A stretch of 64,000 nucleotides of DNA from assembly GCA_043808175.1 (NCBI GenBank), contig JAZDFE010000002.1:4906-68905 (forward strand), given 5' to 3'. Of the stretch, positions 1-64,000 are shown one piece after another. Under the pieces are notes generated by a model. That model searched no databases. It worked only from the letters and a program-made list of their open reading frames with translations, and was not told the origin of the DNA. How positions within the stretch are numbered: the stretch's first letter is position 1; the number at the start of each line of letters is the position of its first letter. The DNA comes from Candidatus Omnitrophota bacterium (GTDB taxonomy: Bacteria; Omnitrophota; Omnitrophia; Omnitrophales; Aquincolibacteriaceae). Both the position numbers and the translations under genes were made by a program.

Positions 1-252
1 TTCCCGCACCGTTAAGATGATGAAGGGTATGAATGGCCCCCCTTTCTCGGAAGTGACCTTTCTGTAGAGCTCGAGTCCGGTCATCTTGGGCATATTGATG
101 TCCAGGATCACGAGATCGGGATGCTTTTCAAAGATCATGGCGAGCCCCTTTTCCCCGTCCGCCGCTTCCAGGACCTTGTATTTTTTCTCCAAATAAAACC
201 GGAGCAGTCTTCTTACTTCTTTGGCATCATCGATCACAAGCACTGTTTTCAT
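1..252 (-). CDS. response regulator receiver-domain protein (C-terminus runs off the window edge)
   Basis: Manual reverse translation from the ATG at 252 gives MKTVLVIDDAKEVRRLLRFYLEKKYKVLEAADGEKGLAMIFEKHPDLVILDINMPKMTGLELYRK...ILT. It has the acidic DD pocket, the phospho-acceptor D in ILDINMP and the conserved T. ATGA start/stop overlap with the upstream Hpt ORF. Confidence 0.85.
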   Translation of the reverse strand, partial: MKTVLVIDDAKEVRRLLRFYLEKKYKVLEAADGEKGLAMIFEKHPDLVILDINMPKMTGLELYRKVTSEKGGPFIPFIILTVRE

Positions 253-512
253 GTCCATAAAGAGTCGCTCCTATATATTTTTTTCAGTTCTTCCATCGCG
301 TGCTTCAGGCTTCCCATTTGTTTCTCGATCGTGCCGACATCTTGATCGCCTTTCGCAACGGCCTCCAACTCCTTAGCTGTGATATAGATCTCTTCGATCC
401 GCAGATTCCCTGCGGTCCCCTTGATAAAATGAGCCGTCTTGGCAACTTCCTCAAAATTCCTTTCCTGAAAAGCCTTCTTAAGGTCTTGGATCGCTGAGGT
501 AAACTGCTTCAT
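249..512 (-). CDS. histidine phosphotransfer (Hpt) domain protein; may be the C-terminal part of a frameshifted REC-Hpt fusion
   Basis: 87-aa ORF with the Hpt signature AHFIKGTAGNL (HxxKG). The same frame continues upstream of the ATG as ...AIKELGIPEGFYRELVVGF without a start codon. Confidence 0.8.
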   Translation of the reverse strand: MKQFTSAIQDLKKAFQERNFEEVAKTAHFIKGTAGNLRIEEIYITAKELEAVAKGDQDVGTIEKQMGSLKHAMEELKKIYRSDSLWT

Positions 513-1038
513 GAACCCAACTACGAGTTCGCGGTAAAACCCCTCGGGGATACCCAGTTCTTTGATTGCCCCTCTGCTTATCCCATTTCATGGCCCTCTT
601 TTTTTTCCGATTTACCGGCCCACCTTGGGAAACTCCCTTGAGCCAATAAAAAATCTTGTCCTTGAGCTCAGAGACTTCAATGGGTTTTGTGAGGTAATCA
701 TTCATCCCTGCCGCGAGGCACTTTTCTTTGTCATTTTCGGTCGCGGTCAGGGCAAGAATGGGTAGGGTCTCATGAAGTTGCTCCCGGATGACCTTCGTTG
801 CCTCGACTCCTCCCATAACGGGCATTTGGAGGTCCATCAAGATCAGATCATAAGGATCTTTCTTGACCTTCTCAATGACTTCGCGTCCATCCAAAGCGAT
901 CTCTACGCTGAGTTTAAAACTTTTGAGTATGATCGAAAGAAATTTCTGAGCGTTCGGCTCGTCTTCCGCCACCAGGATATTGAACCCCTTGCCGGCCGAT
1001 TCTCCCTCCCTATATTGAGGCACAATCTCAACGGACAT
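478..1038 (-). CDS. response regulator receiver-domain protein (tail out of frame with the downstream Hpt)
   Basis: NILVAEDEPNAQ...DLILMDLQMPVMGG...LALTA...DYLTKP receiver motifs. The last ~45 residues are Arg/Lys-rich and overlap the Hpt reading frame. Confidence 0.85.
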   Translation of the reverse strand: MSVEIVPQYREGESAGKGFNILVAEDEPNAQKFLSIILKSFKLSVEIALDGREVIEKVKKDPYDLILMDLQMPVMGGVEATKVIREQLHETLPILALTATENDKEKCLAAGMNDYLTKPIEVSELKDKIFYWLKGVSQGGPVNRKKKRAMKWDKQRGNQRTGYPRGVLPRTRSWVHEAVYLSDPRP

Positions 1039-1119
1039 TTTTGACCCATATCTTCATGGCGACCCCTCTGTGGTTTGGTCGAAAAATTTTCCGTTCAAAC
1101 CCCTTTTACCCCTCGAAAA

Positions 1120-1300
1120 AACAGCACGGAACCGTCCGCAACTCATCTCAGTGCGATCGGCAAAGCCCACCATTATGATACCGCTCTTGGCTGCAATGTC
1201 GAGTGGCATAAAAATCCCGACTTAAGCGTCGAGGTATATCCCAAAGTGAAAGGCAGGAAGCGTAACAAGACCCCCGTCTGGACAATGACCTTTGAGGCAT
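1120..1300 (-). pseudogene. remnant of an RND efflux pump C-terminal transmembrane region
   Basis: The reverse frame reads LPAFHFGIYLDA*VGIFMPLDIAAKSGIIMVGFADRTEMS. This is collinear with YAYVGIFMLLGIVAKNGIMMVDFAN of the intact pump (DNA similar to 2230-2330). It has an in-frame TAA and no start codon or N-terminal part. Confidence 0.6.
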
Positions 1301-1402
1301 TGTGACGCTGTTTAAAATGAAAGCCGGGCAGGTCCAACACGGTAACTTCTCGTTTTATATGCAGGAAAAGATCGGCTTATGACTGAGTGGCGATGATCCG
1401 CC

Positions 1403-1895
1403 CTAGAACAATTCGGAAGGCTGTCCTGTTGCAGCGACGACGCCTTTCCAGAACCACTGGCTGGGATCTATTTTCTTTCGACCGCTCGTAACAAGAGCGA
1501 TGGGAACGTGCGTAAATTCGTGGTTCCAGAAACCGACCACCATCGCCGTGCGTCCCGACATGGCCGCATGAACGGCGTTCTGACCCAGCATAAGGCAGAT
1601 CGCCGAATCCTGCGCGTTCGCGGGAACGCTCCAGATCTCATAACTCGGATCGATATACTTCAGTGTGATGTCTTTGCCGCGCTTCTTGAAATAGGTCTTG
1701 ATCTGGTCTCTCAGGAAAATCCCGATATCGCCGTACACGACATTCCCTGAAGCATCTTTCACACTCGTGACCCGCGCCTTCCGCTGCCACGATCACCGCG
1801 TGATCATCCCGGGACAATATAGCCTCAAGCACCGTAAGGAGTTTTTCTGTGGTGAAAGGAACCTCGGGGATCATGCAAAGATCCGGAGCATTCAT
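1403..1895 (-). pseudogene. 6-phosphofructokinase remnant (N-terminally truncated and frameshifted)
   Basis: ORF 1638-1895 gives DLCMIPEVPF...AVIVAAEGAG, then loses similarity. ORF 1403-1762 in another frame resumes as KDASGNVVYGDIGIFL...IDPSYEIWSVPANAQD...AVHAAMSGRT (PFK C-terminal half). The N-terminal ~half is missing because the RND gene ends at 1937. Confidence 0.7.
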
Positions 1896-1936
1896 CTATC
1901 GTCGATTGTCTGATAAAAAGACACTGTTTCTTTGCT

Positions 1937-4900
1937 TTAGTTTTCTTTCCGGGACGAGCCGGCGCGAGTAAGCTCGAATTTATCGAGCACCTTTTCCTGG
2001 AAAGCTTGCATATAGAGAAAAAGCCCTGGCGTTACAAAGAGCGTTACCACCTGAGAAAAGACGAGCCCGCCGACCACGACCAGCCCGAGGGGGACCCTGG
2101 AAGAACCGTCCGCGCCATATCCGAGCGCGATCGGCAAAGCGCCCATGATCGCCGCGAGTCCCGTCATGAGGATCGGCCGGAAGCGCACAACGCTCGCGTC
2201 GTGGATCGCGTCAAAGTTGTTCTTCCCTTCGGCAAGGCCCTGATTGGCAAAGTCCACCATCATGATACCGTTCTTGGCCACAATGCCAAGCAGCATAAAG
2301 ATCCCGACATAAGCATAAAGGGACATCTCGGAGTGGAAGATCCAAAGCGTGGCAAGGCCGCCGAGCGTCCCGACCGGAAGCGTTGTGATGATCGTGAATG
2401 GATGCACATAACTTTCATAGAGAATACCGAGGATCACATATTTAATAAGAATCGCGATTAGGATCAGGAGGGTAAGACTCGCGATAGCGTCCGAAAATTC
2501 CTCCGCTTCGCCCTGCAGTTTCCCGGTAACCTCGGCCGGAAGAAGTTTCTCAGCCGTTTGTTCGATAAATTTCGTCGCATCTCCGAGAGGGACCCCCTCC
2601 TTGAGGTTGAACGAGATCGTCCCGGAATTCAGCTGCGAGTCATGCGGCACATTTTGCGGGGTCACCACTTCGGTCCATTCTAAGACAGAGCTTAGGGGCA
2701 CCATCTTTCCCGTGGCGCTTGCCCGGACATAGACGCGGGAAAGATCTTCCGGAACTTTCTGGTACTCCTTTTCGAGTTCTACGATCACCTGGTATTGATC
2801 GATCTGGGTTTTATAAAGCGTCACTTTGCCTTGGGCATAAGCCAGCGACAAGGCGTATTCGATATCCTGCGCCGTGATCCCTAAGGTCGACGCCCGGTCC
2901 CTTAAGATCGTGGCCTTCAAGGTCGGCAAGGTCAGTTTGACGCTGTTCTGAACGTCCACAAATCCGGGATGTGCCCGAAGCTCTTTTTCAAGCTGCATCG
3001 CGCTCTCATAAACTTTCCCCTGGTCTGCGCCGCGGATCGTGTAGGAATATTTGCTCCCCGAAGCGGTGCTTTCGCCGCCGGTGCTGATCTGAAGGGAGGG
3101 CGTTGCTTTAAGGAACGCGAATCCTCCGGCGATCTTTGCCAGCTTGCCGCGGATCTCCGCCAGGGCCTTGGCCATCGGGAGGCGCTTCCCGGAAGGCTTG
3201 AGCACAATATGGATGAACCCGGTGCTCTGGTCGGAGCCGGTCTGAAGTCCGGAAGCGGTCAGCGTCCGTTCAATATTGGGGTCCGCTTCAAGCACATGGT
3301 TCACTTGGGCTTGGTACTGGCGAGCCTGTTTTGTCGAGGTCCCGAGAGGCATCAATGTACCCCCCATGATCGCGCCGCTGTCGCCGTCCGGAAGAAATGT
3401 TTGAGGCAGCACATTGAAAAAGTATACGGTCCCGCCCAGACAAGCCACCCACAGAACGATCGTAATGAATGGCCGCAGCAGGATCTTTTTGAGAAGAATG
3501 CTGTATCCTCCGATCACTTTGTCCATGAACGGATTCATGATCCTCTGGACCCAGTTCTCTTTTTCTTTTCCCTCCTCCTTGGCCTTCAACATGCGCGCGC
3601 ACATCATCGGCGTGAGCGTAAGCGACACCACACCGGAACAAAGGATCGTCACGACCACCGTGATCGCAAATTCCCTGAAGATCCTTCCGACAACACCCCC
3701 CATGAATACCAGTGGAATAAAAATGACCGCTAAGGAAAGCGTCATGGAAAGGATCGTAAAACTGATTTCTTGAGCGCTCTTGATCGCGGCCGGAAACGGT
3801 TTCATGCCTTGTTCGATCAGACGCACCGTGTTTTCAAGCACCACGATCCCGTCATCCACGACGAACCCGACCGCAAGAATGATTCCCATAAGCGACAGGT
3901 TGTCCAAACTGAAATGGAGGGCCTTCATGACAAGGAACGAGGCAATGATGGAAACCGGCAACGTCATCGCGGGAATAACCGTGTCTGATAAACGCCCGAG
4001 GAAAAGAAAAATGACAAGAATGACCAGCACGAGCGCGATCAGGATTGTGTTCTTCACATCGTCGATGGACGCGATGATCGATTCGGATTTGTCGTAGTAA
4101 ACGGACAACTGGACCGAACCCGGGATCTCACGCTTCAGCTCTTCAACCGTTTGTTTGATCCGCTCGGCAAGACCCACCGTATTCGATCCCACCTGACGGA
4201 AAACAGGAAGCACGGCCACGCCGGCATGCAGCTTCTCGCCCGGCCGCGTCGTCGCCATCACATTCACAACGTCACTTTCGGTGCTGTTCACGCAAGTCGC
4301 GATATCCCGCAGCCGGATAGGAGCGCCGTTCCGGTAGGCCACGATCAGTGACTCATACTCCTTGGCGTCGATCATCTGCCCTTGAGGCTGGATCGAAAAA
4401 GTCCGCGCGTTTCCGTTCAAACTCCCTCCGGGGACCGTCACTGTTCCCGTTTGAACAGCCGCGGCAATATCATTCAACCCGATCCCATAGGCGGCCAGCT
4501 TGGCGGGATCCACCTGGACACGGATCGCGGATTGTGATCCGTAGACCTGAACCTGCGAAACGCCTTCGATCATGGAGATCCGCTGGCCGATCGTCCGGTT
4601 CGCATAATCATAAAGCTGGCCGGGGGTCAGACTGTCAGAAGTCACCATCAGATACATGATCGGTGTGTCGGAGGGGTTCGTTTTTGTATAAGTGGGCGGC
4701 GCCGGAAGATCTGTCGGCAGATTCGCCTGCGCGCGCGAAATAGCGGCCTGTACGTCCGGCGCCGCGAGGTCAATACTCCGGTCCAGATCAAACGTGAGCA
4801 TGATCTGAGTTTGACTGTCCGTGTTGGTGGAAATGATCGATTTGAGCCCCGGGATCTGCATGAACTGGCTTTCAAGGGGCGATGCCACCGTCGAGGCCAT

Positions 4901-5074
4901 GGTGTCCGGACTCGCGCCGGGATAAGCCACCGTCACCGTGATCACGGGAGAATCCACCACGGGAAGATCGCTGATGGGAAGACTGAAAAATGCGGCAACA
5001 CCAAAAAGCAGGACGAGCACCATGAGCAGCGTCGTCATGATCGGTTTTTTTATGAAGCTTTCCGTAAAACTCAT
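1937..5074 (-). CDS. RND (AcrB/HAE1-type) efflux transporter permease
   Basis: 1045-aa ORF with 12-TM RND layout and two large periplasmic loops. Conserved TM4 region GFVVDDGIVVLEN. Third gene of an OMF-MFP-RND operon. Confidence 0.93.
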   Translation of the reverse strand: MSFTESFIKKPIMTTLLMVLVLLFGVAAFFSLPISDLPVVDSPVITVTVAYPGASPDTMASTVASPLESQFMQIPGLKSIISTNTDSQTQIMLTFDLDRSIDLAAPDVQAAISRAQANLPTDLPAPPTYTKTNPSDTPIMYLMVTSDSLTPGQLYDYANRTIGQRISMIEGVSQVQVYGSQSAIRVQVDPAKLAAYGIGLNDIAAAVQTGTVTVPGGSLNGNARTFSIQPQGQMIDAKEYESLIVAYRNGAPIRLRDIATCVNSTESDVVNVMATTRPGEKLHAGVAVLPVFRQVGSNTVGLAERIKQTVEELKREIPGSVQLSVYYDKSESIIASIDDVKNTILIALVLVILVIFLFLGRLSDTVIPAMTLPVSIIASFLVMKALHFSLDNLSLMGIILAVGFVVDDGIVVLENTVRLIEQGMKPFPAAIKSAQEISFTILSMTLSLAVIFIPLVFMGGVVGRIFREFAITVVVTILCSGVVSLTLTPMMCARMLKAKEEGKEKENWVQRIMNPFMDKVIGGYSILLKKILLRPFITIVLWVACLGGTVYFFNVLPQTFLPDGDSGAIMGGTLMPLGTSTKQARQYQAQVNHVLEADPNIERTLTASGLQTGSDQSTGFIHIVLKPSGKRLPMAKALAEIRGKLAKIAGGFAFLKATPSLQISTGGESTASGSKYSYTIRGADQGKVYESAMQLEKELRAHPGFVDVQNSVKLTLPTLKATILRDRASTLGITAQDIEYALSLAYAQGKVTLYKTQIDQYQVIVELEKEYQKVPEDLSRVYVRASATGKMVPLSSVLEWTEVVTPQNVPHDSQLNSGTISFNLKEGVPLGDATKFIEQTAEKLLPAEVTGKLQGEAEEFSDAIASLTLLILIAILIKYVILGILYESYVHPFTIITTLPVGTLGGLATLWIFHSEMSLYAYVGIFMLLGIVAKNGIMMVDFANQGLAEGKNNFDAIHDASVVRFRPILMTGLAAIMGALPIALGYGADGSSRVPLGLVVVGGLVFSQVVTLFVTPGLFLYMQAFQEKVLDKFELTRAGSSRKEN

Positions 5075-5088
5075 CGTTTATCCTTTTC

Positions 5089-5143
5089 GAACCACGCTCC
5101 ACGATCCATGCACCACGTGGCCCGTGGCACGTGGAACGTGGAA
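5089..5143. repeat. GC-rich heptad palindrome (CCACG/CGTGG family)
   Basis: gaaCCACGctCCACGatCCATGcaCCACGTGGccCGTGGcaCGTGGaaCGTGGaa, centred on CACGTG. Lies between the MFP stop and the RND start. Confidence 0.85.
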
Positions 5144-5149
5144 TACATA

Positions 5150-6301
5150 CTATTGATGCGCATTGCCCACCGCATGTTGCCCTTGAAGATCGGGCTGTAC
5201 ATCTTTGACGGGCACGCCGGAACTCAATCCCATTTGCCCGCTGGTGACTACCTTCTCGCCCGCCTTGACGCCATTTTCAACCACAATGTCGTCTCCCTGC
5301 CGGCTGCCGGTCCTGAGGATCCTGAGATCCGCTTTACCCTCCGGCGTTACGACAAAGGCAAAAGTTCCCTTTTGTCCCAACTGCGCAGCCGCGTACGGGA
5401 TCAGCACGGCACCCTTCTGGATCCCGAGGATTAGTTTCACATAAACGAATTGACCCGCCCACAAAGCATTATCTTCGTTGGGAACAATCGCCCTGAGAGA
5501 AATGGTCCCTGTTGTGTTGTCGATCGCATTCTCGATCAGTTTTAATTCTCCGGCATAGGACTTCCCGTCGTCCGGGACCCGGACTTCCGCTTTCAAAACA
5601 CCCGCGGCCATCGCGCTGCGGATCGCTTGAAGTTGCCGGTCCGTCACCGTGAAATCCACATAGAGCGTATCGATCGCCTTGACATTGGCAAGCGTCGGAC
5701 CGTTATTGGCCAGCACGATGTTCCCAGGGTCCACAAGAACTTTCCCGGTCACTCCATTCACAGGAGACTTGATGGAGCAATAATCCAGATTGATCTCGGC
5801 CAACACTAGTTCGGCCTTATCGAGAGTGGTCTTCGCTTCCGCCGCCTCAACATCCGTTTCATATTTCTCGAAATCCTGCTGGGACACAAGCTCTTTACTG
5901 GCAAGCCCGCGGTTCCGCTCCAGCGTATCCTTTTTCATTTTCATGTCGACGTTGTCCGCCTGCACGACCGCCTGGGCTTTGTCAACCGCGGCTTTATATT
6001 CCGAAGGATCTATGGTGAAAAGAAGATCCCCTGCCGCGACCCTTTGCCCTTGCTTAAAGTGTGCCTGAAGGACCTTGCCCGTGACTTGGGACTTGATGTC
6101 CACGTTGACAAGCGCCGCTAAATTCCCAAAAGCCTCGATATAGGAAGGGACATCCTTTTGGAGAGCGACGGAAGTTTGAACCGGCCGGGGCGGCATGGGG
6201 GGGATTTCCTTTTTCCCGGAGCATCCATTCCCCAGGATCAAGAAGAATACCGCGAAAACCCAACTCATTAGAACAGGAAACTTCGAAGGAAATGATCGCA
6301 T
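5150..6301 (-). CDS. RND efflux periplasmic adaptor (membrane fusion protein, HlyD/AcrA family)
   Basis: ORF 5150-6370 trimmed to the ATG at 6301, which has an upstream AGGAG. Lipoprotein-like N-terminus ...FFLILGNGC. Alpha-hairpin and beta-barrel regions typical of MFPs. Confidence 0.88.
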   Translation of the reverse strand: MRSFPSKFPVLMSWVFAVFFLILGNGCSGKKEIPPMPPRPVQTSVALQKDVPSYIEAFGNLAALVNVDIKSQVTGKVLQAHFKQGQRVAAGDLLFTIDPSEYKAAVDKAQAVVQADNVDMKMKKDTLERNRGLASKELVSQQDFEKYETDVEAAEAKTTLDKAELVLAEINLDYCSIKSPVNGVTGKVLVDPGNIVLANNGPTLANVKAIDTLYVDFTVTDRQLQAIRSAMAAGVLKAEVRVPDDGKSYAGELKLIENAIDNTTGTISLRAIVPNEDNALWAGQFVYVKLILGIQKGAVLIPYAAAQLGQKGTFAFVVTPEGKADLRILRTGSRQGDDIVVENGVKAGEKVVTSGQMGLSSGVPVKDVQPDLQGQHAVGNAHQ

Positions 6302-6332
6302 TTTTTTGTTTCTCCTATCTTCTGGCGCTGAT

Positions 6333-7820
6333 TTAAAGCTCGATCGTGCCCTTCTCGGCCCGGGCAGCATCCGTTCTCTCGTTGATCGTGCCGGTTGCGT
6401 AGGCTACCTGGGCAAAGCTGGTATAAAGCTCTTTCCGCGAATTGATCACCTGGCTCCGGGCGTCCGAAAGGTCCGATTCGGCGTTTAGAACGTCCAGGAT
6501 GCTTTTCAGTCCGGTCTTGTAACCATCCATGGAAAGATCATATGAACCTTGCGAGGCATCCAGATAAGCCTTGCTGGCCTCGAGCTTCTGGGTCGCCGTA
6601 ACGAAGTTGTAATAGGCATCCCAAACATCCGCCGTGACGCTCAGCTCCTTCTGCCGCAAATTCTCAAATTCGGCGTCGGCATCGGCTTTGGCGGCTTTGA
6701 TCTTGGAAACCGTGTCAAACCCCTCGAAAAGGGGCCAATTGACGCTCACGCCGGCCGTATAGCCGTAATTATGCTGAGTGTCATAATTCAGACCATGCCG
6801 GCCAAAATATTTGTACCAATCGTTCGATCCTGATCCTTGAGCATTCAGGGTCGGCCATAGATCCGACCGGGCGGCTGTGATCGCGGCGATCTTCGCGGCA
6901 AGACTGGCGCGTTCCGCCGCAAGATCGGGGCGTTTCGCCAGACCTTCTTCGATCAATTGGCCCACTTCTCTTGTCCCCACCTTGAATTCCACGTCTTTTT
7001 GCGGAAGCATGATATTGAGCGGCGTCCCCGCGGGAAAACCGAGGACTTTCGCGAGATCTCCTTCGGCCGTCTTGAGATTCCCCTTGGCGGATTCCAATCC
7101 AAACAAAGTTTTCTGATAACTTGCGGTGGCCTGAAGCACATCCACCTTCGCCTGGATCCCGGCTGAAAATCTCTCATTGGTCGCATCGAGCGCCGCCTTG
7201 GCGTCTTTGACGTCCATGTGGGCGGCCTCAAGCAATGCGGTCGTGCTGAAAAAATTAAAGTAAGCGGACGTCACATTGAGCAGGAGATTCTGGAAAGTCT
7301 GGTTGAATTGGAAGTTAGTCGCAAGCAACGTTTGAAAGGCCTGTTCCACTTTGGCGCTCCGGCCTCCAAAATCAACCAGCAGATAGGTCAATTTCATGTT
7401 AGCGCCGATGTCTCCTTGATTCAGACTTTGAAGGGGGCGGTTGGAAACCGTATGCTGGGTGTCAAAATCCTGCTCCACGGTCGCCGTGGGGTACCAGGCG
7501 CTCTGCGCTTCCCCGACTCGAGCTTTGGCCGAAAGGGCCTGGTACCATGCCTGTTTGGTCGAGGGATTGTTCTGCAAGGCGAGCCCGACCAATTCGATAA
7601 GCTTCATGGGTTTTTCGACGCTCGGTTTTCTTCCCTCTACGCCCGCGAGAACCGTTTCCGGCTTCTTGGATTGGGCATACCACTGAGGGGGCGTCCACAT
7701 ACTTGAAGATTCTTTGGGAACTTCCAGGGTCCGGCAGCCTGCAAAAAAGATCAGAAACAAAGAGAGGAGCGCGAAGAGCGGAAAAGAAGCGTGGAGTTTA
7801 TTCGTTTTAAGCATCGGCAA
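6333..7820 (-). CDS. outer-membrane efflux protein (TolC/OEP family)
   Basis: 495 aa with signal/lipobox LIFFAGC. Duplicated OEP repeat structure. First gene of the efflux operon. Confidence 0.88.
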   Translation of the reverse strand: MPMLKTNKLHASFPLFALLSLFLIFFAGCRTLEVPKESSSMWTPPQWYAQSKKPETVLAGVEGRKPSVEKPMKLIELVGLALQNNPSTKQAWYQALSAKARVGEAQSAWYPTATVEQDFDTQHTVSNRPLQSLNQGDIGANMKLTYLLVDFGGRSAKVEQAFQTLLATNFQFNQTFQNLLLNVTSAYFNFFSTTALLEAAHMDVKDAKAALDATNERFSAGIQAKVDVLQATASYQKTLFGLESAKGNLKTAEGDLAKVLGFPAGTPLNIMLPQKDVEFKVGTREVGQLIEEGLAKRPDLAAERASLAAKIAAITAARSDLWPTLNAQGSGSNDWYKYFGRHGLNYDTQHNYGYTAGVSVNWPLFEGFDTVSKIKAAKADADAEFENLRQKELSVTADVWDAYYNFVTATQKLEASKAYLDASQGSYDLSMDGYKTGLKSILDVLNAESDLSDARSQVINSRKELYTSFAQVAYATGTINERTDAARAEKGTIEL

Positions 7821-7937
7821 TTTAAAAGTCCTGGTCTCAGGTTGCCAAATGAAAAATATCTTACGAACATACTATTCATAAGTCCTTCAATTACAAGGGG
7901 AAAAGCAGCCTTCCATCAACGACGGGCCTGCAGATAC

Positions 7938-9500
7938 CTATTTAACCCGGACCACAATGAGCGTCAGGTCGTCAAAGGGCGGAGCCTGGCCAATGAAGTC
8001 CTTGATCTCGGCCTGGATCTTTAAAAAAAGATCATGCGCTCCAAGAGAACTGTTTTGTTCGACCAATCGCTTGAGTCTCTCGATGCTGAACATTTCGCCG
8101 TGGGCTGCCCTGGCCTCGATCACTCCGTCCGTATACATCACAAGAAGGTCTTGAGAGGCAAGCCGGATCGTTTCTTCCGGATAAGTTTGTTCCGGAAGAA
8201 TGCCCACGGGAACCCCATTCGTTTTTGTCTCGACAAAGACCCTCTCTTTGGCTTTGAACCACAAGGGCGGATAATGGCCTGCGTTGGCACAAGTCATCTG
8301 TTTCTTTTTTACGTCATACAGCAAGTAGAGGACCGTGATGAACATCCCCTTCCCCGAAGAGGCATCCGCCGCAATAAAACTGTTCGCCCGGCTTAAGGTC
8401 TCTCCCGGATGCGCCACCTCTGAAGAGATCACTCGGAATACGCTGCGGGAACGCGTCATGTAAAGAGTTCCGGGAAGTCCCTTCCCGGAAGCGTCGGCGA
8501 TGATAAAACCTATCTGGTCGCGGGAAGGAACGGAAAGAAAATCATAATAATCCCCTCCCACTTCTTTAGCGGGGACACTCTTGGCCTCGATCTCCAGCCC
8601 CTCGACTTCGGGAGGATGTTCGGGAAAGATCGACCGCTGGATCTCTGTCGCGATCTCCAATTCGCGTCTCACACGTTCGTTCTCACGCACTGTCTCCGCC
8701 AATTCGAGCATCATGCGCTTGAGGGATACGGTCATCTCGTTGAAGATCCCGGACATGCGATTGAATTCGGTCTCGGTAAAATGTTCCAGTTTGTGTTCGA
8801 GATCGCCGCCCCCCACCGTTTCCATTCCCTTCACCACCCGCCGTATCGGTCTTGTAAGCCAGATCGAACTCAAAAGACCGACGATGAACGAAAAACCAAG
8901 GCAGGTTCCGATCGAGATAAGGAAAAGATTGGAAAATTCCTTCCGGATCTGAAGGACCGTTTGTTGGGCGATGTCGATCCCGATGACCCCGACAGTTTCT
9001 CCCGATCGTGTCTTCACGGGGGCAAAAGCTGAGACCCAGGTACCCCATGGGTCCGTCTGAGCTTTCAGGTCCGCGTAGGGCTTTTGGAATCCTACCCGGA
9101 TCTCAGGGGCATGACGAAGATCATAGCGCTCCCCGCAGCCCACAGGTGTGCGTTCGCGGTCGGCGTTCGTCACAAAGCGGACATAATTCGGGTCCGGGTC
9201 CGCGACCATGATGTAAGTATCAAAAATGTCCTTATCGACCGCGCGAACGCTCCGGAGTTTCTCGATCAAGATCCGGGTTTCAGGAAATTTTTCACAACCC
9301 TTCTCAAGAGAGATCGACCGGATATCTTCGCCTGTGATCAGGTTGGCGCTGACTTTGGTAAGGTTCTCGAGGTATTGTTTGAAGGCGTCGTCGCGAAGCT
9401 TTGTTACTTTAAAGTAGAAAAAAGTAAAAATACCCGTGAGCACGAGCGCGCTCGAAAGAAAAAAAACGATCGAAAGACGGGCCGCGAAGCTTTTGAACAT
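7938..9500 (-). CDS. membrane sensor PP2C-type serine phosphatase (Cache-like - HAMP - SpoIIE/RsbU)
   Basis: Two TM segments flank a periplasmic region (DPWGTWVSAFAPV...GVIGIDI). HAMP segment RPIRRVVKGMETVGGGDLEHKL. PP2C/SpoIIE motifs EVGGDYYDF and MYTDGVIEA. Confidence 0.85.
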   Translation of the reverse strand: MFKSFAARLSIVFFLSSALVLTGIFTFFYFKVTKLRDDAFKQYLENLTKVSANLITGEDIRSISLEKGCEKFPETRILIEKLRSVRAVDKDIFDTYIMVADPDPNYVRFVTNADRERTPVGCGERYDLRHAPEIRVGFQKPYADLKAQTDPWGTWVSAFAPVKTRSGETVGVIGIDIAQQTVLQIRKEFSNLFLISIGTCLGFSFIVGLLSSIWLTRPIRRVVKGMETVGGGDLEHKLEHFTETEFNRMSGIFNEMTVSLKRMMLELAETVRENERVRRELEIATEIQRSIFPEHPPEVEGLEIEAKSVPAKEVGGDYYDFLSVPSRDQIGFIIADASGKGLPGTLYMTRSRSVFRVISSEVAHPGETLSRANSFIAADASSGKGMFITVLYLLYDVKKKQMTCANAGHYPPLWFKAKERVFVETKTNGVPVGILPEQTYPEETIRLASQDLLVMYTDGVIEARAAHGEMFSIERLKRLVEQNSSLGAHDLFLKIQAEIKDFIGQAPPFDDLTLIVVRVK

Positions 9501-9621
9501 GTTCGCATTCTAGCTTCCCTCAAATAAAAAAGCCACTTGGAATAGCGGGTCTGGATAAGAAATTCCCTGGCAGCAAAGTAAAACCGGATCTTCTCTTTTC
9601 CCGGGGAAGCAGCTTCTTGGA

Positions 9622-12171
9622 CTATCGGGGATTGGAACCCTGTGGGGAAATAAGTTCTTCTATTTTTTTCTCGAGAGTGAGCAAGGTTGCTTCTAAGCGC
9701 CGGGAATGGGCCTGGGCTTTCACATGGGACCTTCTCTCTTCCTCGAGTTTTTCTTCCAGGGTCTTTTGGGTGATCTCTTTTTCGTTCAAAAGCTCTTCTT
9801 TTTCTCGGATCGCCTTCGTCAACGCCTCCAGGATGCGGATTTTTTCATCTCGTTCTTCCTTCATCTTTTCTTTTTCGCTTTCGACGTCGGCGCATCGTTT
9901 CCGGACGTCTCTCGTTTGAACCTCGGCTTGAGCCAAAGCCTCGTCAAGATCTCTGATCTTGGCTAAAGCCTTTTCAGTTTCCTCTCGCTTCGTTTCAATT
10001 TCTTCTGCAAGACGTTCTCTTTCTCGTTCTAAAACCGCGAGCTCCGAGAACCGGTCTTCCAGGTTTTTCCCCAAGGACAGCTTTTCTTCTTCAAGGCACG
10101 CAAGATCTTTCTCAAGACTGTGTCTCTCATTCTCTAATTGCTTTTTTTCGTCCTCTAAAGCAGAAAGGGCGGCACGGCTCTCCTCCGAGGCTTCCTCAAA
10201 CTCACGGATCCGGGCCTTCAAAGTCTCGGACTCGTCCTCTTTCTTTCCAAGATCCTTCTCAAGACGGGTCCGCACTGCCTCCAAAACTTCTAATGCCTGC
10301 GCTTTCTCGTTCCCGGCCTTTATTAAAGCTTCCTTCTCTTGCTCCAAACGATCCTTCTCGGACCGCAAAACATCAGAACCCTCGTGCGCTCCCTCCAGAT
10401 CCTTCTCCAAGCCCTCGATCTTCCCCCTCAACTCCTCCAAGGTCTCGCCCGATTCGCGGAGGTCCTCTCTCAACTGAAGGGCTTCCTTACCCCTCGCGGA
10501 AAGCTCTGTCCTCAGGAATTTTCGCTCATCCTCAAGCTGGCTCTTCTCTTCCTCCAACTCAAGACGCGCTCTCTCATGCGCTTCCACGATCATACGGTGT
10601 TTCTCAATCAGTGCGGCGGCGCTCGCTTCCCCGGCCTTGACCTCCGCCTCCGTCTCAGCGCGTTTTATTTCTAACGCCTGCAACTCCTCCCACAACCGCG
10701 CTGCCTCAGCCACCTTCGTCGCAAGTTCCTTCGATAACTGATCCTTTTCATCCTCTGATTGTTTTTTGTCATCCTCTAAAGCAGAAAGGGCGGCACGGCT
10801 CTTCTCCGAGGCTTCCTCAAACTCACGGATCCGGACCTTCAAAATCTCGGACTCTTTCTCCTTCTTACTGAGATCCTTCTCCAGATCTTTCCGCACTGCC
10901 TCCAAAACTTCTAATGCCTTCGCTTTCTCCTCACCCGACTTTAACAACACTGCCTGCTCACGTTCCAATCGTTCCTTCTCCTGTTCCAAACGTTCCTTCT
11001 CGGACCGCAAAACATCAGAACCCTCGTGCGCTCCCTCCAGATCCTTCTCTAAGCCCTCGATCTTCCCCCTCAACTCCTCCAAGGTCTCGCCCGATTCGCG
11101 GAGGTCCTCTCTCAACTGAAGGGCTTCCTTACCCTTCGCGGAAAGCTCCGCCTTCAGGGATTTCCTCTCACTCTCAAGTCCGCTCTTCTCTTCCTCTAAC
11201 TCAAGACGTTCTCTCTCATGCGTTTCCACGGCCATACGGTGTTTCTCGGTCAACTCTGCGGCGTACGCTTCCCCGGCCTTGACCTCAGCTTCCGTCTCAG
11301 CGTGTCTTGCCTCCAACGCCTGCAACTCCTCCCACAACCGCGCTGCCTCAGTCACCTTCGTCGCAAGTTCCTTCGATAACTGATCCTTTTCATTCTCTGA
11401 TTGTTTTTTGTCATCTTCTAAAGCAGAAAGGGCGGCACGGCTCTTCTCAGAGGCTTCCTCAAACTCACGGATCCGGGCCTTCAAAGTCTCGGACTCTTCC
11501 TCCTTCTTACTGAGATCCTTCTCAAGACGGGCACGGACTTCCTCCAAGGCCGCCAACGCCTTGGCTTTCTTTTCGAAGTTTTGTATTTGCGCATGAGCGG
11601 TCTTGATCTCCGCCTCAAGCTCGGCCGCCCTTTTCCTTGCTTTTTCCTCGTCGCCGCGTACTTGTTTGATCACTTCGATAAGCAGGGCATTCTCTTTTTC
11701 CAAAGGTTTTTTCTTATTTTCTCCATCAGCAACTTTTATCTTCAGGGTTTCTGCATGAGCCTTTTTTTCCGCCGCCAGCTCCGCTTCGAACTCCTCACAT
11801 CTCTTTTTCAGCTCTTCAATGCGGGCCTCCAAGAGCTTTCTCTCAACCCCCGCCTTATCCGCCCCGTCGGATGTCAGATATTCATTTTTATTTTCGTGAA
11901 GAAATTGCGCGGGCGAGCCGAGCGAATACACTTTGGAGGGGGGAGGCACTTGGGACGGACCGGGGTCGTTGGACGATCCCTTCTTTTTTTCCAGGACATC
12001 CATGAGGTCCATAAGCTCTACCAGATTGATCTTCGGAGGAGCTCCCGAGGCCTCACCCTTCAGCGAGTCGCGTTGCTTGGAATAATATCCGATCAAAGCA
12101 TCTGCGATCGCATTCGGAAGACGTCCGCTCTTCACCAATTTGTGGATTTGTTCCTCAAAAGAACTTGTCAT
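9622..12171 (-). CDS. long coiled-coil protein with 214-aa tandem repeats (function unknown)
   Basis: 849 aa, E/K/L/A-rich heptad pattern almost throughout, with no catalytic motif. The N-terminal ~100 aa are non-coiled. Confidence 0.8.
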   Translation of the reverse strand: MTSSFEEQIHKLVKSGRLPNAIADALIGYYSKQRDSLKGEASGAPPKINLVELMDLMDVLEKKKGSSNDPGPSQVPPPSKVYSLGSPAQFLHENKNEYLTSDGADKAGVERKLLEARIEELKKRCEEFEAELAAEKKAHAETLKIKVADGENKKKPLEKENALLIEVIKQVRGDEEKARKRAAELEAEIKTAHAQIQNFEKKAKALAALEEVRARLEKDLSKKEEESETLKARIREFEEASEKSRAALSALEDDKKQSENEKDQLSKELATKVTEAARLWEELQALEARHAETEAEVKAGEAYAAELTEKHRMAVETHERERLELEEEKSGLESERKSLKAELSAKGKEALQLREDLRESGETLEELRGKIEGLEKDLEGAHEGSDVLRSEKERLEQEKERLEREQAVLLKSGEEKAKALEVLEAVRKDLEKDLSKKEKESEILKVRIREFEEASEKSRAALSALEDDKKQSEDEKDQLSKELATKVAEAARLWEELQALEIKRAETEAEVKAGEASAAALIEKHRMIVEAHERARLELEEEKSQLEDERKFLRTELSARGKEALQLREDLRESGETLEELRGKIEGLEKDLEGAHEGSDVLRSEKDRLEQEKEALIKAGNEKAQALEVLEAVRTRLEKDLGKKEDESETLKARIREFEEASEESRAALSALEDEKKQLENERHSLEKDLACLEEEKLSLGKNLEDRFSELAVLERERERLAEEIETKREETEKALAKIRDLDEALAQAEVQTRDVRKRCADVESEKEKMKEERDEKIRILEALTKAIREKEELLNEKEITQKTLEEKLEEERRSHVKAQAHSRRLEATLLTLEKKIEELISPQGSNPR
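10100..11600. repeat. about 2.4 copies of a 642-bp tandem repeat inside the coiled-coil gene
   Basis: Shadow ORFs 10293/10914 and 10766/11408 repeat at a 642-nt offset. Protein blocks ...LSKKE.ESE.LK.RIREFEEASEKSRAALSALEDDKKQSE.EKDQLSKELATKV.EAARLWEELQALE... recur three times. Confidence 0.85.
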
Positions 12172-12332
12172 TTTAAACTTTCCTGGCGCAAAACATCCGG
12201 ACCTCGAACGGAGCGCCGGACACGCTAAAACACCGCTTCACTGAAAAAACCCTCTCTTGTTACCCCGCTCAACCTGCCCTCCGCATAAGCGGGACCTTTT
12301 TACAGCCACTTCGTGTTTTCCTCCGGTGGGTG

Positions 12333-13478
12333 CTATTTTTTTTTCGGGAACGATTCCAAGTAATGCTTAACAACAAGACACTTCTTTTCATGCTCACGAA
12401 TGATCGCTTCGATGAGCATGTCACGGGCTTCCTCCGTCAAATTTTCAGGGCCGACAGGTTCCTCGCCTATCATTTTAGACACATCATTGGTTCTCGAAAA
12501 GATCGCCCTTGCCCATTCCCCCTCGTTACACCTACCCAGCAGATACAGAACAGTCATCACAAACTGACCCCCGTTGAGACTGCCCAAGTTAACAAGCGCT
12601 GATTTCTGGGGGCCTGTGAAACCGGAAACGATCTCCTGAAACAGGTTGATAATTTTCCTCCAGTCTTCGCCCGTATAAAGGTCCCATGCATTAAGAGAAA
12701 GCCCGCGTTCCTGTAAAAAGAACTTCACTTTTTGCTGTTGCATCTCTTGATAGAGTGAGGAAACAGGGTACCCGGCCGCAGGCTCAAAAATAGGATCTGC
12801 ACGCAACCAACCCAGAAGATCTTGAGAAAGGTCATCCCCTTTATCCGCGAGATCCCTTTCTGAGGAAGCTAAAAGATACGCGCTAAAAATGCGGGGCTGG
12901 ATGATCACCCCATTTTCAACGAGCAGATCTCCTTGCCCTTTGAAATCAGCTATGATTCTCTCAAACAACGCTTTTGTTTCCGACTCGATCACATGGCCTT
13001 GAAAACTCTTGATGAGACCTTCACCGACCTGCAGACAATATTTACCTTCCCGGCTGATCAACTTCGCATCTTGGAGGGGCACCGCTTTCAAAAGCCCTTC
13101 CCGGATCATTTCCTGCAAAACTTTCTGTCGATTATCCAGTGCGGTCCGCATGCTCGGGTCCATTTGGAGCGCCGCATCAAAACATTTGAGCGCATCTTTG
13201 AACTTTTCGTTTTTCGACAACAAAGAGCCTTGATCGACCAGCGCGCGCTTATGCAAAAAATTGCAATGCAATGCTTCTTCGTAACATTCAAAGGCTTTGC
13301 CCGGATTTCCAAGTCTGTCGTGACAGCGACCCAGATCCACCCAGGCCTTTTCATTGTCGCCGTGAATGGCTAACGCCCTTTCATAACATGACTTGGCCTT
13401 TCCCCAGGCCTTGTTTTTGAAAAACTCAAGAGCTTCTTTCATGAATTTTTCGCATCCGCACCCCGATTCCTCATGCAT
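12333..13478 (-). CDS. TPR-repeat protein with unassigned C-terminal domain
   Basis: N-terminal TPR units (AWVDLGRCHDRLGNPGKAFECYEEAL; KDALKCFDAALQMDP). I recognise no motif in the remaining ~250 aa. Confidence 0.7.
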   Translation of the reverse strand: MHEESGCGCEKFMKEALEFFKNKAWGKAKSCYERALAIHGDNEKAWVDLGRCHDRLGNPGKAFECYEEALHCNFLHKRALVDQGSLLSKNEKFKDALKCFDAALQMDPSMRTALDNRQKVLQEMIREGLLKAVPLQDAKLISREGKYCLQVGEGLIKSFQGHVIESETKALFERIIADFKGQGDLLVENGVIIQPRIFSAYLLASSERDLADKGDDLSQDLLGWLRADPIFEPAAGYPVSSLYQEMQQQKVKFFLQERGLSLNAWDLYTGEDWRKIINLFQEIVSGFTGPQKSALVNLGSLNGGQFVMTVLYLLGRCNEGEWARAIFSRTNDVSKMIGEEPVGPENLTEEARDMLIEAIIREHEKKCLVVKHYLESFPKKK

Positions 13479-13632
13479 GGGCTCCCCCCTTTTCTTAAAT
13501 AGGTAACAAAACGTTGAATGGCTTAACGATCCTTCCGGACTCCCTGGCCATGGCTATTGTACTGGATAGTGGAACGCATGAAAAGGTATCCGGCCATAAA
13601 AATTTCCGCGTTTCCGGGAGGAAAAAGGGCTC

Positions 13633-14661
13633 TCATTCTGACCTCAGCCCTTTTTGCCACACCCAGCTGCTCGAGAGGGCGTCTTCCAACGACAGCTTCG
13701 CGCTCCAGCGCAGTTCTTTTTTCGCTTTGCCGACCGCAGCGTAGATCTTCTTGATATCGCCGGAACGGCGCGGGGCGATCTTGTGAGGCACCTTCACGCC
13801 TGTCACTTTTTCGAATGTCCGGAGGATCTCAAGAACGCTGTGTCCGCGGCCTGTGCCGATATTAAAAACATCGTAGAACGTCCGCTCGCGCTTTTTCTCC
13901 AGATACATCAACGCCCGGACATGGGCCCCGGCGAGGTCCATCACATGGATGTAATCCCGGATGCATGTTCCGTCGGGTGTCGGATAATCGTTCCCGTACA
14001 CTTGAAGGATCTTGCGGAGACCCGCCGCCGTCTGTGTGAGGAACGGCACGAGGTTCTTCGGGATCCCGAGCGGAAGCTCGCCGATAAGCCCCGAGGGATG
14101 TGCGCCGATGGGATTGAAATAGCGCAAAGAGACCGCCTTCAGGGGCGCGCCGCTCTGGATGAACGTCTCGAGCATCCGTTCTGCGATCTTTTTTGTTTCT
14201 CCGTAAGGGGATGCCGTTTTTTTGACCGGAGCGTTCTCGCGGACGGGAAGTTTGTCGGGATCGCCGTAAACCGTACAGGAGGAGGAAAAAACGAAATTCG
14301 GCACCCGGTATTGCTCGGTCGCTGTGAGCATCGTCAGCATACCGCCAAGGTTATTGCGATAATACCGGAGAGGCTGGGACACCGACTCCTCCACCGCCTT
14401 AAGCGCCGCGAAATGGATGATGCCGTGAAAATGCCCTTCCTTTTTGAAAACCCGGGCCACGTCCCCGGGGGCCGCGCAGTCGCCGGTATGCAAAGGCACG
14501 TTCCGCCCCGTGATCTTCCGGACCCTTGCGACGATGAACCTTTCGGAATTCGAGAAATTATCCAGGATCACGGGCTCGTAGCCCGCGCGAACCAACTCGA
14601 CCACAGTATGCGATCCGATATAACCCGCTCCGCCGGTCACCAGTATTTTCTTCGCTCTCAT
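13633..14661 (-). CDS. galE: UDP-glucose 4-epimerase
   Basis: ORF trimmed to the ATG at 14661 (MRAKKILVTGGAGYIGSH, Rossmann GxxGxxG). SPYGETKK catalytic YxxxK. Collinear with GalE over the full length. Confidence 0.9.
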   Translation of the reverse strand: MRAKKILVTGGAGYIGSHTVVELVRAGYEPVILDNFSNSERFIVARVRKITGRNVPLHTGDCAAPGDVARVFKKEGHFHGIIHFAALKAVEESVSQPLRYYRNNLGGMLTMLTATEQYRVPNFVFSSSCTVYGDPDKLPVRENAPVKKTASPYGETKKIAERMLETFIQSGAPLKAVSLRYFNPIGAHPSGLIGELPLGIPKNLVPFLTQTAAGLRKILQVYGNDYPTPDGTCIRDYIHVMDLAGAHVRALMYLEKKRERTFYDVFNIGTGRGHSVLEILRTFEKVTGVKVPHKIAPRRSGDIKKIYAAVGKAKKELRWSAKLSLEDALSSSWVWQKGLRSE

Positions 14662-14832
14662 GGGATCTCCCGTCTCAATAGTATCATAAGACGCCCCATT
14701 CTTGAACTCTGTTACGCGCATGGGGAGCCTATTCCGAAAGGGTAGGATCGCCGAGCAGCGGCAAACAAAAAGGGCACATCCCCGGTCACCCCTTCTATAG
14801 AAAATATTATCATTCCCCATTCCGAGGTCTCT

Positions 14833-14868
14833 AAAAACACGAAAACCACCGGGGTTATCCCCTGGTGG
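14833..14868 (-). terminator. intrinsic terminator downstream of the TPR gene
   Basis: Hairpin CCACCGGGG-ttat-CCCCTGGTGG. On the minus strand it is followed by TTTTCGTGTTTTT. Confidence 0.55.
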
Positions 14869-14890
14869 CCTTTTGTGTTACTGTGTTTCC

Positions 14891-15004
14891 AGGCTGTCCA
14901 TTCGTAGGACGCCATGATTTTCATTAATCAAAAAACGGATAGGGAATCATGACTGTACTAGTTTCTTCATGGTTTCTTTTAATGAATGACAAACCAGTAT
15001 GCCT
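14891..15004. repeat. hairpin-module array (AT-loop family)
   Basis: CGTAGGACGCC leader. Modules CCATGATT..(ttcattaatc)..AATCATGactgtac and GGTTT..(cttttaatgaatgac)..AAACCagtatgcc. Confidence 0.75.
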
Positions 15005-15012
15005 ACTTCTCT

Positions 15013-16284
15013 TTATGGATTGATGGTTGAATTAGCGGATTGGATCGCTTTATAAAGCTTTTGGGCCAGATCTTTGTTTAAATTATTTAATATCGTGTAT
15101 TGTTGCAACGCAGAATCCGTCTCATGAAAAGATAGATGCGACATCCCAAGACCGTAATAGGCCATGGAATTCCGGGCATCCAAGGAGATGGCCTTATTGA
15201 AAGACTCGATCGCTTTTTTGACTTTGCCTTGCTGAAAATAGCTGTTACCCAAACCGACGTAAGCATTAGATTCCTTGGCGTTCAAGGAGATCGCCTTGTT
15301 ATAAAACTCGATCGCTTTTTCGGTATTGCCCTTCTGCACATCGATATTACCCAAACCGACGTAAGCACCGGCACACTTGGCGTCCACGGAGACGGCTTTC
15401 GTGAAAGACTCGATCGCTTTTTCGACCTTGCCCTTCTGAAAATAGATATGCCCTAAACCGACGCTAGCATTGGGATCCTTGGTGCCCAACGAGACGGCCT
15501 TGTTATAAAACTCGATCGCTTTATCGATATTGTTTTGCTGGAAATAGAGGTGGCCCAAACCGACGTAAGCATTAGGCTCCCTGGCGTCCACGGAAATGGC
15601 TTTATTGAAAGATTCGATCGCTTTTCCGGTATTGCCTTGCTGGAAATAGAGCTGACCTAAACCGACGTAAGCACTGGGCTCCTTGGCGTTCAAGGAGATG
15701 GCCTTATTGAAAGACTGAATCGCTCCGTCGATATTGCCTTTCTGGAAATAGAGATGACCCAAACCGACATAAGCGCCGGACTCCTTGGCACCCAAGGAGA
15801 TGGCCTTGTTATAAAACTCGATCGCTTTTTCGGCGTTGTCCTTCCGGGAATAGATGAAAGCCAACCCGACGTAGGCCCCGGAGCATTTGGCGTCCAAGAA
15901 GATGGCCTTATTGAATGATTCGACCGCTTTATCGTCATCGCCTTTCCGGGAATAGACATGACCCAAACCGACGTAAGCGCCGGAACTCTCGGCGTTCAGG
16001 GAAATGGCCTTATTGAAAGACTCGATCGCTTTATCGTCATCGCCTTTCTGAAAATAGAGATTCCCCAAACCGACGTAAGCATTGGAATCCTTGGCATCCA
16101 AAGAGATGGCCTTATTGAAAGACTCGATCGCTTTATTCATGTCGCCCTTTCTCACCGCTTCATTGCCGGCCCTAATAGACTCGCCCGCGTTTGCAGCGTA
16201 ACCGCTCGGATTACCGCAAATAAAAAATGCTGCTTGGGCAAAAAATATCAGGCTTACTAATCCGGAAAAGGAATGTTTTTTCAT
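15013..16284 (-). CDS. secreted TPR-repeat protein (ten near-identical 34-aa units)
   Basis: Trimmed to the ATG at 16284 (MKKHSFSGLVSLIFFAQAAFF signal-like). The unit AIESFNKAISLDAK.SNAYVGLG.LYFQKG...K is reiterated ten times, a 102-bp DNA period. Confidence 0.85.
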   Translation of the reverse strand: MKKHSFSGLVSLIFFAQAAFFICGNPSGYAANAGESIRAGNEAVRKGDMNKAIESFNKAISLDAKDSNAYVGLGNLYFQKGDDDKAIESFNKAISLNAESSGAYVGLGHVYSRKGDDDKAVESFNKAIFLDAKCSGAYVGLAFIYSRKDNAEKAIEFYNKAISLGAKESGAYVGLGHLYFQKGNIDGAIQSFNKAISLNAKEPSAYVGLGQLYFQQGNTGKAIESFNKAISVDAREPNAYVGLGHLYFQQNNIDKAIEFYNKAVSLGTKDPNASVGLGHIYFQKGKVEKAIESFTKAVSVDAKCAGAYVGLGNIDVQKGNTEKAIEFYNKAISLNAKESNAYVGLGNSYFQQGKVKKAIESFNKAISLDARNSMAYYGLGMSHLSFHETDSALQQYTILNNLNKDLAQKLYKAIQSANSTINP

Positions 16285-16524
16285 TTTTGATCCCTCGCAT
16301 AAGTGGTTTGTTGCCAAAGGGAAATCACCGGGTGGCTCTTCCCCGATCCGGGGACGATTTTTTGGAGATAGTATTAAATTCTTTCTTTGCTTCCGCAAGC
16401 ATTTTCTCCCGGCTCATTCTGACCTGCTCCACGGAACGGTGCCGGCACGTTCGAGAGAGTGGCGGGTGATCTTCGGACCCATGATGGGGGCGTTACGCGG
16501 AGGATCCGTTCCAAGTGGATCTTA

Positions 16525-17970
16525 CTACTTATTAAATACTTCCCTAAGGATCGCGTCTGCGATATTTTGAGCTAAAAGCTGGTTGCCTTTTTGAGTGCAA
16601 TGGCCGAATTCTCCGCCGAATATATCCACAAAATACTCTTGATAACCTCCTTTCTTCAGCGCCCCCTTGAATACCTTCTCGTTATCCACAAAAATAAGGC
16701 CATCCTTTATCTCGAACATTCTTTTTAACGGCTCCACATGACGGACAGGATATTGCACGCAAACCAATCTTACGCCTTTTGCATCCAGGAATTCTTTGAG
16801 TTTGCGGTAGTTGTCAACGGTCATAGAACCGACATATTCCAACCTGGCCGCATTCATCTTTTTAGCATATTTTTTTGCCAGTTCCGGTTTGCCGCTTTCT
16901 TCGTAGAGCAATGACAGGGTGTCATAGATACGATCGTTCACAGGATCAAGCTCGACGGCTTTCTTGAAGGCATCGATAGCCTGGGGTAATTTGTCATGGC
17001 TTCGATAAAACCGCCCCAGTTCGATATAGGCATTATTGCTTTCAGGATCAAGCTCGGTGAGTCTCTTGAGCAGTTTTTCGGCTTCGGAGAATTTTCCCTG
17101 GAACCGGTAAAACCCTTCCAATCCTTCAAGCGCGGCATGGTTTCTAGGATTGATCTCGATGGCTTTCTTGTACATGTCTTCGGATTGGGGGAATTTGTTT
17201 TGCTCCCGATAAAGCCATCCTAACTGAAAGTAGGCATTATCGTTCTTAGGATTGAGCTGGATGGCTTTTTTGAATAACTCTTCGGCTTCTTTGAGAAATT
17301 TACCATGCTCTTGATAAAGAAACCCTAAGCTCACGTAGACATTATCGTTTTTAGGTTCAAGTTCGATGGCTTTCTTAAGGGATTTTTCGGCCGCTTGAAA
17401 TTGCTTTTCCTCGTCATCCGTGCTTTCTAATACCACTTGTTTTTTTTCTTCTTTAGGGGCCGCTTGGGTCAGGCGCAACCATAGAAACCTTGCCAGTTTA
17501 TAGATCCTGAGAGACCGGATGAAAAGCGTCCCTCTTGAAGTCGTGGGTGTTTCGATCGGAACATAGTCGCCCCCATCATTGACCCCCATCATCGCAACTA
17601 CCATATCGGGATGATACTCGTCCAAATAAGATTCTACGCGCCTCAAGATAGCGGTGGTATTCGTACCGATCTTGCCTTGATCTATGACGCTGAACCGTAT
17701 CCCGATATTACGCTCGTTCAAGACTTGCTCGAGAAGGTAAGGGTATTTCCCCTGAGTGGTAGACTCCCCTAAACAGAGAATGCGATGGGCACCTTTTTGT
17801 TTTATGGATCGTAAATTCCCGTACTGTTGTACCGATGCCAGAACAAACCCGCCCAGGCGCATTCCCGCCTCAAGAAGTAAAAGAGATAAGACCAAACCCA
17901 ATAGCACGAGGACTGTTTTTTGCCAAGCCGAGGTTGTTATTTGCGAGGATCTTTTCTTATTCATTAGCAC
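16525..17970 (-). CDS. membrane-anchored SGNH/GDSL-like hydrolase with inserted TPR repeats
   Basis: N-terminal TM segment. SGNH block I LCLGESTTQG, block III MGVNDGG, C-terminal FGHCTQKGNQLLA. About five TPR units lie in between (KNDNVYVSLGFLYQEHGKF...). Confidence 0.65.
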   Translation of the reverse strand: MLMNKKRSSQITTSAWQKTVLVLLGLVLSLLLLEAGMRLGGFVLASVQQYGNLRSIKQKGAHRILCLGESTTQGKYPYLLEQVLNERNIGIRFSVIDQGKIGTNTTAILRRVESYLDEYHPDMVVAMMGVNDGGDYVPIETPTTSRGTLFIRSLRIYKLARFLWLRLTQAAPKEEKKQVVLESTDDEEKQFQAAEKSLKKAIELEPKNDNVYVSLGFLYQEHGKFLKEAEELFKKAIQLNPKNDNAYFQLGWLYREQNKFPQSEDMYKKAIEINPRNHAALEGLEGFYRFQGKFSEAEKLLKRLTELDPESNNAYIELGRFYRSHDKLPQAIDAFKKAVELDPVNDRIYDTLSLLYEESGKPELAKKYAKKMNAARLEYVGSMTVDNYRKLKEFLDAKGVRLVCVQYPVRHVEPLKRMFEIKDGLIFVDNEKVFKGALKKGGYQEYFVDIFGGEFGHCTQKGNQLLAQNIADAILREVFNK

Positions 17971-18005
17971 ATTTTATTCGTTGGCGCACGCGACCTCCCC
18001 CGTTC

Positions 18006-18123
18006 ATTGAACCACCGGCAAGTTAGTTTTCTCGGGGATTTGGGTTGTGTCCGCCCAAGCATATTCCTCCGGGGTTAGTTTGTCCAGAGAACTGTGCGGG
18101 CGAACTCGGTTGTGATCGATCCT
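18006..18123 (-). mobile_element. relic of a DDE (rve/integrase-core) transposase C-terminus
   Basis: The reverse frame gives IDHNRVRPHSSLDKLTPEEYAWADTTQIPEKTNLPVVQ*. The (Y)N..RPHSSL...TP.E motif is the conserved end of IS3/IS481-type transposases. A stop lies immediately upstream, so only ~38 codons survive. Confidence 0.6.
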
Positions 18124-18127
18124 TTAT

Positions 18128-18268
18128 CCGTAGGGCGCCATGATTTTCATTAATCGAAAAATAAGGGGTAACCAGGGCAGTCCAAGTCACCCTTTATGAA
18201 AAGAAGATCAAGACTTGGGCTGTACTAGTTTCTTTATTGTTGCTTTTATTAAACGATCAATCGGTACG
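18128..18268. repeat. hairpin-module array (AT-loop family)
   Basis: CGTAGGGCGCCATGATTttcattaatc...; CAAGTC..GACTTGggctgtac; ...tcggtacgc junctions. Confidence 0.7.
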
Positions 18269-18269
18269 C

Positions 18270-18893
18270 TTACTTTTGCGCGAGCTCTTTCAGGACTTTC
18301 AGGGCCTTGTCGTAATCCGGCTCATTGATGTTCTCTTTGACATATTCCACATAGCGCACGTTCCCCCGGGGACCCACGATGAAAATGGCGCGGGAAAGCA
18401 GGCGCATCCCCTTGATCAGCACGCCGTATTTTTCCCCGAAGTCCGCGGTACGATGGTCCGAGAGTGTCCGTACGCCCAGGATCCCGTCGGTCTTGCAAAA
18501 ACGCTTTTGCGCGAACGGCAGGTCCATACTGATAAAAAGAACGGTGACCCCGGGGAAGGTGGACACGGCCTCCTCGTTGAACCGGTGGATCTCCATCCTG
18601 CAGACCATCGTATCCAGCGACGGTACCGAGGCGATGAGCGTGACCTTGCCTTTCAGATCACTCAGCCGAACATCGCTCATGTTGGGCGCCTGTACCACAA
18701 AATCCGGCGCCTTATCCCCGACGGCGATCTCCGGCCCCAGCAGCGTGACGGGCTCCCCTTGCATCGTGGCGACCCCGTTGCGTTCCTGCACAAGAGCGGG
18801 CAATTCCGCGAATACCAGCGAGGACACAAGCCCCAAACACGCCGCCAAGATCCAAACCACTTTCATTTTTCCCGCATGGATTTTTTTCATCAT
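18270..18893 (-). CDS. tpx: thiol peroxidase (Tpx-type peroxiredoxin) with signal peptide
   Basis: SVPSLDTMVCRMEIHRFN (peroxidatic Cys) and FAQKRFCKTDG (resolving Cys). Start moved to the ATG at 18893 next to AGGAG. Confidence 0.88.
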   Translation of the reverse strand: MMKKIHAGKMKVVWILAACLGLVSSLVFAELPALVQERNGVATMQGEPVTLLGPEIAVGDKAPDFVVQAPNMSDVRLSDLKGKVTLIASVPSLDTMVCRMEIHRFNEEAVSTFPGVTVLFISMDLPFAQKRFCKTDGILGVRTLSDHRTADFGEKYGVLIKGMRLLSRAIFIVGPRGNVRYVEYVKENINEPDYDKALKVLKELAQK

Positions 18894-18925
18894 CGCTCCT
18901 TTTCTCAACGGATATTGTTCTATGA

Positions 18926-19825
18926 TTAAACTTGGCCCAGCCAGTCCGGCGGCGCGATCTCTTTCCAGCGGCGGCGAATGGCTTCATAACGACCGGGATC
19001 AAGGGGGCCCTTGCTGACGATACACGCGTTCTCCTGCCAACGGCCCGGATGCTGGGTCCCGACGATCGCAACAGAAACACCCGGCACACTCAGCACAAAT
19101 CGCAGGGCTGTCGCCACGGCCTCGTCCTCCGGAGCTTTCAGAAAATCATAATCCAGTTTTTTAAAACGTTCCCAATAAGGCGCGTGGTACTCGATGGGTC
19201 GTCTCTTATGCCGCCAGGCAACATTGGCGATCGGCCGTTTCGCGATCACGCCCATGCCTTGTTTCACCGCGACGGGCAAAATGGAGTCGATAGAATGTTG
19301 GTCCGCAAGATTGATCGACATTTGCAGCGTGTCAAAAACCCCGGTCCGCACCGCATAAAGCGCGGCATCGTTCTCGCCGCTGTACCCGATGAACCGGGTC
19401 TTTCCGGATCGCTTGGCCTTTTTTATAAAATCGATCACGACGCCCTTTTCCAGGACCTTCCGCGAACAACTGTGCAACTGAAAAAGATCGAGATGACCGG
19501 TGCGCAAGCGTTTAAGACTTTGCTCCAGGCTATTTTGAAGACGGACGGGATCTGCCCAGTCGGCGGGATTTTCGAACCCGCGCGAGTGCCCGCATTTGGT
19601 GAAGAGAAAAAAATCCTCACGGCGATGCGCGACCGCGCGGCCGATACTTTCCTCGCTAGTCCCGTAACATTCGGCGGTATCGATCACATTGAGCCCGGCA
19701 TCCAGCGCGCTGCCGAGCAAACGCTCCACCTCCGGAAGTGAGGTATTCTCAAGGCCGACCTCGGCGCCCCCGAACCCCAGGACCGCCACTTCCAAACTTG
19801 TTTTCCCAAGCTTGCGTTTTTCCAT
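18926..19825 (-). CDS. aldo/keto reductase family oxidoreductase
   Basis: 299 aa. Motifs LGFGGAEVG, NVIDTAECYG..SEE.IG and LFTKCGH are typical of the AKR fold. Confidence 0.85.
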   Translation of the reverse strand: MEKRKLGKTSLEVAVLGFGGAEVGLENTSLPEVERLLGSALDAGLNVIDTAECYGTSEESIGRAVAHRREDFFLFTKCGHSRGFENPADWADPVRLQNSLEQSLKRLRTGHLDLFQLHSCSRKVLEKGVVIDFIKKAKRSGKTRFIGYSGENDAALYAVRTGVFDTLQMSINLADQHSIDSILPVAVKQGMGVIAKRPIANVAWRHKRRPIEYHAPYWERFKKLDYDFLKAPEDEAVATALRFVLSVPGVSVAIVGTQHPGRWQENACIVSKGPLDPGRYEAIRRRWKEIAPPDWLGQV

Positions 19826-19863
19826 TGAATCACCTCCCCAACCTTTCCCCGCCTGCCCTGTTT

Positions 19864-20094
19864 TTATGTATTCTTCGATTCTTGCTCCGGGCGCCGGAGG
19901 TCTTCCGGACTTTGGTTTTCTTCCCCGGGGGTTGTTGTCCCGGCCTCGGATGAAGAAAGCGCTTTTTCTGCTCGCCGGGCCGCGATCGCTGTTCTCGCGG
20001 CCCTGATACCGAAGATGGCATGCGCCGGAGGCGCTTCAAGCAGGAAGGTCCCCGCCACCAGCCCCGCCATGATGAGTTTAAAAGTTTTTGACAT
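19864..20094 (-). CDS. small secreted hypothetical protein
   Basis: Trimmed to the ATG at 20094, which has GGGAGGTGG upstream. MSKTFKLIMAGLVAGTFLLEAPPAHA looks like a signal peptide. The rest is low-complexity. Confidence 0.45.
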   Translation of the reverse strand: MSKTFKLIMAGLVAGTFLLEAPPAHAIFGIRAARTAIAARRAEKALSSSEAGTTTPGEENQSPEDLRRPEQESKNT

Positions 20095-20137
20095 CTTCCA
20101 CCTCCCGTATTTTGATCGAATGGCACCGGCTACCATT

Positions 20138-20668
20138 TTATCCGTGGATCGTGGTACGTGTCCCCGGAATTTCTCGGTAGATCTCAAGGTCCTGTTCTGA
20201 AAATAGAACGAAGATCACTTTTTCAAGGGACTCCGGATCTTCCTCCAGGAACCTCCGGACCGTTCCCACGGCAATCGCGGCGGCCTTCCGGATGGGAAAC
20301 CTGTAGGCCCCGGTCGAAATGGAGGGGAACGCGATCGTTTTCAAGTGATGGGTTTGAGCGCATTTTAAGGAGTTCCTGTAACAGGAGGCCAAAAGTGCTT
20401 CCTCTTGAGACTTTCCTCCGTGCCACACAGGGCCTACGGTATGAATGACAAAACGCGCCGGAAGCTCGTACCCCTTCGTGATCTTGGCCTGCCCCGTCTC
20501 GCAGCTACCCAGGCCTTTGCATGCTTCGAGAAGCGCCGGACCGGCGGCCCGGTGGATCGCGCCATCGACTCCCCCGCCGCCGAGCAGGGTCCGGTTGGCC
20601 GCGTTCACGATCGCATCGCAGCTGAGACGGGTAATATCGCCATGGATGAGTTCGATCGCAGTCTTCAT
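20138..20668 (-). CDS. macro-domain protein (O-acetyl-ADP-ribose deacetylase, YmdB-like)
   Basis: [43 protein letters not shown]. The last ~10 codons ([11 protein letters not shown]) are encoded by a heptad-repeat half element at 20143-20172. Confidence 0.88.
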
Positions 20669-20785
20669 AGGTAAGATCCCGGTTCAACAAGGCTCATGCC
20701 GGGATTATAGTGTGAGGATCATCCGCGGGAAATGAAAAACACCGGCACCCAGTTCAAAGCTTTTCGGAACGGCCCACCTGCACTG

Positions 20786-20849
20786 CCGTCCCGAGTCCCG
20801 GCGGTTCGTGGCTCGTGGCCCGTGTCCCGATGCCGTACACGTCACACCC
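20786..20849. repeat. GC-rich heptad repeat block (CGTGG/CGTGTCC units)
   Basis: gtcccgagtcccggcggttCGTGGctCGTGGccCGTGTCCcgatgccgtacacgtcacaccc. Positions 20805-20946 are 141/142 identical to 23776-23917. Confidence 0.85.
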
Positions 20850-20850
20850 A

Positions 20851-21110
20851 AGAAATGACGCCTGATTCTCCTATTAAGTTTTATAAAGAATCAGTGCAGC
20901 ACCGACTTTCAATTAACTGCTCTTATCGACAGTCGGTACGGCATCGCCTGGTTTCATTTAAGAGATGATTGAGAACCAGTGCTGTCCTGGCCTCCGATTA
21001 ATTTTTCAATAATAGCCAGGGCGTACTTGCACACAGGTACAAGTGCCGAGATGCTTGATATCGTTCTGAGCTCGTCTTTTTTGCTAGGCTGTCCGTAGGA
21101 CGCCTATTTT
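20851..21110. repeat. hairpin-module array (AT-loop family), five or more modules
   Basis: CTGATTCT..AGAATCAGtgcagc; ACCGACT..AGTCGGTacggc; CTGGTT..AACCAGtgctgtc; CTGGC..GCCAGggcgtac; ACTTGCACacagGTACAAGT; ends ...ggctgtccgtaggacgcc. Confidence 0.8.
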
Positions 21111-21111
21111 T

Positions 21112-21294
21112 TTACGCCTTCCCGCTCTTCACTAATCTTTCGGCCTCGAGCCAGATCTCAAGGTCATTGTTCGGAACGCACCCTTTTTGCTCCCAAAGTT
21201 CCCTGGCTTTCTTTTGAATGCGCGCATTCAGCTCTTCCTTTGAAAGCTTGGGTGCTGAAGCTCTACTCCACCCCAGATCTGTTATCTTTGCCAT
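21112..21294 (-). CDS. DUF2934-type small protein
   Basis: Trimmed to the ATG at 21294, which has AGGAG upstream. KKARELWEQKGCVPNNDLEIWLEAER matches the DUF2934 pattern (ELWE..G.P.G.D...WL.AE). Confidence 0.65.
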   Translation of the reverse strand: MAKITDLGWSRASAPKLSKEELNARIQKKARELWEQKGCVPNNDLEIWLEAERLVKSGKA

Positions 21295-21392
21295 ATTCCG
21301 CTCCTTTTGTGTTAGTGAAACGACGTGCAGTAACATATCCCTTGCGTGCGGCTTTGTCAGCAAAAAAGTTGCCGCTCCAATGGCGTATGGGA

Positions 21393-21657
21393 CGGCGTAC
21401 TGGTTTATCATTTATTTAAAAAATAATAATGAAACTAGTACTGTCATGATTACCGTCCAAACTTTTCATTTCTTTTTCAAAACGGTAGTCGGCACTGATT
21501 TTCATTTAATTTTTAGATTGGAAATCAGTACAGTCCCAACCAACCCTTAAATGAATCGGAGGGTTGGGGCTGGACGGCCCCAATCTCAGCTATGCTTCGA
21601 TTGATAGGTATTGGGACCGTTTATTTTTTGATTGATGAAAATCATGGCGTACCGACC
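21393..21657. repeat. hairpin-module array (AT-loop family), modules in both orientations
   Basis: CTGGTTT..AAACTAGtactgtc; CTGATTTtcatttaat..AAATCAGtacagtc; CCCAACC..GGTTGGGgctggac; GGCCCCAAT..ATTGGGACC; inverted copy of the CCATGATTTTCAT module. Confidence 0.8.
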
Positions 21658-21707
21658 GGAAGAGAATGAGGATCAGGGAATGAAACGATTATTTCTGACG
21701 CTTACTC

Positions 21708-21771
21708 GAGCCACGAGCCAAGCACCACGCACCACGAAGCTCGTGTCCCGTGGTTCGTGGCACGTGTCCCC
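21708..21771. repeat. GC-rich heptad palindrome
   Basis: gagCCACGagCCAAGcaCCACGcaCCACG-aagct-CGTGTCCCGTGGttCGTGGcaCGTGTCC, directly after the histidine-kinase stop. Confidence 0.85.
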
Positions 21772-21774
21772 GTA

Positions 21775-22890
21775 CTATTTCCTGGGCAGCGTAAAAATAA
21801 ATTTGCTGCCCTTTCCCGGCTCGCTTTCGACCCAGATCCTGCCCTGATGAAGCTCGACAATGTCCTTGACGATGGGAAGTCCAAGACCGGTCCCTTCCTG
21901 TTTTTCGGCGGTCAGACGCTCGAATTTGTCGAACAACTTGCCAAAATCCTCCTTGGCGATCCCCGGCCCCGAATCGGAGATCTCGAAACGGACCTCTTCT
22001 TCAGTTCCGGAAAGGCGGAGGATGATCTTGCCGCCGGAAGGAGTGTATTTGACGGCGTTGCTGAGCAAATTGATGAGGACCTCGGTCAGCTTGTCACGGT
22101 CCGCCAGGACCTCGCCCGCGCTCTCTGAAAAATCTTTTTCGAGGAGAAGGTTCTTTTTCGAGATCTCATTGGCATCGCCGGCAAGGACCTCCTCGGCCAG
22201 GGCGGCGATCCCGAAACTTTCTTTTTTCAACTTCATCTTTCCCGCTTCGATCTTTGAAAGATCGAGAAGATCCGTGACCAGCCGGATAAGCCTTTCCGTA
22301 TTTTTGAGGGCGATCGTAAGCACCTCCCGCTGTTCCTCGCTCACCGCGCCGGCCGAACCGTCCAAGACATAGTCCAGCGAAAGCTGCATGTTGCTCAAGG
22401 GATTTTTGAATTCATGGGAGACATTGGCGACAAAAGCCGACTTCCGCTCGTCCATCTGTTTCAAAAGCTCCTCGGCCTCTTTGATCTTGCTGATATCATT
22501 CCCGACGCAGAGGATCTCCTTGGTCTCGCCCTTCGCGTCGGACAAGGCCTTATTGGTCCAGGCGATCCACACCCGCTCCCCGCTGCGAAGCATGTTCTCA
22601 TTTTCGTTATTCACATACTTCTCGGGATAGCGCACGATATCATCAACCATGGCCTTCTGGTCCCTGCCCGCGCTGTCCGTCACCGGCGCGATCGTCCCGA
22701 TGGCGCTTTTACCCAAGATCTCCTTCTCCTCAAATCCGAAGAACTCCTGCGCGAACTTATTGAGGAAGGTGATCCTGCCCTGGGTATCCATGCGCAGGAT
22801 GATGCTGTTGGCGTCCTGGACCAGCCTGCGATAAGAGTCCTCGCTTTGTCCGAGCGTCTTACCGGCTTTCATGCTGCTCATGCCTCCCAT
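21775..22890 (-). CDS. PAS-domain sensor histidine kinase
   Basis: PAS region (YRRLVQDANSIILRMD...). HisKA H-box VSHEFKNPLS. HATPase N/G boxes (NLLSNAVKYTP, DSGPGI, GTGLGLPIV). Confidence 0.9.
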   Translation of the reverse strand: MGGMSSMKAGKTLGQSEDSYRRLVQDANSIILRMDTQGRITFLNKFAQEFFGFEEKEILGKSAIGTIAPVTDSAGRDQKAMVDDIVRYPEKYVNNENENMLRSGERVWIAWTNKALSDAKGETKEILCVGNDISKIKEAEELLKQMDERKSAFVANVSHEFKNPLSNMQLSLDYVLDGSAGAVSEEQREVLTIALKNTERLIRLVTDLLDLSKIEAGKMKLKKESFGIAALAEEVLAGDANEISKKNLLLEKDFSESAGEVLADRDKLTEVLINLLSNAVKYTPSGGKIILRLSGTEEEVRFEISDSGPGIAKEDFGKLFDKFERLTAEKQEGTGLGLPIVKDIVELHQGRIWVESEPGKGSKFIFTLPRK

Positions 22891-22895
22891 CCCCT

Positions 22896-23279
22896 CTACT
22901 GCTCTTTCTGATCGTCGGATTCGGATTTTGGATGATCGACGGCATCGGCAATTTTTTGCTTCGCCATGAGGGTCTTGAAGTCTAAAGATTTTACCGCCTT
23001 CACAACCTCAGGGTCATAGGCGAGGGCCTGAACATTAGGATCGGAGGCCAGGCCGGCAACGGTTTTCATGACCTCCGGATCGTCCATGACCGCGGGCTGG
23101 AGCTCCTGCAACTCGCTGGGGAGATTCTCGGGATCGGAAGAGACGGTCCCTTCGGAGGATGGAACGCTCCCGTCATCCGGGGTGCTCCCGTCCGTTGATC
23201 CGGTCTCCTCTCCATAGACGGTGCCGGCAAGTAAGGCGAATGCCGAAACAAAAAACACAAGCAAAAGGATCTTTTTCAT
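22896..23279 (-). CDS. secreted hypothetical protein
   Basis: Signal peptide MKKILLLVFFVSAFALLAGTVYG. The acidic/Pro-rich mature part has no recognisable motif. Confidence 0.6.
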   Translation of the reverse strand: MKKILLLVFFVSAFALLAGTVYGEETGSTDGSTPDDGSVPSSEGTVSSDPENLPSELQELQPAVMDDPEVMKTVAGLASDPNVQALAYDPEVVKAVKSLDFKTLMAKQKIADAVDHPKSESDDQKEQ

Positions 23280-23295
23280 TTTATCTCCTATTCAT

Positions 23296-23715
23296 TTAAG
23301 TTCCCGCCATCTGCACCACGATATCGCGTTGGCGGGGGCGGTTGTCGAATTCCGTCAGGACCACCTGCTGCCACGTGCCGAGCGTGAGTTTACCGTTCTC
23401 GAACGGGATGACAAGCGACGGCCCCTGAAGGAGCGCGCGCAGGTGGCTGAACCCGTTGGCGTCCCCCCACGAAGCATCGTGCGCGTACCCGGTCTTGCGC
23501 GGGACAAGCTTTTCATAGAGCGCCCGGACGTCCTTGACCAGGCCCGGCTCATATTCGAACGTCGTGACCGCGGCCGTGGAACCGGTCACAAAAACCGTGA
23601 GACTTCCCTGCCTCAAGGCCGACCGCTTCAGGATCTCTACGATCCGCTCCGTCAGGTCGATCAGATCCGGATCGCCCTTCGTCTCCACCGTTATGTGCTC
23701 CGTGATGATCTTCAT
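23296..23715 (-). CDS. YjbQ/UPF0047 family protein (secondary thiamine-phosphate synthase-like)
   Basis: Trimmed to the ATG at 23715 (MKIITEHITVETKG...). Motifs TGSTAAVTTFEYEPG and GFSHLRALLQGPS. The upstream 32 codons of the ORF (PGTRDT repeats) are translated repeat DNA. Confidence 0.85.
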   Translation of the reverse strand: MKIITEHITVETKGDPDLIDLTERIVEILKRSALRQGSLTVFVTGSTAAVTTFEYEPGLVKDVRALYEKLVPRKTGYAHDASWGDANGFSHLRALLQGPSLVIPFENGKLTLGTWQQVVLTEFDNRPRQRDIVVQMAGT

Positions 23716-23727
23716 CTTCTTTTCGTT

Positions 23728-23820
23728 CCCCGTGTCCCTTGTCCCTGGAGTTATCGTGTCCCGTGTCCCCGGAATTTCGTGGCTCGTGGCCCGTGTCCCG
23801 ATGCCGTACACGTCACACCC
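23728..23820. repeat. GC-rich heptad repeat block
   Basis: CGTGTCCcttgtccctggagttatCGTGTCCCGTGTCCccggaatttCGTGGctCGTGGccCGTGTCC... Its right part is shared with 20805-20849. Confidence 0.85.
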
Positions 23821-23829
23821 AAGAAGTGA

Positions 23830-24106
23830 CGCCTGATTCTCCTATTAAGTTTTATAAAGAATCAGTGCAGCACCGACTTTCAATTAACTGCTCTTATCGA
23901 CAGTCGGTACGGCATCGTACTTGTTCACCGGCGCAAGTGCGGTCAGAGTACGAAGCTGATATTATGCTCCGACTCTGCCGTCCCAATACTTATCAATTTC
24001 TGCAAAGCAGAAATTGGGGCGGTCTTGGTTACCGTTGATCAAAAGAAAATTAAAACCAGGGCCGTACTTGTACACAGGTACAAGTGCCTACGGTACCGGT
24101 ACCGAT
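23830..24106. repeat. hairpin-module array (AT-loop family)
   Basis: The first two modules are identical to 20862-20942. Then come ACTTG..CAAGT, CAGAGT..ACTCTGccgtc, CCCAATACTTATCAATTTCTGC..GCAGAAATTGGGG, TGGTT..AACCAgggccgtac, ACTTGTACacagGTACAAGT and GGTACCGGTACC. Confidence 0.8.
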
Positions 24107-24126
24107 CTATTTTCATTTCAGCCTCC

Positions 24127-24768
24127 TTATGGAACCAACCGGGCGCCCATCTCAAAAGCCCTCCGGAGGTCCTTCGGAAAAACATCCCGCCGGCGGGCCG
24201 CCTTTTGGGCCGGATCGAAACGGGTCGCGACATATTTGGAATAATCATCAAACTGGAGCGTATCATACACCTGCAAGGTCTCCGCCGGCCCGAGGACCCT
24301 TCCCATCATGGCGCCCGTCTCGTTCAAGCTCCGGTCCCAGCCCAGCTGGACCGCCATCTTCTCCGTCGTGCCGAGGGCATAGAGGATCCCCACACGCATC
24401 TTCCCGGGGAAAAGCGACACCGACGGGTCCGTGTACGTGTAAAAAGGAAAAACCAGCCGCTCGATCAAAGAGCGCATCGCGCCCGTGGCGCAGCCCAGGT
24501 ACACCGGCGACCCCAGGAGGATCCCGCCGGCGGTCTCGATCTTCCGCAGGAACGGCGTCAGGCCGTCCTCCATCGCGCAGCGGCCGTAACTTTTTCCGCC
24601 TTTCAGCTTGCAGGAGAAACAACTCGTGCAGCCTTTATAATCCAGATCGTAAAGATGCACCAGTTCCGTCTCCGCCCCGCGCGAGGCCGCCCCTTCGAGC
24701 GCGCTCTTGAGCAAAAGGGCCGTGTTCCACTCCTTGCGGGGACTCCCGTTGAACGCAATGACCTTCAT
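24127..24768 (-). CDS. flavodoxin-like fold NAD(P)H-dependent FMN reductase / iron-sulfur flavoprotein family
   Basis: MKVIAFNGSPRKEWNT (typical N-terminus), Cys cluster CTSCFSC...C, GSPVYLGCATGAMRSLIERL. Confidence 0.75.
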   Translation of the reverse strand: MKVIAFNGSPRKEWNTALLLKSALEGAASRGAETELVHLYDLDYKGCTSCFSCKLKGGKSYGRCAMEDGLTPFLRKIETAGGILLGSPVYLGCATGAMRSLIERLVFPFYTYTDPSVSLFPGKMRVGILYALGTTEKMAVQLGWDRSLNETGAMMGRVLGPAETLQVYDTLQFDDYSKYVATRFDPAQKAARRRDVFPKDLRRAFEMGARLVP

Positions 24769-24847
24769 ACCGGATCCTTTCTCGGTTTGAATTGATGCCG
24801 GTTATCTTTGATCGCTCCTACCAGTCTCCGATACCCGCACTGTTTCT

Positions 24848-24903
24848 ACGTGTCCCGAGTCCCGTGTCCCCGGAATTTCGTGTCCCGTGTCCCCGTGTCC
24901 CCT
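24848..24903. repeat. GC-rich heptad repeat block
   Basis: aCGTGTCCCGAGTCCCGTGTCCccggaatttCGTGTCCCGTGTCCCCGTGTCCcc. Confidence 0.8.
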
Positions 24904-25267
24904 AATCTCGGAACTGTTCCCAAAGCCGCTTGAAGCGGGGTTCGTAGATAAGGTCGTAGAGATGCGTCTTATCCGGGAAAAGACTCCGGATCAGTTCTCT
25001 GAACTTCGCTTTTTCGATCTCGATATCCACGGCCTCGCTGTCGGTGCTCAGGATCAGGAACACGATCCGGTCCTGCATCTTCTTGATCTCGGATAATTTT
25101 TCCTCTTCGATCGCAAGGTCATACTGCAGGCAGATCCGGGCAAGCCGGGCGAGGACCTCATCGCCGCCAAGTCCGAGCGGGGCCCCGCAGGGACAGACGA
25201 TCTCGCGGCCGGACTTGAAAAGCGACGCGTCATATTCCTTTTGGCATTTCGGACACTTCACCGGCAT
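24902..25267 (-). CDS. zinc-ribbon hypothetical protein
   Basis: N-terminal CPKC...CPCG four-Cys knuckle. The helical remainder has no recognisable family motif. Confidence 0.55.
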   Translation of the reverse strand: MPVKCPKCQKEYDASLFKSGREIVCPCGAPLGLGGDEVLARLARICLQYDLAIEEEKLSEIKKMQDRIVFLILSTDSEAVDIEIEKAKFRELIRSLFPDKTHLYDLIYEPRFKRLWEQFRD

Positions 25268-25285
25268 GGCCCCTGTCTGCGACGC

Positions 25286-25564
25286 TTATTCCTTGATCTT
25301 GTCAAATTCCTCGACGGGAATAGCGGGAAAACTGGTGAAGGCAATACCGGTCAATTTATTTAACGCGATCGAAGCCTTCATCACTTCCGCAGTCCCGGGA
25401 AAATTGGTAATGACCACGAGGTCGTATTTTCCCAGAAGCGCGTAGGCGGAAACCAGCTTGCCTCCGGCCTTTGCGATCACCTCAGCCGCCTTTTGGGTCC
25501 TCTCGGCGGAAATGCCTCCCAGCGCCTCTTTGGAATATTTCCCGTACATGAAATAAACAGCCAT
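25286..25564 (-). CDS. GYD-domain protein
   Basis: Trimmed to the ATG at 25564, which has AGGAGG upstream. MAVYFMYGKYS...GKYDLVVI... matches the GYD family pattern. Confidence 0.75.
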   Translation of the reverse strand: MAVYFMYGKYSKEALGGISAERTQKAAEVIAKAGGKLVSAYALLGKYDLVVITNFPGTAEVMKASIALNKLTGIAFTSFPAIPVEEFDKIKE

Positions 25565-25660
25565 TTTTCCCTCCTTTTTCTTCGGTTTGAAACGACTCAT
25601 AGTCGGTTGAGAAAAAACACGGAAAAGACAAGTCCGGCCGTGTCCCGACGGTTCGTGGCT

Positions 25661-25775
25661 CGTGGCACGTGTCCCCGGAATTATTGTGTCCCGTGGTACG
25701 TGTCCCCGGAATTATTGTGTCCCGTGGCACGTGTCCCCGGAATTATTGTGTCCCATGGCTCGTGGCACGTGTCCC
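25661..25775. repeat. 3.5 tandem copies of a 31-nt unit (GC-rich heptad family variant)
   Basis: CGTGGCACGTGTCCCCGGAATTATTGTGTCC at 25661, 25692 (one substitution) and 25723, then a partial copy. The copies are contiguous with no spacers. Confidence 0.9.
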
Positions 25776-25780
25776 TGATT

Positions 25781-26152
25781 TTAGATCCGTTCTACGCTCA
25801 CGTGATCGCCGTCACGGACGGCGCCGAGAAGCGCTTTGAAATCGCCTTCGAGCTCCCCGAGGATGTTGCACCGGTCGGCAAGCCGGCATTCCGTACCTTT
25901 CGAGATGGGCGTGCGCCCGTAGGGCAATGCCAGACAGTTCCCCTGCGTCCAAAAACAAACCGTGCCGGGAACCACCACCTGATGGGCGTCCGCTTCAAGC
26001 GCCGCGCTCACGGGGACCTGAAAATAGACCTCGTTCCCCCACGTCTGCGCCGACGACGTCATAGGAAGCGCCGCGAGGATCTTGCCGGCTGTCGCCGTCT
26101 CCTTCAGCGTCGCAAAAATTTCAACTTCCCCGATTTTAATTTTAATTTGCAT
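25781..26152 (-). CDS. cyclophilin-like fold protein (small, function unknown)
   Basis: Trimmed to the ATG at 26152 (MQIKIKIGEVEIFATLKETATAGKILAALP...WGNEVYF...). The pattern matches the cyclophilin-like small-protein family. Confidence 0.65.
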   Translation of the reverse strand: MQIKIKIGEVEIFATLKETATAGKILAALPMTSSAQTWGNEVYFQVPVSAALEADAHQVVVPGTVCFWTQGNCLALPYGRTPISKGTECRLADRCNILGELEGDFKALLGAVRDGDHVSVERI

Positions 26153-26186
26153 CTTCTTTCCTTTTTCCGTTATCTGTTTCACTTTT

Positions 26187-26489
26187 TTATCTTATCGCAT
26201 AAAGCAAGAATAATACTACTCCCAAAACGGTTAATTTAAACGATAAGAATAATAGGGCGAATGGAACATTCGTTGCTTTGATCTTGCCCCGCAAATAAAG
26301 ATGGAGATTGTACAAAAAATAAGCGAGGAGGATCCCGTAGGCAACGGGACTGGCCCAGTGACAGCGCGTGCCGGCCGCAAAGAAATCAAACCCATAAATA
26401 ACAAGGGTTAAGAAAAACGAGACCGCATAGGGCCAGCAACAATCATGCTGGTAAAATACGCGGATATTTTCAATCAATGATCGCATCAT
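26187..26489 (-). CDS. small integral membrane protein (3 TM), hypothetical
   Basis: 100 aa with three hydrophobic segments and no motif. Confidence 0.5.
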   Translation of the reverse strand: MMRSLIENIRVFYQHDCCWPYAVSFFLTLVIYGFDFFAAGTRCHWASPVAYGILLAYFLYNLHLYLRGKIKATNVPFALLFLSFKLTVLGVVLFLLYAIR

Positions 26490-26525
26490 ATTCTAGCCGT
26501 CGAATGGTACCGGGGACCTTTCTCA

Positions 26526-27302
26526 TCAAGAAACCATGTAAAGCTCTTTCCAGATGGCTTCAAGTGCCTCAGCAGCGCCAAGGGGAATTTTAGTGTCCAC
26601 CCAACCGGAGATCTCGGTCTTGTCGGGGTTGATCTCCACGGTCGGTCTGTTGAGATCGGACGCAAGTGCCATGGGGTGCCGGATGTAAGGAAACACGCTC
26701 GTCGTTCCGATGGAAAAATAGATATCGAACGGCTGCCCCACCTCCCGCTCCATCAGGGCCACTTTATGCGGCTGCAGCCATTCCCCGAAGAAAACAACGT
26801 CCGGCCGGGCGATGGAATGACATTCCGGACAGCGCGGAGGAATGCTCAGGCGGTCATAATTCTCGACCCGGGTCTTCCAGCCGCATCTTTCACACCGGAG
26901 GTCGTGCATATCCCCGTGGATATCGATCACGTTCTTGGAGCCCGCCGCATGGTGAAAACCGTCGATATTCTGCGTCAGCACCCAGACCCGTTCGAAATGC
27001 CTCTCCATCTCCGCAATGATCTCGTGAGCGCGGTTATACCTGGCTCCCCGGCATCTTTTTTCTATCTGAGAAAGGTATTTCCACGTGATCTCGGGCTTTT
27101 TCCGGAGAGTCTCACCGGCTAGCGCCGTCTCGATCGGAATGCCGTCTTCCGTCGCGTCATTCTCATAAAGACCGCCCATCCCCCGGTAGGTCGGAAGCCC
27201 GGAATCCGCGGAGATCCCCGCGCCGGTGATGAACAGAATGCTCTTACAAGCTTTAAGAAGCTTCGCGACTTCTTTTATTTTTGAGTCGGCTGTTTGAACC
27301 AT
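26526..27302 (-). CDS. cobB: NAD-dependent protein deacylase (Sir2/CobB family)
   Basis: GAGISADSGLPTYRG. QNIDGFH (catalytic His). Zn ribbon CERCG...CPECH. The 258-aa size is canonical. Confidence 0.88.
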   Translation of the reverse strand: MVQTADSKIKEVAKLLKACKSILFITGAGISADSGLPTYRGMGGLYENDATEDGIPIETALAGETLRKKPEITWKYLSQIEKRCRGARYNRAHEIIAEMERHFERVWVLTQNIDGFHHAAGSKNVIDIHGDMHDLRCERCGWKTRVENYDRLSIPPRCPECHSIARPDVVFFGEWLQPHKVALMEREVGQPFDIYFSIGTTSVFPYIRHPMALASDLNRPTVEINPDKTEISGWVDTKIPLGAAEALEAIWKELYMVS

Positions 27303-27339
27303 GGGATACCCCGAATGAAACTCGAAAGGTACCGTTCAA

Positions 27340-27372
27340 CGAGTCCCGAGTCCCGAGTCCCGTGTCCCCTGT
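27340..27372. repeat. heptamer tandem CGAGTCC x3 + CGTGTCC
   Basis: CGAGTCCCGAGTCCCGAGTCCCGTGTCCcctg, immediately 3' of the metallopeptidase gene. The same junction occurs at 31872-31892. Confidence 0.85.
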
Positions 27373-27377
27373 TTTTG

Positions 27378-27755
27378 TCAGTAGGTCCCGTCTTTGATCA
27401 TGTGTTCATCCGAGATCCCGAAATAGTGCGCGAACTCATGAAGAACGGTATCCCGGACCGCCTTCCGAATCTCCCGCCGGCTGCGGCAGGACCGCGTGAG
27501 AGGCCCCCGGAAGACCGTGATCTTGTCCGGGAGAACGCTCCCGTCGTGGTGTGTCCTCTCCCCGAGCGGCACGCCTTCGTAAAGTCCCAGCAGGTCTTCT
27601 CCGGCCCCGGTCTCCTTTTTTTGACGGGCCGATGGCTCCTCCAGGATCACGATATTGATGTTCTCGAGCTTGCGCTTGAACTCCCGGGGAAGACTTTTCA
27701 CCGCGTCCCGGACCAATGCCTCGAATTCCCGCGTCGTCAAAAATCTTTTTTCCAT
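27378..27755 (-). CDS. small zincin-like metallopeptidase family protein (copy 1)
   Basis: 125 aa with C-terminal HEFAHYFG (HExxH). Nearly identical to 31899-32250. Confidence 0.75.
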   Translation of the reverse strand: MEKRFLTTREFEALVRDAVKSLPREFKRKLENINIVILEEPSARQKKETGAGEDLLGLYEGVPLGERTHHDGSVLPDKITVFRGPLTRSCRSRREIRKAVRDTVLHEFAHYFGISDEHMIKDGTY

Positions 27756-27765
27756 TTCAGAACCT

Positions 27766-27835
27766 TACCGGCCGTTGCCGTCTCCTTCAGCGTCGCAAAA
27801 ATCTCGATCTTCCCGATCTTAATTCTGATCTTCAT
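27766..27835 (-). pseudogene. 5' fragment of a cyclophilin-like gene
   Basis: MKIRIKIGKIEIFATLKETATAG, equivalent to the first ~23 codons of 25781-26152, then unrelated sequence. Confidence 0.6.
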
Positions 27836-27914
27836 CCTCTTTCGTTCTCCGTGACTCATTTCACGTTCTTTGTTAATGAAGTGATGTGTCCCCTGATTTG
27901 TGTTTATTGGTTCC

Positions 27915-28256
27915 TTACGCAAAAGCGGTTTTAAGCCAAACATGCGTGGCCGCCACTCTCTCTTCCCGGCGTTTCGGATGGATCACGATCTCCACATCCT
28001 TATCAAGCGCGTTCAAGATCTCGAACAAGTAGTCCAGAGAGAATGCGCTGAGCTTTCCGTTCATGAGGCAGGACACCTTGGATTGAGGGATCCCGAGAAG
28101 TTTGGCCGCCCGTTTTTGCGTCAGGCCCCGTTCCCGGAGGATCTCCGCGATACGAGACATCACTTTCGCGCGGGTCTGAACGCGATCCGGATACTCGGCC
28201 CCGATATCCGCAAAAACATTCCCGCTTCCCCGTTGGATTTTTTCCTTTCCGCTCAT
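27915..28256 (-). CDS. XRE-family HTH regulator (HigA-like, no adjacent toxin ORF seen)
   Basis: Trimmed to the ATG at 28256. GSGNVFADIG...LTQKRAAKLLGIPQSKVSCLMNGKL (HTH_3). Confidence 0.8.
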   Translation of the reverse strand: MSGKEKIQRGSGNVFADIGAEYPDRVQTRAKVMSRIAEILRERGLTQKRAAKLLGIPQSKVSCLMNGKLSAFSLDYLFEILNALDKDVEIVIHPKRREERVAATHVWLKTAFA

Positions 28257-28263
28257 GCTCCCT

Positions 28264-28292
28264 AATATACCATATTTGGTATAATTGCTCAA
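28264..28292 (-). promoter_or_regulatory. putative promoter with embedded operator palindrome for the XRE gene
   Basis: The minus strand reads TTGAGC-17 nt-TATATT. The spacer contains the palindrome ATACCA-aata-TGGTAT (28267-28282). The -10 ends 7 nt before the ATG, so the mRNA may be leaderless. Confidence 0.45.
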
Positions 28293-28565
28293 GTTTAACC
28301 CGGAAAATCCTTTATGTTCTTCCCCATAGTTTACCATGAGGGCAGAGAATGGAGCTTCTGTTTCAAAAGTTTTTGGTCGATCAGCTTCGTTTTATAGGTC
28401 GCGACCTTAATGGGAGACACGGCTTTGCTGACGGCGATTCTCGCGACAGTGTCGCGAGTTTTTCACTGTGCCGGTCACTCTCATGGAATTGCCTCATCCT
28501 CCAAAGAGTAGCGGCAAGGAAGGTTAGCGGAGATCTGCGGCAGCCCGTCCGGACTTCACGATTTC

Positions 28566-28877
28566 CTATGAAAAACTGGGGGGAGATGCTTTTTTCACGG
28601 CTGGAACAACACGGATCTGCACGGTAAGACCCAGAAAACGGAGGACTTTCTCAAGCGCGGCAATGCTTGTGAATTCACCGCTCTCGATCTTGGAAATATA
28701 TTGTTGCGTTACTCCGGCTTTTCCAGCAAGATCCGTCTGGGTCCATCCATGCCGGATCCGGGCCGCAATGATCCGCTTCACGATTTGGAACTTCTGCGTC
28801 TCCAGCTCATAGAGTTCGCGGAAATGAGGATCCTTCAGCTCCTCTTTCAAATGATCGTCGACTTTGCTGAGCCTCAT
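28566..28877 (-). CDS. XRE-family antitoxin (HigA-type)
   Basis: WTQTDLAGKAGVTQQYISKIESGE HTH. ATGA overlap with the upstream toxin ORF. Confidence 0.8.
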   Translation of the reverse strand: MRLSKVDDHLKEELKDPHFRELYELETQKFQIVKRIIAARIRHGWTQTDLAGKAGVTQQYISKIESGEFTSIAALEKVLRFLGLTVQIRVVPAVKKASPPSFS

Positions 28878-29236
28878 AAAATCCCTCTCATCCGTCCATG
28901 CAAATACGCCTCCCGACTCCTGACCGCAAAGGCGATCTCCCTTTCCGGGGTCTGCATGGTCTTTTTAATGAAACCGTTTGTAAAGATGACGTTGCCACTT
29001 TCCACAAAAAAATAAAGCGCCCGAAGCGCTCCTTCCCGGCCCGTCCACCTCAGTTCAAAGATCTTTTGACCGAGGTATTTCACGTAGGGCTCTCTCAAGG
29101 CGTAACCGAACGCCTCCAACAGGCCCCGGACCGCGAAAAACTTCCGCCTCGAAGCGGGCTCCAACGACATGATGAATTCTTTAGCCGGGATCCGTCCCGC
29201 ACCGGTTTCAAGATAATAACAAGTGACGGCGCTCAT
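28874..29236 (-). CDS. RelE/ParE-superfamily toxin (phage Gp49-like / HigB-type)
   Basis: Trimmed to the ATG at 29236. Contains ...IFELRWTGREGALRALYFFVESGNVIFTNGFIKK..TP.REI, typical of the Gp49/DUF891 family. Confidence 0.75.
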   Translation of the reverse strand: MSAVTCYYLETGAGRIPAKEFIMSLEPASRRKFFAVRGLLEAFGYALREPYVKYLGQKIFELRWTGREGALRALYFFVESGNVIFTNGFIKKTMQTPEREIAFAVRSREAYLHGRMRGIL

Positions 29237-29497
29237 GGGAAGTATACAACCAGATAGTTGTTTTTGCAAGGGATGTTCATGAACAGGATATTATGACTAA
29301 ATTAAGCTTAAGTCAATTTTATTTTGCTTTTAAATCATTTTGTAAAAAAACTACCCCTTTCGGACTTGATGACATGGTGACTTGATAGTAAGGCTAGCTT
29401 TAGGCTATGAGCTATCGGGTACGTGCTACGCTCTAAGCGTAGCGGCAGGGAGAGCTAGGATCGAAGTAGGTCCGGAGAGGCGGTGTCCCGGAATAAC

Positions 29498-29644
29498 GAA
29501 AAAGCCGCGCTTAAATGGCGCGGCTTTGTGGAGATAGATCTCCCGGCGCTTTAGCACATTTCCCGTCCCGCAGGACGGTGCTCGCCCACATGGGGTCAAG
29601 CTTTAGCGGAGCAAGTAACCTCTTTAAATCACCGCTTCTTCTAT
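29498..29644 (-). ncRNA. candidate ~150-nt sRNA, copy 1
   Basis: Conserved promoter (29651-29679), several hairpins (CCGTCC-tgcg-GGACGG; GGAGA-tcta-TCTCC; a 10-bp helix with a G-U that is valid only on the minus strand) and the intrinsic terminator GCCGCGC-catttaa-GCGCGGC-TTTTT. About 95 percent identical to 31563-31709. Confidence 0.5.
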
Positions 29645-29650
29645 ATAAGA

Positions 29651-29679
29651 ACTGTAGCTGACCTATCGCGTTTTGACAA
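29651..29679 (-). promoter_or_regulatory. sigma70-like promoter of sRNA candidate copy 1
   Basis: The minus strand reads TTGTCA-17 nt-TACAGT. Both hexamers are conserved in copy 2 while the 17-nt spacer sequence differs. Confidence 0.5.
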
Positions 29680-29715
29680 GAAAGCGAGACCTAGCAAGAA
29701 CTAACAGGAGCCGGG

Positions 29716-29775
29716 GTCATTCATTTCCAACCATTCTTCAATGAACCCGGCACTTAGGGTACCGGCACCGATCCA
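29716..29775. repeat. hairpin module (AT-loop family)
   Basis: CCGGGGTCattcatttccaaccattcttcaatGAACCCGG followed by GGTACCGGCACC. Related module at 30447-30488. Confidence 0.6.
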
Positions 29776-30378
29776 TTAACGTAAATAGGCAAGCACGCGA
29801 TAACTCATCGTTTTGCCCGGTGTTCGGTTGATGATCGTCACCCGTAAATATTTCCCGTAAACGGGTGTGTAAAGCGCTCGGCCCGTGGTCGGCCCCGTGG
29901 TAAGTGTCGCGAAATTCGGATGCCCTTCCCCATTGTCTTCGGCAAGTGAAGCGCCAAACTCCTGAACGCCCTGGTCCACCAAACGCGCGTCCTCACCTCC
30001 GGACTTATGATAGACCGTCGTCATCGCCGTCATCGAGAAATAGGCCTTCAGCTCATACATGGGCGTGATCGCCTGTTTCGTCAAAATACTTTCCGGAAAA
30101 GCTTCGACAAAAAGCGTGATCTCTTCATATCCGCTCACGTCAATATACACGGACTCTTGACTCTTGCCGCTTTCAAGTTGGACTTTGGCGAGAACCTCCA
30201 ACTCCTTTTTTTCTTTGATGACTTTGACGGGAGTGGGCTGCTCTGCAGCTGCAGCAATGACTCCTTGTGTTTCTGCAGCCAAAGATATCCCCGGCGATAA
30301 TACAAGCATGAGGAACCACATAGCATGGCAACATTTTCGAAGGATTCTTGATTCCATGCGGGCCATTATACAGCACAT
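29776..30378 (-). CDS. secreted hypothetical protein
   Basis: 200-aa ORF whose start is uncertain among five Met codons. Signal-like MWFLMLVLSPGISLAAE. No motif recognised. Confidence 0.55.
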   Translation of the reverse strand: MCCIMARMESRILRKCCHAMWFLMLVLSPGISLAAETQGVIAAAAEQPTPVKVIKEKKELEVLAKVQLESGKSQESVYIDVSGYEEITLFVEAFPESILTKQAITPMYELKAYFSMTAMTTVYHKSGGEDARLVDQGVQEFGASLAEDNGEGHPNFATLTTGPTTGRALYTPVYGKYLRVTIINRTPGKTMSYRVLAYLR

Positions 30379-30446
30379 GAAACTTGGATGTTACTAAAAC
30401 GTCCCCACCCTTTCCACTGCGCTTCAAGGGCGATACAAATCATCGA

Positions 30447-30732
30447 GGCCGGGATCATTCATTTTCATCCATGCTTTAATGGACCCGGCTCGATACCGCA
30501 CGCACTGAACGACCCATAAAGCTTAAATGAAGTTTAGTGCTGTCCCAATCAACCCTTAAAATTAATGGGAGGATTGGGACGCGACCTACCTTAAAAAGCG
30601 GCGGTATCGCCTGGTTTCATTTAAGAGATGATTGAGAACCAGTGCTGTCCTGGCCTCCGATTAATTTTCCAATGATAGCCAGGGCGTACTTGTACACAGG
30701 CACAAGTGCTTGGGGTACCGGTACCGGTCCGG
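30447..30732. repeat. hairpin-module array (AT-loop family)
   Basis: CCGGGATC..GGACCCGG; CACTGAAC..GTTTAGTGctgtc (G-T pair valid on the + strand reading); CCCAATC..GATTGGGacgcgac. After that, 30606-30709 is about 95 percent identical to 20943-21046. Ends with GGTACCGGTACCGG. Confidence 0.8.
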
Positions 30733-30733
30733 T

Positions 30734-31033
30734 TTATTTCCTAGCGACCGCTTTAAATCCGACCCCCGCGTGATGAAGTAAGAGAAGGATATTGAGGAAC
30801 CCCGGATTGCCGTTCCCGGAAAGCATCTTATAAAGACTCACCCGGTGGATCTTGCTCGTTCTCGCGAACCGGGTCATCCCTCCGCGGGCGTCGATCACGT
30901 TCTTTAATGCCATCAGGAACGCCTTTTTATCTCCCGCCTCCAGTGCCGCGTTAAGGTACTCTGCCGCCTCCTCGGGATCCTTCAAGGTCTTCAATAACCA
31001 ATCGCGATAGCTGACTGCCGGTGGCACTTTCAT
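30734..31033 (-). CDS. addiction-module antidote protein (HigA-family DNA-binding antitoxin)
   Basis: Trimmed to the ATG at 31033 (ATGA overlap with the killer gene). DPEEAAEYLNAALEAGD...GMTRFARTSKIHRVSLYKMLS. Confidence 0.75.
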   Translation of the reverse strand: MKVPPAVSYRDWLLKTLKDPEEAAEYLNAALEAGDKKAFLMALKNVIDARGGMTRFARTSKIHRVSLYKMLSGNGNPGFLNILLLLHHAGVGFKAVARK

Positions 31034-31353
31034 TGTTTTCTCCTTAGGTAATCTTGCCAATAAAAACAGGCCTTCTGAATATCTTTGTCCTGGGTCGATT
31101 TATCACCGCCGCACAAGAGAATCACAAGCATGGCGCCGTCCAATCCGAAATACACACGGTACCCCGGTCCAAAATGGAATCGCAGTTCCCAAATACCGGT
31201 CCCCACAAGCTTCGTGTCACCAAAATTCCCAAAAAACAGCCGGTCAATACGGGTTTTAATGCGGGTCCGCACCCGGGCATCCTTTAAACTTTCCATCCAT
31301 TCGTCAAAGGGCTGGCGTCCATCCGCGGCCTGATAGAAAAGAACTTCTATCAT
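31030..31353 (-). CDS. addiction-module killer protein (RelE/HigB-like toxin)
   Basis: 107 aa. Contains ...FGNFGDTKLVGTGIWELRFHFGPGYRVYFGLDGAMLVILLCGGDKSTQ..DI, typical of this toxin family. Confidence 0.75.
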   Translation of the reverse strand: MIEVLFYQAADGRQPFDEWMESLKDARVRTRIKTRIDRLFFGNFGDTKLVGTGIWELRFHFGPGYRVYFGLDGAMLVILLCGGDKSTQDKDIQKACFYWQDYLRRKQ

Positions 31354-31443
31354 GCGCGACCTCTATGATCACTAACATGAAGATATCCCATAGCGCCTCG
31401 TTTGTCAACTATAGTTTACACGAATAATATTTAACTATATTCA

Positions 31444-31472
31444 TATAATAATTGATTATTATGGAATGTCAA
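31444..31472 (-). promoter_or_regulatory. possible promoter of the killer/antidote operon
   Basis: The minus strand reads TTGACA (31467-31472), 16 nt, TATTAT, within an AT-rich tract ~90 nt upstream of the toxin ATG. Confidence 0.35.
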
Positions 31473-31562
31473 GAAAGGAGCTTTTAAAAGGTGTGGCTTA
31501 ATGGGAAGGGCTTAATGATCGGGGAAAAAAACGGAAACGGGACAACGCACAGTTTGTAAAAC

Positions 31563-31709
31563 GAAAAAGCCGCGCGATTGAGCGCGGCTTTTCTGGAGAT
31601 AGATCTCCCGGCGCTTTAGCACATTTCCCGTCCCGCAGGACGGTGCTCGCCCACATGGGGTCGGGCTTTAGCGGAGCAAGTAACCTCTTTAAATCACCGC
31701 TTCTTCTAT
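31563..31709 (-). ncRNA. candidate ~150-nt sRNA, copy 2
   Basis: Same hairpins and terminator (GCCGCGC-tcaatc-GCGCGGC-TTTTT) as copy 1. The promoter is at 31716-31744. Confidence 0.5.
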
Positions 31710-31715
31710 AAAAGA

Positions 31716-31744
31716 ACTGTAGCCGGCCTTTTACGTTTTGACAA
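31716..31744 (-). promoter_or_regulatory. sigma70-like promoter of sRNA candidate copy 2
   Basis: The minus strand reads TTGTCA-17 nt-TACAGT, with a spacer sequence different from copy 1. Confidence 0.5.
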
Positions 31745-31847
31745 GAAAGCGAGACCTAGCAAGAACTAACAGGAGCCGAGGTCAACTCCCCCAGCGCCGC
31801 GAAAACCTCGATTTTCCCGATCTTGATTTTAATCTTCATTTTCTTTC

Positions 31848-31892
31848 GCTCCACGCTCCACGTTCCACGAATCCCGAGTCCCGTGTCCCCTG
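31848..31892. repeat. GC-rich heptad repeat block
   Basis: gctCCACGctCCACGttCCACGaatcCCGAGTCCCGTGTCCcctg. Confidence 0.8.
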
Positions 31893-31898
31893 TTTTTG

Positions 31899-32282
31899 TC
31901 AGTAGGTCCCGTCTTTGATCATGTGTTCATCCGAGATCCCGAAATAATGCGCGAACTCATGAAGAACGGTATCCCGGACCGCCTTCCGCATCTCCCGCCG
32001 GCTGCGGCAGGACCGCATGAGAGGCCCCCGGAAGACCGTGATCTTGTCCGGGAGAACGCTCCCGTCGTGGTGCGTCCTCTCCCCGAGCGGCACGCCTTCG
32101 TAAAGCCCCAGCAGGTCTTCTCCGGCCCCGGTCTCCTTTTTTTGACGGGCCGATGGCTCCTCCAGGATCACGATATTGATGTTCGCGAGCTTGCGCTTGA
32201 ACTCCCGGGGAAGACTTTTCACCGCGTCCCGGACCAGCGCCTCGAATTCCCCGATCTTAATTTTGATCTTCATCGGATTCAA
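31899..32282 (-). CDS. small zincin-like metallopeptidase family protein (copy 2, chimeric N-terminus)
   Basis: Identical to copy 1 from EFEALVRDAVK... to HEFAHYFG...GTY, apart from a few substitutions. The N-terminus MNPMKIKIKIG derives from a cyclophilin-like gene start, joined by an ~82-bp deletion relative to copy 1. Confidence 0.7.
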   Translation of the reverse strand: MNPMKIKIKIGEFEALVRDAVKSLPREFKRKLANINIVILEEPSARQKKETGAGEDLLGLYEGVPLGERTHHDGSVLPDKITVFRGPLMRSCRSRREMRKAVRDTVLHEFAHYFGISDEHMIKDGTY

Positions 32283-32320
32283 TTAGGTGATGTGTCCCTG
32301 AAATACCTGGCACCGTTCGA

Positions 32321-32872
32321 CTAGAAAATAATGCATTTATCCAAATCGAAAACGGTGGGTTGAGCGCTTCCCGGTCCCGTGGCATCCAGCGTTCCGTTAC
32401 ATTCGTGGCAATAATAAATGGTTTTAAGATACTTCTTCTCAAGAAGCGGGGGAATATGATCGTAGAATTTCTTATCCCCAGGATGTTGCTCGGCCCAAAA
32501 CGCGTAAAGCCCCTTTTGCTTTTTCGCACCATTACATTCCCGGCATGCCCACACTTGATTATGAATTTCCTGTACTCTCGAGCAATCTGGACACCGCTCG
32601 TTAATCTTGATCGTCTTGGGAACGATGTGCTCCCATTGGAGGGTTTCTTCGCTCCCACAATAAACGCATTTTTTCTCGGACTGAGCAAATTGTTTGTCCT
32701 CTCGCAGAATGTCTGACCACTTCTTCTTGTCAGTTTTTAAATCGCGGAAGGTTTGCTTCACGAACCCGTACGCGCTCTTCTTCGCGTCCTCCCCCATCGC
32801 GCTCTTGGCAATGATCTTCGCGTATTGGTACCAGATCAGATCCTGGATCGTTTTAACGTCTCTGTCAGGCAT
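32321..32872 (-). CDS. HNH endonuclease (small, Zn-ribbon type)
   Basis: CVYCGS...LQWEHIVP...NQVWACRECNGAKK is an HNH core flanked by CxxC pairs. Confidence 0.75.
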   Translation of the reverse strand: MPDRDVKTIQDLIWYQYAKIIAKSAMGEDAKKSAYGFVKQTFRDLKTDKKKWSDILREDKQFAQSEKKCVYCGSEETLQWEHIVPKTIKINERCPDCSRVQEIHNQVWACRECNGAKKQKGLYAFWAEQHPGDKKFYDHIPPLLEKKYLKTIYYCHECNGTLDATGPGSAQPTVFDLDKCIIF

Positions 32873-32884
32873 GAAAATTAGTTT

Positions 32885-33820
32885 CTAGTTAGGTGTAAAG
32901 TTCTTAAATTTTCCGTAGCGGATCTCAAGGCGATCTGGGTCGGGATGATCTTTGTGCGAACGGGGCAGGATCAGCCGCTGATCATTCAAAGCCTGTAGGC
33001 CATGCAACAAAATCGGCCCGTCCTCTTCCTCAAGAACATCTTTTCGCACTTTAATGACATAATCAGGACGTATTCCCAGGACAAAACGATCAAAAGCTGT
33101 GTGATGGAGATTGCATAAAGAAATGCCATTCGGAACGACCGGATCACCCTTGGGTTCTGAATCCGGGATAATGTGAATTGCTTCGAGAAGTTCGGGATGC
33201 CTCAGCCGACACATCGCACACTGCTCCCGGTAAGCTCGTAATACTTGCACTCTAAATTTTTGTTGATGAAGACGATATTTCATTTGAGCCGTCATATATC
33301 GTCTCTTCGCATCTTCCTCTCCGGGTTCGCTGACTTGGTAACCATTTACTCGCATTTGAGCTATACGGGCAACCTTCTCCTCATCAACTAATACTTTAAA
33401 TGTTAGCTTGGATGGATCGTCACCCTCCACAGTAACTGGCCAAACGGGAAAATACTTACCCTCTTCTACACAATACAAATACACAAGAGGCACTTTCCGT
33501 ATCATTGCTTCGCGCAAAGCCGCATTTTGCCAATGGTTTGGATTGGTCCCCATGTATCGATATAGCAAATAACCACTCGGATCATGTTTATCATCATATG
33601 GGGATTCAAGCGCTGTTCTGATCGTCAATGGAAGCTCGGGTAGGATTTCCGGCTTAAAGATCCCTTGCGGCCCTAGTAATCGGATCTTTTTATTCTGGTA
33701 GGGTACGCCCTCGTTAAGTAATTTCCACGGCAGCACTTCCCCATAAATTAGTGTCTGCTCTTTGAGCCATTCAAAAACTCTCAAACGAACTTTTGCATCG
33801 ATGTCGTTTGGGGATTCCAT
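32885..33820 (-). CDS. HNH (HNH_2-type) endonuclease with an N-terminal DNA-reader-like domain; putative type IV restriction enzyme (COG3440-like)
   Basis: C-terminal QKFRVQVLRAYREQCAMCRL...LEAIHIIP...NGISLCNLHHTAFD. N-terminal LLYRYMGTNPNHWQNAALREAM...PLVYL block, typical of this predicted restriction-endonuclease family. Confidence 0.7.
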   Translation of the reverse strand: MESPNDIDAKVRLRVFEWLKEQTLIYGEVLPWKLLNEGVPYQNKKIRLLGPQGIFKPEILPELPLTIRTALESPYDDKHDPSGYLLYRYMGTNPNHWQNAALREAMIRKVPLVYLYCVEEGKYFPVWPVTVEGDDPSKLTFKVLVDEEKVARIAQMRVNGYQVSEPGEEDAKRRYMTAQMKYRLHQQKFRVQVLRAYREQCAMCRLRHPELLEAIHIIPDSEPKGDPVVPNGISLCNLHHTAFDRFVLGIRPDYVIKVRKDVLEEEDGPILLHGLQALNDQRLILPRSHKDHPDPDRLEIRYGKFKNFTPN

Positions 33821-33824
33821 CGGA

Positions 33825-34952
33825 TTAATTTAAGACTGTGGCTGGATTTACGGATTCGCCAACGCTAAGTAAGACGTTCGGATCAAAATCGAGACTATTT
33901 TTATTAGATTCATCAATTTCCCGAATTTTCTCATAACCCAAGAAGCGAATAACTTCATTTAACCGAAGACAGGGGCCCGAAAAGGTGGGACGTCTTAGCT
34001 CATTAAAAACTTTGGTCCGGCGCGTCTCTGAGGCAACAATAAAAAGTGGATAGTTTGAGTTTGGATTTTCTGCTCTTAGATCTGATAGCCTCAAGATCCC
34101 GGAGTAAATCTGGGTAGAATTTTCTACTTCGAAGGCAGATTTGATGGAATAAGGACCAAACTTCCACACGACATCAATATTTTTAATGCTTGGAGGGACA
34201 TCAAGTGTTTCATGAAATTCCGGCAGGACAAGCTCTCTGAAAGTGTGTCCTTCAAATTCTCTGCCCTGGTCATTACGGGGAACCCAAACATCACATCGAG
34301 CCAAACGACCTAACCGAATTAATCGCCACTGCATTTCCGTGTGTTCGGTTGGCGCTTGGGCTATAAACTCCTCCTCTTTTTCTTTGATGCTTTTTGCCTG
34401 CGGAGCGATATTGACCAGTTCTTCCCCTTTTTCTAAGGTCTTGAGCACCCCTAAAATATCCCCGTATCTGCTAAAAAAGTTTTTGACGGCTTCTTCGTTG
34501 ACCATTGAGAAACCACGAGGAAAATAGTTTTCCTTATAACCAAAGAGAACATTTAGCTTGTTAAAAGGGACATTGATGCGTTCATCGTTGACGATAAAAT
34601 AGATAAACTCCCAGGTCGTTCCGCCCTCTTTTTCTTGCCAAAAATACCGCGCGAGGTCCCGGCTGTGCACTTTGGCTGCCACCTCGCCAACAGCGCGGAT
34701 TCTTCCCCCGTTATAGATCAATACCACATCACCTGCTGCCATATTCTCCCAGTTCCGTTGGTTAGATTGCCCAGGAACAGCACCCCAAACAATAAACGGA
34801 GAATTATGGTAGATGTCTTGGAGGTTTTTTATCTCTTGCTCAGGTAGGAACTTTCGGACTTCTTCGAGACTGCGCTTACGCTGGATGGTATCTTCAAAAT
34901 GCCGTTCGGCTGCTAAATTTCCGCCTGCAACGACAATGAAAATCTTTCTCAT
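33825..34952 (-). CDS. two-domain protein: N-terminal PUA-like (EVE/ASCH-type) reader + C-terminal PD-(D/E)xK-like nuclease; putative modification-dependent restriction enzyme
   Basis: N-terminal pattern FIVWGAVPG....NWENMAAGDVVLIYNGGRIRAVGEVAAKV resembles PUA-like folds. C-terminal QWRLIRLGR..CDVWVP...IDVVWK...AFEVENST.IYSGILRLSDL resembles restriction-endonuclease-like cores. The assignment is inferred, not searched. Confidence 0.55.
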   Translation of the reverse strand: MRKIFIVVAGGNLAAERHFEDTIQRKRSLEEVRKFLPEQEIKNLQDIYHNSPFIVWGAVPGQSNQRNWENMAAGDVVLIYNGGRIRAVGEVAAKVHSRDLARYFWQEKEGGTTWEFIYFIVNDERINVPFNKLNVLFGYKENYFPRGFSMVNEEAVKNFFSRYGDILGVLKTLEKGEELVNIAPQAKSIKEKEEEFIAQAPTEHTEMQWRLIRLGRLARCDVWVPRNDQGREFEGHTFRELVLPEFHETLDVPPSIKNIDVVWKFGPYSIKSAFEVENSTQIYSGILRLSDLRAENPNSNYPLFIVASETRRTKVFNELRRPTFSGPCLRLNEVIRFLGYEKIREIDESNKNSLDFDPNVLLSVGESVNPATVLN

Positions 34953-34980
34953 TTGTTCCTCGGTTTTCTTATAAAAACAG

Positions 34981-35096
34981 ACGTCCTACGAATGAACACC
35001 CTGGCTTTTAATTATTCCACCATCCGTACGGCACTTGTACCGATGCACAAGTACGGCAGGGTCACTTTTCAAGGTTAATCGTGTACCCTGACCGCG
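34981..35096. repeat. hairpin-module array (AT-loop family, partly inverted orientation)
   Basis: ACGTCCTACGAATG is the reverse complement of the CATTCGTAGGACG leader. CACTTGTACcgatGCACAAGTA; GGGTCA..TGTACCCtgaccgcg. Confidence 0.65.
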
Positions 35097-35542
35097 TATC
35101 CATTCTCTAGAATTGAGTTGTTAAGATAGCACTCGCGCTTTGTTGGCGCCAGTACCTTCGGTCGAAGCTCCGAGGCTTCGTACCGAATAGACCTCTTTGC
35201 CGTCTTTGTCACTATAGTACTTGAGCCCCGTGGCCCTCATATCTTAGTCTAGACCCATCCCACCTTGGAACAAATAAAAAAACTCCTAGTACTCACATGC
35301 TTTGAACTTTTTGCTCCGGACTTATATATTGAAGTGAGATTTTCCATCCGACTAGCACTTATTCCAATGAATAAGTACGATCGCGCCACTCCCCTAGGTT
35401 GGTCGTGTGCGCGAATCGCAATAACTAGCATTAAATAACATTCCAAATATTTTGTTCAAATCACGCTCAGAGGCTTTGCGAGTATAATACTTGCAATATG
35501 TGGATGCACATAGTATACTTATATCAGAAAAAGGAGGCTCTT

Positions 35543-35761
35543 ATGCCCAACATGACACTCTCGATACCGGTAGAACTGAAAGCGAAAATGGACCGTTTTA
35601 AGGAGATCAACTGGTCTGAGGTCGCGAGACAGGCCATTTTTCAAAAGACCCTGCTCATGGACAAGATGAACCTGATGATGTCCTCAAGCAAGATCAGCGA
35701 GCCGGAGACCCTGTACGAGGCCCGCAAGATCAGCCGCAAAATCTCTAAAAAACATAAGTAG
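35543..35761 (+). CDS. VapB-like antitoxin (small DNA-binding protein)
   Basis: Trimmed to the ATG at 35543, which has AGGAGG 7 nt upstream. MPNMTLSIPVELKAKMDRF... looks like an RHH/AbrB-like N-terminus. It lies 11 nt upstream of the PIN gene. Confidence 0.6.
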   Translation: MPNMTLSIPVELKAKMDRFKEINWSEVARQAIFQKTLLMDKMNLMMSSSKISEPETLYEARKISRKISKKHK

Positions 35762-35772
35762 AGCACGCCCGC

Positions 35773-36186
35773 ATGGAACTCGTCGTTGACGCGAACATCC
35801 TGCTCGCCGGTTTCATGAAGGCGGCCGTGACGCGGGAACTTCTTCTGGACACTCGCCTGAAGTTACACGCCCCGGAATATCTGGTCTATGAAACGCGGAA
35901 ACACCTTTTGGGGAATTCCAGCCTGCGCAAACGCATCGGTTTGTCGTCTAAGCAGATCGAGGAGACATGGTTCATTCTCACACAGAATATTGAATCGCAT
36001 GCACAAACCGATTATCAAAAAGTCTATCTTTCCGCGCTTAAGATCGCGCCCCACCCCGAGGACGCTCCCTATCTCGCCCTCGCCTTAGACATGGGACTTC
36101 CCCTCTGGTCCAATGATCATGGAATGAAAATGCAGAATCGGGTCAAAGTATTCACAACCCATGAATTGTTAAATAAACTCCGCTAG
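35773..36186 (+). CDS. PIN-domain toxin (VapC-like)
   Basis: MELVVDANILLAGF... (first acidic residue), further acidic residues at E..(YETR) and D (WSNDHG). The 137-aa size is typical. Confidence 0.7.
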   Translation: MELVVDANILLAGFMKAAVTRELLLDTRLKLHAPEYLVYETRKHLLGNSSLRKRIGLSSKQIEETWFILTQNIESHAQTDYQKVYLSALKIAPHPEDAPYLALALDMGLPLWSNDHGMKMQNRVKVFTTHELLNKLR

Positions 36187-36265
36187 TCTGTGGTTGTATC
36201 GATAAGGAACCGATGCAAGAAATGCACAGGTTGCGCCGGATAACAAAGAGAGGAACGGTTGATTA

Positions 36266-36490
36266 ATGTTAGAACGGAACGATGAATTGATCGAGCAATT
36301 TAACAAGGAAGAGCAGAAGCGTCAGAGGCTTCAACGCCGCAAGCGTGCGCGCCGGAAACGGGCACCCTCTGCGAGTAAAGAATTTCATAAGCTGTTCGAC
36401 CGTCTTGACGCCTGGCTTTCTTATAAAATTAAATTGGAAGCCAGTGCTGTACTTGCCAACCTTTATTATTTAATAGAGGCAAGTACGTAG
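36266..36490 (+). CDS. hypothetical small basic protein
   Basis: 74-aa ORF with an Arg/Lys-rich centre (QRRKRARRKRAP). No motif, and coding status is uncertain. Confidence 0.3.
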   Translation: MLERNDELIEQFNKEEQKRQRLQRRKRARRKRAPSASKEFHKLFDRLDAWLSYKIKLEASAVLANLYYLIEAST

Positions 36491-36558
36491 TAATCGAACG
36501 GCGCAAGCCCGCGGACTGTATTTCCAAGAAATGGATTGGTTAGAAATCCGGGATTTTT

Positions 36559-37368
36559 TCAGCTCAGACTTTCGGCGCTGTAGCGGGCGATCAGGCCCGT
36601 CCGAAGGGCATGCCGGTAGACCCGGGTGAAGTACCGGTAGGCCAGATAAATATAGCCCACCGCGAGACCCAGGGCCACGAAGAGCCCCGTCCACGCGACG
36701 TCGCCGCCGGAGACGATCTTCCTCAATCCTTCGAAAACATACGAGGGCGGCAGGAACCGCGAGACGCCTTGCATCCATCCCGGAAGAGTCGCGAGGGGGT
36801 AGAGCACGCCCGCGAAAGGCGAAATGAGCGCCGGGATCGGCCAGATGAACCATTCCGAGGCCGGACCGAATCGGAGCACAAGCGCGCTCCCGAAAATGCC
36901 GAGGGCGATCCCGAAGAGGAAGAGCACGAGCAGGAACGGCAGGACCATGAGGCCGTAGATAAGGATCGACAGTTTAAAACACAGGCCCGCGATCAGGAGC
37001 ATGGCGGCCAGACCGATCACGCTCGTCGCGATGCTCGAGAGGACAAGGCCCGCCACGTACTCCGGGATCAAAAGAGGCGCGGCAAAAAGATTCAGGAAAT
37101 TACGCGACCAGACATCCTCGAAGAACGCCATGGTCACGCCCTGCATGATCCGCATGAAGAAATCCCAAAAGAGGACCGCGCCGAGGAGCGCGGGGACAAA
37201 ATTAAAACCGGGTGCGGCCACGGTGTTGAGGTAGCGGGTGAGAAATCCCCAAAGGACGATGTCCACCACGACCCACGCGAAAAGAGGCACGACGCGGGAA
37301 AAACTCCCGCGGATCAGATAATACTGGCGGAGCACGATGGACCAGATCCGGCGCAGTGACATAATCAA
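36559..37368 (-). CDS. ABC-2 type transporter permease
   Basis: 269 aa with six hydrophobic segments. ATGA overlap with the ATPase gene. Confidence 0.8.
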   Translation of the reverse strand: MIMSLRRIWSIVLRQYYLIRGSFSRVVPLFAWVVVDIVLWGFLTRYLNTVAAPGFNFVPALLGAVLFWDFFMRIMQGVTMAFFEDVWSRNFLNLFAAPLLIPEYVAGLVLSSIATSVIGLAAMLLIAGLCFKLSILIYGLMVLPFLLVLFLFGIALGIFGSALVLRFGPASEWFIWPIPALISPFAGVLYPLATLPGWMQGVSRFLPPSYVFEGLRKIVSGGDVAWTGLFVALGLAVGYIYLAYRYFTRVYRHALRTGLIARYSAESLS

Positions 37369-38105
37369 CCGACCAGGGTCAGCGGCTCGCGGGCCACGGT
37401 GATAAAAAGTTCTTCGAGGGTTTTTTTGCCGTGTTCGGCCGGCAAAGTCTTCGGGTCCCCTTCCAAGAGGATCCTGCCGTGCGAAAGAAAAAGCACGCGG
37501 TCGCAGACCTCCTCCACCTCGTACATATTGTGGGAGGCCCAGAGAACGCCGCCGGCCTCCCGGGTCGCGAACTCGCGGATCCGGGCCCGGATCTCCCGCG
37601 CGATCGACGGATCGAGCGATGCGGTCGGCTCATCCAACAAAAGCAGTTGCGGCCGGTTGAGCATCGCCTTGGCGAGGCTGACGCACGTCTGTTCGCCCGA
37701 AGAAAGAACGCCGCATTTCCGGTCCCGGAAAGCCCCGAGTTCGAACCCTCTCAGGAGTTCCTCGATACGCGCCGGAAGGTCCCTCACCCCGTACAAATGG
37801 CCGAAGATCTTCAGGTTCTGGGACACGGTCAGGTTCCCCGGGAGCGGGGCGTAAACGGCCGCGAAATTCGTCTGCGAGATCGCCCGCGAACGGCACGAGG
37901 CAAGGTCGAACCCTCCGATCTCGACCGTCCCCTCGTCGGGCGCGAGGATGCTGAGGATCATGCTGAGGGCGGTCGTCTTTCCCGCCCCGTTGGGCCCCAG
38001 AAGTCCGACGATCTCGCCCTGCGCCACATCAAAGGAGATCCCGTCCACGGCCGTCTTGCCGCCGTAGGCCTTGCGTAAGGACCTCACCGAAAGTATTTTG
38101 TCCAT
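37365..38105 (-). CDS. ABC transporter ATP-binding protein
   Basis: Walker A GPNGAGKT, signature LSSGEQ, Walker B LLLLDEP, H-loop SHNM. Confidence 0.92.
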   Translation of the reverse strand: MDKILSVRSLRKAYGGKTAVDGISFDVAQGEIVGLLGPNGAGKTTALSMILSILAPDEGTVEIGGFDLASCRSRAISQTNFAAVYAPLPGNLTVSQNLKIFGHLYGVRDLPARIEELLRGFELGAFRDRKCGVLSSGEQTCVSLAKAMLNRPQLLLLDEPTASLDPSIAREIRARIREFATREAGGVLWASHNMYEVEEVCDRVLFLSHGRILLEGDPKTLPAEHGKKTLEELFITVAREPLTLVG

Positions 38106-38330
38106 GACCCCGTCCCCAAGCTATTGAATGCGTAGAGTCTCTCCTCCCGCGGGAAAAGTTTCAAGAAATTTCTCCGCCTCCGCCCCACGCTTTAAATTTT
38201 ATAAACCCCATGAATTCCTTCCGGCCCATGGGGATGAACACGGAAAAGTGGCGCTAGGATTCCCGGGGGGAATCTGATACAATACGCCCGCTGTCGAAGG
38301 GAAATTCTATCGGTATTCATTAGTTTGCGT

Positions 38331-38407
<77 letters not shown>

Positions 38408-38420
38408 ATTTACGCACTAA

Positions 38421-38455
38421 AAGGCCTCTTCAAATGAAGAGGCCTTTTGTGTTTA
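38421..38455 (+). terminator. intrinsic terminator after the tRNA
   Basis: AGGCCTCTTC-aaat-GAAGAGGCCT followed by TTTTGTGTTT. Confidence 0.8.
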
Positions 38456-38615
38456 TGTAAATTGGTACTACGCCGGCACGGCTTAAGGTGGGCCGTGTCC
38501 GGCGGTTGTACCGCAGGGGGCTTCTTTGTTTTTGTATCCCCTCAAATACCCCCTGTAAGCACTTTTGTATGCATTTTTGGATCGCCTCGAGTTAGAATAG
38601 GCCACTTTTAATTTT

Positions 38616-39671
38616 ATGAAGGGAGAAAAAGTGAAGGCAAAGCTCAAAACCGTTTTTGGATTACTTGTTAAGATCGTCGTCGTGATCGTCCTTACGATCC
38701 TCTTGTTGGAGGGCGGCGTTCGCGTCGTTTTATACGTCTCCTTAAACAACTATCTGACCAAGGTCCTGCCGCAGCCTTACGGGAACATCATGCAAAAAGT
38801 AGGACGGTTCGATTGTTTTGGCGCAAAGTCTGAGAACCAATTTGATCCCCTTTGTTATTTTATTCCACAGACCGGATTTTTTCGCGGGCCCGAAGGAAGG
38901 GTCGACTGTCCTAAAGAAAAAACAAATCACGAGATCAGGATCATTTGCATCGGGGACTCCGCGACTTACGGGGTCGCGGTCGATTATGATCATAGCTGGG
39001 TCGTTCTTTTGGGCAGGATGCTTACTGAAAAATATCCCGGAAAGAACATCCGGGTGCTCAACGCGGGTCTTCCGGGAGCCACTTCGCGGCAGGTCAAGAG
39101 ATTTTTCCAATTTTATATAGCGCCCTATCACCCCGACATCCTTATCTGGCGAGGCGGCAGCACGCTCACGGACACCTATTTTGTGAACGCGGCGACAGAC
39201 TCCATGAGATTCTTGATGTGGCGCTGTTTGTATGAATCGCGTCTCCTCAGGGTTATTTGCGCCCTTCTGGATAGAGGAAAAAAGCAGCTTGCGGACAAGG
39301 TTTTTGACTTTGTAACAAACAAAAGTGGCCGTTTTTTACTCAGCCCGTTGCCGTCCGGGGCGTTCGATTCTGATTTTAGTCTGGTCAAAAGGATCGCTGA
39401 AGAGCGAGGCACTCAATACGTGTTGCAAGTCGAACATCTTAATCGTGACGAAACGACAGATACTATTTATAGCGAATTTGAAGGACAACGGCGCGATGAT
39501 AAAAAACCTGTCGCCTACACCCTGGCCGCCTTCGAAGCATACCGCAAAAAAAATCCTTCAAAGAACCTTTTTGTTGATCATGTCCATCTCACGGAGACAG
39601 GGGAAGCGATCACCGCAGAAGAGATCTCAAAATTTATTATCAACAACAAATGGATCGAGACATTGAATTAG
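38616..39671 (+). CDS. membrane-anchored SGNH/GDSL hydrolase family protein
   Basis: N-terminal TM segment (LLLEGGVRVV, as in the 16525-17970 protein). Block I IICIGDSATYG, block II GLPGATS, block V DHVHLTETG. Confidence 0.75.
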   Translation: MKGEKVKAKLKTVFGLLVKIVVVIVLTILLLEGGVRVVLYVSLNNYLTKVLPQPYGNIMQKVGRFDCFGAKSENQFDPLCYFIPQTGFFRGPEGRVDCPKEKTNHEIRIICIGDSATYGVAVDYDHSWVVLLGRMLTEKYPGKNIRVLNAGLPGATSRQVKRFFQFYIAPYHPDILIWRGGSTLTDTYFVNAATDSMRFLMWRCLYESRLLRVICALLDRGKKQLADKVFDFVTNKSGRFLLSPLPSGAFDSDFSLVKRIAEERGTQYVLQVEHLNRDETTDTIYSEFEGQRRDDKKPVAYTLAAFEAYRKKNPSKNLFVDHVHLTETGEAITAEEISKFIINNKWIETLN

Positions 39672-39844
39672 CTGTCTTTAAATTATGGGTAGCTTTCGCC
39701 GTACGGTGCTGACCTTGAGCGCCGACGGCGGGGTCCCGGGACAGTGAGGCCCAGGGCCGCTATCTAAGGACGTATTCCTGCTGGTTTTTTGGGTTTTTAC
39801 AGGTAGAATGTCCCCCTCTATGCCACTCATCAAAGGAGCTTTCC

Positions 39845-40798
39845 ATGTATCGGGAAAAAATTAAGGTATTAGATTGCACGATCCGCGACGGCGGCCTGAT
39901 GAATAACCACGACTTCGACGACCGCTTCGTCCGGGCGATCTACAAGGCGGTTTCCGAGGCCGGGATCGACTATATGGAGATCGGCTACAAGAACTCCAAA
40001 CGGCTTTTCCCGGGGGACAAATACGGCGCCTGGAAATTCTGCTCCGATGACGATATCCGGAAGGTCACGGAAGGGATCCCCTCCAAGACCAAGCTCTCCG
40101 TCATGGTGGACGTGGACCGTGTGGACCTTGAGGACATCAAGCCCAAAAAGGAAAGCCCCGTGAGCATGATCCGCACGGCGTGTTATGTCAAAGACGTCGA
40201 TAAAGCGATCTTTCTCGCCAATCATTTCGCGGACAAGGGTTACGAGACCGCGGTCAATCTCATGGCGATCTCCAAGGTGCTGGAGGTGGAGCTGAACGAA
40301 TGCCTGGCCCAGCTCGAGAAGGAATGCAAATGCAATGTGGTGTATCTGGTCGATTCGAACGGCGCGCTGTATCAGGAGACCGTGGAGTATCTGATCAAGA
40401 AAGCCAAGGGCATCATCAAGACCAAAGAGATCGGGCTTCACGCGCACAATAACCAGCAGCTGGCCTTCGGCAACACGATCGAGGCGATCATCCACAACGC
40501 GAACTACCTGGACAGCACGATCTTCGGGATGGGGCGGGCGGCCGGGAATTGCCCGACGGAGCTGCTCCTGGGTTTCCTGAAAAATCCGAAATTCGACATC
40601 CGTCCCATCCTGGACGTGATCTCCAAAGAGATGCTCCCCTTGAGCAAAAAGGTCGAATGGGGCTACGTGATCCCTTATGCCATCACCGGGATCCTGGATG
40701 AGCATCCCAAATCCGCGTTGGAGCTTCGCGAAAGCGACCGGAAAGATAATTTCCGCGAATTTTATGACAGTTTCGCGGGGAGCTCCGAGGTCGAATAA
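39845..40798 (+). CDS. HMGL-like / DRE-TIM metallolyase family aldolase (pyruvate carboxyltransferase domain)
   Basis: VLDCTIRDGG, IGLHAHNNQQLAFGNTIEAI, GMGRAAGNCPTELL. Confidence 0.75.
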   Translation: MYREKIKVLDCTIRDGGLMNNHDFDDRFVRAIYKAVSEAGIDYMEIGYKNSKRLFPGDKYGAWKFCSDDDIRKVTEGIPSKTKLSVMVDVDRVDLEDIKPKKESPVSMIRTACYVKDVDKAIFLANHFADKGYETAVNLMAISKVLEVELNECLAQLEKECKCNVVYLVDSNGALYQETVEYLIKKAKGIIKTKEIGLHAHNNQQLAFGNTIEAIIHNANYLDSTIFGMGRAAGNCPTELLLGFLKNPKFDIRPILDVISKEMLPLSKKVEWGYVIPYAITGILDEHPKSALELRESDRKDNFREFYDSFAGSSEVE

Positions 40799-40800
40799 GC

Positions 40801-41421
40801 GTGGATCTCCGCAAATTCCGTGAAAGGCCCGTCCTCGGGATCCTGCGCGGGATCACCCCTTCGCAGTTGGAGCCCCTCTTCGAATCGATCATCGCCGGCG
40901 GTCTTCGGGCCGTTGAGATCACGATGAACACCGAAGGCGCGACCGGACTTATCAAGAACGCGGTCCGGCGCTACGGTAAGCAACTGATGATCGGAGCCGG
41001 AACCGTTCTCACTTTGAAAGATCTCCAGGCTGCACTTCGCGCGGGCGCGACCTTCATCGTGAGCCCTGTCGTGGTCCCTCCCGTGATCGCATACTGCGCC
41101 AGGCACAAGATCCCCGTTTTCCCGGGAGCGCTGGCCCCTCGGGATATTTATGAAGCGTGGCGGGCCGGAGCGACGATGGTGAAGGTATTCCCCGCCGGCT
41201 GTTTCGGGCCGGATTATTTCAAAGAGATCAAAGGCCCGTTCCCCAAGATCGAGCTCCTGGCGTGCGGCGGGGTCACGCCTCAGAACCTGCCGGATTATTT
41301 TAAGAACGGCGCGAGTGCCGCCGCGGTAGGCTCGAGCGTCTTCCGCAAGGATTGGCTCGCCGCAAAGAAATTCCACCTCATCCGCAACCAGATCCGCGCC
41401 TACCTCAAAGCACTCCCCTAA
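40801..41421 (+). CDS. eda: KDPG / 4-hydroxy-2-oxoglutarate aldolase
   Basis: GTG start 2 nt after the previous stop. VLGILRG, RAVEITMNT, GAGTVL, VKVFPA (Schiff-base Lys), GGV. Confidence 0.82.
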   Translation: MDLRKFRERPVLGILRGITPSQLEPLFESIIAGGLRAVEITMNTEGATGLIKNAVRRYGKQLMIGAGTVLTLKDLQAALRAGATFIVSPVVVPPVIAYCARHKIPVFPGALAPRDIYEAWRAGATMVKVFPAGCFGPDYFKEIKGPFPKIELLACGGVTPQNLPDYFKNGASAAAVGSSVFRKDWLAAKKFHLIRNQIRAYLKALP

Positions 41422-41476
41422 AAAGCGATCCGACGGAATTTCTTGCGAATCCGGAAGCACGCTCCGCAGGTCGAGC

Positions 41477-41637
41477 GGGCATGGTGTCAGCCAGGAGAGT
41501 GCCTTGCTTCGACACCGGCGGTTCCTCGTTTCCGGCGAACGATGACCGCCTGCGCTCTCGCGCTTCGCCTCGCTCAAAGCGAGACCAAGCTCGAAGCGCT
41601 CCGAGAGCTGCCTCCGGCAAGGCACTCTCCTGCTGAC
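41477..41637 (-). ncRNA. conserved multi-stem element, copy A (orientation given relative to copy B; transcribed strand unknown)
   Basis: A 21-bp closing helix (41486-41507 / 41617-41637) encloses the blocks CAGCTCTCGGAGC, GAGCTTGGT, GCGAGAGCGCAGGC and GCCGGTGT, which are shared with 55394-55552. The inner stems differ from copy B but stay complementary. Confidence 0.5.
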
Positions 41638-41645
41638 GAGCAAGA

Positions 41646-41833
41646 CCGGTCCCAATACTTATCAATTTCCACAGAGTGGAAATTGGGGCCGTCCTTGTCG
41701 ACCATTTGGGAAAAGAATGAAAGACAAGGGCGGAGGCGCGAGTGAGTTTTTCCACGCCGGGGAAAAACGAACGGTGCCGAAGGATCCGCAAGAAATTCCA
41801 CATTTTGTTCACTTGGAATCAGGGAATTGGGGG
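41646..41833. repeat. hairpin-module array abutting the uvrB stop codon
   Basis: GGTCCCAATACTTATCAATTTCCACagaGTGGAAATTGGGGCCGTCC; CTTGTC..GACAAGggcggag; further imperfect modules. Confidence 0.7.
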
Positions 41834-43936
41834 CTAGCGTTTTTTGCGGGGGATCCGGACGGATCTTTTGGGCGTGCCCTTTTGGGGCGCGCCTTCCCCT
41901 TCGATCCGGCGGATCTCGTCGCGATAACGGGCGGCCTTGTCGAACTCCAGCGCCCGCGCGCAAGCTTCCATCCGGGTCTTGAGGAACGCGAGATAGTTCT
42001 TGGTCTCGTATGCTTTTCCGGATTCATGGACCACGTCATGGACGAACTCTTCGGCCTTTTTCCATTGTTCGATCCCGTCCTTGATCTCTTTCTGGATCGA
42101 GACCGGGGTGATCTTGTGCGCCGTATTGTAGTCCGCCTGGATCTTACGGCGGCGCGCGGTCTCATCGATCGCCCGCTTCATGGAATCCGTGACTTTGTCC
42201 CCGTACATGAGGACCCTGCCGTTGACGTGACGTGCCGCCCGGCCCGCGGTCTGGATGAGCGAAACGTCGCTCCGGAGGAAACCTTCCTTGTCCGCGTCGA
42301 GCACGACCACGAGCGACACTTCCGGGAGGTCCAGACCTTCGCGCAAAAGGTTCACGCCGATCACGCAGTCGTATTTCTTGAGACGGAAATCGCGGAGGAT
42401 CTCCACCCTCTCGAACGCGTCGAACTCCGAGTGAATGTAATGCGCCTTGATCCCGAGCTCCTTCAGGTACCGGCTGAGATCTTCGGCCATCTTTTTGGTC
42501 AGCGTCGTGACGATCGTCCGTTCCCCTTTCTTCTCCCGCGCCTTCACCTCGCCGATCAGATCGTCGATCTGTCCTTCGGTCTTCCGGACCTCGATCTGGG
42601 GGTCCATCAACCCCGTCGGGCGGATGACCTGCTCCGTCACTTCTTTCACGCGGCCCATCTCGTAAGGCCCCGGCGTCGCGGAGACATAAAGACACTGCTT
42701 CAACTTGGCCTCGAATTCCGGCCATCGGAGCGGCCGGTTATCCAGCGCGGAAGGCAGGCGGAACCCGTGGTCGACCAGGACCTTTTTCCGTGAAGCATCG
42801 CCGTTGAACATGCCGCGGATCTGCGGCACGCTTTGGTGCGACTCGTCGATGATGACGAGAAAATCCTTCGGGAAATAATCCATGAGCGTGTAAGGTGTGG
42901 AGCCGGGAGCGCGTCCGGAAAGATGACGGGAGTAATTCTCGACGCCGGAGCAATAGCCGACCTCCTTCAGCATCTCAAGGTCATATTGCGTACGCGACTC
43001 CAGGCGCTTGGCCTCAAGGTCCTTGCCTTCGGAAGCGAGTTTCTTGACGTGTTCTTTCATTTCTTGCTCGATCGATACGATCGCGGCCTCGAGCCTTTCG
43101 CCCGGGGTCACGAAATGTTTCGCGGGATAGATCGCGAGTTTTTCGACCTCCCGGAGTGCGGTCAATTTCACGGGGTCGAGAAGCGCGATCCGTTCGATCG
43201 CCTCGGGACCGCCCAAACTTTTCATTTCTTTTCCAGAGTGGTAGTTTGGACGGCCCCAATCTCCGCTTTGCTTCGATTGATCGATATTGGGACCGAAATC
43301 GATGCGGTAAGGATTCTGTCCGTACGACGGAAGGAGGTCGATCCTGCCGCCGCGTACGCGGAACGTTCCCCGCCGGAGCTCGGTCTCCTCCCTTTCATAT
43401 TGAAGGCTGATCAGGCTTGAGAGGAATTTGTCGCGGTCCGCGGCCTCGCCTTTGGCGATCGTGATGAGAAGTCCCTGCCAGTCCTCCGGCGCGCCGAGGC
43501 CGTAGATGCAGGAAACGCTTGAGACGATGATACAGTCCTTGCGCGAAAGGATGGAGCTGGTCGCGGAAAGACGCAGCCGGTCGAGGTCTTCGTTGATCGA
43601 GGCGTCTTTTTCGATGTAGGTGTCCGTGTGCGGGATGTACGCCTCCGGCTGGTAATAATCGTAATAGGACACGAAGTATTCGACGGCGTTCTCGGGGAAG
43701 AATTCCTTGAGCTCCGAATAAAGTTGCGCGGCGAGGGTCTTGTTGTGGGAGATCAAAAGCGTGGGGAGCCCGAGCCGGGCGATCACGTGCGCCATGGTGA
43801 ACGTCTTTCCCGAGCCCGTCACCCCCCGAAGGACCTGTTCCTTTTCCCCGGCCAGGAAACCCTCTACCAGCTTTTCGATCGCCTGCGGCTGATCGCCCTT
43901 CGGCTTCATGGAGGAAACCAATCTGAACCCGCTCAT
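41834..43936 (-). CDS. uvrB: excinuclease ABC subunit B
   Basis: 700 aa. Walker A GVTGSGKT, helicase motifs (DESH, ...), C-terminal UVR motif LEFDKAARYRDEI. It carries a 28-aa repeat-derived insertion. Confidence 0.95.
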   Translation of the reverse strand: MSGFRLVSSMKPKGDQPQAIEKLVEGFLAGEKEQVLRGVTGSGKTFTMAHVIARLGLPTLLISHNKTLAAQLYSELKEFFPENAVEYFVSYYDYYQPEAYIPHTDTYIEKDASINEDLDRLRLSATSSILSRKDCIIVSSVSCIYGLGAPEDWQGLLITIAKGEAADRDKFLSSLISLQYEREETELRRGTFRVRGGRIDLLPSYGQNPYRIDFGPNIDQSKQSGDWGRPNYHSGKEMKSLGGPEAIERIALLDPVKLTALREVEKLAIYPAKHFVTPGERLEAAIVSIEQEMKEHVKKLASEGKDLEAKRLESRTQYDLEMLKEVGYCSGVENYSRHLSGRAPGSTPYTLMDYFPKDFLVIIDESHQSVPQIRGMFNGDASRKKVLVDHGFRLPSALDNRPLRWPEFEAKLKQCLYVSATPGPYEMGRVKEVTEQVIRPTGLMDPQIEVRKTEGQIDDLIGEVKAREKKGERTIVTTLTKKMAEDLSRYLKELGIKAHYIHSEFDAFERVEILRDFRLKKYDCVIGVNLLREGLDLPEVSLVVVLDADKEGFLRSDVSLIQTAGRAARHVNGRVLMYGDKVTDSMKRAIDETARRRKIQADYNTAHKITPVSIQKEIKDGIEQWKKAEEFVHDVVHESGKAYETKNYLAFLKTRMEACARALEFDKAARYRDEIRRIEGEGAPQKGTPKRSVRIPRKKR
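43211..43296. repeat. two hairpin modules inserted in frame inside uvrB
   Basis: CCAAACTtttcatttcttttccagagtggtAGTTTGGacggc + CCCAATctccgctttgcttcgattgatcgatATTGGGaccg. Both have close relatives at 21456-21495 and 21580-21625. Confidence 0.8.
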
Positions 43937-43992
43937 CCGTCTATTCCTTTAAGACTGCCGGCCGTTTTTCACCTGCCCGCACTTGTGCGCCC

Positions 43993-44949
43993 TCACAAGT
44001 GGGATCCCCTTTCGGCGGCATCGCCGAAACGGGACGGAAAAGGCTCATACCAGTCAAGCAAGAGGGAGAAATCAACGGCTTTAACGGAATGGGTCAGGGC
44101 ACCGACGGAAATGGTATCGACGCCCGTTGCGGCAAACTTACGGACGTTCGCGAGCGTGATACCTCCCGAGGCTTCGATCATGACGCCAGGGGCTTCCTTG
44201 TGAATGATCCCCACGGCCCTCCGGGTTTCCTTGGGCGAAAAATTATCCAGAAGGATCACCTTGGGCTTGAGCGCGATCGATTGGCGGAGCTCCTTGAGGT
44301 CGCGGACCTCGATCTCGAAATCACGCAGGTGTCGTTTCAGTTTCGAAAGATCGCCGTAAAGCCGGTGGTTTTCCTTCACGAAAATATACGCATCCAGGCC
44401 GGGGCGGTGTCTCCGACCCCCGCCGACCTCAACGGCCACCTTTTCCAGTTCGCGCCAAAGCGGCGCGGTCTTGCGCGTGTGGAGAAGAAGGACCGGATAT
44501 TCTTTTATTTTTTCCACGAACTGGCGCGTTTTGGTCGAGATCCCGGAAAGATGGCTGATAAAATTGAGCAGGGTCCTCTCCACCTTCAGGATCGACCGGA
44601 TATTCCCGCGCATTTTGAAAACGATCTTCCCGGGCCGGAGCTTCCCTCCGTTATGGACCCAGAATTCGAGCTTCACTTTCGGATCCACGATCTTGAAGAT
44701 CTCTCTTACGAGCCGCTCGCCGCAAAAGATCCCGCGGTCCTTGGCGATCACACGGGCTTCGCCCTTGGTTTGGGCCGGGATCAGAAGATTTGAGGTGATA
44801 TCTCCGTGTCCGATATCCTCCCTCAGGGCTTCCTTGATGAAATTCAGGGTCCGCTGGGAGACATGGAGCGGATGGCCGTGGATGCCGTGCCTTTTGCTAA
44901 AGACCGGCGAGCTGGGTTTTGTAGGATACAAGAAGACTTTTCGCATCAT
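43993..44949 (-). CDS. nadC: nicotinate-nucleotide diphosphorylase (carboxylating)
   Basis: ALREDIGHGDITS, ERTLLNF, HTRKT, VKENH, IEASGGI. The start is set at the first in-frame ATG (44949), which overlaps the valS 3' end by ~50 nt. The start is uncertain. Confidence 0.85.
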   Translation of the reverse strand: MMRKVFLYPTKPSSPVFSKRHGIHGHPLHVSQRTLNFIKEALREDIGHGDITSNLLIPAQTKGEARVIAKDRGIFCGERLVREIFKIVDPKVKLEFWVHNGGKLRPGKIVFKMRGNIRSILKVERTLLNFISHLSGISTKTRQFVEKIKEYPVLLLHTRKTAPLWRELEKVAVEVGGGRRHRPGLDAYIFVKENHRLYGDLSKLKRHLRDFEIEVRDLKELRQSIALKPKVILLDNFSPKETRRAVGIIHKEAPGVMIEASGGITLANVRKFAATGVDTISVGALTHSVKAVDFSLLLDWYEPFPSRFGDAAERGSHL

Positions 44950-47707
44950 TGAGTTTCTCTTTTTCTTTTTCAAGGATCTCTTTTGGCGCTTTTTCGGCAA
45001 AAGAAGGGTTCTCAACTTTTTTACGGATGTTCTCTATCCATTGTTCGGTTTCTTGGATCCTTTTCTGGAGCCGTTTTTTCTCTTCTTCCGGGTCCAGGAT
45101 CCCCTCGAGCGAGATAAAAATATCAAAAGCCGCAAAGGAGTTCGCCGCCATCGTGCCTTTTTTCTGGAAGGTACGCACACATTGAAGCTCCGCGAGCCGG
45201 CCCAGTGTCTTCACCTCGCGTTCAAAGGCTTTAAAGATCTCCTGCGTCCCCTGCTCTTTACAAACAAGGGCGGCCTTGAGTTTCTCCGTCGGCGCGATCC
45301 GGGACCGGACCCTGAGATCGCGGATACCGCCCACGGCGTCCTGCAAAAGACCGATCGCCTCCTGCGCTTCCGCGTCGTGGAACTTCTTTTTCCCGTCATG
45401 CGGCCAACCGGCGAACATGAGGGTCTCGGGCCAGGTATTGGCGTCGGCCGCTTTTTGTTTGAACGTCTGCCAGATCTCTTCGGTGATGAACGGCATGAAA
45501 GGATGCAGGAGCCTCAGGATCTTTTCTGTCACATAAAAAAGAACTTTTTGCGTCTGAAGTTTTAAAGCGGCGTCGGCGGATTGGGTCATGGGTTTTGCGA
45601 GCTCGATATACCAGTCGCAGAAATCATCCCACACGAAGTGATAAAGCTCGATCGCCGCCTGGGCGAGGCCGAACTGGGAAAGGTGCTTTTCGATCGCAGC
45701 GGCTTTTTCCTCAAGACGCGACAGGATCCAGCGGCTGGGAAGCGAGAGTGCTTCCTTTTTGAACTGTCCGGGGTCCGTCGAAGCGGTTTCGAGGCCCCCG
45801 AGTTGCATCAGCACGAACCGGCAGGCGTTCCAGACCTTGTTCGCGAAATTACGGCCGACTTCGAATTTTTCGCGCGAAAGATAAACATCCTGCGCCGAAA
45901 GCATCACGAGACTGTAGCGCAGGGCGTCGGCCCCCATCTCTTCGATCACCTCAAGCGGGTCGATGGAGTTCCCGAGCGATTTCGACATCTTGAGCCCGGT
46001 GGCTACGCGGACCGTGCCGTGAATATTAATTTGGGTGAACGGGACTTCGCCCATGAATTCAAGGCCCGCCATGATCATGCGCGCCACCCAGAAGAAAATG
46101 ATCTCCGGAGCGGTCACGAGGTCCGAGGTCGGGTAGAATTTTTTCAGGTCTTCGGTCTTGGCCGGCCAGCCCAGGGTCGAGAACGGCCACAGCCAGCTGG
46201 AAAACCAGGTGTCTAAAACATCAGGATCTTGTTGAAGTTCGGTGTTCCCGCAAGAGGGACATTTTGACGGCTTTTCGCGAGCGACAATGATCCCTTCCGA
46301 GCCACGAGCCACGGGACACGGCCCATCGGATTTTTCGTGGTTCGTGGCACGTGGTGCTTGGCCCTGCGCGCAGCGCGCGCAATACCACGCCGGGATCTGA
46401 TGCCCCCACCAGATCTGCCGCGAGATACACCAGTCACGGATGCCGCCGAGCCAGTTAAGATAAACCTTGGTCCAGCGGTCCGGATAGAAAACCGTTTTTC
46501 CCTGCTCATGCGCCTTGAGGGCCTTCGCGGCCAGCGGCTGCATTTTGACGAACCATTGTTTGGAAAGGTACGGTTCGACCACGGTATCGCACCGGTAGCA
46601 ATGTCCGACCGCGTGCAGATGCGAATCGCGTTTAATGAAAAGACCGCGCGCCTCGAGATCATGAATGATCTTCTTACGCGCGTCGAACCGGTCCATCCCC
46701 TTGTAAACACCACCGCGTTCGTTGATCTTGCCGTCCGGCGTCATGACATTGATCTGCTCGAGATTATGGCGGTACCCCATCGCGAAGTCGTTGGGGTCAT
46801 GCGCCGGCGTGACTTTCACGATGCCGGTCCCGAATTCAGGGTCCACAAATTCATCCGCGATCACCGGGATCTCGCGGTCCATGAGCGGCAGGATGACCTT
46901 CTTGCCGATCAAGCGTTTGTAACGCGGATCGCCCGGATGGACCGCGACGGCCGTATCACCCAACATCGTTTCGGGACGCGTCGTCGCGACCACGATATGG
47001 TCTTCGCCCATCTTTTCATGGGGACCGCTCTTCCCCGCGATCGGATATTTGATGTGATAAAGCCCGCCCTGCACGTCCTTGTGGGCGGCTTCTTCGTCCG
47101 AAAGCGCGGTCTGGCAGCGCGGGCACCAGTTGATGATATAGTTGCCGCGATAGATCAGCCCCCGTTCATAGAGCGTGACGAACGCCTCGCGTACCGCCTT
47201 GGAAAGCCCTTCGTCCATGGTGAACCGTTCGCGGGTCCAGTCGCAGGAAGCCCCGAGGCGGCGGAGCTGGCGCGTGATGGTCGACCCGTGTTCGTTCTTC
47301 CATTTCCAGACTTCTTTTAAGAAAGCCTCGCGGCCGACGTCCCACCGGGTTTTCTTTTCCTTGGCGAGTTTCTTCTCCACCACATTCTGCGTCGCGATCC
47401 CCGCGTGGTCTACGCCCGGCACCCAAAGCGTATCCCGGCCTTTCATGCGGTTCCAACGGACGAGGACATCCTGGATGGAATTATTGAGCGCGTGGCCCAT
47501 GTGCAGGATGCCCGTGACATTGGGAGGAGGAATGACAATGACGTAAGGGCCCACGGGACACGGGCCATGGGCCACGTCTTTTTCCGTGGAGCGTGGGGCG
47601 TGGGACGTGGCCCGGTCACTTTGCGGGCGGAAATAACCCTTCGACTCCCAGAGGGAATACCACTTGGTTTCGACCTGCCTAGAATGATATTGTTTGTCTA
47701 GTTCCAT
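44897..47707 (-). CDS. valS: valine--tRNA ligase
   Basis: Trimmed to the ATG at 47707 (MELDKQYH...). HIGH region PPPNVTGILHMGHA, KMSKS LKMSKSLGN, CP1 editing domain, C-terminal coiled coil. It contains two repeat-derived in-frame insertions. Confidence 0.95.
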   Translation of the reverse strand: MELDKQYHSRQVETKWYSLWESKGYFRPQSDRATSHAPRSTEKDVAHGPCPVGPYVIVIPPPNVTGILHMGHALNNSIQDVLVRWNRMKGRDTLWVPGVDHAGIATQNVVEKKLAKEKKTRWDVGREAFLKEVWKWKNEHGSTITRQLRRLGASCDWTRERFTMDEGLSKAVREAFVTLYERGLIYRGNYIINWCPRCQTALSDEEAAHKDVQGGLYHIKYPIAGKSGPHEKMGEDHIVVATTRPETMLGDTAVAVHPGDPRYKRLIGKKVILPLMDREIPVIADEFVDPEFGTGIVKVTPAHDPNDFAMGYRHNLEQINVMTPDGKINERGGVYKGMDRFDARKKIIHDLEARGLFIKRDSHLHAVGHCYRCDTVVEPYLSKQWFVKMQPLAAKALKAHEQGKTVFYPDRWTKVYLNWLGGIRDWCISRQIWWGHQIPAWYCARCAQGQAPRATNHEKSDGPCPVARGSEGIIVAREKPSKCPSCGNTELQQDPDVLDTWFSSWLWPFSTLGWPAKTEDLKKFYPTSDLVTAPEIIFFWVARMIMAGLEFMGEVPFTQINIHGTVRVATGLKMSKSLGNSIDPLEVIEEMGADALRYSLVMLSAQDVYLSREKFEVGRNFANKVWNACRFVLMQLGGLETASTDPGQFKKEALSLPSRWILSRLEEKAAAIEKHLSQFGLAQAAIELYHFVWDDFCDWYIELAKPMTQSADAALKLQTQKVLFYVTEKILRLLHPFMPFITEEIWQTFKQKAADANTWPETLMFAGWPHDGKKKFHDAEAQEAIGLLQDAVGGIRDLRVRSRIAPTEKLKAALVCKEQGTQEIFKAFEREVKTLGRLAELQCVRTFQKKGTMAANSFAAFDIFISLEGILDPEEEKKRLQKRIQETEQWIENIRKKVENPSFAEKAPKEILEKEKEKLNDAKSLLVSYKTQLAGL
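46299..46366. repeat. GC-rich heptad palindrome inside valS (internal)
   Basis: gaGCCACGaGCCACGgGACACGgcccatcgg-attttt-CGTGGttCGTGGcaCGTGGtgCTTGGccctg. It encodes ...APRATNHEKSDGPCPVARGS... between the CARC and CPSC zinc knuckles. Confidence 0.8.
47547..47615. repeat. GC-rich heptad palindrome inside valS (N-terminal)
   Basis: gggcCCACGgGACACGggCCATGggCCACG-tcttttt-cCGTGGagCGTGGggCGTGGgaCGTGGcccgg. It encodes ...RATSHAPRSTEKDVAHGPCPVGP... just before the HIGH motif. Confidence 0.8.
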
Positions 47708-47716
47708 AAATTCAAA

Positions 47717-47782
47717 GAGCCACGGCCCACGCACCACGAGCTACGATTTTCGTGGCCCCTGGCCCGTGGAACGTGGCCCCGG
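47717..47782. repeat. GC-rich heptad palindrome (cimA/valS junction)
   Basis: gaGCCACGgcCCACGcaCCACGagCTACG-atttt-CGTGGccCCTGGccCGTGGaaCGTGGcccc. Confidence 0.88.
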
Positions 47783-47784
47783 TT

Positions 47785-49353
47785 TTACCCTTTGTGCAGT
47801 TTATATTCGATGGCTTCCACGAGGGCTTGCCAGCTGGCTTCGATGATGTTCTCGTGAACGCCCACCGTGGTCCAGCTCCTGTCCTTGTCCTGGAATTCGA
47901 TGAAAACGCGCACCTTGGCGGCGGTCCCGGCCTCGGAATTAACGACGCGCACTTTATAATCCGTCAGGTGGATCTCGGAGATCGACGGGAACGAACGGCC
48001 GAGCGCTTTGCGGAGCGCGGAATCAAGCGCGTTCACCGGGCCGTCCCCTTCGGCGGATTCGAAATGCTCCTCCCCTCCGGCCGTGATCGTGACGTCCGCA
48101 ATGGAACGAGGGATCCCTTTGCCGATATTCTCGGTCCGGACCGAGATGTCTTTGACTTTGAAGAACGGCTTGAATTTTCCGAGAAGTTTCTGCACCAAAA
48201 GCTCGAAGCTCGCCTCCGCGGCCTCGAATTGGTAGCCCTCATGTTCAAGGCGCTGGATCTCGGTCAGGATCTTCTGCGTCTCGGGCGAATCCTTTTTGAA
48301 ATGCATCTCGAGTTCCCGGGCCTTGATCATGATATTGGTCTTCCCGCCAAGCTCGGAGACGAGGTAGCGGCGATAATTGCCGAGGGCCTTGGGCTCCACG
48401 TGCTCGTAGGTCTTGGCGTTCTTCATCATGGCGTTGATATGCACGCCGCCTTTATGCGCGAACGCGGAACGGCCCGTGAACGGCTGGTGGTTCACGAGCG
48501 GCATATTGCAAACCTCGGCCACGTAGTGCGAGAGCTGGGTCAATTCTTTCATCTTCTTCGCCGGAAAACACGGGGTCTTCATCTTGAACTGCAGGTCCGG
48601 GATGATGCTCACGAGGTTCGCGTTCCCGCAGCGCTCCCCGTAGCCGTTGATCGTTCCCTGCACCAGGACGCATCCTTCGCCCACCGCCTGAATGGAATTC
48701 GCGACCGCGAGTTCGGAATCATTGTGGCAATGGATGCCGAGCGGCGTTCTCACGGAGCGCTTCACTTTAAGGATCGCGTGACGGATCTCGTGCGGCAAAC
48801 TCCCGCCGTTCGTGTCACAAAGCGTGAGAATATCGGCCCCCGCCTTCGCGGCCTGCCGGAGCGTTTCGAGCGCGTAGTCCGGGTTCGCTTTGAACCCGTC
48901 GAAGAAATGTTCCGCATCATAGATCACTTCGAGCCTCCGGTCCTTGAGATAAGCGACCGTCTCGTAGATCATCAGAAGATTTTCTTTGAGCGTGGTCTTG
49001 AATACTTCCGAAACGTGAAAATCCCAGGATTTCCCGAACACCGTCGCCACCCGGGTGCCGGCCCCGATCAAAGCCTTCACGTTCGGGTCGTCCTTGACCT
49101 TGGTGTGTGCGCGCCGCGTGGAGCCAAAAGCCACGATCCTGGAACGCTTGATCCCGGCTTTCTTGACCATCGCGAAGAATTCCATGTCCTTGGGGTTCGA
49201 GCCCGGCCACCCGCCTTCGATGTAGTGAATGCCGAACTGATCGAGCCGTTTCGCGATCAGGAGCTTGTCATGCGAAGACAGACTGATGCCTTCCGCTTGA
49301 GAACCGTCGCGGAGCGTGGTGTCGTAAAATAGTATTTTTTTGGTTTTACTCAT
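47785..49353 (-). CDS. cimA: citramalate synthase (LeuA-related, CimA-type)
   Basis: FYDTTLRDGSQAEGISLS..DKL.IA..LD.FGI.YIEGGWPGSNPKD is the hallmark N-terminus of CimA-type enzymes. HxH metal site GIHCHND. C-terminal LeuA-dimer-like regulatory domain. Confidence 0.8.
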   Translation of the reverse strand: MSKTKKILFYDTTLRDGSQAEGISLSSHDKLLIAKRLDQFGIHYIEGGWPGSNPKDMEFFAMVKKAGIKRSRIVAFGSTRRAHTKVKDDPNVKALIGAGTRVATVFGKSWDFHVSEVFKTTLKENLLMIYETVAYLKDRRLEVIYDAEHFFDGFKANPDYALETLRQAAKAGADILTLCDTNGGSLPHEIRHAILKVKRSVRTPLGIHCHNDSELAVANSIQAVGEGCVLVQGTINGYGERCGNANLVSIIPDLQFKMKTPCFPAKKMKELTQLSHYVAEVCNMPLVNHQPFTGRSAFAHKGGVHINAMMKNAKTYEHVEPKALGNYRRYLVSELGGKTNIMIKARELEMHFKKDSPETQKILTEIQRLEHEGYQFEAAEASFELLVQKLLGKFKPFFKVKDISVRTENIGKGIPRSIADVTITAGGEEHFESAEGDGPVNALDSALRKALGRSFPSISEIHLTDYKVRVVNSEAGTAAKVRVFIEFQDKDRSWTTVGVHENIIEASWQALVEAIEYKLHKG

Positions 49354-49370
49354 AAGTTTAAACTTTCAAA

Positions 49371-49447
49371 GGGCCGCGGGACACGACCCGCGAGCCACGA
49401 CCCGCGAGCCACAAAAACGTGGCGCGTGGACCGTAGAACGTGGACCG
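49371..49447. repeat. GC-rich heptad palindrome (lysC/cimA junction)
   Basis: gggccgcgGGACACGacCCGCGagCCACGacCCGCGagCCAC-aaaaa-CGTGGcgCGTGGacCGTAGaaCGTGGaccg. Confidence 0.88.
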
Positions 49448-49449
49448 TA

Positions 49450-50667
49450 TTATTTCTTGCCGAGTCCGAACGCCTGGTGAATGACCTTCGCGGCGAGCTT
49501 GCCTTTATCGCCGGCCACCACGACCGAGATCTTGATCTCGGAAGTGGAGATCATATCGATATTGATCTTGTTCTTGGCCAAGGTCGAGAACATCTTGGAC
49601 GCGATGCCCGAATGGGACCGCATGCCGATCCCGACCACGCTCACCTTCGCGATATTCTCGTCGCAAGTGACGTTCGTGGCGCCGACCTTCTTCATGGCGG
49701 CTTTCACGACCTTCATGGCCTTCACCAGTTCGTTCTTGAAGACGGTAAAAGAAATATCCGTGGAATTCGTCTGTGTTTTGTTCTGGATGATCATATCCAC
49801 GTTTACATTCGCGTCCGCCAGGGTCTGGAAGACCTTGGCCGCCACGCCCGGACGGTCCGAGACGCGGAACAGGGTGATCTTGGCTTCATCTTCGGCGAGT
49901 GCGACGCCGCTTACGACGACTTCTTCCATGGCTTTATTCTCCTTCGTGATAAGAGTTCCTTTGTGGTCGTTCTGGGAATTGCGGACCCAGATCGGCATGT
50001 TGAATTTTTTCCCGACTTCGATCGAACGTGAATGCATCACTTTCGCGCCGAGCGACGCGAGCTCCAGGATCTCATCGTAAGTGACCCGGTCCATCTTTTG
50101 CGCTTCCGGGATCACGCGCGGGTCCGCGGTGAAGATCCCGTCCACGTCCGTATAGATCTCGCAATGTTTCGCCTTCAGGGCGACCGCGAGCGCCACGGCC
50201 GTCAGATCGGAACCGCCGCGACCGAGCGTCGTGATCTCGCCCGAGGGCGTCTGGCCCTGGAATCCGGCCACGATCACGATCTTCCCTTCGCTCAAGGCCT
50301 TCTTGATCCGATCCGGGCTGATGTTCTGAATACGCGCCTTGCTGTGGAACTCATCCGTCATGATCCCGACCTGCGGGCCCGTGAACGAGACCGCTTCATG
50401 ATCGAGCTTGTGGATCGCCATGGCCAAAAGCGCGATCGACACCTGCTCGCCCGTGGCAAGCAACATGTCCATCTCGCGCTCCTGCGGATCGGAGTTGATC
50501 TGTTTCGAGAGATCGATCAGGTCGTCGGTCATATCGCCCATGGCGGAAACGACCACGACGACCTTGTTCCCCGCTTGCTCGGTTTTGATCACACGTTGAG
50601 CGACCCGTAAGATCTTTTCCGCGTTCGCGACCGAGGAACCGCCGTATTTCTGTACGATCAATGACAT
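49450..50667 (-). CDS. lysC: aspartate kinase
   Basis: Trimmed to the ATG at 50667 (MSLIVQKYGGSSV). Kinase core plus two C-terminal ACT domains. Confidence 0.92.
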   Translation of the reverse strand: MSLIVQKYGGSSVANAEKILRVAQRVIKTEQAGNKVVVVVSAMGDMTDDLIDLSKQINSDPQEREMDMLLATGEQVSIALLAMAIHKLDHEAVSFTGPQVGIMTDEFHSKARIQNISPDRIKKALSEGKIVIVAGFQGQTPSGEITTLGRGGSDLTAVALAVALKAKHCEIYTDVDGIFTADPRVIPEAQKMDRVTYDEILELASLGAKVMHSRSIEVGKKFNMPIWVRNSQNDHKGTLITKENKAMEEVVVSGVALAEDEAKITLFRVSDRPGVAAKVFQTLADANVNVDMIIQNKTQTNSTDISFTVFKNELVKAMKVVKAAMKKVGATNVTCDENIAKVSVVGIGMRSHSGIASKMFSTLAKNKINIDMISTSEIKISVVVAGDKGKLAAKVIHQAFGLGKK

Positions 50668-50730
50668 GGTAATGACCTTTTCGATTTGATTGGTTTTAAA
50701 AAACATGTTTCCAAAATAACCACCGTTGTG

Positions 50731-50780
50731 CGGGCCACGTTCCACGCGCCACGCATTCCGTGGCCCTTGGCCCGTGGAAC
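50731..50780. repeat. GC-rich heptad palindrome (kinase/lysC junction)
   Basis: cggGCCACGttCCACGcgCCACG-cattc-CGTGGccCTTGGccCGTGGaac. Confidence 0.88.
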
Positions 50781-50785
50781 AGCTC

Positions 50786-51991
50786 CTAAGAGGCCTTAGT
50801 CATGAAAAATGGCATCAGTTCCGTGGTTTTATTGAATTTCACTTCCGAAGTTTTGGCCGCGAGCTCCGAGAACCGCTCGATCTCGTCAGGCATGATGTTC
50901 TTGCCGGTCACGGCGAAGGGAACGCTGTCGCGAACGATCTCCTTCATTTTCCAAAGGGTCGCATGACCCGGCGTGACCAGAAGGCGCGAATCTTTGGAGC
51001 GCTCCAGATATTTGCGGACCTTCGAAAGAACGAAGAAATCGATCCCCTCGATCGCCGAGACCTTTCCCTTCACATCTCCGGCCCGCGACGCCTCCTCGGG
51101 AGTGTGGAGATGGAGACAAACAAAATCTTTTTCTTCCAGGGCCTCGATCGCCACTTTGGAGATCTTGTCATAAAAAGCCGCGGGCTCTTCGCCCCCTTCC
51201 TTGACCTCCATGACCGTGAGTCCCGCCATGCGGCCCAGGCCCCTCGCGTATTCGCGCGCGGCGACCATCGCGCCGCCGGTGATGTCAAAACATTCGCGGA
51301 AAGGTGTGAGGAACGGCTTCTTTCCCTGTCCCCAAAGCCAGATCATGTTCGCGGGATTCTCGCCGAGGTCCACGCGCACCTGATTGATCTCATGGTCCTG
51401 CAAGAGAAGCCTGGCGTCATACATCAATTTTCGCATCAATTCCTCGCCCGGACCCTTCGGCAGCACATCCTCGATCTTCTCGCCGATCACGCTCTCGGGC
51501 GGCTGGGTCTTCGCGGACAAGGCCTCGAATCCGTTCGCGTCCTTGATCACCGCAAGGTGCCGGTGCCCGGAACCCGAGAAGAACCGCACAAAATCGCTTG
51601 CTACCTTTTTGTTCAAAAAATTGACGAGCGCCTTCGCCTCTTTGGTGCTAAGGGCTCCGGCAGTCGGATCGGCCAGCATCCCCGCGGCCTCGGTGATGAA
51701 ATTCATGCAGAACGCGACTTCTTTGTCGTCGAGCGTCAGTTCCTTATCGGCAGCCTCAAGCGGTCCGCGGCCGGTATAAAGTTTCGACGCGTCGTAGCCT
51801 AAAAGATTGAATAGGCTCACGTCCGCGGAAAGCGGCAAACGTTCGGAAACAAGTTTCGCGGTCCCTACCTTTCCGTTCTTCGCAAAAAAATTCAAATTGG
51901 GGACCTTGGCCGCTTCCAAAGGAGTTTTTCCTCCGAGTTCCTCGGTCGGATGATCCGCAGCGCCCGCGAGAACCACAACGATAGATTTCAT
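50786..51991 (-). CDS. cofactor-independent phosphoglycerate mutase (ApgM) family protein; proposed non-canonical homoserine kinase
   Basis: [28 protein letters not shown] ApgM-type N-terminus with metalloenzyme core. It sits between thrC and lysC, overlapping the thrC stop. The kinase role is by analogy with thr-operon-linked ApgM homologues. Confidence 0.7.
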
Positions 51992-53058
51992 CGGATGACC
52001 TCCTTTACGGCATCGAGAGTGGATTTGACCTTATAGACCGGATCTTCGAAGCTGAGCGCAAAATCGGGGTCTTTCAACCCCGCACCCGTCAGCGTGATCA
52101 CAATGCGGGATCCTTCCTTGAAAAATCCCTTTTTCGCTAGGTTGATCACTCCGGCGACCGGCGCAACACTGGCCGGTTCCGCGAACACGCCTTCGCGCTC
52201 CGCGATAAAACGGTACGCCTTCGTGATCTCCTCGTCCGTCACCTTATCGATCAGGCCGCCCGATTCGTCGCGCGCGTTGACGGCGCCCTGCCAGCTCGCG
52301 GGATTTCCGATACGGATGGCAGTCGCGATCGTCTCCGGTCTTTCCACCGGATGCCCCAGCACGATCGGTGCGGACCCCGCGGCCTGAAAGCCGAGCATCT
52401 TCGGTAAGGTTTCGGACTTCCCCGCTTTTTTATATTCCTTGTAGCCCATCCAGTAAGCCGTGATATTGCCGGCATTCCCGACCGGGATCGCGTGATATTC
52501 CGGTGCGTCCCCGAGATCATCGACGATCTCGAACGCCGCCGTCTTCTGTCCTTCGATGCGGTACGGATTGATGGAATTCACAAGCGTGATCTTCCCTTCC
52601 CGGGTGATCTCTTTGACGAGTTCAAGCGCCTTGTCAAAATTCCCCTCGACCATGATCACCTTCGAGCCGTAGCGGTACGCCTGCAAAAGTTTTCCTTTGG
52701 CGATCTTCCCTTCCGGGATCAACACAAAACATTTGAGCCCGCACCGGCACGCGTAAGCCGCGGCAGAGGCGGACGTATTCCCGGTCGAGGCGCACATCAC
52801 GGCCTTCGAGCCCGCTTCAACCGCCTTCGAGATCGCCAGGGTCATCCCGCGGTCCTTGAACGAACCCGTCGGGTTCAGGCCTTCGAATTTGTAATAGATC
52901 CGGATATTTTTCAGACCGAGTTCCTGAGGCAGGGCCTCCGCGAGAATGAGCGGCGTATTGCCTTCATTGAGCGAAATGATGGGCGTCTTATCCGTGACCG
53001 GAAGATATTCCTGATAGCGCTCGATGATCCCGATCTTCTTGACCGCGTATGTCCCCAT
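51988..53058 (-). CDS. thrC: threonine synthase
   Basis: PLP-lysine motif [14 protein letters not shown]. 356 aa, collinear with short-type ThrC. Confidence 0.92.
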
Positions 53059-53062
53059 ACCG

Positions 53063-54358
53063 TCAGGCCTCTTCGATGCGAATGACCTGGGTCTTGCCCT
53101 TGATACAGGACATGCCGTCGATCTCGCGGACCGCGGCCCTCAGGTCTTTTTCGTGGGTATCATGCGTTAAAAGGATGAGCGGCACCACGCGCCCCGCGCT
53201 GCGTTCACGCTGCATGACGTCCGAGATGCTGATCTTGTGTTTTCCGAGGATCTTCGAGATATTCGCGAGCACGCTGGGTTTGTCGATCACATAGAACCGT
53301 AAATAATAGCGCGACAGGATCGAGAAAATGCTTTTCACCGGGAGGGTCTTCCCGAGCGCCCGGACCATGAACCGGTCCTCTGCGGGCCCCGCGACTCCGG
53401 CTTTCGCGATATCCACCAGGTCCGCGATCACCGCGCTCGCGGTCGGATGCGGCCCCGCTCCGCGGCCGTAAAAAAGCACGTCGCCCACTTCGTCGCCGCG
53501 CATGAGGATCGCGTTGAACGATCCGTTCACGTTCGCGAGGATGTGCGAATTCGGCAAAAGCGTCGGCTGAACGCGCGCCTCCATACCCTCCCCCGACCGC
53601 TTGGCGATCGCGAGCAATTTGATCGTGTACCCGAATTCTTTGGCGAAGGCAATATCGTCGCTTGAGATCTCGGTGATCCCCTCGCAGTAAATGTCCTTGA
53701 ACTTCACTTTCCCGCCGAAAGCGAAACGGGCGAGGATCGCGAGCTTGTGCGCGGCGTCGTGCCCGCTCACGTCAAGAAAAGGGTTCGCCTCGGCAAAACC
53801 CTGCTTCTGGGCGCCGGTCAATGCTTCCTTAAAACTCATGCCCTTGGCGGTCATCTGGGTCAGGATGTAATTCGTGGTCCCGTTGATAATGGCGTGCATC
53901 GAATCGATACGGTTCGCCGCAAGTCCTTCACGAAGCGCCTTGATGCACGGAATGCCGCCTCCCACGCTCGCCTCAAAACAAAGCCAGCGTTTCATCCGGT
54001 GCGCGAGTGCGAAGATCTCATCGCCGTGCTCGGCCAGAAGGGCTTTATTAGCGGTCACCACATGTTTGCCGTTTTTGAGCGCTTCTTTGATCAACTGCCG
54101 GGCGACCGTTGTGCCGCCGATCAGTTCGACCACGACATCAATGGACGGATCCCGCACGACGGCAAAAGCGTCCCGGGTCATGATACTTTTCGGAGGATGG
54201 ACTTTTTTATTCCGCCCGGGATATTTCTCCGCGATCCTCGCGAGCTCGAAAGACACCCCGAGCTGGCGGGCGAACAAAGCCTTCTTCGCCTTAAGGATCT
54301 CATAAAGTCCGGTGCCGATCTGTCCCAACCCGAGAAGTCCGATCTTGATCTTTTTCAT
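53063..54358 (-). CDS. hom: homoserine dehydrogenase
   Basis: Trimmed to the ATG at 54358, which has GAGGAG upstream. NAD-binding [11 protein letters not shown], catalytic domain, C-terminal ACT domain. Confidence 0.92.
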
Positions 54359-54411
54359 ATTTCTCCTCAAGCAAACGCCCTAAGTTCAGTAATGACAAAA
54401 CCTTAAGTCGG

Positions 54412-54500
54412 GGCAGCACTGATTCTCATTGATTGAAAATTATAATGTAATCAGTGCAGTCCTGGCTACCTTCAATTTCCAATAAAAGCCAGGGCAGTAT
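54412..54500. repeat. hairpin-module array (two modules)
   Basis: CTGATTctcattgattgaaaattataatgtAATCAGtgcagtc + CTGGCTaccttcaatttccaataaaAGCCAGggcagtat. Confidence 0.75.
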
Positions 54501-54547
54501 ATCCCACCCCAAAGTAAAAATCAAACAGCCCTTGCCCTTGAAATGCC

Positions 54548-54595
54548 GCACCACGCCAACCGCTCCACGCGCCACGTGGCACGTGCTACGAGGTG
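54548..54595. repeat. GC-rich heptad palindrome upstream of hom
   Basis: gcaCCACGccaaccgctCCACGcgCCACGTGGcaCGTGCtaCGAGGtg, centred on CACGTG. Confidence 0.8.
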
Positions 54596-54685
54596 TTTCA
54601 GCATTTCCAACGGAGTTTACTTTAAAAATGATTTATGTATACTATTCCCCTGTTTTCCGTCATAAACTAAATAAAGGGTCCACCT

Positions 54686-55111
54686 ATGAAAAAGGGTTAT
54701 CTTGTTATTCTTGTTCTTTTGACCACCGTCATCCAACTCGGCATGGCGCGGTCCGGCCAGTATGATGAAGACGCGCGCGCGCAGGAAAAGATCCAGAAAC
54801 AAATGGATAACGAGAACCTAACCCCTGAAAAGAGCCATCCCGCAAAAAATTTCGCGACGGGAGTTAAAGAAATGACGGTTGATAATGTGAAGGACACTCT
54901 CGACGATACGGCCCACAGCACCATGAGCGAAAAGCCGGTGGTCGGGACCCTGGACGGAACGCAGCAGGCAGGAGAAAAGGTCGTCGATAACACCATCAAG
55001 GGCGTCAAGAAGGTCGTTTCTCTCGGCTACGCGAAAAACGATCATTACGAGATCGAACAGGCCGAAAAGGGCTCCGGCGACGCCGCCAAGATCAAGCTCT
55101 TCAAGTTCTAA
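54686..55111 (+). CDS. secreted hypothetical protein
   Basis: Signal-like MKKGYLVILVLLTTVIQLGMA. The 141-aa hydrophilic mature part has no motif. Confidence 0.6.
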   Translation: MKKGYLVILVLLTTVIQLGMARSGQYDEDARAQEKIQKQMDNENLTPEKSHPAKNFATGVKEMTVDNVKDTLDDTAHSTMSEKPVVGTLDGTQQAGEKVVDNTIKGVKKVVSLGYAKNDHYEIEQAEKGSGDAAKIKLFKF

Positions 55112-55131
55112 AAACGACGCAGCGCTTCAAC

Positions 55132-55165
55132 AAAAAAGCCGGGTCAAAAAAGCCTGGCTTTTTTT
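55132..55165. terminator. bidirectional intrinsic terminator
   Basis: AAAAAA-AGCCGGG-tcaaaaaag-CCTGGCT-TTTTTT. It has an A-run upstream and a T-run downstream, so it reads as a terminator on both strands. Confidence 0.65.
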
Positions 55166-55393
55166 GTGCCTCAACCCAATAGACTTGGGTGCATCCCCCT
55201 TCCGCTGTTTATTTGTCTCTTTATTGAGCCCTCCGTCGGGAAGTGTGTTTCGCCAACGTTCGCCATGCCCCGCCGAGGCATGACTTCACTCGCAAGCGTC
55301 GGCCTCGATGAAAAACCGTGGCTCTCGGCCTCCTTAGCGTGGCTCGCCGCACTTCCCGCCGTCGGCTCAAGAGAAGGCGAAAAGTTGAGATGA

Positions 55394-55552
55394 GGCAGGC
55401 AGGAATCGTAACGAGACAGCTCTCGGAGCTGATGGGAGCTTGGTTCCGTTCCTCATGAACGGATCCCATCAGCGAGAGCGCAGGCTGGCACTCGCCGCTG
55501 GAGCGAGTGAACAGCCGGTGTTGAGAGACGATTCCTGCCTGCCACCCTGCCC
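55394..55552 (+). ncRNA. conserved multi-stem element, copy B (transcribed strand unknown)
   Basis: 16-bp closing helix GGCAGGCAGGAATCGT / ACGATTCCTGCCTGCC. Nested hairpins CAGCTC-tcg-GAGCTG, CTGATGGGA...TCCCATCAG around TCCGTTC-ctcat-GAACGGA, and CACTCGC-cgctgga-GCGAGTG. It shares four sequence blocks with copy A. Confidence 0.5.
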
Positions 55553-55619
55553 ATTCCGTCTCGCGAGCGAGCCTCACCGCATTGGGATTGCTTCCAAGGT
55601 ATCCAGCTGGAATAATAAA

Positions 55620-58600
55620 TTAGGCTGCTACGGCGAAGGCGAGGGTGGCGTCGTAACTTCTCTGTAGGGCATTGACCAGGGACTCGGCAACGATCCAGAA
55701 CCCGTCCCGGCCCCGGCTTATTTCCCGAAGCCGCGCATCTTCCCCGCCGGACCACGCCCAAAGAAGCGCTGCCGCCAAGGTTCCGCCGTTTTGCCCCTGG
55801 GTCTTAAAGAAAGAGACCTTCTTCCTCAGACGTTGGACCAACTCCTGGGAGGGAAGGATCTTCTTTGAAAGATGAATGCTCGGCGCGCCCGGCCGGTCAA
55901 AGCTGATCTGCGACCCGGCAAGATCTCTGTCGGTCCTCGTCACGCGGTCCAGTTTAAGCAAAGCGCCAAGTTCTTTATCCTGCACCTGGCCGCGCTCGTT
56001 ATAGACCACGATCCGGACCCCCCGGCCGGAAAGAGCCGCGTAAAAATATTCGTTCTTCTGCGCCAGAGAAAGATTGGGGAAATCCTCGGCGTCCACGAAC
56101 ACCGTCGCAAGCTGCACGCTCTTGCGGATGGCTTTCACCATCTTGTCCTCACGCATCTCCGCCCGATTCTTCGGATCGGGACGGATCCGTCCTTCGCTTT
56201 GCAAAGGCGGATCGAAATGCTGGCTTTCGGCTTCGCTCAACGCCCTACGCTCAACACCCAACGTATTTTTTTCTTCCGTCCCCTGTTTCCCCTTCTCCGT
56301 TTCCCCGGATATTTTCCTCACCTCCGACCGCCCGACTGCGCCGGAACGTGGCACCTTGTCTGTGACAAACACGCGCTGTGCGGTCCAGTTAAGGGTGGCA
56401 CGGCGGTTCTCAGATTGAACAGAAACATCGGAAGATCTTTTCCAACCCGCCCACAATCTTTGTTTCAACGCTTCGAACGCGGTCCGGTCCCCAAAATAGT
56501 CCCGCATGAGATCAGGCATCGCATCATCCAGCGCGGCGCTCTTCGCTTTGATGAACCCCACGGGGCTGAATGCAACGGGCTGTGATTCTTTTTTATAAAT
56601 GAAGAACATGACAATGATATCGCGCCCATTCGCATCCAGAAAAGCGCTCTGAATAAACCACTGCCGTTCGGCTTCCAAGGATTCTGCCAATTGCAGGGCG
56701 GCATCCCGGAGAGCCTTGCTATCGCCGGACCGTAATGCAATATGGGGAACGGGATAGCCGGTTTTTCCGATCGAGACGTCCCCAGCCTCTTCTTCGGGAA
56801 CAAAACTACCGCGAAATTCTGCCATGGGAACGACTTCCGGAGGATACAGATGGAGATGCATATGCGGCACGAAAGCCTCCGAACGATGGAACTCCGTAAC
56901 GGCACCCGCGCGCACCCAGCCAAACTCGACGTCAAGGGCTTTTTCCGTGAGCCACTGTTTCTGCCATTTTTTTGTAACGATCAGCGAATCGAATTCCACT
57001 TTCGGATACGTGCCGGCCCTGACGAAATAATCTGGGTTGAAAGGATCCTGAAAATACTTTTCGGCACTTTCGGCGTCGTACGACTCTTTGTTATCAAACA
57101 AAGATTCTGCATCTCGATTCACACTGACCGCGGGCCGGGCATTCAGCTTCGGCAGAAGAAGTCTTTGAAATGGCCCGTATTTCCTCATTGGGACCAGGGC
57201 CGGATCATAAGCCAACGGTACCTTCCGGTCGTTCGTGACGGGCATTACGGCCGTTTGCGTTTGCTCCCAAAAAACACGGCTTTCATCGAATTTCTTCCAC
57301 CATGAACGCCTTAATTCCTCGACCAGATTCGTACCGGAAACCACCTTCTCTTCGACAACACTGCTTCGCGCCCCTTGAGAAATCTCCTTCCGCGGCGGAA
57401 CAGTCTCATTGTAAACGCTCGAAAGAACGACCGCCGCTTCTTGAGTAGAAAGCGGCAAGTTCGGACTGGGGAATGCTTGTTTGGACAATCGCGCATGAAA
57501 AGCGTTTAAGTAAGCCTTTGTGAGATCCCGTAACGTGACAGACAAGGCGAATCGTTCGTCGACAAAGCGTCTCCCGGCTTCCGCCATTCGATCCCTCTTT
57601 CCCTCATCGATCACGAGCTCACGGATCCTTTCCGCCAGTTCCTGGGGATCGCCTCTCCGGGTCACAAATCCCGTTTTACCGTTTTCCAAAGTTTCCGGAA
57701 GACCTCCGCCGTCCGAAACGATCACCGGTACACCGCTGGCTTGTCCCTCAATGGACACGATACCAAAAGGCTCGGAACCGAGGGTAGGATAAACTGCCAT
57801 GGAGGACAGGTCATACCAATCCCTCATACGCTCGCTCGGCTGGTCTTCCACGAATATCACGTCAACGCCCAACTGTCTTGCCAGTTGCCGCAAACGGAAA
57901 CGCTCCCGGGCTGCAGGATCCCTTTCCGGTCCGACGATCACCACAACGACCTTCGCGGCCAACCCGGGATCTTTCTTGATCAATGCCGCTACCGCCCGGA
58001 TCGTGACCTCCTGCCCCTTCCGGGGAGTGATCCGGCCGGGATGCAAAATAACCTTCCGGCCCTGTAAACCATATTGGTCCTTGAGTTTTTGAACGGCCCG
58101 GCGATCGTTTTCCGTCCTCGCGGCGCTGAAGTAGCTCATATCGGTCACGGGATAGAGCGTTCCGACGTTCTCGATCCCTAATCCGGAAAATACCTTTTCA
58201 TAAGCCTTGCTGCCCGTGACTGCGGTATCGGCATGACGGATCAGATAACGGACGCCTTCCGTGATCGGCCCTCCGTGAAAAAAGTATTGAGAAGCCACGG
58301 AAAACCGGTTCGCAAAAGAAAGCGCTTTTTGCATCATCTGAAAATGGGGCGTCGAACTGTTTAAGGCGATCAATTGGATGGGTTCGCGGGCATGGATCTT
58401 TTCAAGCGATCGCCCCACATGATCGGCTTGTTCTTGATCGCTTAAGACAGCGCCGGCCGCTGTCCTTGCGGGGATCCCGTGGAGCACAAGCCCATTGCCG
58501 GTCTTGAGATTCTTTAAGGAATTTTCCGTGGGTGCCGTTGCGAAATTCAAATAGAGCCAGTCAATGGTCAGGTTCTTCTCGGTCCGCAGCAGCGCCTTGA

Positions 58601-61600
58601 TCATATTGCTTTGATAAGTCTGTACCCCGCCTGTCGTGAGCTGCAGCGGGCAGAAAAAAACAAGATGCCTCACGCCCTGGGCGCTCAGGCCTTCGCCCGG
58701 GGCCCGCTGCGAAGGGATCGTGTTCAAGTCCACAAAAAAAGAGGCCCATGCCCGGACAAACCCTTGTTCCGGTTCTTCCACCGCCGTTCGCACCTCGGAT
58801 CGATTTCCGATTCCGTCAGTCAGTCTCTCTTTGTCCGGTCTATCCGGATCATTCGCATCCTCATCCCGCATCTCGGAACGGGCTTGGGAGCTCGCGGAAG
58901 ACCCCGACAACTGGCCCAGGATCTTCCATCCCGTCCGGCGAACGATCTCCGCCATCATTCCCGGACCCCAACTGTTCATCTCGGCATTATTAAGATCGAT
59001 GATCCTTCTGAAATCGTCTTGCTGCTCGGGACCGCGTCCGGGACCGATCTCCGAAGCATATAAACTCAGAAAGCCGGGGATCCTTGCCGCCAACACTTCA
59101 TCGCGATATTCCTTTTCGAACCCGCTTTCGCGGATCACTAATTCCTGATGTGGGCGAGGACCGTAAATCGTCATTTCCCCCTTCAGGATGTTCCAAAGTT
59201 GCGGAAGCTCATCGATCCCCGAATATTTCAAAAAAGATCCGAGGGGAAATTCGAACAACTTAATGGGCTCATTCTTTCGATCGAGGCTCCTCAATTCAAA
59301 GATCGTGAAGGGTTTCCCGCGAAATCCGACCCTCTTCTGTTGAAAAAGCCACGACATCTTCGGATTCGCGATCTTGATCAGAGGGATCAAAACCGCGAGC
59401 AATGCCATGGACGGGATCGCCGCGATCATGACCGTTGTCAGATCCAGCAGCCGCATCCAGGAAGAGGTTGGAGAAATCGCAAAAAAAGAACGGTTCTGTC
59501 CAAAATCTTGCCGCATCTCGGAGCGCGTGACGAATTTCTCATCTCCAGCAATACGATTCCTAGAGATGAACTCCATGGAGTTTCGAGCCGCCCTTTTTAT
59601 CTCTTTATATTCATCACCTTGTTTTGTGATTAACTCCTGCAGAATAGATCGCGGTGTATGAAGGTTGCAGCCTAACGCGAAGAGGATACCCAAAAGTGAA
59701 TGTTTACCACCATATTGAGTAGCATCAAGATGATAAATATTTTCTAAAACGGTGGAATACATGCTATTCCAGGCCAGAGCAAACAGGATAGGATAGCCAT
59801 CATCGCCTCTGGCGATGCCCGCTCTCAAAACCTCCAGTTGGTCTGCCCTAGCACTTTTCTTTTCCTTATCCCAGGCCTTGTTGAAAAGTTTCACCCAGTC
59901 ATGCCCTCGATTAAAGGCTTCCAAGGAAGCGCAAATCATTCTTTCCTTGATTTTCATCACATTCTTTTTATGAGCTTCAAGGCGTTTGAACACGGCCTCG
60001 CCTGATTGAAGCCCCAATTGTGGCGCTAATCGATCTGCAAAATCATGCGTGATAACGTCTCGCATATCCCTGCCTTTAAGAAACTCCTGGCCAGCTTGAG
60101 GATTTTCATGGTTTTTTTTGATTAATTGCTGAGGAGATTCGTCGCGAATTTTGTGTAGTGTTTCTCGGACGCGCAGAAAAAAGTCCAGAGCCAATTCGAG
60201 CTGTTCAAACTCGCTGGCACTGATCGTGCCATTCTTTCGCATGTTGTTCAGAACTTCGATCGAGCTCATGCCCAAGGAGCGGAAGGCGGTCTTGCCAATC
60301 ATGCAAATCGTAAGAATATCCCGCATCATTCCCCAGCCCTTTTTGATGCTCCTTAGATCTAGAGATTCAAGATTGCGATGCTCCCTCTCATAATCCCAGG
60401 CATCAAAAAAGATGCTGACAACAGCGATCGGATCTTTTTCGATATTAAAAAGAAATGGGTAATGGGGAGTCGCTTGTATTTGCGAATACAAGTTTGAGTC
60501 ACCGATTATAAAAGATAACTGTTTTGCTTTTTCAGCATCAAAGGGATTGCCCCTACATAACTCCTGGAATTCCTCCACCGTCCCCGTCCACGCGTCGATA
60601 TCGTTATATCCTCTTTCCTGTATAGCCGAGATAAATTGATCCCGAAACAATTGTTGATCGTCCTGTTTTGAATCAAAGACGATAAAAACATCAACGTCTG
60701 AATTATAGGTCATCTCCTCCCGGGCAACACTTCCCGCGCCAAGAAGAGCTATTTTTCGGCCTGCCCAAGCCGGATTTTTATATACCCCTTCAAAGGTTGC
60801 TCGACTGGCCTCAAGAAATCTTGCGGTATTAGCTTTGGCCACCGAAATCCCTGAAAAACTCGAATGATCAGTCACATTTGGCGCCAGCCCTTCCTTTTGT
60901 GGATTAGTCCGCATTTCGGAGCGAGATCCTTTGCTATCCTCTCCCTTCGGACGACGTCCGGTGTCGATGGTGATAAGGGATGATGGGTTGGGGTTCATTG
61001 CCTTATGAAATATTAATAGCGGGAGGTTGAATGCCTTATTGCTTTCTCTTGCAGCAGGCAGAATGACTGACATTAAACGCCCTTCCGCATCGACTAATTT
61101 AGCTGCCTCGATTTCATTAAAAAGTGCGGCCCTTTGCGCGACAAACTTCTCACCAGCAGCATCGATCGCTGCGTTAAGAGCACTGTCCCGCGAAGCTTCT
61201 GGAGCGCGTTCCGCCTCAAGATAGGAGTCGACGATCCCTTTTACAAAATCAAAATCAAGCTTCCTCAGTTTCAGAAGATAAGTGTCTATATTTTTGTCAT
61301 TGCTCAGCCCATTAAAGTTAAGCGCATTTAACCAACGCCACTTCAGAAGGCCATGAAGTATTTTGAATATTGCATTCAAGATATCTTGAATGATCTTAAC
61401 CGCTTCAACAACAACAGGCTGGGTAATCTTCCAATTAGAAACGCTAAAATAAAACCTCTTTTTGATCCGGCCAAGATATTTGATGGTCCCATCCGCCACT
61501 TTTTCCCAATTTTCGATGATCTTCTGGATTTCTGGGACGTTGGGATCCTGATAATTTGAGTCATAGGAAAGATTGTCCAGCTTCATCGGCCCGGTCGTCA

Positions 61601-63974
61601 ACGGCTCACCCTTGACCCTGATTTTGGCATACGGACTTCCTTGCTGAATGCGTAATGAACCAAAGAGGCGGGAATCGGTCTCGAAGAGCCTCGTCGTTCC
61701 TATGAACTCCAGGTTACGCGAAAGCGTCGGGATCGTGGCTTGGGGATCGATAAATATGAACCCCACCTCAAGATCGAATTCCCACCTTCTGACATTTTCA
61801 ATCGCTTTCCTGTTCTGCTCTACCGTCACTCCTTTCCCATAATGCCTTAATTGCTCTGGATCGCCAGACTCGATCCCTAGATAGAGTTTTTCCACGCCCG
61901 CACGCCGCAGCAGGCGAAATACTTTATCAACTCTTGCTTCCCTTCTCTTTGTTTCTTCCGGATCGTCACGGACGAAAGGAGCGACATTGTCGGCACGAAC
62001 CGATACCTTTCTGATCGGAACCGGCTTTTTACCCATCGTTTTCCGCTTTTTATTGATCTCGATCATGTGATTCGCGAACTCTTCGACGCGATCCATCGAA
62101 TGTTCAAAATCTTCTTTTTCTTTAACGGGCCCAACAAATTCAGAATCCACGATGTAGAACGCTTTTGCCCCATTCTTGATCAACTTGTCAATTCGATCGA
62201 ATACCCACTTTAACGGAAAAGGCCGCCAAATAGCCCCAAAGCCGCCCTGGATCGAACAAAATGTGCAGTGTCCATACGGACAACCGCGGCTCGTTTCGAT
62301 GCCGTAGTATCCCGTTCCGTCATCCTGGAAGAGCTCGACAGCGTGTTCCTCCGTGATATCGGGATAATCTTCCAGATCCATGCCTTTTTGGGGTTTATTA
62401 AAAACCACCCTCTGGGAATCCGCATCCACGAACGCGACGCCGGGGATCTCCCGATAAAAAGTCATGTCCCGATATTCCGTATTGGATAGAGCTTTATCAT
62501 AAATTTTTTCCAAAGGCTCTTCTCCGTCACCCGCAACGGCGATGACCCCTCCGTAATCTTGCAATTCGTCTTGTTCCAAAAGTTCCCGATAGCCGAATGT
62601 GGGTAGCGTATTTCCCAGCACGATCAACGGCCGGTCATCGCCCATCTCTTTGAACTTTTTCACCAAATAATTTAAGACTACCAGCGAACCCCACTTGGCC
62701 GAAAGACCTACCACGCGCGGTCTTTTTTCTTTGATCTCTTTAAAGATCGCATCATACAGATCATTCCATTGCTGCTCAGTCCATTCACCCTTCCGACCGG
62801 GAGCTTTCTTTTCCCATTCACGCAGGCGCTGATTCATATCAACAATGGATACCGACGCAGCCGGGATCTTAACCCGCATATAGGCCGCCAGCGTTTCGAC
62901 CGCAAGAGGCTCTTGCCAGCGTTCTTTATATTTTGGCGCAATGAGATTCACCAACACCAAATCCGAAGTAGTAGTTCGATGTCCAAGTATGAATCGGATC
63001 TTATCCCGCACTTCAGAGCGACGATTATCTCGATAAACCTCGGCGGCGGGAAAGGTCATAACATTGAGCGTGAGACGCTGTTCGATCAGGGGCGTCGCGG
63101 AGTGAACGCCGAGGGCTTCCACCGAAGACGCGATCGCGCGGAGTTCGGTGCGGGTGGAAGCGGCATCTCCCTGCATGGTTTTTTCAGGTTCAACGTATTG
63201 CAGCATTCCACCCCGCCCTTTACGGAACCAGTAAGGATCTTTGGCCGCAAGAGCCGCCACAGCTGCTCGGTCGGCCCCTATGACCGTATCGCTTTTTACG
63301 GTTCTCCTGATGACTACAGGGGTGTCGCTTCGTATCACACGATTCATCGCCTGATCGATGCCCCAACGACGATTCCCGGTCACCAGGCGATAATTCCAAT
63401 CCCCATTGACGAAGATCAAATCCGAACGGTCTTTCAAACTTCCGGGCTTTTTATCATAGGTCATCCCTGAGGTGGAGAATGGGTCGGTGGAAACGACGAG
63501 CTTCGCTTCCTGTTTCAGGGCTTCCAGCCGGTGCCCCAATCGGGATATCTTTTCATCGGGAGATGCTTTCAATTGTGCGAGAGTATCGTCGACATCTTTT
63601 TGCGTTGTATCACTGACCAAGAATGGGTAATTTCTGACATTGAAAATGACCCGTTCAACGAGGCTGCTGTCCAATAAATACTGCGCCAACCAAAGATCAG
63701 ACACGATCTCGGGACCGACGTTATCCGTGTCCAATTCCAGGGTCTTGACCGAACGGCTTTGAAATTTTCTTATGATCGCTTCCCGGTGGTCGATCAAATA
63801 ATTCCGCTTTGAGTCAGGATCGATCGGGTTCGAGGGATCATAATTGTTGGACCAAAGACCCGCATCAAGCAGGAACGATAATCGATCGGCGGTTCCTGAT
63901 TTTACAAATCGAGCCATCAAATCCGGCAGCCCCTTGGGGGAGGTAAGAAACTCGTTTAAAGCTTGTTGTTTCAT
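55620..63974 (-). CDS. 2,784-aa multi-module fusion protein: DUF89/ARMT1-like phosphatase - B12-binding/radical SAM - GlnE-like nucleotidyltransferase - phosphoglycosyl (polyprenyl-P sugar) transferase - GT4 glycosyltransferase - HIT-like - unknown C-terminal module
   Basis: Uninterrupted ORF. Motifs in order: DTDNVGPE / NGDWNYRL; SRGCPYGHCTFCS; GSVAREEMTYNSDVDVFIVF and DLRSIKKGWGMMRDI; QQKRVGFRGKPFTIFELRSL and DELPQLWNILKGEMTIYGPRP; EPFGIVSIEGQASGVPVIVSDGGGLPE; VPHMHLHLYP. Confidence 0.85.
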   Translation of the reverse strand: MKQQALNEFLTSPKGLPDLMARFVKSGTADRLSFLLDAGLWSNNYDPSNPIDPDSKRNYLIDHREAIIRKFQSRSVKTLELDTDNVGPEIVSDLWLAQYLLDSSLVERVIFNVRNYPFLVSDTTQKDVDDTLAQLKASPDEKISRLGHRLEALKQEAKLVVSTDPFSTSGMTYDKKPGSLKDRSDLIFVNGDWNYRLVTGNRRWGIDQAMNRVIRSDTPVVIRRTVKSDTVIGADRAAVAALAAKDPYWFRKGRGGMLQYVEPEKTMQGDAASTRTELRAIASSVEALGVHSATPLIEQRLTLNVMTFPAAEVYRDNRRSEVRDKIRFILGHRTTTSDLVLVNLIAPKYKERWQEPLAVETLAAYMRVKIPAASVSIVDMNQRLREWEKKAPGRKGEWTEQQWNDLYDAIFKEIKEKRPRVVGLSAKWGSLVVLNYLVKKFKEMGDDRPLIVLGNTLPTFGYRELLEQDELQDYGGVIAVAGDGEEPLEKIYDKALSNTEYRDMTFYREIPGVAFVDADSQRVVFNKPQKGMDLEDYPDITEEHAVELFQDDGTGYYGIETSRGCPYGHCTFCSIQGGFGAIWRPFPLKWVFDRIDKLIKNGAKAFYIVDSEFVGPVKEKEDFEHSMDRVEEFANHMIEINKKRKTMGKKPVPIRKVSVRADNVAPFVRDDPEETKRREARVDKVFRLLRRAGVEKLYLGIESGDPEQLRHYGKGVTVEQNRKAIENVRRWEFDLEVGFIFIDPQATIPTLSRNLEFIGTTRLFETDSRLFGSLRIQQGSPYAKIRVKGEPLTTGPMKLDNLSYDSNYQDPNVPEIQKIIENWEKVADGTIKYLGRIKKRFYFSVSNWKITQPVVVEAVKIIQDILNAIFKILHGLLKWRWLNALNFNGLSNDKNIDTYLLKLRKLDFDFVKGIVDSYLEAERAPEASRDSALNAAIDAAGEKFVAQRAALFNEIEAAKLVDAEGRLMSVILPAARESNKAFNLPLLIFHKAMNPNPSSLITIDTGRRPKGEDSKGSRSEMRTNPQKEGLAPNVTDHSSFSGISVAKANTARFLEASRATFEGVYKNPAWAGRKIALLGAGSVAREEMTYNSDVDVFIVFDSKQDDQQLFRDQFISAIQERGYNDIDAWTGTVEEFQELCRGNPFDAEKAKQLSFIIGDSNLYSQIQATPHYPFLFNIEKDPIAVVSIFFDAWDYEREHRNLESLDLRSIKKGWGMMRDILTICMIGKTAFRSLGMSSIEVLNNMRKNGTISASEFEQLELALDFFLRVRETLHKIRDESPQQLIKKNHENPQAGQEFLKGRDMRDVITHDFADRLAPQLGLQSGEAVFKRLEAHKKNVMKIKERMICASLEAFNRGHDWVKLFNKAWDKEKKSARADQLEVLRAGIARGDDGYPILFALAWNSMYSTVLENIYHLDATQYGGKHSLLGILFALGCNLHTPRSILQELITKQGDEYKEIKRAARNSMEFISRNRIAGDEKFVTRSEMRQDFGQNRSFFAISPTSSWMRLLDLTTVMIAAIPSMALLAVLIPLIKIANPKMSWLFQQKRVGFRGKPFTIFELRSLDRKNEPIKLFEFPLGSFLKYSGIDELPQLWNILKGEMTIYGPRPHQELVIRESGFEKEYRDEVLAARIPGFLSLYASEIGPGRGPEQQDDFRRIIDLNNAEMNSWGPGMMAEIVRRTGWKILGQLSGSSASSQARSEMRDEDANDPDRPDKERLTDGIGNRSEVRTAVEEPEQGFVRAWASFFVDLNTIPSQRAPGEGLSAQGVRHLVFFCPLQLTTGGVQTYQSNMIKALLRTEKNLTIDWLYLNFATAPTENSLKNLKTGNGLVLHGIPARTAAGAVLSDQEQADHVGRSLEKIHAREPIQLIALNSSTPHFQMMQKALSFANRFSVASQYFFHGGPITEGVRYLIRHADTAVTGSKAYEKVFSGLGIENVGTLYPVTDMSYFSAARTENDRRAVQKLKDQYGLQGRKVILHPGRITPRKGQEVTIRAVAALIKKDPGLAAKVVVVIVGPERDPAARERFRLRQLARQLGVDVIFVEDQPSERMRDWYDLSSMAVYPTLGSEPFGIVSIEGQASGVPVIVSDGGGLPETLENGKTGFVTRRGDPQELAERIRELVIDEGKRDRMAEAGRRFVDERFALSVTLRDLTKAYLNAFHARLSKQAFPSPNLPLSTQEAAVVLSSVYNETVPPRKEISQGARSSVVEEKVVSGTNLVEELRRSWWKKFDESRVFWEQTQTAVMPVTNDRKVPLAYDPALVPMRKYGPFQRLLLPKLNARPAVSVNRDAESLFDNKESYDAESAEKYFQDPFNPDYFVRAGTYPKVEFDSLIVTKKWQKQWLTEKALDVEFGWVRAGAVTEFHRSEAFVPHMHLHLYPPEVVPMAEFRGSFVPEEEAGDVSIGKTGYPVPHIALRSGDSKALRDAALQLAESLEAERQWFIQSAFLDANGRDIIVMFFIYKKESQPVAFSPVGFIKAKSAALDDAMPDLMRDYFGDRTAFEALKQRLWAGWKRSSDVSVQSENRRATLNWTAQRVFVTDKVPRSGAVGRSEVRKISGETEKGKQGTEEKNTLGVERRALSEAESQHFDPPLQSEGRIRPDPKNRAEMREDKMVKAIRKSVQLATVFVDAEDFPNLSLAQKNEYFYAALSGRGVRIVVYNERGQVQDKELGALLKLDRVTRTDRDLAGSQISFDRPGAPSIHLSKKILPSQELVQRLRKKVSFFKTQGQNGGTLAAALLWAWSGGEDARLREISRGRDGFWIVAESLVNALQRSYDATLAFAVAA

Positions 63975-64000
63975 AGGAGCGAATGGGTCTTTTTTATTTC

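Follow-up and report, generated by a model that had tools for sequence, protein, structure and literature searches.

How did a single intergenic array come to consist of two blocks that recur, separately, at two other loci? The question is raised by a 64-kb stretch of DNA of Candidatus Omnitrophota bacterium (the whole stretch analysed, hereafter the window), for which a preliminary description had proposed that arrays of hairpin modules are shuffled as multi-module cassettes. According to Pfam scans of 50 ORFs, the window is an ordinary chromosomal region that contains many small genes and toxin-antitoxin pairs.

Shared blocks in three intergenic arrays

The three loci concerned (arrays 1, 2 and 3, Table 1) are intergenic arrays located between co-oriented minus-strand genes, i.e., between the stop of one gene and the start of the next. 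In the gene sense (minus strand), the order of elements is stop codon, short spacer, terminal hairpin GCACTTGTACCTGTGTACAAGTAC, abutting modules, heptads (NNCCACG) and start codon. Array 1 is arranged in the same sense as stop, empty stop-adjacent hairpin, block B, block A and heptads.

Table 1. Positions of arrays, blocks, modules and heptads in the window (strand in brackets; relatives' contigs where named).
Feature	Position	Content and context
Array 1	20790-21111	Between stop of DUF2934 gene (21112-21294, -) and start of Macro-domain gene (20138-20668, -; Macro-domain protein MFH1207978)
Array 2	23716-24126	Between flavodoxin/FMN_red gene (24127-24768, -; flavodoxin MFH1207983) and yjbQ (23296-23715, -; YjbQ, MFH1207982)
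Array 2, parts	24064-24087	Terminal hairpin
	24021-24063, 23980-24020, 23941-23979, 23917-23940	Modules; then block A and heptads up to start codon
Array 3	30445-30733	Between antidote-like gene (30734-31060, -) and ORF 29776-30378 (-)
Array 3, parts	30542-30580, 30502-30541	Modules of second composite, which follows block B and is closed by GATACCGC/GCGGTATC
	30445-30491	Hairpin
Block A, copy 1	20805-20946	About 3.5 GC-rich heptads (CGTGGNN on + strand) and 119-nt composite element
Block A, copy 2	23776-23917	Found by repeat finder, self-BLAST and direct comparison
Block B, copy 1	20943-21046	Abutting modules 20946-20983, 20984-21022, 21023-21046
Block B, copy 2	30606-30709	Modules 30609-30646, 30647-30685, 30686-30709
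Block A composite	20828-20946	119 nt; perfect 11-bp outer inverted repeat CGATGCCGTAC (20828-20838) / GTACGGCATCG (20936-20946)
Block A composite, inner hairpins	20841-20859, 20860-20897, 20899-20936	From inverted-repeat scan and folds
Block A composite, second copy	23799-23917
Stop-adjacent hairpin, empty form	21085-21110	ATAGGC^GTCCTACGGACAGCCTA; full hairpin ATAGGCGTCCTACGGACAGCCTA
Other array	21397-21617	Five modules, upstream of DUF2934 gene
Module pair	14911-15003
Three modules	18137-18267
Two modules	36410-36486
Two modules	41649-41731	Downstream of uvrB; 41649-41693 87% identical to 23980-24024
Three modules	54377-54495	Beside heptads (~54540-54590), upstream of gene 53063-54370
Further module loci	35355-35378; 43979-44002
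uvrB insertion	43211-43294	Two 42-nt modules, in frame, 84 nt, inside uvrB (41834-43936, -)
Heptad sites, window	5088-5141, 21711-21775, 23716-23800, 24850-24900, 25655-25775, 31847-31896, 47720-47772, 49391-49426, 50731-50780, 54540-54590
Heptad sites, relatives	L002 6245-6320; L005 12565-12620

The two copies of block A are identical at 141 of 142 nucleotides; the single substitution that had been reported is located at position 20855 (A/G). Block B also recurs as described (100 of 104 nucleotides identical), with four substitutions (21006, 21011, 21030 and 21038) and not the five or so counted earlier. Its composition of three further modules agrees with the module coordinates. As for block A, the heptad segment was found as expected, and the remainder comprises three hairpins (19, 38 and 38 nt) instead of two hairpin modules. 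The view that the three loci carry different modules outside the shared blocks holds only in part: the common 24-nt hairpin GCACTTGTACCTGTGTACAAGTAC ends all three of them (copies 92-96% identical between loci), and region 24048-24107 matches region 30671-30729 at 85% outside the blocks.

In the self-BLAST and repeat-finder alignments, block A could be extended to 20797-20946/23768-23917 at 97% identity, or to 20788-20946 at 96% with gaps, and block B to 20939-21046/30602-30709 at 95%. Identity is lost abruptly at the ends of both blocks. Exact shared runs amount to 50 and 91 nt in block A, and the longest one in block B is 63 nt. The alignments of the two blocks overlap by 4-8 nt at 20939-20946 because the first bases of the second composite of array 3 resemble the outer stem of block A.

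Modules inside the blocks are 95-100% identical, the best pairs of modules outside them 75-90%, and the median of all pairs in the window is 56%. Judged by these identities, the similarity of the blocks is far beyond chance. Block identities of 99.3% and 96%, compared with 75-90% for other paralogous modules, indicate that copying was recent relative to the age of the family, as had been suggested. Both ends of block B lie on module boundaries, and so does the end of block A on its module side; at its opposite end, block A stops within the heptads, which are alike at many loci (for example, 20791-20828 and 25638-25675, 92%). The picture of cassettes is thus borne out as far as the modular construction of the arrays and the position of the block ends are concerned. 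It does not extend to general shuffling: two copying events were found, within 10 kb.

When the plus strand is read, all three arrays close with a GC-rich palindrome (twice GGTACCGGTACC) and a T-rich run behind it (21090-21112, 24091-24114 and 30717-30743). This arrangement resembles a terminator, and may be one, for transcription antisense to the flanking genes. A promoter or terminator role of the arrays was considered and rejected, since no strong sigma-70-like promoter site was found inside the arrays and terminator-like sites occur at background frequency (15 compared with 13.7 in shuffled sequence).

The hairpin module family and known palindromic repeats

The modules are 24 or 37-47 nt long (their sizes cluster at 24 and 37-43 nt), have a stem of 9-11 bp and usually an AT-rich loop, and abut without linkers. 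About 40 modules, delineated by hand at about 12 loci of the window, all fold as hairpins. Heads read G[CT][AC]C in 27 of 41 modules and tails G[GT][AG]C in 25 of 41, these ends being the outer stem pairs. The conserved junction motif mentioned in the preliminary description is supported in spirit: junctions carry ...G[GT][AG]C/G[CT][AC]C... (the slash marks the junction), and independent insertions are located at such motifs.

A covariance model trained on 28 modules detected 23 distinct sites in the window at E ≤ 0.01, of which 21 are located in the intergenic part (about 13%) and the other two in uvrB; this count is a census and not an independent test, as 18 of the 23 sites were training sequences. 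The resulting density of about 0.36 modules per kb in the 64 kb examined would extrapolate to hundreds per genome.

Several subfamilies can be told apart by the loop. In the subfamily with the TTCTTTTC loop (nine members, drawn from the window and from four relatives), compensatory changes were found in 7 of 11 stem pairs. In addition, 88% of cells are paired, compared with 20-45% when the partner column is slid, and none of 500 shuffles reached the observed score. The hairpin is therefore a conserved feature. Stem mismatches comprise 25 A-C and 15 G-T, or 13 and 11 when position 2 is left out; no clear mismatch asymmetry, and no clear sign of selection for RNA of one strand, was observed. One subfamily is found in both orientations (14942-15003 versus 21454-21394; 43209 on the plus strand versus 18178 on the minus strand). 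Neighbours within an array belong to different subfamilies, and orientation is assignable by the loop within a subfamily only.

A scan of genome and metagenome contigs with the terminal-hairpin pattern revealed one other population, Omnitrophica RIFOXYB12_FULL_50_7 (L001, L008 and L009); two further matches are chance occurrences in coding DNA. The module family is also present in independent assemblies of relatives. In the literature searched, no link between Omnitrophota and palindromic repeats was found. On the sequences compared, the modules are an undescribed, lineage-specific family of hairpin repeats that is unusually small, dense and demonstrably dynamic.

The influence of small palindromic repeats in bacteria extends from genome structure and mRNA stability to the sequence of proteins. 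To our knowledge, work on such repeats (REPs/BIMEs, MITEs and RPEs) has been almost confined to Proteobacteria, Firmicutes and cyanobacteria. The present family is a dense and fast-evolving example in an uncultured phylum known from metagenomes only.

REPs are predominantly extragenic and occur in more than 100 copies per genome, and the gene of their cognate Y1 (IS200/IS605-like) transposase lies between two inverted REPs. A conserved GT(A/G)G head is found on the 5' side of the REP palindrome, and the palindrome is preserved by compensatory changes (PMC2817692). REPs and their clusters, the BIMEs (bacterial interspersed mosaic elements), are associated with RAYT/TnpA-REP Y1 transposases (PMC2817692, PMC3333891, PMC3116915). 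The modules are similar to them in being short imperfect palindromes, mostly extragenic and often located just after stop codons, that form mosaic arrays of several motif types; the palindrome is kept by compensatory change, the family is lineage-specific and its density varies among relatives. The size and stem-loop structure of a REP (imperfect palindrome of about 20-40 nt) are found in the approximately 40 folding modules, but the head is not: module heads are GCCC, GCAC, GTAC and GTCC, none being GTAG or GTGG. The GT[AG]G matches counted in arrays 1 and 2 appear, by eye, to be located in the heptads (CGTGGNN) and not in module heads. Unlike in REPs, the ends G[CT][AC]C and G[GT][AG]C belong to the module stem, and the AT-rich loops are long (14-26 nt); moreover, the modules abut and do not show the regular spacing of a BIME, whose REPs alternate in orientation. 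No RAYT gene was found among the 50 ORFs of the window that were scanned, and Omnitrophota are outside the groups with described RAYT/REP systems. In their behaviour the modules most closely resemble REPs clustered into BIMEs, but they are not classed here as REPs.

The Y1 transposase domain (PF01797) had no match among the 50 ORFs, which are most of the longer ORFs of the window apart from one of 2784 aa, and no transposase or integrase was found in the 64 kb by these Pfam scans. A RAYT link was also sought in relatives but not found: the only Y1_Tnp gene detected is that of the more distant relative L005, in whose sequence none of these modules occurs and where unrelated repeats flank the gene. 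This IS200-like gene (L005, 448-1670; 318 aa) has a duplicated 5' part. The inverted repeat GGGTCAGGTCTTTA/TAAAGACCTGACCC lies on either side of it, so that it resembles a RAYT gene with its repeats.

The Rickettsia palindromic elements (RPEs) have entered conserved housekeeping genes in frame, so that a peptide is added and the ORF is left intact (PMC10969869). Similar in-frame insertions are found here in uvrB (modules) and valS (heptad palindromes). Unlike the RPEs (about 100-150 bp, Rickettsia only), the unit is of 42 nt, mostly intergenic and arranged in tandem arrays. A BOX element consists of boxA, a variable number of boxB and then boxC. Pneumococcal BOX, RUP and SPRITE elements are found in bunches and also inserted within each other (PMC10969869). 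The modules share with these and other MITEs a modular, non-coding, non-autonomous nature and stable hairpins, but single modules are smaller than usual MITEs and have neither a known parent insertion sequence nor a clear target-site duplication; MITE-like size (about 50-500 bp) together with terminal inverted repeats is a property of the 119-nt composite only. In cyanobacteria, as Elhai and colleagues are said to have described in Genome Research in 2008, palindromic mobile repeats of about 20-30 nt nest in each other and in heptamer STRR and occur occasionally inside genes. The intergenic mini-palindromes nested among heptamers in the window appear similar to these small dispersed repeats and STRR, from which they differ in their unrelated sequences and in the phylum.

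Several other candidates were tried and rejected. Integron attC sites, imperfect palindromes of 57-141 nt bounded by R'' (RYYYAAC) and R' (GTTRRRY) cores and accompanied by an intI gene, are not supported, since no RYYYAAC-N40-130-GTTRRRY pair was found on either strand of the window and there is no integrase. A CRISPR or tandem-repeat reading does not apply, as the modules are not uniform repeats with spacers. As for a viral origin, no real IMG/VR match was obtained, the single match (L015) being a chance one in GC-rich coding DNA.

Gain and loss of modules and heptads among relatives

The most direct comparison with relatives is offered by uvrB. The insertion adds 28 residues in the UvrB interaction domain (Pfam UvrB_inter, PF17757), the match to which stops at residue 214, just ahead of the insertion. 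Its two modules belong to the same subfamilies as those at 21453-21491 and 21576-21617. In the closest relative (L002/P0002, about 96% amino-acid identity) the site is uninterrupted, ATCGATTTC/GGGCCCGAGG, whereas L003, L014 and P0053 carry the insertion; in relatives at 80-90% identity it is located at the same site. The stem of one uvrB module differs between genomes at three consecutive, compensatory pairs. GG(T/G)CCC is found at both ends of the insertion, which could represent a target-site duplication or a similarity between target and element. The distribution in uvrB also fits a single old insertion followed by precise losses.

A second case is the stop-adjacent hairpin, which is empty in array 1. 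Elsewhere, namely at 14903-15003 and 18126-18275 and in the relatives L004 (5586-5800) and L012 (17755-17870), one to three modules interrupt this hairpin between GGC and GTCC. In addition, five modules make up the window's array upstream of the DUF2934 gene, whereas the orthologous site of L012 (3774-3998) contains just two, which are related to them. The intergenic regions of L002 do not align with those of the window at all, although identity reaches 92-94% in the genes (93% for the nucleotides of the coding sequence). Module density varies markedly among relatives: the covariance model gave 23 sites in the 64-kb window, 2 in 20 kb of L012 and none in the L002 and L005 sequences searched (13 and 15 kb, respectively). 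No arrays orthologous to arrays 1-3 were found in the relatives' contigs compared. No clear target-site duplication was seen at the level of modules, and none is visible flanking the composite 20828-20946.

From these comparisons, the modules behave as insertable DNA that comes and goes between relatives. Their insertion points resemble module-module junctions, which would account for the clustering of modules next to and within one another.

The heptads accompanying the modules have a distribution of their own. Palindromic or tandem heptad repeats are located just upstream of many start codons. Their core is CCACG/CGTGG in the window, GTACG in L002 (whose genes are 93% identical), at the same site upstream of valS, and ACTTA in L005; in this comparison the heptads are conserved in position and species-specific in sequence. 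At 25655-25775, a 31-nt unit (three heptads and CGGAATTATT) is present three times over. In valS (minus strand), heptad palindromes of the form (NNCCACG)n-loop-(CGTGGNN)n are inserted in frame at ~46301-46361 and ~47569-47613, adding approximately 17 and 14 residues to valyl-tRNA synthetase relative to L002.

Origin of the arrays and of the copied blocks

The explanation that we favour, and regard as probable, is that the arrays are clusters resembling the BIMEs of E. coli, composed of lineage-specific small mobile palindromes, with recent copying at the level of blocks. The sharing of blocks between repeat clusters is expected of BIME-like clusters; the underlying family is undescribed.

The repeats, the covariation of their hairpins, their presence or absence among relatives and the block ends at module level are observed, whereas the mechanisms of insertion and copying, as well as any host function, are what we infer. 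Modules would enter at short sites like the module-module junctions (...GGC/GTCC..., ...GG/GNCCC...); with successive entries next to or within existing modules, and close to GC-rich heptads, mosaic arrays would arise. Blocks A and B are recent copies of multi-module stretches between arrays located 3 and 9.7 kb apart, and the three modules of block B end in the terminal hairpin shared by all three arrays. The most likely route of copying is exchange between arrays, by non-reciprocal recombination or by template switching, with shared heptads and shared junction or outer-stem sequence as anchors; alternatively, the 119-nt composite, with its terminal inverted repeats, may have been transposed as a unit. 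Gene conversion, which had been put forward beside recent copying, and transposition both fit the block copying. A candidate for the insertion of modules is an HUH/Y1 enzyme whose gene lies elsewhere and which, as in the case of REPs, would act on single-stranded hairpins.

A further-reaching proposal is offered tentatively, as possible and rather doubtful: undescribed self-nesting hairpin elements of about 40 nt, together with species-specific heptad palindromes, would in Omnitrophota of this lineage be actively mobilised by an enzyme recognising G[GT][AG]C/G[CT][AC]C on single-stranded hairpins and would build arrays, drive local change of gene order and write peptides into the essential genes uvrB and valS. 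If a dedicated mobilising enzyme exists, the junction motif is already well enough defined for testing.

An unlikely explanation, although the strongest of the alternatives, is that the arrays are primarily functional structured RNA, i.e., protective hairpins of 3'-UTRs or intercistronic regions or an antisense plus-strand transcript running from the heptads through the modules to the terminal hairpin and a terminator, and that the blocks are duplicated units kept alike by selection. It would account for the folding of the arrays, which on either strand is better than that of shuffled controls (z = -3.6 and -4.1), for the co-varying stems, for the plus-strand palindrome and T-rich run at the end of each array and for the position of every array after the stop codon of a co-oriented gene. 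However, the arrays have no Rfam match even at E ≤ 1, and there is no strand asymmetry of mismatches apart from position 2. The same subfamily is found in both orientations, modules are located inside coding sequence as well, and terminator-like sites are no commoner than in shuffled sequence. Moreover, relatives at 92-93% identity have no array, or a different one, at orthologous sites. A role as RNA would be compatible with the favoured explanation of mobile palindromes as a secondary, acquired one, as known for REPs. In the Rfam 15 search for an RNA family, rejected as a candidate, the sole match above the gathering score was a tRNA (38331-38404), and the matches at E ≤ 1 were to miRNA and snoRNA at chance level.

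The block A copies are direct repeats spaced by 2971 nt that flank yjbQ, a 127-aa ORF, the histidine kinase and DUF2934 genes and block B. This arrangement is accounted for by another alternative, which we consider improbable as a full explanation: ordinary segmental rearrangement, for example, a circular or translocated yjbQ-histidine kinase-DUF2934 segment integrated by homologous recombination at block A, with the modules serving as passive homology. The direct repeats flank exactly the segment from yjbQ to block B, the histidine kinase-DUF2934 pair is located elsewhere in four independent assemblies of a relative (L012, L016, L018 and L019), and gene-including duplications are found nearby. 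But block B, whose second copy is in an array 9.7 kb away with unrelated flanks, is left unexplained, as are the presence or absence of single modules and the uvrB insertion. Such a rearrangement is rather a possible mechanism for the block A event within the favoured explanation. The same 10 kb that contain the copied blocks hold other recent gene-including duplications, and repeat-mediated rearrangement is a plausible part of the local history.

Around yjbQ (18926-27302), the gene order is rearranged relative to L012, L016, L018, L019, L004 and L020. In relatives, yjbQ is followed by one small gene and the aldo-keto reductase gene, whereas in the window about 3.4 kb with a 127-aa ORF, the histidine kinase, DUF2934 and Macro-domain genes and a 98-aa ORF are located between yjbQ and the aldo-keto reductase gene. 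The histidine kinase-DUF2934 pair is located upstream of a SIR2 gene in L012-type genomes. A recent duplication includes a zincin-like gene (27347-27730 versus 31868-32251, 97.7%), another joins 29495-29719 and 31560-31784 at 93%, and the 5' ends of cyclophilin-like genes are also duplicated (26081-26188 versus 27764-27870, 78-82%).

A chimeric array 1 produced by collapsed or misjoined repeats is highly improbable: the source is a MAG, short-read assemblers break or misjoin at repeats and the gene order from yjbQ to the aldo-keto reductase gene is unlike that of all relatives compared, but the exact runs (≤91 nt in block A, ≤63 nt in block B) are shorter than usual reads and the largest k-mers and the assembly paths are therefore resolvable, a single pair of direct repeats (the A copies) permits just one graph path, the intervening histidine kinase and DUF2934 genes share their neighbourhood in relatives, and the relatives' independent assemblies hold the same module family.

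The family is useful in that module indels are seen between genomes 93% identical, insertions are found in frame in uvrB and valS, and the blocks coincide with a change of gene order. Such arrays fragment and can confound MAG assemblies. They also inflate ORF calls, since spurious plus-strand ORFs span them.

Other repeats of the window were recorded as well. A non-coding element of about 215 nt is present at 29495-29712 and 31560-31777 (minus strand), with a strong intrinsic terminator at its end and 93% identity between the copies. It is also found in relatives (L012, 867-1092 and, in part, ~18160-18330; L016; L018), at about 95% identity though the genes are more diverged. Full copies start inside the truncated start of a cyclophilin-like ORF (MKIKIKIG...), and each copy in the window is followed by a Gp49/HTH toxin-antitoxin pair. 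The element has no Rfam match, and its copies are too alike for a covariation test; it may be an ncRNA or the end of a mobile element. Finally, regions 9622-12171 and 15013-17970 contain long coding tandem repeats, with periods of 621-642 nt in an 849-aa ORF (no Pfam match) and of 102 nt in two TPR proteins.

Follow-up and report, generated by a model that had tools for sequence, protein, structure and literature searches.

REP, BIME and REPIN elements are short imperfect palindromes, mostly extragenic, that are present in high copy number and assembled into mosaic arrays, BIMEs and REPINs being built of alternating inverted REPs. An imperfection in the stem tells the two strands apart, and the elements often lie in 3'UTRs. 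The RAYT transposase is believed to act on REPs in trans, moving them in the form of single-stranded hairpins, and the mismatch in the stem is essential for RAYT binding (PMC3479197). The super-families tagged CGTC or GTAG also occur as single or paired units in frame in genes, where they account for 20-30 aa, with REPs inside uvrA, uvrB and other repair genes documented in other phyla, and the CGTC REPs are described as having no dedicated transposase (Di Nocera et al. 2013, PMC3733652). Omnitrophota is apparently not among the phyla named in that paper, the abstract of which counts 8 phyla without giving the full list.

The Rickettsia palindromic elements (RPEs) are selfish palindromes that reside in frame in genes, where they are tolerated as extra peptide segments, and also in intergenic regions. 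RPE-1 is ~100-150 bp long, specific to Rickettsia and without long head-to-tail arrays. Omnitrophota is a widespread, almost uncultured phylum on whose repeat content we know of no report. The 64-kb stretch of Omnitrophota DNA analysed here (referred to as the window) carries arrays of short hairpins that probably belong to a family of lineage-specific, non-autonomous mobile DNA palindromes resembling REPs and RPEs.

Architecture of the hairpin modules

The hairpin arrays between genes in the window are real, and an earlier sequence-only reading had placed them to within a few nucleotides. Its description of head-to-tail modular arrays with modules in both orientations holds: an inverted-repeat finder recovers the stems at the finding locus, which consists of five modules and a mini-hairpin, and modules are present at all the other loci that it listed. 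Three further loci lie at 36410-36486, 35031-35093 and 43211-43293. In total, 42 modules in 13 clusters occupy 1,557 nt (~2.4% of the 64 kb; Table 1), and identical multi-module segments are present at two window loci. Folding of the region 20855-21050 as single-stranded DNA yields z-scores of -3.8 (+ strand) and -4.4 (- strand) relative to dinucleotide shuffles. The motif GYMHTGATTYTCATTDAW has 4 matches against 0 expected, and GTRCNGTMC has 10 against 2.9 expected.

Each module is laid out as 5'-G-Y-M-C, 4-7 variable base pairs, an AT-rich loop, the complement and G-K-R-C-3'. The modal length is 41 nt, with many modules spread over 37-46 nt, and a 1-nt gap between neighbours yields a 42-nt period. 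The stem base is GTCC/GGGC, with the variants GTAC, GCAC, GCCC and ATCC, and the stems measure 8-12 bp once this paired base is counted. The conserved 6-8-nt junction proposed earlier as a separate element does not survive as such, being the 3' stem base G-K-R-C, a 0-2-nt spacer and the 5' base G-Y-M-C of the next module. The loops (17-25 nt, ~23 nt in G modules), also held to be conserved, do fall into a few recurring classes, namely ACCATT..GGAAAAGAAAT.AAA, AACCCTTAAAATTAATGGGAG, the D type with its own inner hairpin and short ACAG loops, but share no single conserved sequence. The G-T pairs valid on one strand only are likewise real, but are concentrated at bp 2, as GTCC/GGGC. Only the E modules (24 nt, with a 4-nt loop) are REP-like.

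A census yielded 312 hairpins, a sample that outside the window favours D-bearing contigs because D served as the search pattern. The modal length is again 41 nt, the flanks read GGGC-N-GTCC, and bp 2 is usually a strand-specific T·G (196/312), which is coupled to loop orientation (58 A-rich versus 8 T-rich loops). Inner stems are highly diverse, with ~70 among ~200 modules. Other candidate identities were dropped: a CRISPR-like array (no spacers), terminators (no T-tracts), IHF sites (the D loop does not match WATCAANNNNTTR) and sigma-54 promoters (no fit).

Table 1. Hairpin modules and associated features in the 64-kb window.
Feature	Position	Strand	Details
Mini-hairpin	14896-14910		GTCC-ATTCGTA-GGAC; array edge
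A1 module	14911-14953	-	GTCATGATT..AATCATGGC read on - strand; 3'UTR of TPR gene
B module	14955-15000	-	GTACTAGTTT..AAACCAGTAT
A1/hybrid module	18137-18178		
Canonical G module	18180-18220	+	GTCCAAGTC..GACTTGGGC; R1, 55.7 bits
B module	18222-18267	-	
A2 module	20860-20897		GCCTGATTCT..AGAATCAGTGC; identical copy at 23831-23868
F module	20899-20939	-	GTACCGACT..AGTCGGTGC on - strand; GCACCGACT..AGTCGGTAC in window coordinates; T·G at bp 2; identical copy at 23870-23910
B2 module	20946-20982		GCCTGGTT..AACCAGTGC; identical copy at 30609-30645
C module	20984-21022	+	GTCCTGGC..GCCAGGGC; T·G at bp 2
E module	21023-21046	+	GTACTTGCAC-ACAG-GTACAAGTGC; short loop
Mini-hairpin	21091-21101		GTCC-GTA-GGAC
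Six-module array	21397-21648		B 21397-21441; F2 21443-21493; A 21492-21531 (-); class-2 module 21533-21570 (+); D 21577-21617 (-); truncated A1 21618-21648
Array	23831-24087	+	A2 23831-23868; F 23870-23910; E 23917-23940; H 23941-23979; D 23980-24020; G 24022-24062; E 24064-24087
Solitary module I	29711-29750		CCGGGGTCATTCATT..AATGAACCCGG
Array	30449-30709	+	I 30449-30488; F3 30502-30540; class-2 module 30542-30580; B2 30609-30645; C 30647-30685; E 30686-30709
E and J modules	35031-35093		E 35031-35054; J 35055-35093
C2 and E2 modules	36410-36486	+	C2 36410-36447; E2 36449-36486
D+G unit	41649-41731	+	D 41649-41689; G 41691-41731; flanking direct repeat CGG
uvrB	41834-43936	-	
D+G unit in uvrB	43211-43293	-	In frame; 84 nt, 28 codons; flanking direct repeat CGG(TCCC)
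A and C3 modules	54416-54495	+	A 54416-54457; C3 54459-54495, GTCCTGGCT..AGCCAGGGC

The two-hairpin unit and its insertion sites

The commonest unit in relatives is a conserved hairpin, D, followed head to tail by a variable hairpin, G; larger arrays contain mixed orientations. The D+G pair measures 81 nt, or 84 nt with a 3-nt direct repeat. A hairpin lies immediately 3' of D on the same strand in 110 of 139 contexts, and immediately 5' of it in only 26. An autonomous parent in which D and G are separated by an ORF was sought among these contexts and none was found, all 29 of the seemingly partnerless D copies adjoining a decayed G.

Solitary units are flanked by a Y-N-G direct repeat. In 61 of 77, the dinucleotide before D is the same as that formed by the last base of G and the base that follows it, compared with a mean of 15.5 and a maximum of 27 under permutation, and the next base is G in 75 of the 77. 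The repeat occurs as CG, TA, TG, CA, CC or CT, each followed by G, on both sides of the unit. The bases of the repeat co-vary with bases inside the element, the D-G spacer and the base after G being matched as C/G, A/A, T/T or G/C. Comparison of orthologous sites in relatives, which the sequence-only reading had put forward as a check, revealed filled and empty states at L130/L141 (TAG), at L082/L152, and at the uvrB site, where L162 was compared with the window and L163 (CGG). Two of the pairs are clean, TAG or CGG being present just once where the unit is missing. One insertion is nested inside a module loop (L102), and a module has been replaced between conserved outer modules in L112 compared with L159, as well as in the uvrB insert of the window compared with that of L163. 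This combination of filled and empty sites, 3-nt direct repeats and, as set out below, in-frame copies in genes is the behaviour of mobile DNA.

These same repeats and clean empty sites, together with the small size, non-coding nature and high copy number of the unit, could indicate an ordinary MITE moved by a DDE transposase (e.g., IS5/Harbinger-like) with a 3-bp target-site duplication, but such an origin is unlikely. The termini share an inverted repeat of only 3-6 nt (TCC../..GGA), each half of the unit being its own palindrome, and the repeat bases co-vary with internal bases, which duplication of a random target would not produce. The insertion sites, moreover, mimic module ends (for example, in L085 GGGC-T-GTCC within uvrA, and in L119 GGGC-G within the gene for malic enzyme), and near the elements there is no DDE transposase, only unrelated IS66 and rve fragments. 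As regards a MITE with terminal inverted repeats (TIRs) and target-site duplications, which had been named earlier as the finding that would tell against a distinct family, the flanking direct repeats are present, whereas real TIRs and MITE homology are not.

Insertions in genes and position relative to transcripts

In-frame copies reside in at least 8 protein-coding genes, including uvrB (window and L163), uvrA (L085, L052 and L102) and the genes for malic enzyme (L119), a Nuo51-like protein (L099), a histidine kinase (L088) and a CYTH protein (L090). The uvrB insert has a patchy distribution: the closest orthologues lack it, while more distant ones carry it, a pattern that calls for recurrent insertion at the same site, precise loss of the insert, or recombination. 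Modules thus located add segments of 28-42 aa to conserved proteins such as UvrA and UvrB, and those outside genes reshape 5' and 3' untranslated regions. The array at 14896-15000 fits the earlier claim, made by sequence reading, of an array between a stop codon and a terminator: the stop codon of the TPR gene lies at 15013 and a GC-rich hairpin and then a T-run at 14868-14846 on the - strand. Some other arrays adjoin start codons, and apparent TTG starts are present within the modules themselves. Modules are three times more common between divergent than between convergent genes (45 versus 15).

Covariation of the stems

The proposal that stems vary while pairing stays, for which a covariance model had been suggested as the check, is upheld by the covariation scores. 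In the seed alignment (A2), double changes affect 6 of 9 pairs, with a score of 0.661 compared with 0.272 for shuffled alignments. Across 122 covariance-model hits, 97.4% of cells are paired and double changes occur in all 9 pairs (328 cells), a result equalled by none of 500 shuffles. The inner stem is fully paired in 46 of the 53 modules that were detected independently of pairing, and in the N15 region of D, which was left free in the search pattern, 542 of 672 cells are Watson-Crick (permuted mean 382). This covariation is of a DNA type, the inner stems being Watson-Crick on both strands (255 of 265 pairs, with 2 G·T versus 3 A·C), and it therefore does not point to structured RNA. Orientation is unbiased, both relative to transcription (49 modules on the same strand as the flanking genes and 45 on the opposite one) and relative to GC skew (80 on the G-rich and 77 on the C-rich strand).

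A primary role as structured RNA is accordingly not supported. It is quite improbable that the modules are chiefly functional RNA hairpins, such as mRNA stabilising or processing signals or protein-binding hairpins like the CsrB/RsmZ sponges, with covariation produced by selection on RNA. Such a role would suit the T·G at bp 2, which pairs on a single strand and is tied to loop orientation, the array preceding a terminator-like hairpin, the arrays abutting start codons and the recurrence of conserved loop classes. The random orientation to genes, the excess between divergent genes, the lack of G·U tolerance in the inner stems, the in-frame copies in coding genes and the direct repeats with matching empty sites all argue against it, as does the lack of any Rfam match over the arrays even at E<=1. 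The family represents a very large natural set of compensated stem variants and indicates that DNA palindromes with no RNA function can still develop strong "covariation", which calls for caution in covariation-based ncRNA discovery.

Possible mechanism of mobility

The modules have also been considered as cargo-less cassette arrays subject to integron-like site-specific recombination, in which the hairpin would act like attC and be excised and integrated at the junction core. The conserved stem base and junction beside variable but compensated inner stems, the strand-marking imperfection at bp 2, the swapping of internal modules between conserved outer ones, integration at junction-like sequences and the overlap-like Y-N-G matches between element and target are in line with this idea. 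Its probability is nevertheless low: the core, GYMC..GKRC, is unlike the R''/R' core of attC (RYYYAAC/GTTRRRY), the modules are 41 nt long compared with 57-141 nt for attC sites, neither an integrase nor an attI-like platform occurs in the window or the flanks examined, and the copies are scattered over hundreds of sites, including coding regions, instead of forming one array. Phased binding sites for a DNA-binding or nucleoid protein, with a quasi-palindrome GGRC-N-GYCC every 42 bp (four helical turns) on the same helix face, would match the modal 41 nt plus 1-nt spacer and the imperfect inverted repeat at the junction, but are very improbable, as they do not explain why inner stems are compensated, why solitary units have direct repeats, why insertions are nested or why copies lie in frame in genes, and the many modules of 37-46 nt make the phasing loose.

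If the modules are non-autonomous mobile palindromes, as we favour, an enzyme supplied in trans would recognise the folded single strand, and the T·G imperfection would single out the active strand, the part played in REP/RAYT by the stem mismatch. The unit would integrate at a Y-N-G trinucleotide matching its own end. The edge of an existing module would be a preferred target because every resident module ends in ..GGRY-N-G, and insertion there would give rise to arrays in which modules follow one another head to tail, separated by 1-nt spacers and repeating every 42 nt. Stems may diverge by transitions that are quickly compensated, either because the hairpin is needed for mobility or through intra-hairpin templated repair. 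Effects on transcripts, such as hairpins in 3'UTRs and 5'UTRs or peptide inserts, would be by-products or secondary exaptations. The strand-specific T·G and its coupling to loop orientation, which would fit RNA equally, count against this mobile-DNA explanation.

Searches for the enzyme gave negative results. A tblastn search of ~1 Mb of module-bearing loci with approximate IS608 TnpA and E. coli RAYT queries, a search of low sensitivity, produced no match below E=1; all-against-all ORF clustering revealed no gene family enriched beside the arrays; and a Pfam scan of 19 window genes detected no recombinase or integrase.

A more specific version, in which the elements are substrates of structure-specific, sequence-guided recombination and the unit picks its site by matching its own end nucleotides (Y-N-G, covarying with bases at the G-hairpin foot) to the target, is put forward tentatively and is itself unlikely. 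Were it true, targeting would be encoded in the DNA of the element and would in principle be reprogrammable, and the 42-nt (14-codon) modularity would be an adaptation for colonising coding sequence. The head-to-tail unit, the co-varying Y-N-G and the apparent self-targeting could lead to a new hairpin-moving enzyme. In practical terms, the elements can serve as markers in work on Omnitrophota MAGs, both in typing strains and in dealing with assembly problems.

Distribution and database matches

The arrays are not confined to this contig, a restriction that had been considered at the outset. At least 120 metagenome contigs, the phylum of most of which is presumed, contain the D-module pattern. 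A second Omnitrophota genome (L016) carries a 91% identical copy of the six-module array at 21397-21648, at a locus that is not orthologous. In genome contigs, the pattern GCCATGATTTTCATYAATC returned 33 chance matches and one true relative. The A1 pattern had no match in metagenome contigs, the D pattern had 0 matches in viral contigs, and BLAST against plasmids and phages found none. In an HK-orthologous lineage, at 83% identity, 20 kb contained no modules. Rfam at gathering thresholds reported only one tRNA in the window, and an exact look-up of two proteins encoded in the window, one with a macro domain and the other of 1045 aa, retrieved no record. A literature search found no described family matching these hairpin modules; Rfam, plasmids and phages led to the same outcome, in agreement with the sequence-only reading, which had matched the arrays to no described family.

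Comparison with known systems

Several known systems share individual traits with the modules. IS200/IS605 elements and PATEs likewise have two subterminal hairpins without TIRs (here D at the 5' and G at the 3' end of the 81-84-nt unit), strand-specific imperfect palindromes and a guide-like target choice tied to nucleotides at the hairpin foot. In contrast, the insertion point of IS200/IS605 elements lies 3' of a tetra- or pentanucleotide that is fixed, and no duplication arises, whereas a variable Y-N-G is repeated on both sides here, and their Y1 transposase, TnpA, has no counterpart detected in the low-sensitivity search. Integron attC sites are similarly defined by a folded single strand rather than by sequence, and in them, too, the stem base is conserved, the inner stems covary and imperfections mark the strand; beyond their different core and size, they belong to systems with cassette ORFs, which are absent here, and with arrays in place of dispersed copies. 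The NIME/dRS3 and Correia elements of Neisseria also form mosaic intergenic arrays whose short modules lie between conserved inverted repeats, and affect neighbour expression, but NIME modules are 50-150 bp long, with the variable part between 20-bp dRS3 repeats, and the Correia type is characterised by TIRs of 26 bp and duplication of TA.

The modules share with RPEs the residence in frame in genes, a common behaviour that is not evidence of homology; the size, host range and lack of long arrays of RPE-1 set it apart, and to our knowledge no 3-nt Y-N-G direct repeat has been described for RPEs. As for the CGTC-tagged REPs, the in-frame units and the want of a dedicated transposase are paralleled here, and many G modules begin with C-GTC (24 of 77 starts, where it is paired). 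As described in PMC3733652, however, CGTC families carry this tetranucleotide unpaired at the terminus, their stems of 8-9 bp begin with A/T at positions 1-2 and enclose loops of only 4-5 nt, a CCA tail is present, and the dimers are head to head, head-to-tail ones being termed "negligible", whereas the stems here start with G-C, the loops are ~23 nt long and the dimers are head to tail.

Classical REPs carry an unpaired 5' GTAG (or GGAG) tag, while the modules start with a paired G-Y-M-C, typically the tetranucleotide GTCC/GGGC. REPs are palindromes of 20-40 nt with a central bulge in the stem and 2-5-nt loops, smaller loops than those of the modules, and their stem sequences are far less diverse; the basic unit here is head to tail, in contrast to the alternating orientation of BIMEs and REPINs, and no RAYT was found. 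Extragenic mosaic arrays of imperfect palindromes in high copy number, a stem imperfection that distinguishes the strands, location in 3'UTRs and the proposed movement in trans as single-stranded hairpins are nevertheless common to both, so that REP/BIME, a likeness already pointed out from the sequence, is the nearest analogy. On the basis of these comparisons, the modules appear to constitute a new REP- and RPE-like family.

Module architecture and occurrence

The intergenic arrays are built from hairpin modules of a common layout, in which 5'-G-Y-M-C is followed by 4-7 variable base pairs, an AT-rich loop, the complementary arm and G-K-R-C-3'. The sequence at 20851-21110 agrees exactly with the description in the sequence-only reading, which had also placed arrays elsewhere in the window; modules are present at every one of those loci, and further loci were added in this analysis, for a window total of 42 modules that occupy 1,557 nt and form 13 clusters. 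The junction (T/G)RC(A/T)GTMC proposed in that reading is no separate element but the stretch where two stems adjoin, made up of the closing (3') end of the first, a spacer and the opening (5') end of the second. The stems of the 20851-21110 array were recovered by an inverted-repeat finder, and 20855-21050 folded as single-stranded DNA gave z = -3.8 (+ strand) and -4.4 (- strand). Tandem Repeats Finder did not detect the modules in the window because their copies are too divergent.

Positions in the window of the features discussed
Feature	Position	Strand	Remark
Module	20860-20897		20851-21110 array
Module	20899-20939		20851-21110 array
Module	20946-20982		20851-21110 array
Module	20984-21022		20851-21110 array
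Module	21023-21046		20851-21110 array
Mini-hairpin GTCC-GTA-GGAC	21091-21101		20851-21110 array
PAS histidine kinase gene	21775-22890	-	
uvrB gene	41834-43936	-	
D+G unit in uvrB	43211-43293	-	adds 28 codons in frame
Heptamer repeats	5114-5141		
Heptamer repeats	20790-20829		
Heptamer repeats	21707-21760		
Heptamer repeats	23731-23795		
Heptamer repeats	24849-24902		
Heptamer repeats	25653-25764		
Heptamer repeats	27340-27368		
Heptamer repeats	31847-31889		
Heptamer repeats	46298-46362		
Heptamer repeats	47551-47610		
Heptamer repeats	49374-49412		
Heptamer repeats	50758-50777		
Heptamer repeats	54550-54590		
~230-nt sequence	29495-29725		
~230-nt sequence	31560-31785		
GGTACC run	24088-24104		
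GGTACC run	29744-29770		
GGTACC run	30714-30733		
TPR gene	15013-16398	-	tandem repeat at 15175-16136

A survey of the window and ~0.9 Mb of related contigs for the module stem base plus an AT-rich loop yielded 312 hairpins with a modal length of 41 nt, a census enriched beyond the window for contigs bearing class D modules; the stem base is GTCC/GGGC in 196 of them. Since forward-oriented modules have ..GGGC-N / GTCC.. at both flanks, the module period is 42 nt. The loop classes comprise ACCATT..GGAAAAGAAAT.AAA, AACCCTTAAAATTAATGGGAG, class D (GTCCCAAT-ACNNWTCAAT-inner hairpin-ATTGGGGC) and short ACAG loops. Class D contains two CAAT copies as alternative pairing partners of one 3' ATTG, so that two mutually exclusive folds are possible, and one inner-hairpin subclass, CGAAGC-AAA-GCTGAG (related loci L042-L161; e.g. 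window 21577-21617 and 43253-43293), keeps tandem G·A/A·G mismatches.

Module orientation is uncoupled from transcription and from the replication-direction proxy: the two genes that flank a forward-oriented module are both on its strand in 49 cases, both on the other strand in 45, divergent in 45 and convergent in 15, and such modules are on the G-rich strand in 80 cases and on the C-rich strand in 77. Genes of the window are mostly on the - strand, with negative GC skew throughout. The neighbours of the 20851-21110 array are ordinary (macro-domain protein, DUF2934, histidine kinase, UPF0047 and FMN reductase), and the PAS histidine kinase and UvrB are each 100% identical to an NCBI protein named '[Candidatus Omnitrophota bacterium]'.

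Among representative genomes, the scan returned one true relative amid chance matches, the Omnitrophota MAG GCA_043821445.1, where the six-module array of window 21397-21648 is present at 91% identity with unrelated flanks and a different gene context. The D-module pattern occurs in at least 120 metagenome contigs, picked by this pattern and not by taxonomy, one of which (L123) matches window 43989-53511 at 88-92% identity; a scan of viral contigs gave no match. Around histidine kinase orthologues with 88% and 85% protein identity, modules are present with new stems, and in a lineage at 83% there are none within 20 kb. The module family is real and abundant, and no earlier description was found: searches of Rfam, plasmids and phages revealed no matching family or sequence and a literature search no matching paper, in line with the initial impression that no described family fits.

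Stem covariation

Among 54 ungapped 41-nt seed modules, six of nine pairs have changes on both sides, and the covariation score of 0.661 (0.272 for shuffles, 0/500 as high) falls to at most 0.11 in slid registers. When the seeds were turned into a covariance model, it matched 23 times in the window and 122 times across 86 loci; in the 122-hit alignment 97.4% of cells are paired and double changes affect all nine pairs (328 cells), a level reached by none of 500 shuffles. Because the seeds had been chosen for pairing, two pairing-independent tests were added. Selection on geometry, loop motif and stem base only gave 53 modules, of which 46 have a fully paired inner stem, and the 15 nt of class D left free by the search pattern form a 6-bp inner hairpin with 41 distinct arm sequences, in which 542 of 672 cells are Watson-Crick (permutation mean 382, maximum 412). 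The module stems really do covary, as the sequence-only reading had claimed.

Of 265 inner-stem pairs, 255 are Watson-Crick, 2 are G·T and 3 are A·C; this pairing, alike on both strands, fits a DNA palindrome, whereas an RNA helix could accommodate G·U. The stem variants share a W-R-R-Y-Y pattern, and most differences among them are compensated transitions. The sole systematic strand asymmetry is at base pair 2 (T·G 26, T-A 18, C-G 9 in the pairing-independent set), where the wobble is linked to loop orientation (58 A-rich loops versus 8 T-rich).

Insertion sites, direct repeats and nesting

Comparison of orthologous sites in relatives, a check suggested at the outset, revealed presence/absence differences. 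The related contig L130 has an empty site, TTT-TAG-TTC, where L141 carries two modules, TTT-TAG-[81 nt]-TAG-TTC; a four-module array directly 5' of a start codon in L152 is absent from L082; and about six modules in L045 correspond to two in L063. The L112 and L159 arrays have their outer two modules in common but differ in the inner ones, and in L102 a D+G pair is nested within another module's loop. Contig L159 also contains a second, unrelated MITE-like insert of ~105 nt with the central palindrome CTGTAGGGCACATTTAAATGTGCCCTACGG (1190-1300 and, inverted, 4385-4500), which is missing from the orthologous L112 and of which one copy lies within the loop of a hairpin module.

Class D modules nearly always come first (5') in a head-to-tail pair, with a 3'-adjacent hairpin in 110 of 139 contexts, a decayed one in the remaining 29, and a 5'-adjacent hairpin in only 26. 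In 61 of 77 solitary D+G units, the dinucleotide preceding D is repeated by the final base of G together with the base after it (2000 permutations: mean 15.5, maximum 27), and the base that comes next on the 3' side is G in 75 of the 77, so that the direct repeat is Y-N-G (CG 22, TA 16, TG 9, CA 5, CC 5, CT 4) and insertion adds 84 nt with 81 nt of element. Bases of this repeat are tied to bases of the element: Y pairs with the base that opens G, and N co-varies with the D-G spacer (G/C, A/A, T/T, C/G), these pairs being neither simply identical nor simply complementary across the 77 units. Insertion sites tend to resemble module ends, as do GGGC-T-GTCC and GGGC-G, which occur in a uvrA and a malic-enzyme gene, respectively.

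Segment 20860-20939 is identical to 23831-23910, and module 20946-20982 to 30609-30645, the latter two each being followed by a C and an E module whose sequences differ slightly between the loci. Such identity indicates recent copying within the window.

In-frame copies in uvrB and other genes

The top covariance-model hit of the window (56 bits) lies within uvrB, where the translated context is ..YRIDF[GPNIDQSKQSGDWGRPNYHSGKEMKSLG]GPEAIERI... The insert is present in the UvrB orthologues P0123, P0125, P0171 and P0173, and missing from the closest, P0122 (96% identity), then P0124, P0126 and P0127, as well as others; orthologues 94-96% identical lack it, those 79-89% identical carry it at the same position, sometimes with a different module. 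This patchiness may reflect repeated insertion, precise loss or recombination. An empty uvrB site (L162) reads TTC-GGG-CCC-GAG and filled sites TTCG / GTCCCAAT..GGGC-G / GTCCCGAG, while the second module of L163 uvrB has a different compensated stem, AAGTC in place of AAACT. Further in-frame units occur in three uvrA genes and in those for malic enzyme, a Nuo51-like protein, a histidine kinase and a CYTH protein, always in sense orientation and in one and the same reading frame; the 42-nt period equals 14 codons.

Other repeats nearby

Tandem heptamers CGTGTCC / CGAGTCC / CGTGGCC (- strand: GGGACAC / GGGACTC) lie directly upstream of many - strand gene starts, and those at 25661-25764 belong to a 31-nt unit present in 3.4 copies. 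The heptamers include GTCC, as in the module stem base, are also present in the relative L063, and may represent a promoter or 5'UTR element or else a relative of the hairpin family. Two copies of a ~230-nt non-coding sequence downstream of a small gene each finish, on the - strand, with a strong hairpin terminator (AAAGCCGCGC..GCGCGGCTTT and a T-run); Rfam gave only noise at E<=10, and the sequence may represent an sRNA or 3'UTR element of an undescribed kind. In several arrays the short-loop E module at the end is directly succeeded, next to a gene 3' end, by a run of GGTACC hexamers (GGTACCGGTACCG) that forms a small palindrome with a T-rich tail behind it. Within the TPR gene a 102-nt (34-aa) unit is repeated 9.4 times in tandem, and the 76% match of its copies at the DNA level indicates fairly recent expansion.

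Nature of the family and comparison with known systems

The modules probably constitute a family of non-autonomous mobile palindromes, because they are numerous, lineage-restricted and mostly intergenic with tolerated in-frame coding copies, because empty sites, flanking direct repeats, nesting and module exchange occur, and because their stems are compensated and DNA-symmetric and their orientation is independent of transcription. The substrate would be a folded single strand, on which T·G at base pair 2 may mark the active strand; this corresponds to the REP stem mismatch without which E. coli RAYT does not bind (PMC3479197). Integration would require a Y-N-G matching the element's own end, and the best target would be the edge of a resident module, since all modules end in ..GGRY-N-G, which would account for head-to-tail arrays and 1-nt spacers. 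No recombinase was found among the 19 window genes scanned with Pfam, and neither a Y1/RAYT-like ORF nor a gene family enriched beside arrays was found in ~1 Mb drawn from many genomes, all of these being weak tests.

A classical DDE MITE would explain the 3-nt repeat, but is unlikely given that terminal inverted repeats are lacking and the repeat co-varies with the element. That the modules are primarily functional RNA is improbable: the strand-specific wobble and apparently transcribed locations would suit it, whereas random orientation, inner stems without G·U, coding-sequence copies and direct repeats would not. An integron-like site-specific system, to which the conserved stem base with a variable stem, module swapping and junction-like targets would point, is hard to credit in the absence of an attC consensus, an integrase or a single platform. 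Phased protein-binding sites would leave compensated stems and coding copies unaccounted for and are extremely unlikely.

Di Nocera et al. (PMC3733652) report REPs of other phyla within uvrA, uvrB and other repair genes, like the in-frame hairpin units here, often as dimers encoding 20-30 aa, and equate some gene-internal REPs with Rickettsia RPEs. The sequence-only reading had likened the organisation of the arrays to REP/BIME elements. In behaviour the modules resemble REP and RPE elements, but they have the defining features of none of REP/BIME, CGTC-REP, MITE, IS200/IS605 miniatures or attC.

Follow-up and report, generated by a model that had tools for sequence, protein, structure and literature searches.

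A 64-kb stretch of an Omnitrophota chromosome (the window, meaning all of the DNA analysed) carries two same-orientation copies of a Zincin_1 metallopeptidase gene, one of which begins with codons of another gene. Did a duplication in this genome create that chimeric gene, as an earlier note on the DNA had proposed, or do the chimera and the repeat have separate histories? Here we address this question by alignment, repeat search, Pfam scans and comparison with related loci in other assemblies (designated by L numbers). Coordinates are those of the window; the module copies, genes, stubs and arrays located below all lie on the minus strand.

Results

Geometry of the repeated module

Local alignment matched 382 bp between the two copies (27347–27728 and 31868–32249) with 9 mismatches (97.6% identity) and a start-to-start spacing of 4521 bp. 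The mismatches are evenly distributed, leaving perfect-identity runs of 78, 75, 55 and 51 bp, and the repeat unit is a whole gene. A repeat search extended the low-coordinate end of the homology to 27333 and 31854, while at the high-coordinate end true homology reaches the start of a 5′UTR, ATCAC, at ~27880 and ~32286. Module copy 1 (27333–27880) comprises a heptamer array, a canonical Zincin_1 gene, a cyclophilin-like 5′ stub (stub B) and the 5′UTR; module copy 2 (31854–32286) has the same organization with two deletions. The direct duplication of ~0.5 kb described earlier is thus borne out by both the alignment and the repeat search. The homology of L010 to the Sir2 module begins exactly at 27333, and the ATCAC-starting 5′UTR of copy 1 is also found in L011.

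One element assigned to the repeat does not belong to it. The remainder of the supposed tail, GTGTCCCCTGA, is a generic gene-end motif with 26 occurrences in 20.1–32.3 kb, and its copies at this locus belong to the upstream genes, namely the XRE gene at copy 1 and a 183-aa gene at copy 2. The larger deletion in copy 2 is real and removes 83 bp (27729–27811 of copy 1, with a gap placement shiftable by at most 2 nt rightward). The missing DNA spans stub B codons 9–32 and Zincin_1 codons 1–9. Past the gap, 25 bp align with 1 mismatch (27812–27836 and 32250–32274), and copy 2 is also without ~38 bp of the 5′UTR (27837–27874).

The canonical and chimeric Zincin_1 genes

The canonical gene (27378–27755; MFH1207988.1) encodes a 125-aa predicted metallopeptidase beginning with MEKRFLTTREFEALV, and the chimeric gene (31899–32273; MFH1207995.1) encodes 124 aa in which MKIKIKIG is followed directly by EFEALV; NCBI annotates both on one 114,615-bp contig. 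Both match PF06262 over profile positions 1–94 of 97, with 96.2 bits for copy 1 (E = 1.2e-27) and 96.3 bits for copy 2 (E = 1.1e-27) against a gathering cut-off of 22.4 bits, and the HExxH zinc-binding motif (HEFAH) is intact in both translations. The chimeric reading frame is uninterrupted, with a start at ATG 32273 or TTG 32282 and a stop at 31899, and joins eight cyclophilin-like stub codons to peptidase codon 10. The in-frame fusion reported by the earlier note is therefore confirmed, and Pfam likewise bears out the gene labels given there. The two Zincin_1 copies have a GC content of 0.56, and both are probably functional genes.

Age and origin of the chimeric junction

Comparison with relatives supports the proposed direction of change, in which the structure of copy 1 is ancestral and that of copy 2 derived. 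In 25 homologues the stretch ahead of EFEALV is of the canonical type and varies in sequence; the N-termini of relatives start with MEKRSLTAREFEALV, as in copy 1. L001 and L010 both have the same stub plus a full-length Zincin_1 gene, and there an HNH_2 gene lies upstream and a toxin–antitoxin (TA) antidote downstream, as at copy 2.

The deletion had been attributed to short homology at its endpoints, and a microhomology does fit, but the number of C residues does not: both endpoints in copy 1 read TTCCCG (3 C's), whereas the junction in copy 2 reads GAATTCCCCGATC (4 C's), so a simple slip on present-day copy 1 cannot yield the junction. The latter is consistent with a stub that contained GGGGAA, the sequence found at 26125–26133 in the full-length cyclophilin-like gene, and with a 5-nt microhomology GGGAA. 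Importantly, two further independent assemblies, L011 (MFH1799717.1) and L041 (JGI metagenome 3300067036), contain the junction MKIKIK[I/T]G–EFEALV, including its four Gs, and their chimeras sit in different flanks. This identity points to a single origin, probably by microhomology-mediated deletion, and indicates that the chimeric allele is, as judged by its distribution, older than this genome. The claim that the duplication seen here created the chimera is contradicted by the same observation.

A recent segmental duplication of the ~0.5-kb module in this genome, after which the chimera was made in copy 2 by an 83-bp microhomology deletion, would nonetheless explain why the copies are each other's closest relatives (about 97.8% identity, versus 94–95% to L010/L011), why they have four derived synonymous states in common (columns 98, 110, 287 and 293) and why stub D, the stub of copy 2, has just one mismatch to stub B over 25 positions. 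Set against this are the four-G junction in other contexts, the T>M change common to L041 and copy 2, the adjacency of the chimera to the D7 small-RNA gene, which is kept in L041, and the fourth C, which a slip on copy 1 as it now stands would not supply. We consider such a duplication quite unlikely.

The divergence data are mixed in the same way. Copy 2 has column 241 plus the junction in common with L041, and dS is 0.062 between copies 1 and 2, 0.076 between copy 2 and L041, and 0.131 between copy 1 and L041. Because these site patterns and dS values conflict with any single tree, the copies probably exchanged sequence by gene conversion or recombination, an argument that rests on fewer than 10 informative sites. 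Omega is 0.09–0.42 for every pair, showing purifying selection in all comparisons. However, every lineage-specific change in copy 2 is non-synonymous (E>A, I>M and the T>M change common to L041), whereas the five of copy 1 are all synonymous (Fisher p ~0.05–0.1 versus copy 2), and this bias suggests that copy 2 may be relaxing rather than maintained.

Accessory DNA between the copies

The ~4 kb between the copies is accessory DNA that varies among relatives, where its parts occur in other orders. Next to copy 1 lies an HTH_37 XRE gene (27915–28337) of the HigA antitoxin type. It has no toxin gene beside it here but is paired with a Gp49 toxin in L013, and on this comparison the supposed orphan is a stranded antitoxin. 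It is followed by the remnant of a DUF1016/YhcG nuclease gene (28338–28511) that is intact in L011. Two type II TA modules, recognized by Pfam as adjacent toxin- and antitoxin-family genes, are an HTH_3 antitoxin gene (28566–28877) with a Gp49 (HigB-like) toxin gene (28874–29269), and a dnstrm_HI1420 antidote gene (30734–31060) with a Gp49-like killer gene (31030–31353); the antidote and its promoter region are syntenic with L001/L010. Between the modules lie the first D7 small-RNA gene (29495–29684), with a predicted promoter (TTGTCA-N17-TACAGT), a transcript of ~150 nt and an intrinsic terminator, and a 200-aa ORF (29776–30378) that has a hydrophobic N-terminus and matches no Pfam family. 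The repeat search placed a second D7 copy at 31560–31749, and the longest perfect identity between the D7 copies is 69 bp. Pfam thus bears out the gene contents claimed for the bracketed segment, but the segment is not a simple unit, given the nested pair of small-RNA genes, the repeats that pair outside the bracket and the other gene orders in relatives.

The two module copies are same-orientation repeats with identity tracts above the minimal pairing segment (382 bp, 97.6%). As sequences they are adequate substrates, through which RecA might delete or amplify the 4.5-kb unit. None of the related loci searched showed a single-repeat or amplified junction. L013 has an independent two-copy arrangement of Zincin_1, 1776 bp apart and 96.4% identical, that brackets ORF6N and HTH genes; the homology of its copies begins at the same GGGAATTC.

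Canonical and chimeric forms were seen together at no related locus, so the window genome could have gained one allele recently from a relative. Such an allele might have come from a related strain on accessory DNA (a circular or transformed fragment), integrated by homologous recombination at Zincin_1 and/or other repeats (Campbell-type or homology-facilitated illegitimate recombination), so that the cargo came to lie between a resident and an incoming copy in direct orientation. Consistent with this scenario, native-GC Zincin_1 copies flank lower-GC TA cargo (0.47–0.52 inside the bracket versus 0.56), the two allele types occur separately in other genomes, and L013 provides a second Zincin_1 bracket around mobile-element-type genes. 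Moreover, a preprint (bioRxiv 10.64898/2026.05.20.726742) describes TA and RM genes as cargo typically shared by the chromosomes and circular elements of Omnitrophota, and names homologous recombination among the possible routes. However, Pfam identified no gene for replication or mobilisation, nor an integrase gene, within the segment or close to it, and the segment matched no plasmid, phage or viral contig; the site pattern is unlike that of a single crossover, and the low GC runs past copy 2 to ~35.6 kb. On balance this route is unlikely. A site-specific integrative element (prophage, ICE or genomic island) was rejected on related grounds, as there is no integrase in the 64 kb, the repeat is a whole gene with evenly spread mismatches, and phage, plasmid and viral matches are missing.

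That each allele type occurs singly in nature also fits an assembly artefact, in which two strain variants of one locus, canonical and chimeric, were joined through shared repeats. The source is a metagenome-assembled genome, the 2.4% difference between the copies is of the size of strain-level divergence, and the window-specific joints (first Zincin_1 gene to Sir2, 183-aa gene to second Zincin_1 gene, second Zincin_1 gene to stub C) are each known from this one assembly only. The longest perfect identities, 78 bp in the module and 69 bp in D7, are nevertheless below the large k-mers of common assemblers, which gives each copy a unique path. In addition, each copy has unique flanks that are partly matched elsewhere (XRE–UTR–stub in L011, chimera–D7 in L041, stub–Zincin_1 in L010), and L013 shows that two-copy arrangements occur in the clade. 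An artefact is thus highly improbable.

Stubs, heptamer arrays and gene shuffling

The surrounding 20–35 kb region is packed with dispersed repeats. It holds ~20 small unrelated genes on one strand, with repeated motifs at gene ends and several promoter-like sites inside the co-oriented array, and relatives have them in different orders, with rearrangement at the level of single genes. The family from which the stubs derive is represented by a full-length cyclophilin-like gene (25781–26152; PF04126, E = 8e-30) with GGGGAA at codons 8–9. Stub B (27737–27835) consists of 26 cyclophilin-like codons followed by KWKKDF and a stop that overlaps the Zincin_1 start, a fusion also present in L001 and L010. 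In stub C (31785–31850), an RBS and ~16 cyclophilin-like codons are joined to the D7 small-RNA gene, as also in L010 and L011, and stub D (32250–32273) is the first 8 codons, in frame with Zincin_1. A nested stub is present in L011. A heptamer array, (GGGACNC)x4, lies immediately 3′ of the stop codon in copy 1 (27340–27368); it matches a G-quadruplex motif and forms no hairpin (z = −0.09). A second array lies 3′ of the copy 2 stop codon (31847–31889), and the homology to copy 1 stops within it.

The co-oriented TA modules and small genes, the gene-end motifs and the shuffling would suit an integron-like or other site-specific cassette array, with the repeat as a pair of cassette boundaries. 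However, Pfam scans of all large ORFs found no integrase, transposase or tyrosine/serine recombinase in the 64-kb window, and 0 RYYYAAC...GTTRRRY core pairs (attC-type) occur in 20–35 kb, versus 2.4 ± 2.1 expected from shuffles. Stub lengths of 8, 16, 24 and 26 codons show that the joints are not at one fixed site, and the heptamer arrays are nearly absent from relatives with the same gene shuffling. A cassette array is extremely improbable.

More speculatively, the cyclophilin-like 5′ stub (RBS plus 8–26 codons, sometimes with the shared 5′UTR) might be a portable adapter for capturing, expressing and reshuffling unrelated genes and the small-RNA gene through homologous or microhomology-driven recombination, perhaps in concert with the hairpin repeats and the G-rich heptamers. 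We regard this idea as very doubtful. If it were true, this Omnitrophota lineage would have a recombinase-free, integron-like cassette system; the Zincin_1 pair would then count among its visible products, and the nested stub in L011 would testify to repeated use.

Discussion

The locus is probably best explained as two paralogous, directly oriented Zincin_1 modules in a part of the accessory DNA of an Omnitrophota chromosome that is prone to recombination, with a stepwise history whose order of events we infer. In the old arrangement, a truncated cyclophilin-like 5′ stub (RBS plus 26 codons) would have lain just upstream of Zincin_1 and overlapped its start, as retained in copy 1, L001 and L010. 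In one ancestor, a deletion of ~83 bp, probably across GGGAA, would then have made an in-frame fusion between codon 8 of the stub and codon 10 of Zincin_1, swapping a poorly conserved N-terminal tail and leaving the catalytic domain untouched. The chimeric allele appears to have persisted under purifying selection and is now found in at least three assemblies. The window genome would hold both forms, which are closer than their histories allow and so have presumably exchanged sequence by gene conversion or recombination. Finally, the lower-GC cargo (TA modules and other genes) may have been accreted or reshuffled via dispersed repeats (stubs, small-RNA genes, hairpin repeats and heptamer arrays), a process that would involve no dedicated recombinase.

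The copy pair is a real and fairly ordinary recombination product in a gene-shuffling accessory region, and it reveals no new mechanism. Its value lies in a clean, datable case of a small gene gaining a new start from a parked stub, through a microhomology deletion and an in-frame fusion; the chimera survived selection, spread, and in one genome stands beside its parental form. It also shows that these uncultured bacteria rebuild their accessory region one gene at a time, with no recombinase in view.

Among known systems, the locus resembles fusion genes made by dispersed (segmental) duplication and microhomology deletion in its ~98% identical direct repeats, its short G-rich microhomology and its in-frame product, in which the catalytic domain is kept and only a dispensable N-terminal tail is swapped. 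Here, however, the partner was a 5′ stub already parked upstream, and the fusion predates the genome that now holds both copies. RecA-dependent deletion and tandem amplification take place between direct repeats such as the rrn operons or IS copies of enterobacteria, and in Streptomyces amplifiable units. The present repeats are similar in having the same orientation, several hundred base pairs, runs above the minimal pairing length and a few kilobases of dispensable genes between them; they differ in being a protein-coding gene rather than an IS or rRNA, and neither a deletion nor an amplification product was seen for them. By analogy only, orphan cdiA-CT/cdiI and rhs-CT modules also have short gene pieces, possible recombination anchors, preceding displaced modules, and the nested stub of L011 would record serial replacement; unlike theirs, the stubs here are N-terminal translation-initiation regions, not internal conserved motifs, and precede unrelated housekeeping-like genes and a small-RNA gene instead of toxin/immunity pairs. 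Sedentary chromosomal integrons likewise consist of small genes in one orientation, include TA modules and show cassette-like shuffling from one relative to another, but the present array has variable joints and is without IntI (64-kb window) or attI/attC architecture (attC motif search over 20–35 kb). REP/BIME-type repeats are established recombination substrates, and as in REP/BIME mosaics, the intergenic spaces here draw on a small vocabulary of hairpin modules after genes, although these sequences are unrelated to enterobacterial REPs and match no Rfam family, and the heptamer arrays form no hairpins.

Two forms of a metallopeptidase gene in a direct repeat

Local alignment confirmed the direct duplication claimed in the earlier note. 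Positions 27347–27728 of copy 1 (27333–27880) are 97.6% identical to 31868–32249 of copy 2 (31854–32286), with 9 mismatches in 382 bp, and past a gap a further 25 bp (27812–27836 and 32250–32274) align with one mismatch. The sequence reported as missing from copy 2 is indeed absent, measuring 83 bp (27729–27811) rather than ~82 bp; ~38 bp of the 5′UTR is also missing. A repeat search placed the low-coordinate end at 27333/31854. At the other end, the tail originally included in the repeat belongs to it only in part: the 5′UTR beginning ATCAC is common to copy 1, copy 2 and two related loci from other assemblies (L011 and L041), but the GTGTCCCC that follows is a generic gene-end motif of upstream genes, occurring 26 times on its strand, always within 20158–32292.

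All genes of the region lie on the minus strand, and Pfam assigned them to the families named previously. The canonical Zincin_1 gene (27378–27755) and the chimeric ORF (31899–32273/32282) each score ~96 bits and keep the HEFAH motif. Around them are a full-length Cyclophil_like gene (25781–26182), a SIR2 gene downstream of copy 1, an HTH_37 (XRE) gene (27915–28337) and, in the bracketed DNA, the toxin–antitoxin (TA) pairs Gp49 with HTH_3 and Gp49-like with dnstrm_HI1420. Both peptidases are in NCBI on one 114,615-bp contig, as MFH1207988.1 (canonical) and MFH1207995.1 (chimeric), seven numbers apart, which leaves space for six proteins, matching the six intervening genes.

The chimeric junction

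On the coding strand, copy 2 has ATG AAG ATC AAA ATT AAG ATC GGG directly before GAA TTC GAG, so that eight cyclophilin-like start codons continue in frame into EFEALV of the peptidase; the predicted chimeric protein includes MKIKIKIGEFEALVR. The feature is real, and the sequence-level reading of a duplication with an in-frame fusion was correct. In 25 close homologues, variable short tails precede EFEALVRDAVKSLP, most commonly as MEKRSLTAREFEALV, indicating that copy 1 is canonical and copy 2 derived. The nearest proteins come from Candidatus Omnitrophota MAGs. Because the tail before EFEALV is unconstrained, the protein tolerates 5′ remodelling, and the 5′ end of the gene is evidently a site of repeated remodelling.

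At each deletion endpoint copy 1 reads TTCCCG, whereas copy 2 has four C's (GAATTCCCCGATC). The junction does not fit a slip within present-day copy 1. It fits a stub that resembles the full-length gene in carrying GGGGAA (ATCGGGGAAGTT) and that recombined with CGGGAATTC across the microhomology GGGAA.

The chimera in related genomes

In L011 (JBDRCT010000014; MFH1799717.1), collinearity with copy 2 extends across the junction (L011 2516–2896 and window 32273–31893, 94.5%), and the chimeric protein begins with MKIKIKTGEFEALV. L041 (JGI metagenome 3300067036) matches window 32273–31899 at 97.3%, with stub and junction identical to those of copy 2; a D7 element, a candidate small-RNA gene, lies 47 nt after the chimera, as D7-2 does after copy 2. 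Upstream of the chimera, the flanks are unlike in all three assemblies. An identical four-G junction in three independent assemblies points to a single origin and speaks against an artefact as well as an event confined to the window genome. Two further points make an assembly chimera unlikely: the copies are never perfectly identical over more than 78 bp, and other assemblies corroborate most of the adjacencies. Nor did the duplication here create the chimeric gene, as had been suggested, since the same junction is already present in L011 and L041 with other upstream flanks. The chimera thus appears to predate the window genome, as an established allele common to several populations.

Two further loci, L001 and L010 (isolate fen_1321; ~92–94% nucleotide identity), carry a single Zincin_1 gene of copy-1 structure, its start overlapped by a 32-aa stub ORF (MQIKIKIGKVEVF...KWKKDL-stop). 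This layout, as in copy 1, indicates that the stub-plus-gene arrangement is old. L013 has two Zincin_1 copies of its own, 1776 bp apart and 96.4% identical, whose homology begins at the same GGGAATTC and which bracket ORF6N and HTH genes; this arrangement is independent of the window's. Its joints carry 65-nt inverted repeats of the hairpin family, together with a stub derived from the canonical start of Zincin_1. The repeats (L013 8136–8200 and 9936–10000, 91% complementary) enclose Zincin-a, ORF6N and MqsA-like genes (8116–10000); the stub, of 7 codons, lies immediately outside the left arm, and the right arm encodes the N-terminus of Zincin-b.

The window contains four instances of the cyclophilin-like start, in the full gene and in stubs of 26 (B, copy 1), ~16 (C) and 8 (D, copy 2) codons, and in relatives this start precedes Zincin_1, D7 and a GNAT gene. 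The unequal stub lengths argue against a fixed recombination site, and the presence of each fusion type in several genomes indicates old joints under reshuffling rather than ongoing site-specific events. Querying a protein database with the cyclophilin-like protein gave homologues of near full length only (96–138 aa), with no short stubs among them. L011 also carries, at 370–421 ahead of a DUF3175 gene, a nested stub of 8 cyclophilin-like and 7 Zincin_1 codons (MKIKIKTGEFEALVR), which reads as a molecular record of two successive 5′-end replacements. A B × C recombinant was rejected as the source of L011's stub, the alignment having no clear switch point.

Relationship between the copies

Copies 1 and 2 have derived synonymous states in common at alignment columns 98, 110, 287 and 293, while copy 2 and L041 have in common the junction and a T>M change (column 241). 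The dS values are 0.062 (copy 1–copy 2), 0.076 (copy 2–L041), 0.131 (copy 1–L041), 0.122 (copy 2–L011) and 0.179 (copy 1–L011). Under either tree, at least one gene-conversion or recombination event would be required, as judged from few sites, and the relationship of the two window copies appears not to be tree-like. Omega is 0.09–0.42 in all pairs, indicating purifying selection on both forms. The private changes are five synonymous ones in copy 1 and non-synonymous ones in copy 2, a contrast that is suggestive only.

Heptamers, D7 and hairpin repeats

G-rich heptamer arrays (GGGACAC, GGGACTC, GTGCCAC, GAGCCAC) lie on the sense strand immediately 3′ of stop codons, for example at 24849–24902, 25653–25775, 27340–27368 and 31847–31889, all within 20158–32292. 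GTGTCCC occurs 26 times on the plus strand, exclusively in this 12-kb stretch. Four G3+ runs with 4-nt loops at 27341–27368 fit the sequence pattern of a G-quadruplex. The arrays were rejected as intrinsic terminators (no hairpin, z = −0.09) and as universal cassette boundaries, because L011 and L013 are shuffled too yet have almost none. Palindromic arrays of similar heptamers (CCACG facing CGTGG) occur at 5088–5137, 46299–46361, 47551–47772 and 50731–50780, so that, unlike GTGTCCC, these heptamers are not limited to 20–32 kb.

D7 lies on the minus strand at 29495–29684 and 31560–31749, and in L010 (13696–13922), L011 (4888–5108) and L041 (922–1101). It has a TTGTCA-N17-TACAGT promoter, a predicted ~150-nt transcript that contains several hairpins, and an intrinsic terminator with a conserved stem and a variable loop; covariation among the five sequences is slight. 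A mosaic family of intergenic hairpin repeats, 85–97% identical, occupies 20797–21066, 21480–21620, 23768–24107, 29710–29775, 30448–30730, 41649–41698 and 43208–43295, with members at rearrangement joints in L011 and L013. One module (20826–20948) is predicted to fold as a four-way junction (z = −5.5 on either strand). Neither these repeats nor D7 matched an Rfam family, the search returning only tRNA-Met and a chance isrJ match (E = 0.35).

Genomic context

The window is chromosomal, encoding AcrB-type efflux, TPR proteins, ValRS, UvrB, aspartate kinase, homoserine dehydrogenase and tRNA-Met; Pfam scans found no integrase or transposase in it. From ~20 to 35 kb, small unrelated genes follow one another on one strand (Macro, DUF2934, PAS-kinase, UPF0047, FMN_red, GYD, Cyclophil_like, SIR2, Zincin_1, TA modules, HNH). 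They recur in relatives at ~75–94% nucleotide identity in shuffled order, the breakpoints falling between genes; in L010, for example, homology to the Sir2 module begins at 27333, the exact end of the copy-1 module. GC content is 0.47–0.52 within the bracket, 0.42–0.47 over 32.4–35.6 kb and 0.55–0.60 in the backbone and both Zincin_1 copies. Elsewhere, an 849-aa ORF (9622–12171) without a Pfam match contains three direct repeats (10127–11622; period 621–642 bp, 75–90% identical).

The bracketed DNA varies from relative to relative, and its HigBA pair and 200-aa ORF had no counterpart among the relatives' loci compared. In L011 an intact DUF1016/YhcG gene precedes the XRE gene; the window has only a remnant of this PDDEXK nuclease gene (28338–28511), adjoining the XRE gene. 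The latter lacks a Gp49 toxin here, and the partner is present in L013 (11840–12223). A possible defence island is the low-GC block at 32321–35000 (0.42–0.47), which carries genes for an HNH_5-like protein of 183 aa, an HNH_2 protein and a 375-aa protein without a Pfam family. Relative to Zincin_1, the 183-aa gene is upstream in the window and downstream in L013. It is unrelated to the 183-aa gene of L001, and the pair was rejected as an orthologous synteny anchor; that role falls to the HNH_2 gene and the region of the TA antidote.

Origin of the arrangement

The best-supported account would have three steps. An ancient stub–Zincin_1 arrangement would have undergone one microhomology-mediated in-frame deletion; both forms would then have persisted and later exchanged sequence. 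Meanwhile, homologous and illegitimate recombination among dispersed repeats would have added accessory cargo between the two and on either side of them. A live alternative is that one allele was acquired from a relative through integration anchored by homology, in agreement with the report that lateral exchange in Omnitrophota typically carries TA and RM genes (bioRxiv 10.64898/2026.05.20.726742). Excision or amplification through the repeats, as proposed in the earlier note, is mechanistically reasonable but unsupported. Exact look-ups of five window proteins found no other assembly of the same genome in which alternative junctions might be seen, and a metagenome scan yielded only two loci, neither informative on junctions.

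The bracketed DNA had no matches pointing to a prophage, plasmid or viral source. An integron or cassette system is excluded as far as testable, with no recombinase or IntI in Pfam scans of the 64 kb and no RYYYAAC...GTTRRRY attC-like core pairs in 20–35 kb. In kind the feature is unremarkable: a gene has been duplicated, and one copy is a fusion allele, within an accessory region rich in recombination. Its interest lies in the chimera as an established allele present in several populations.
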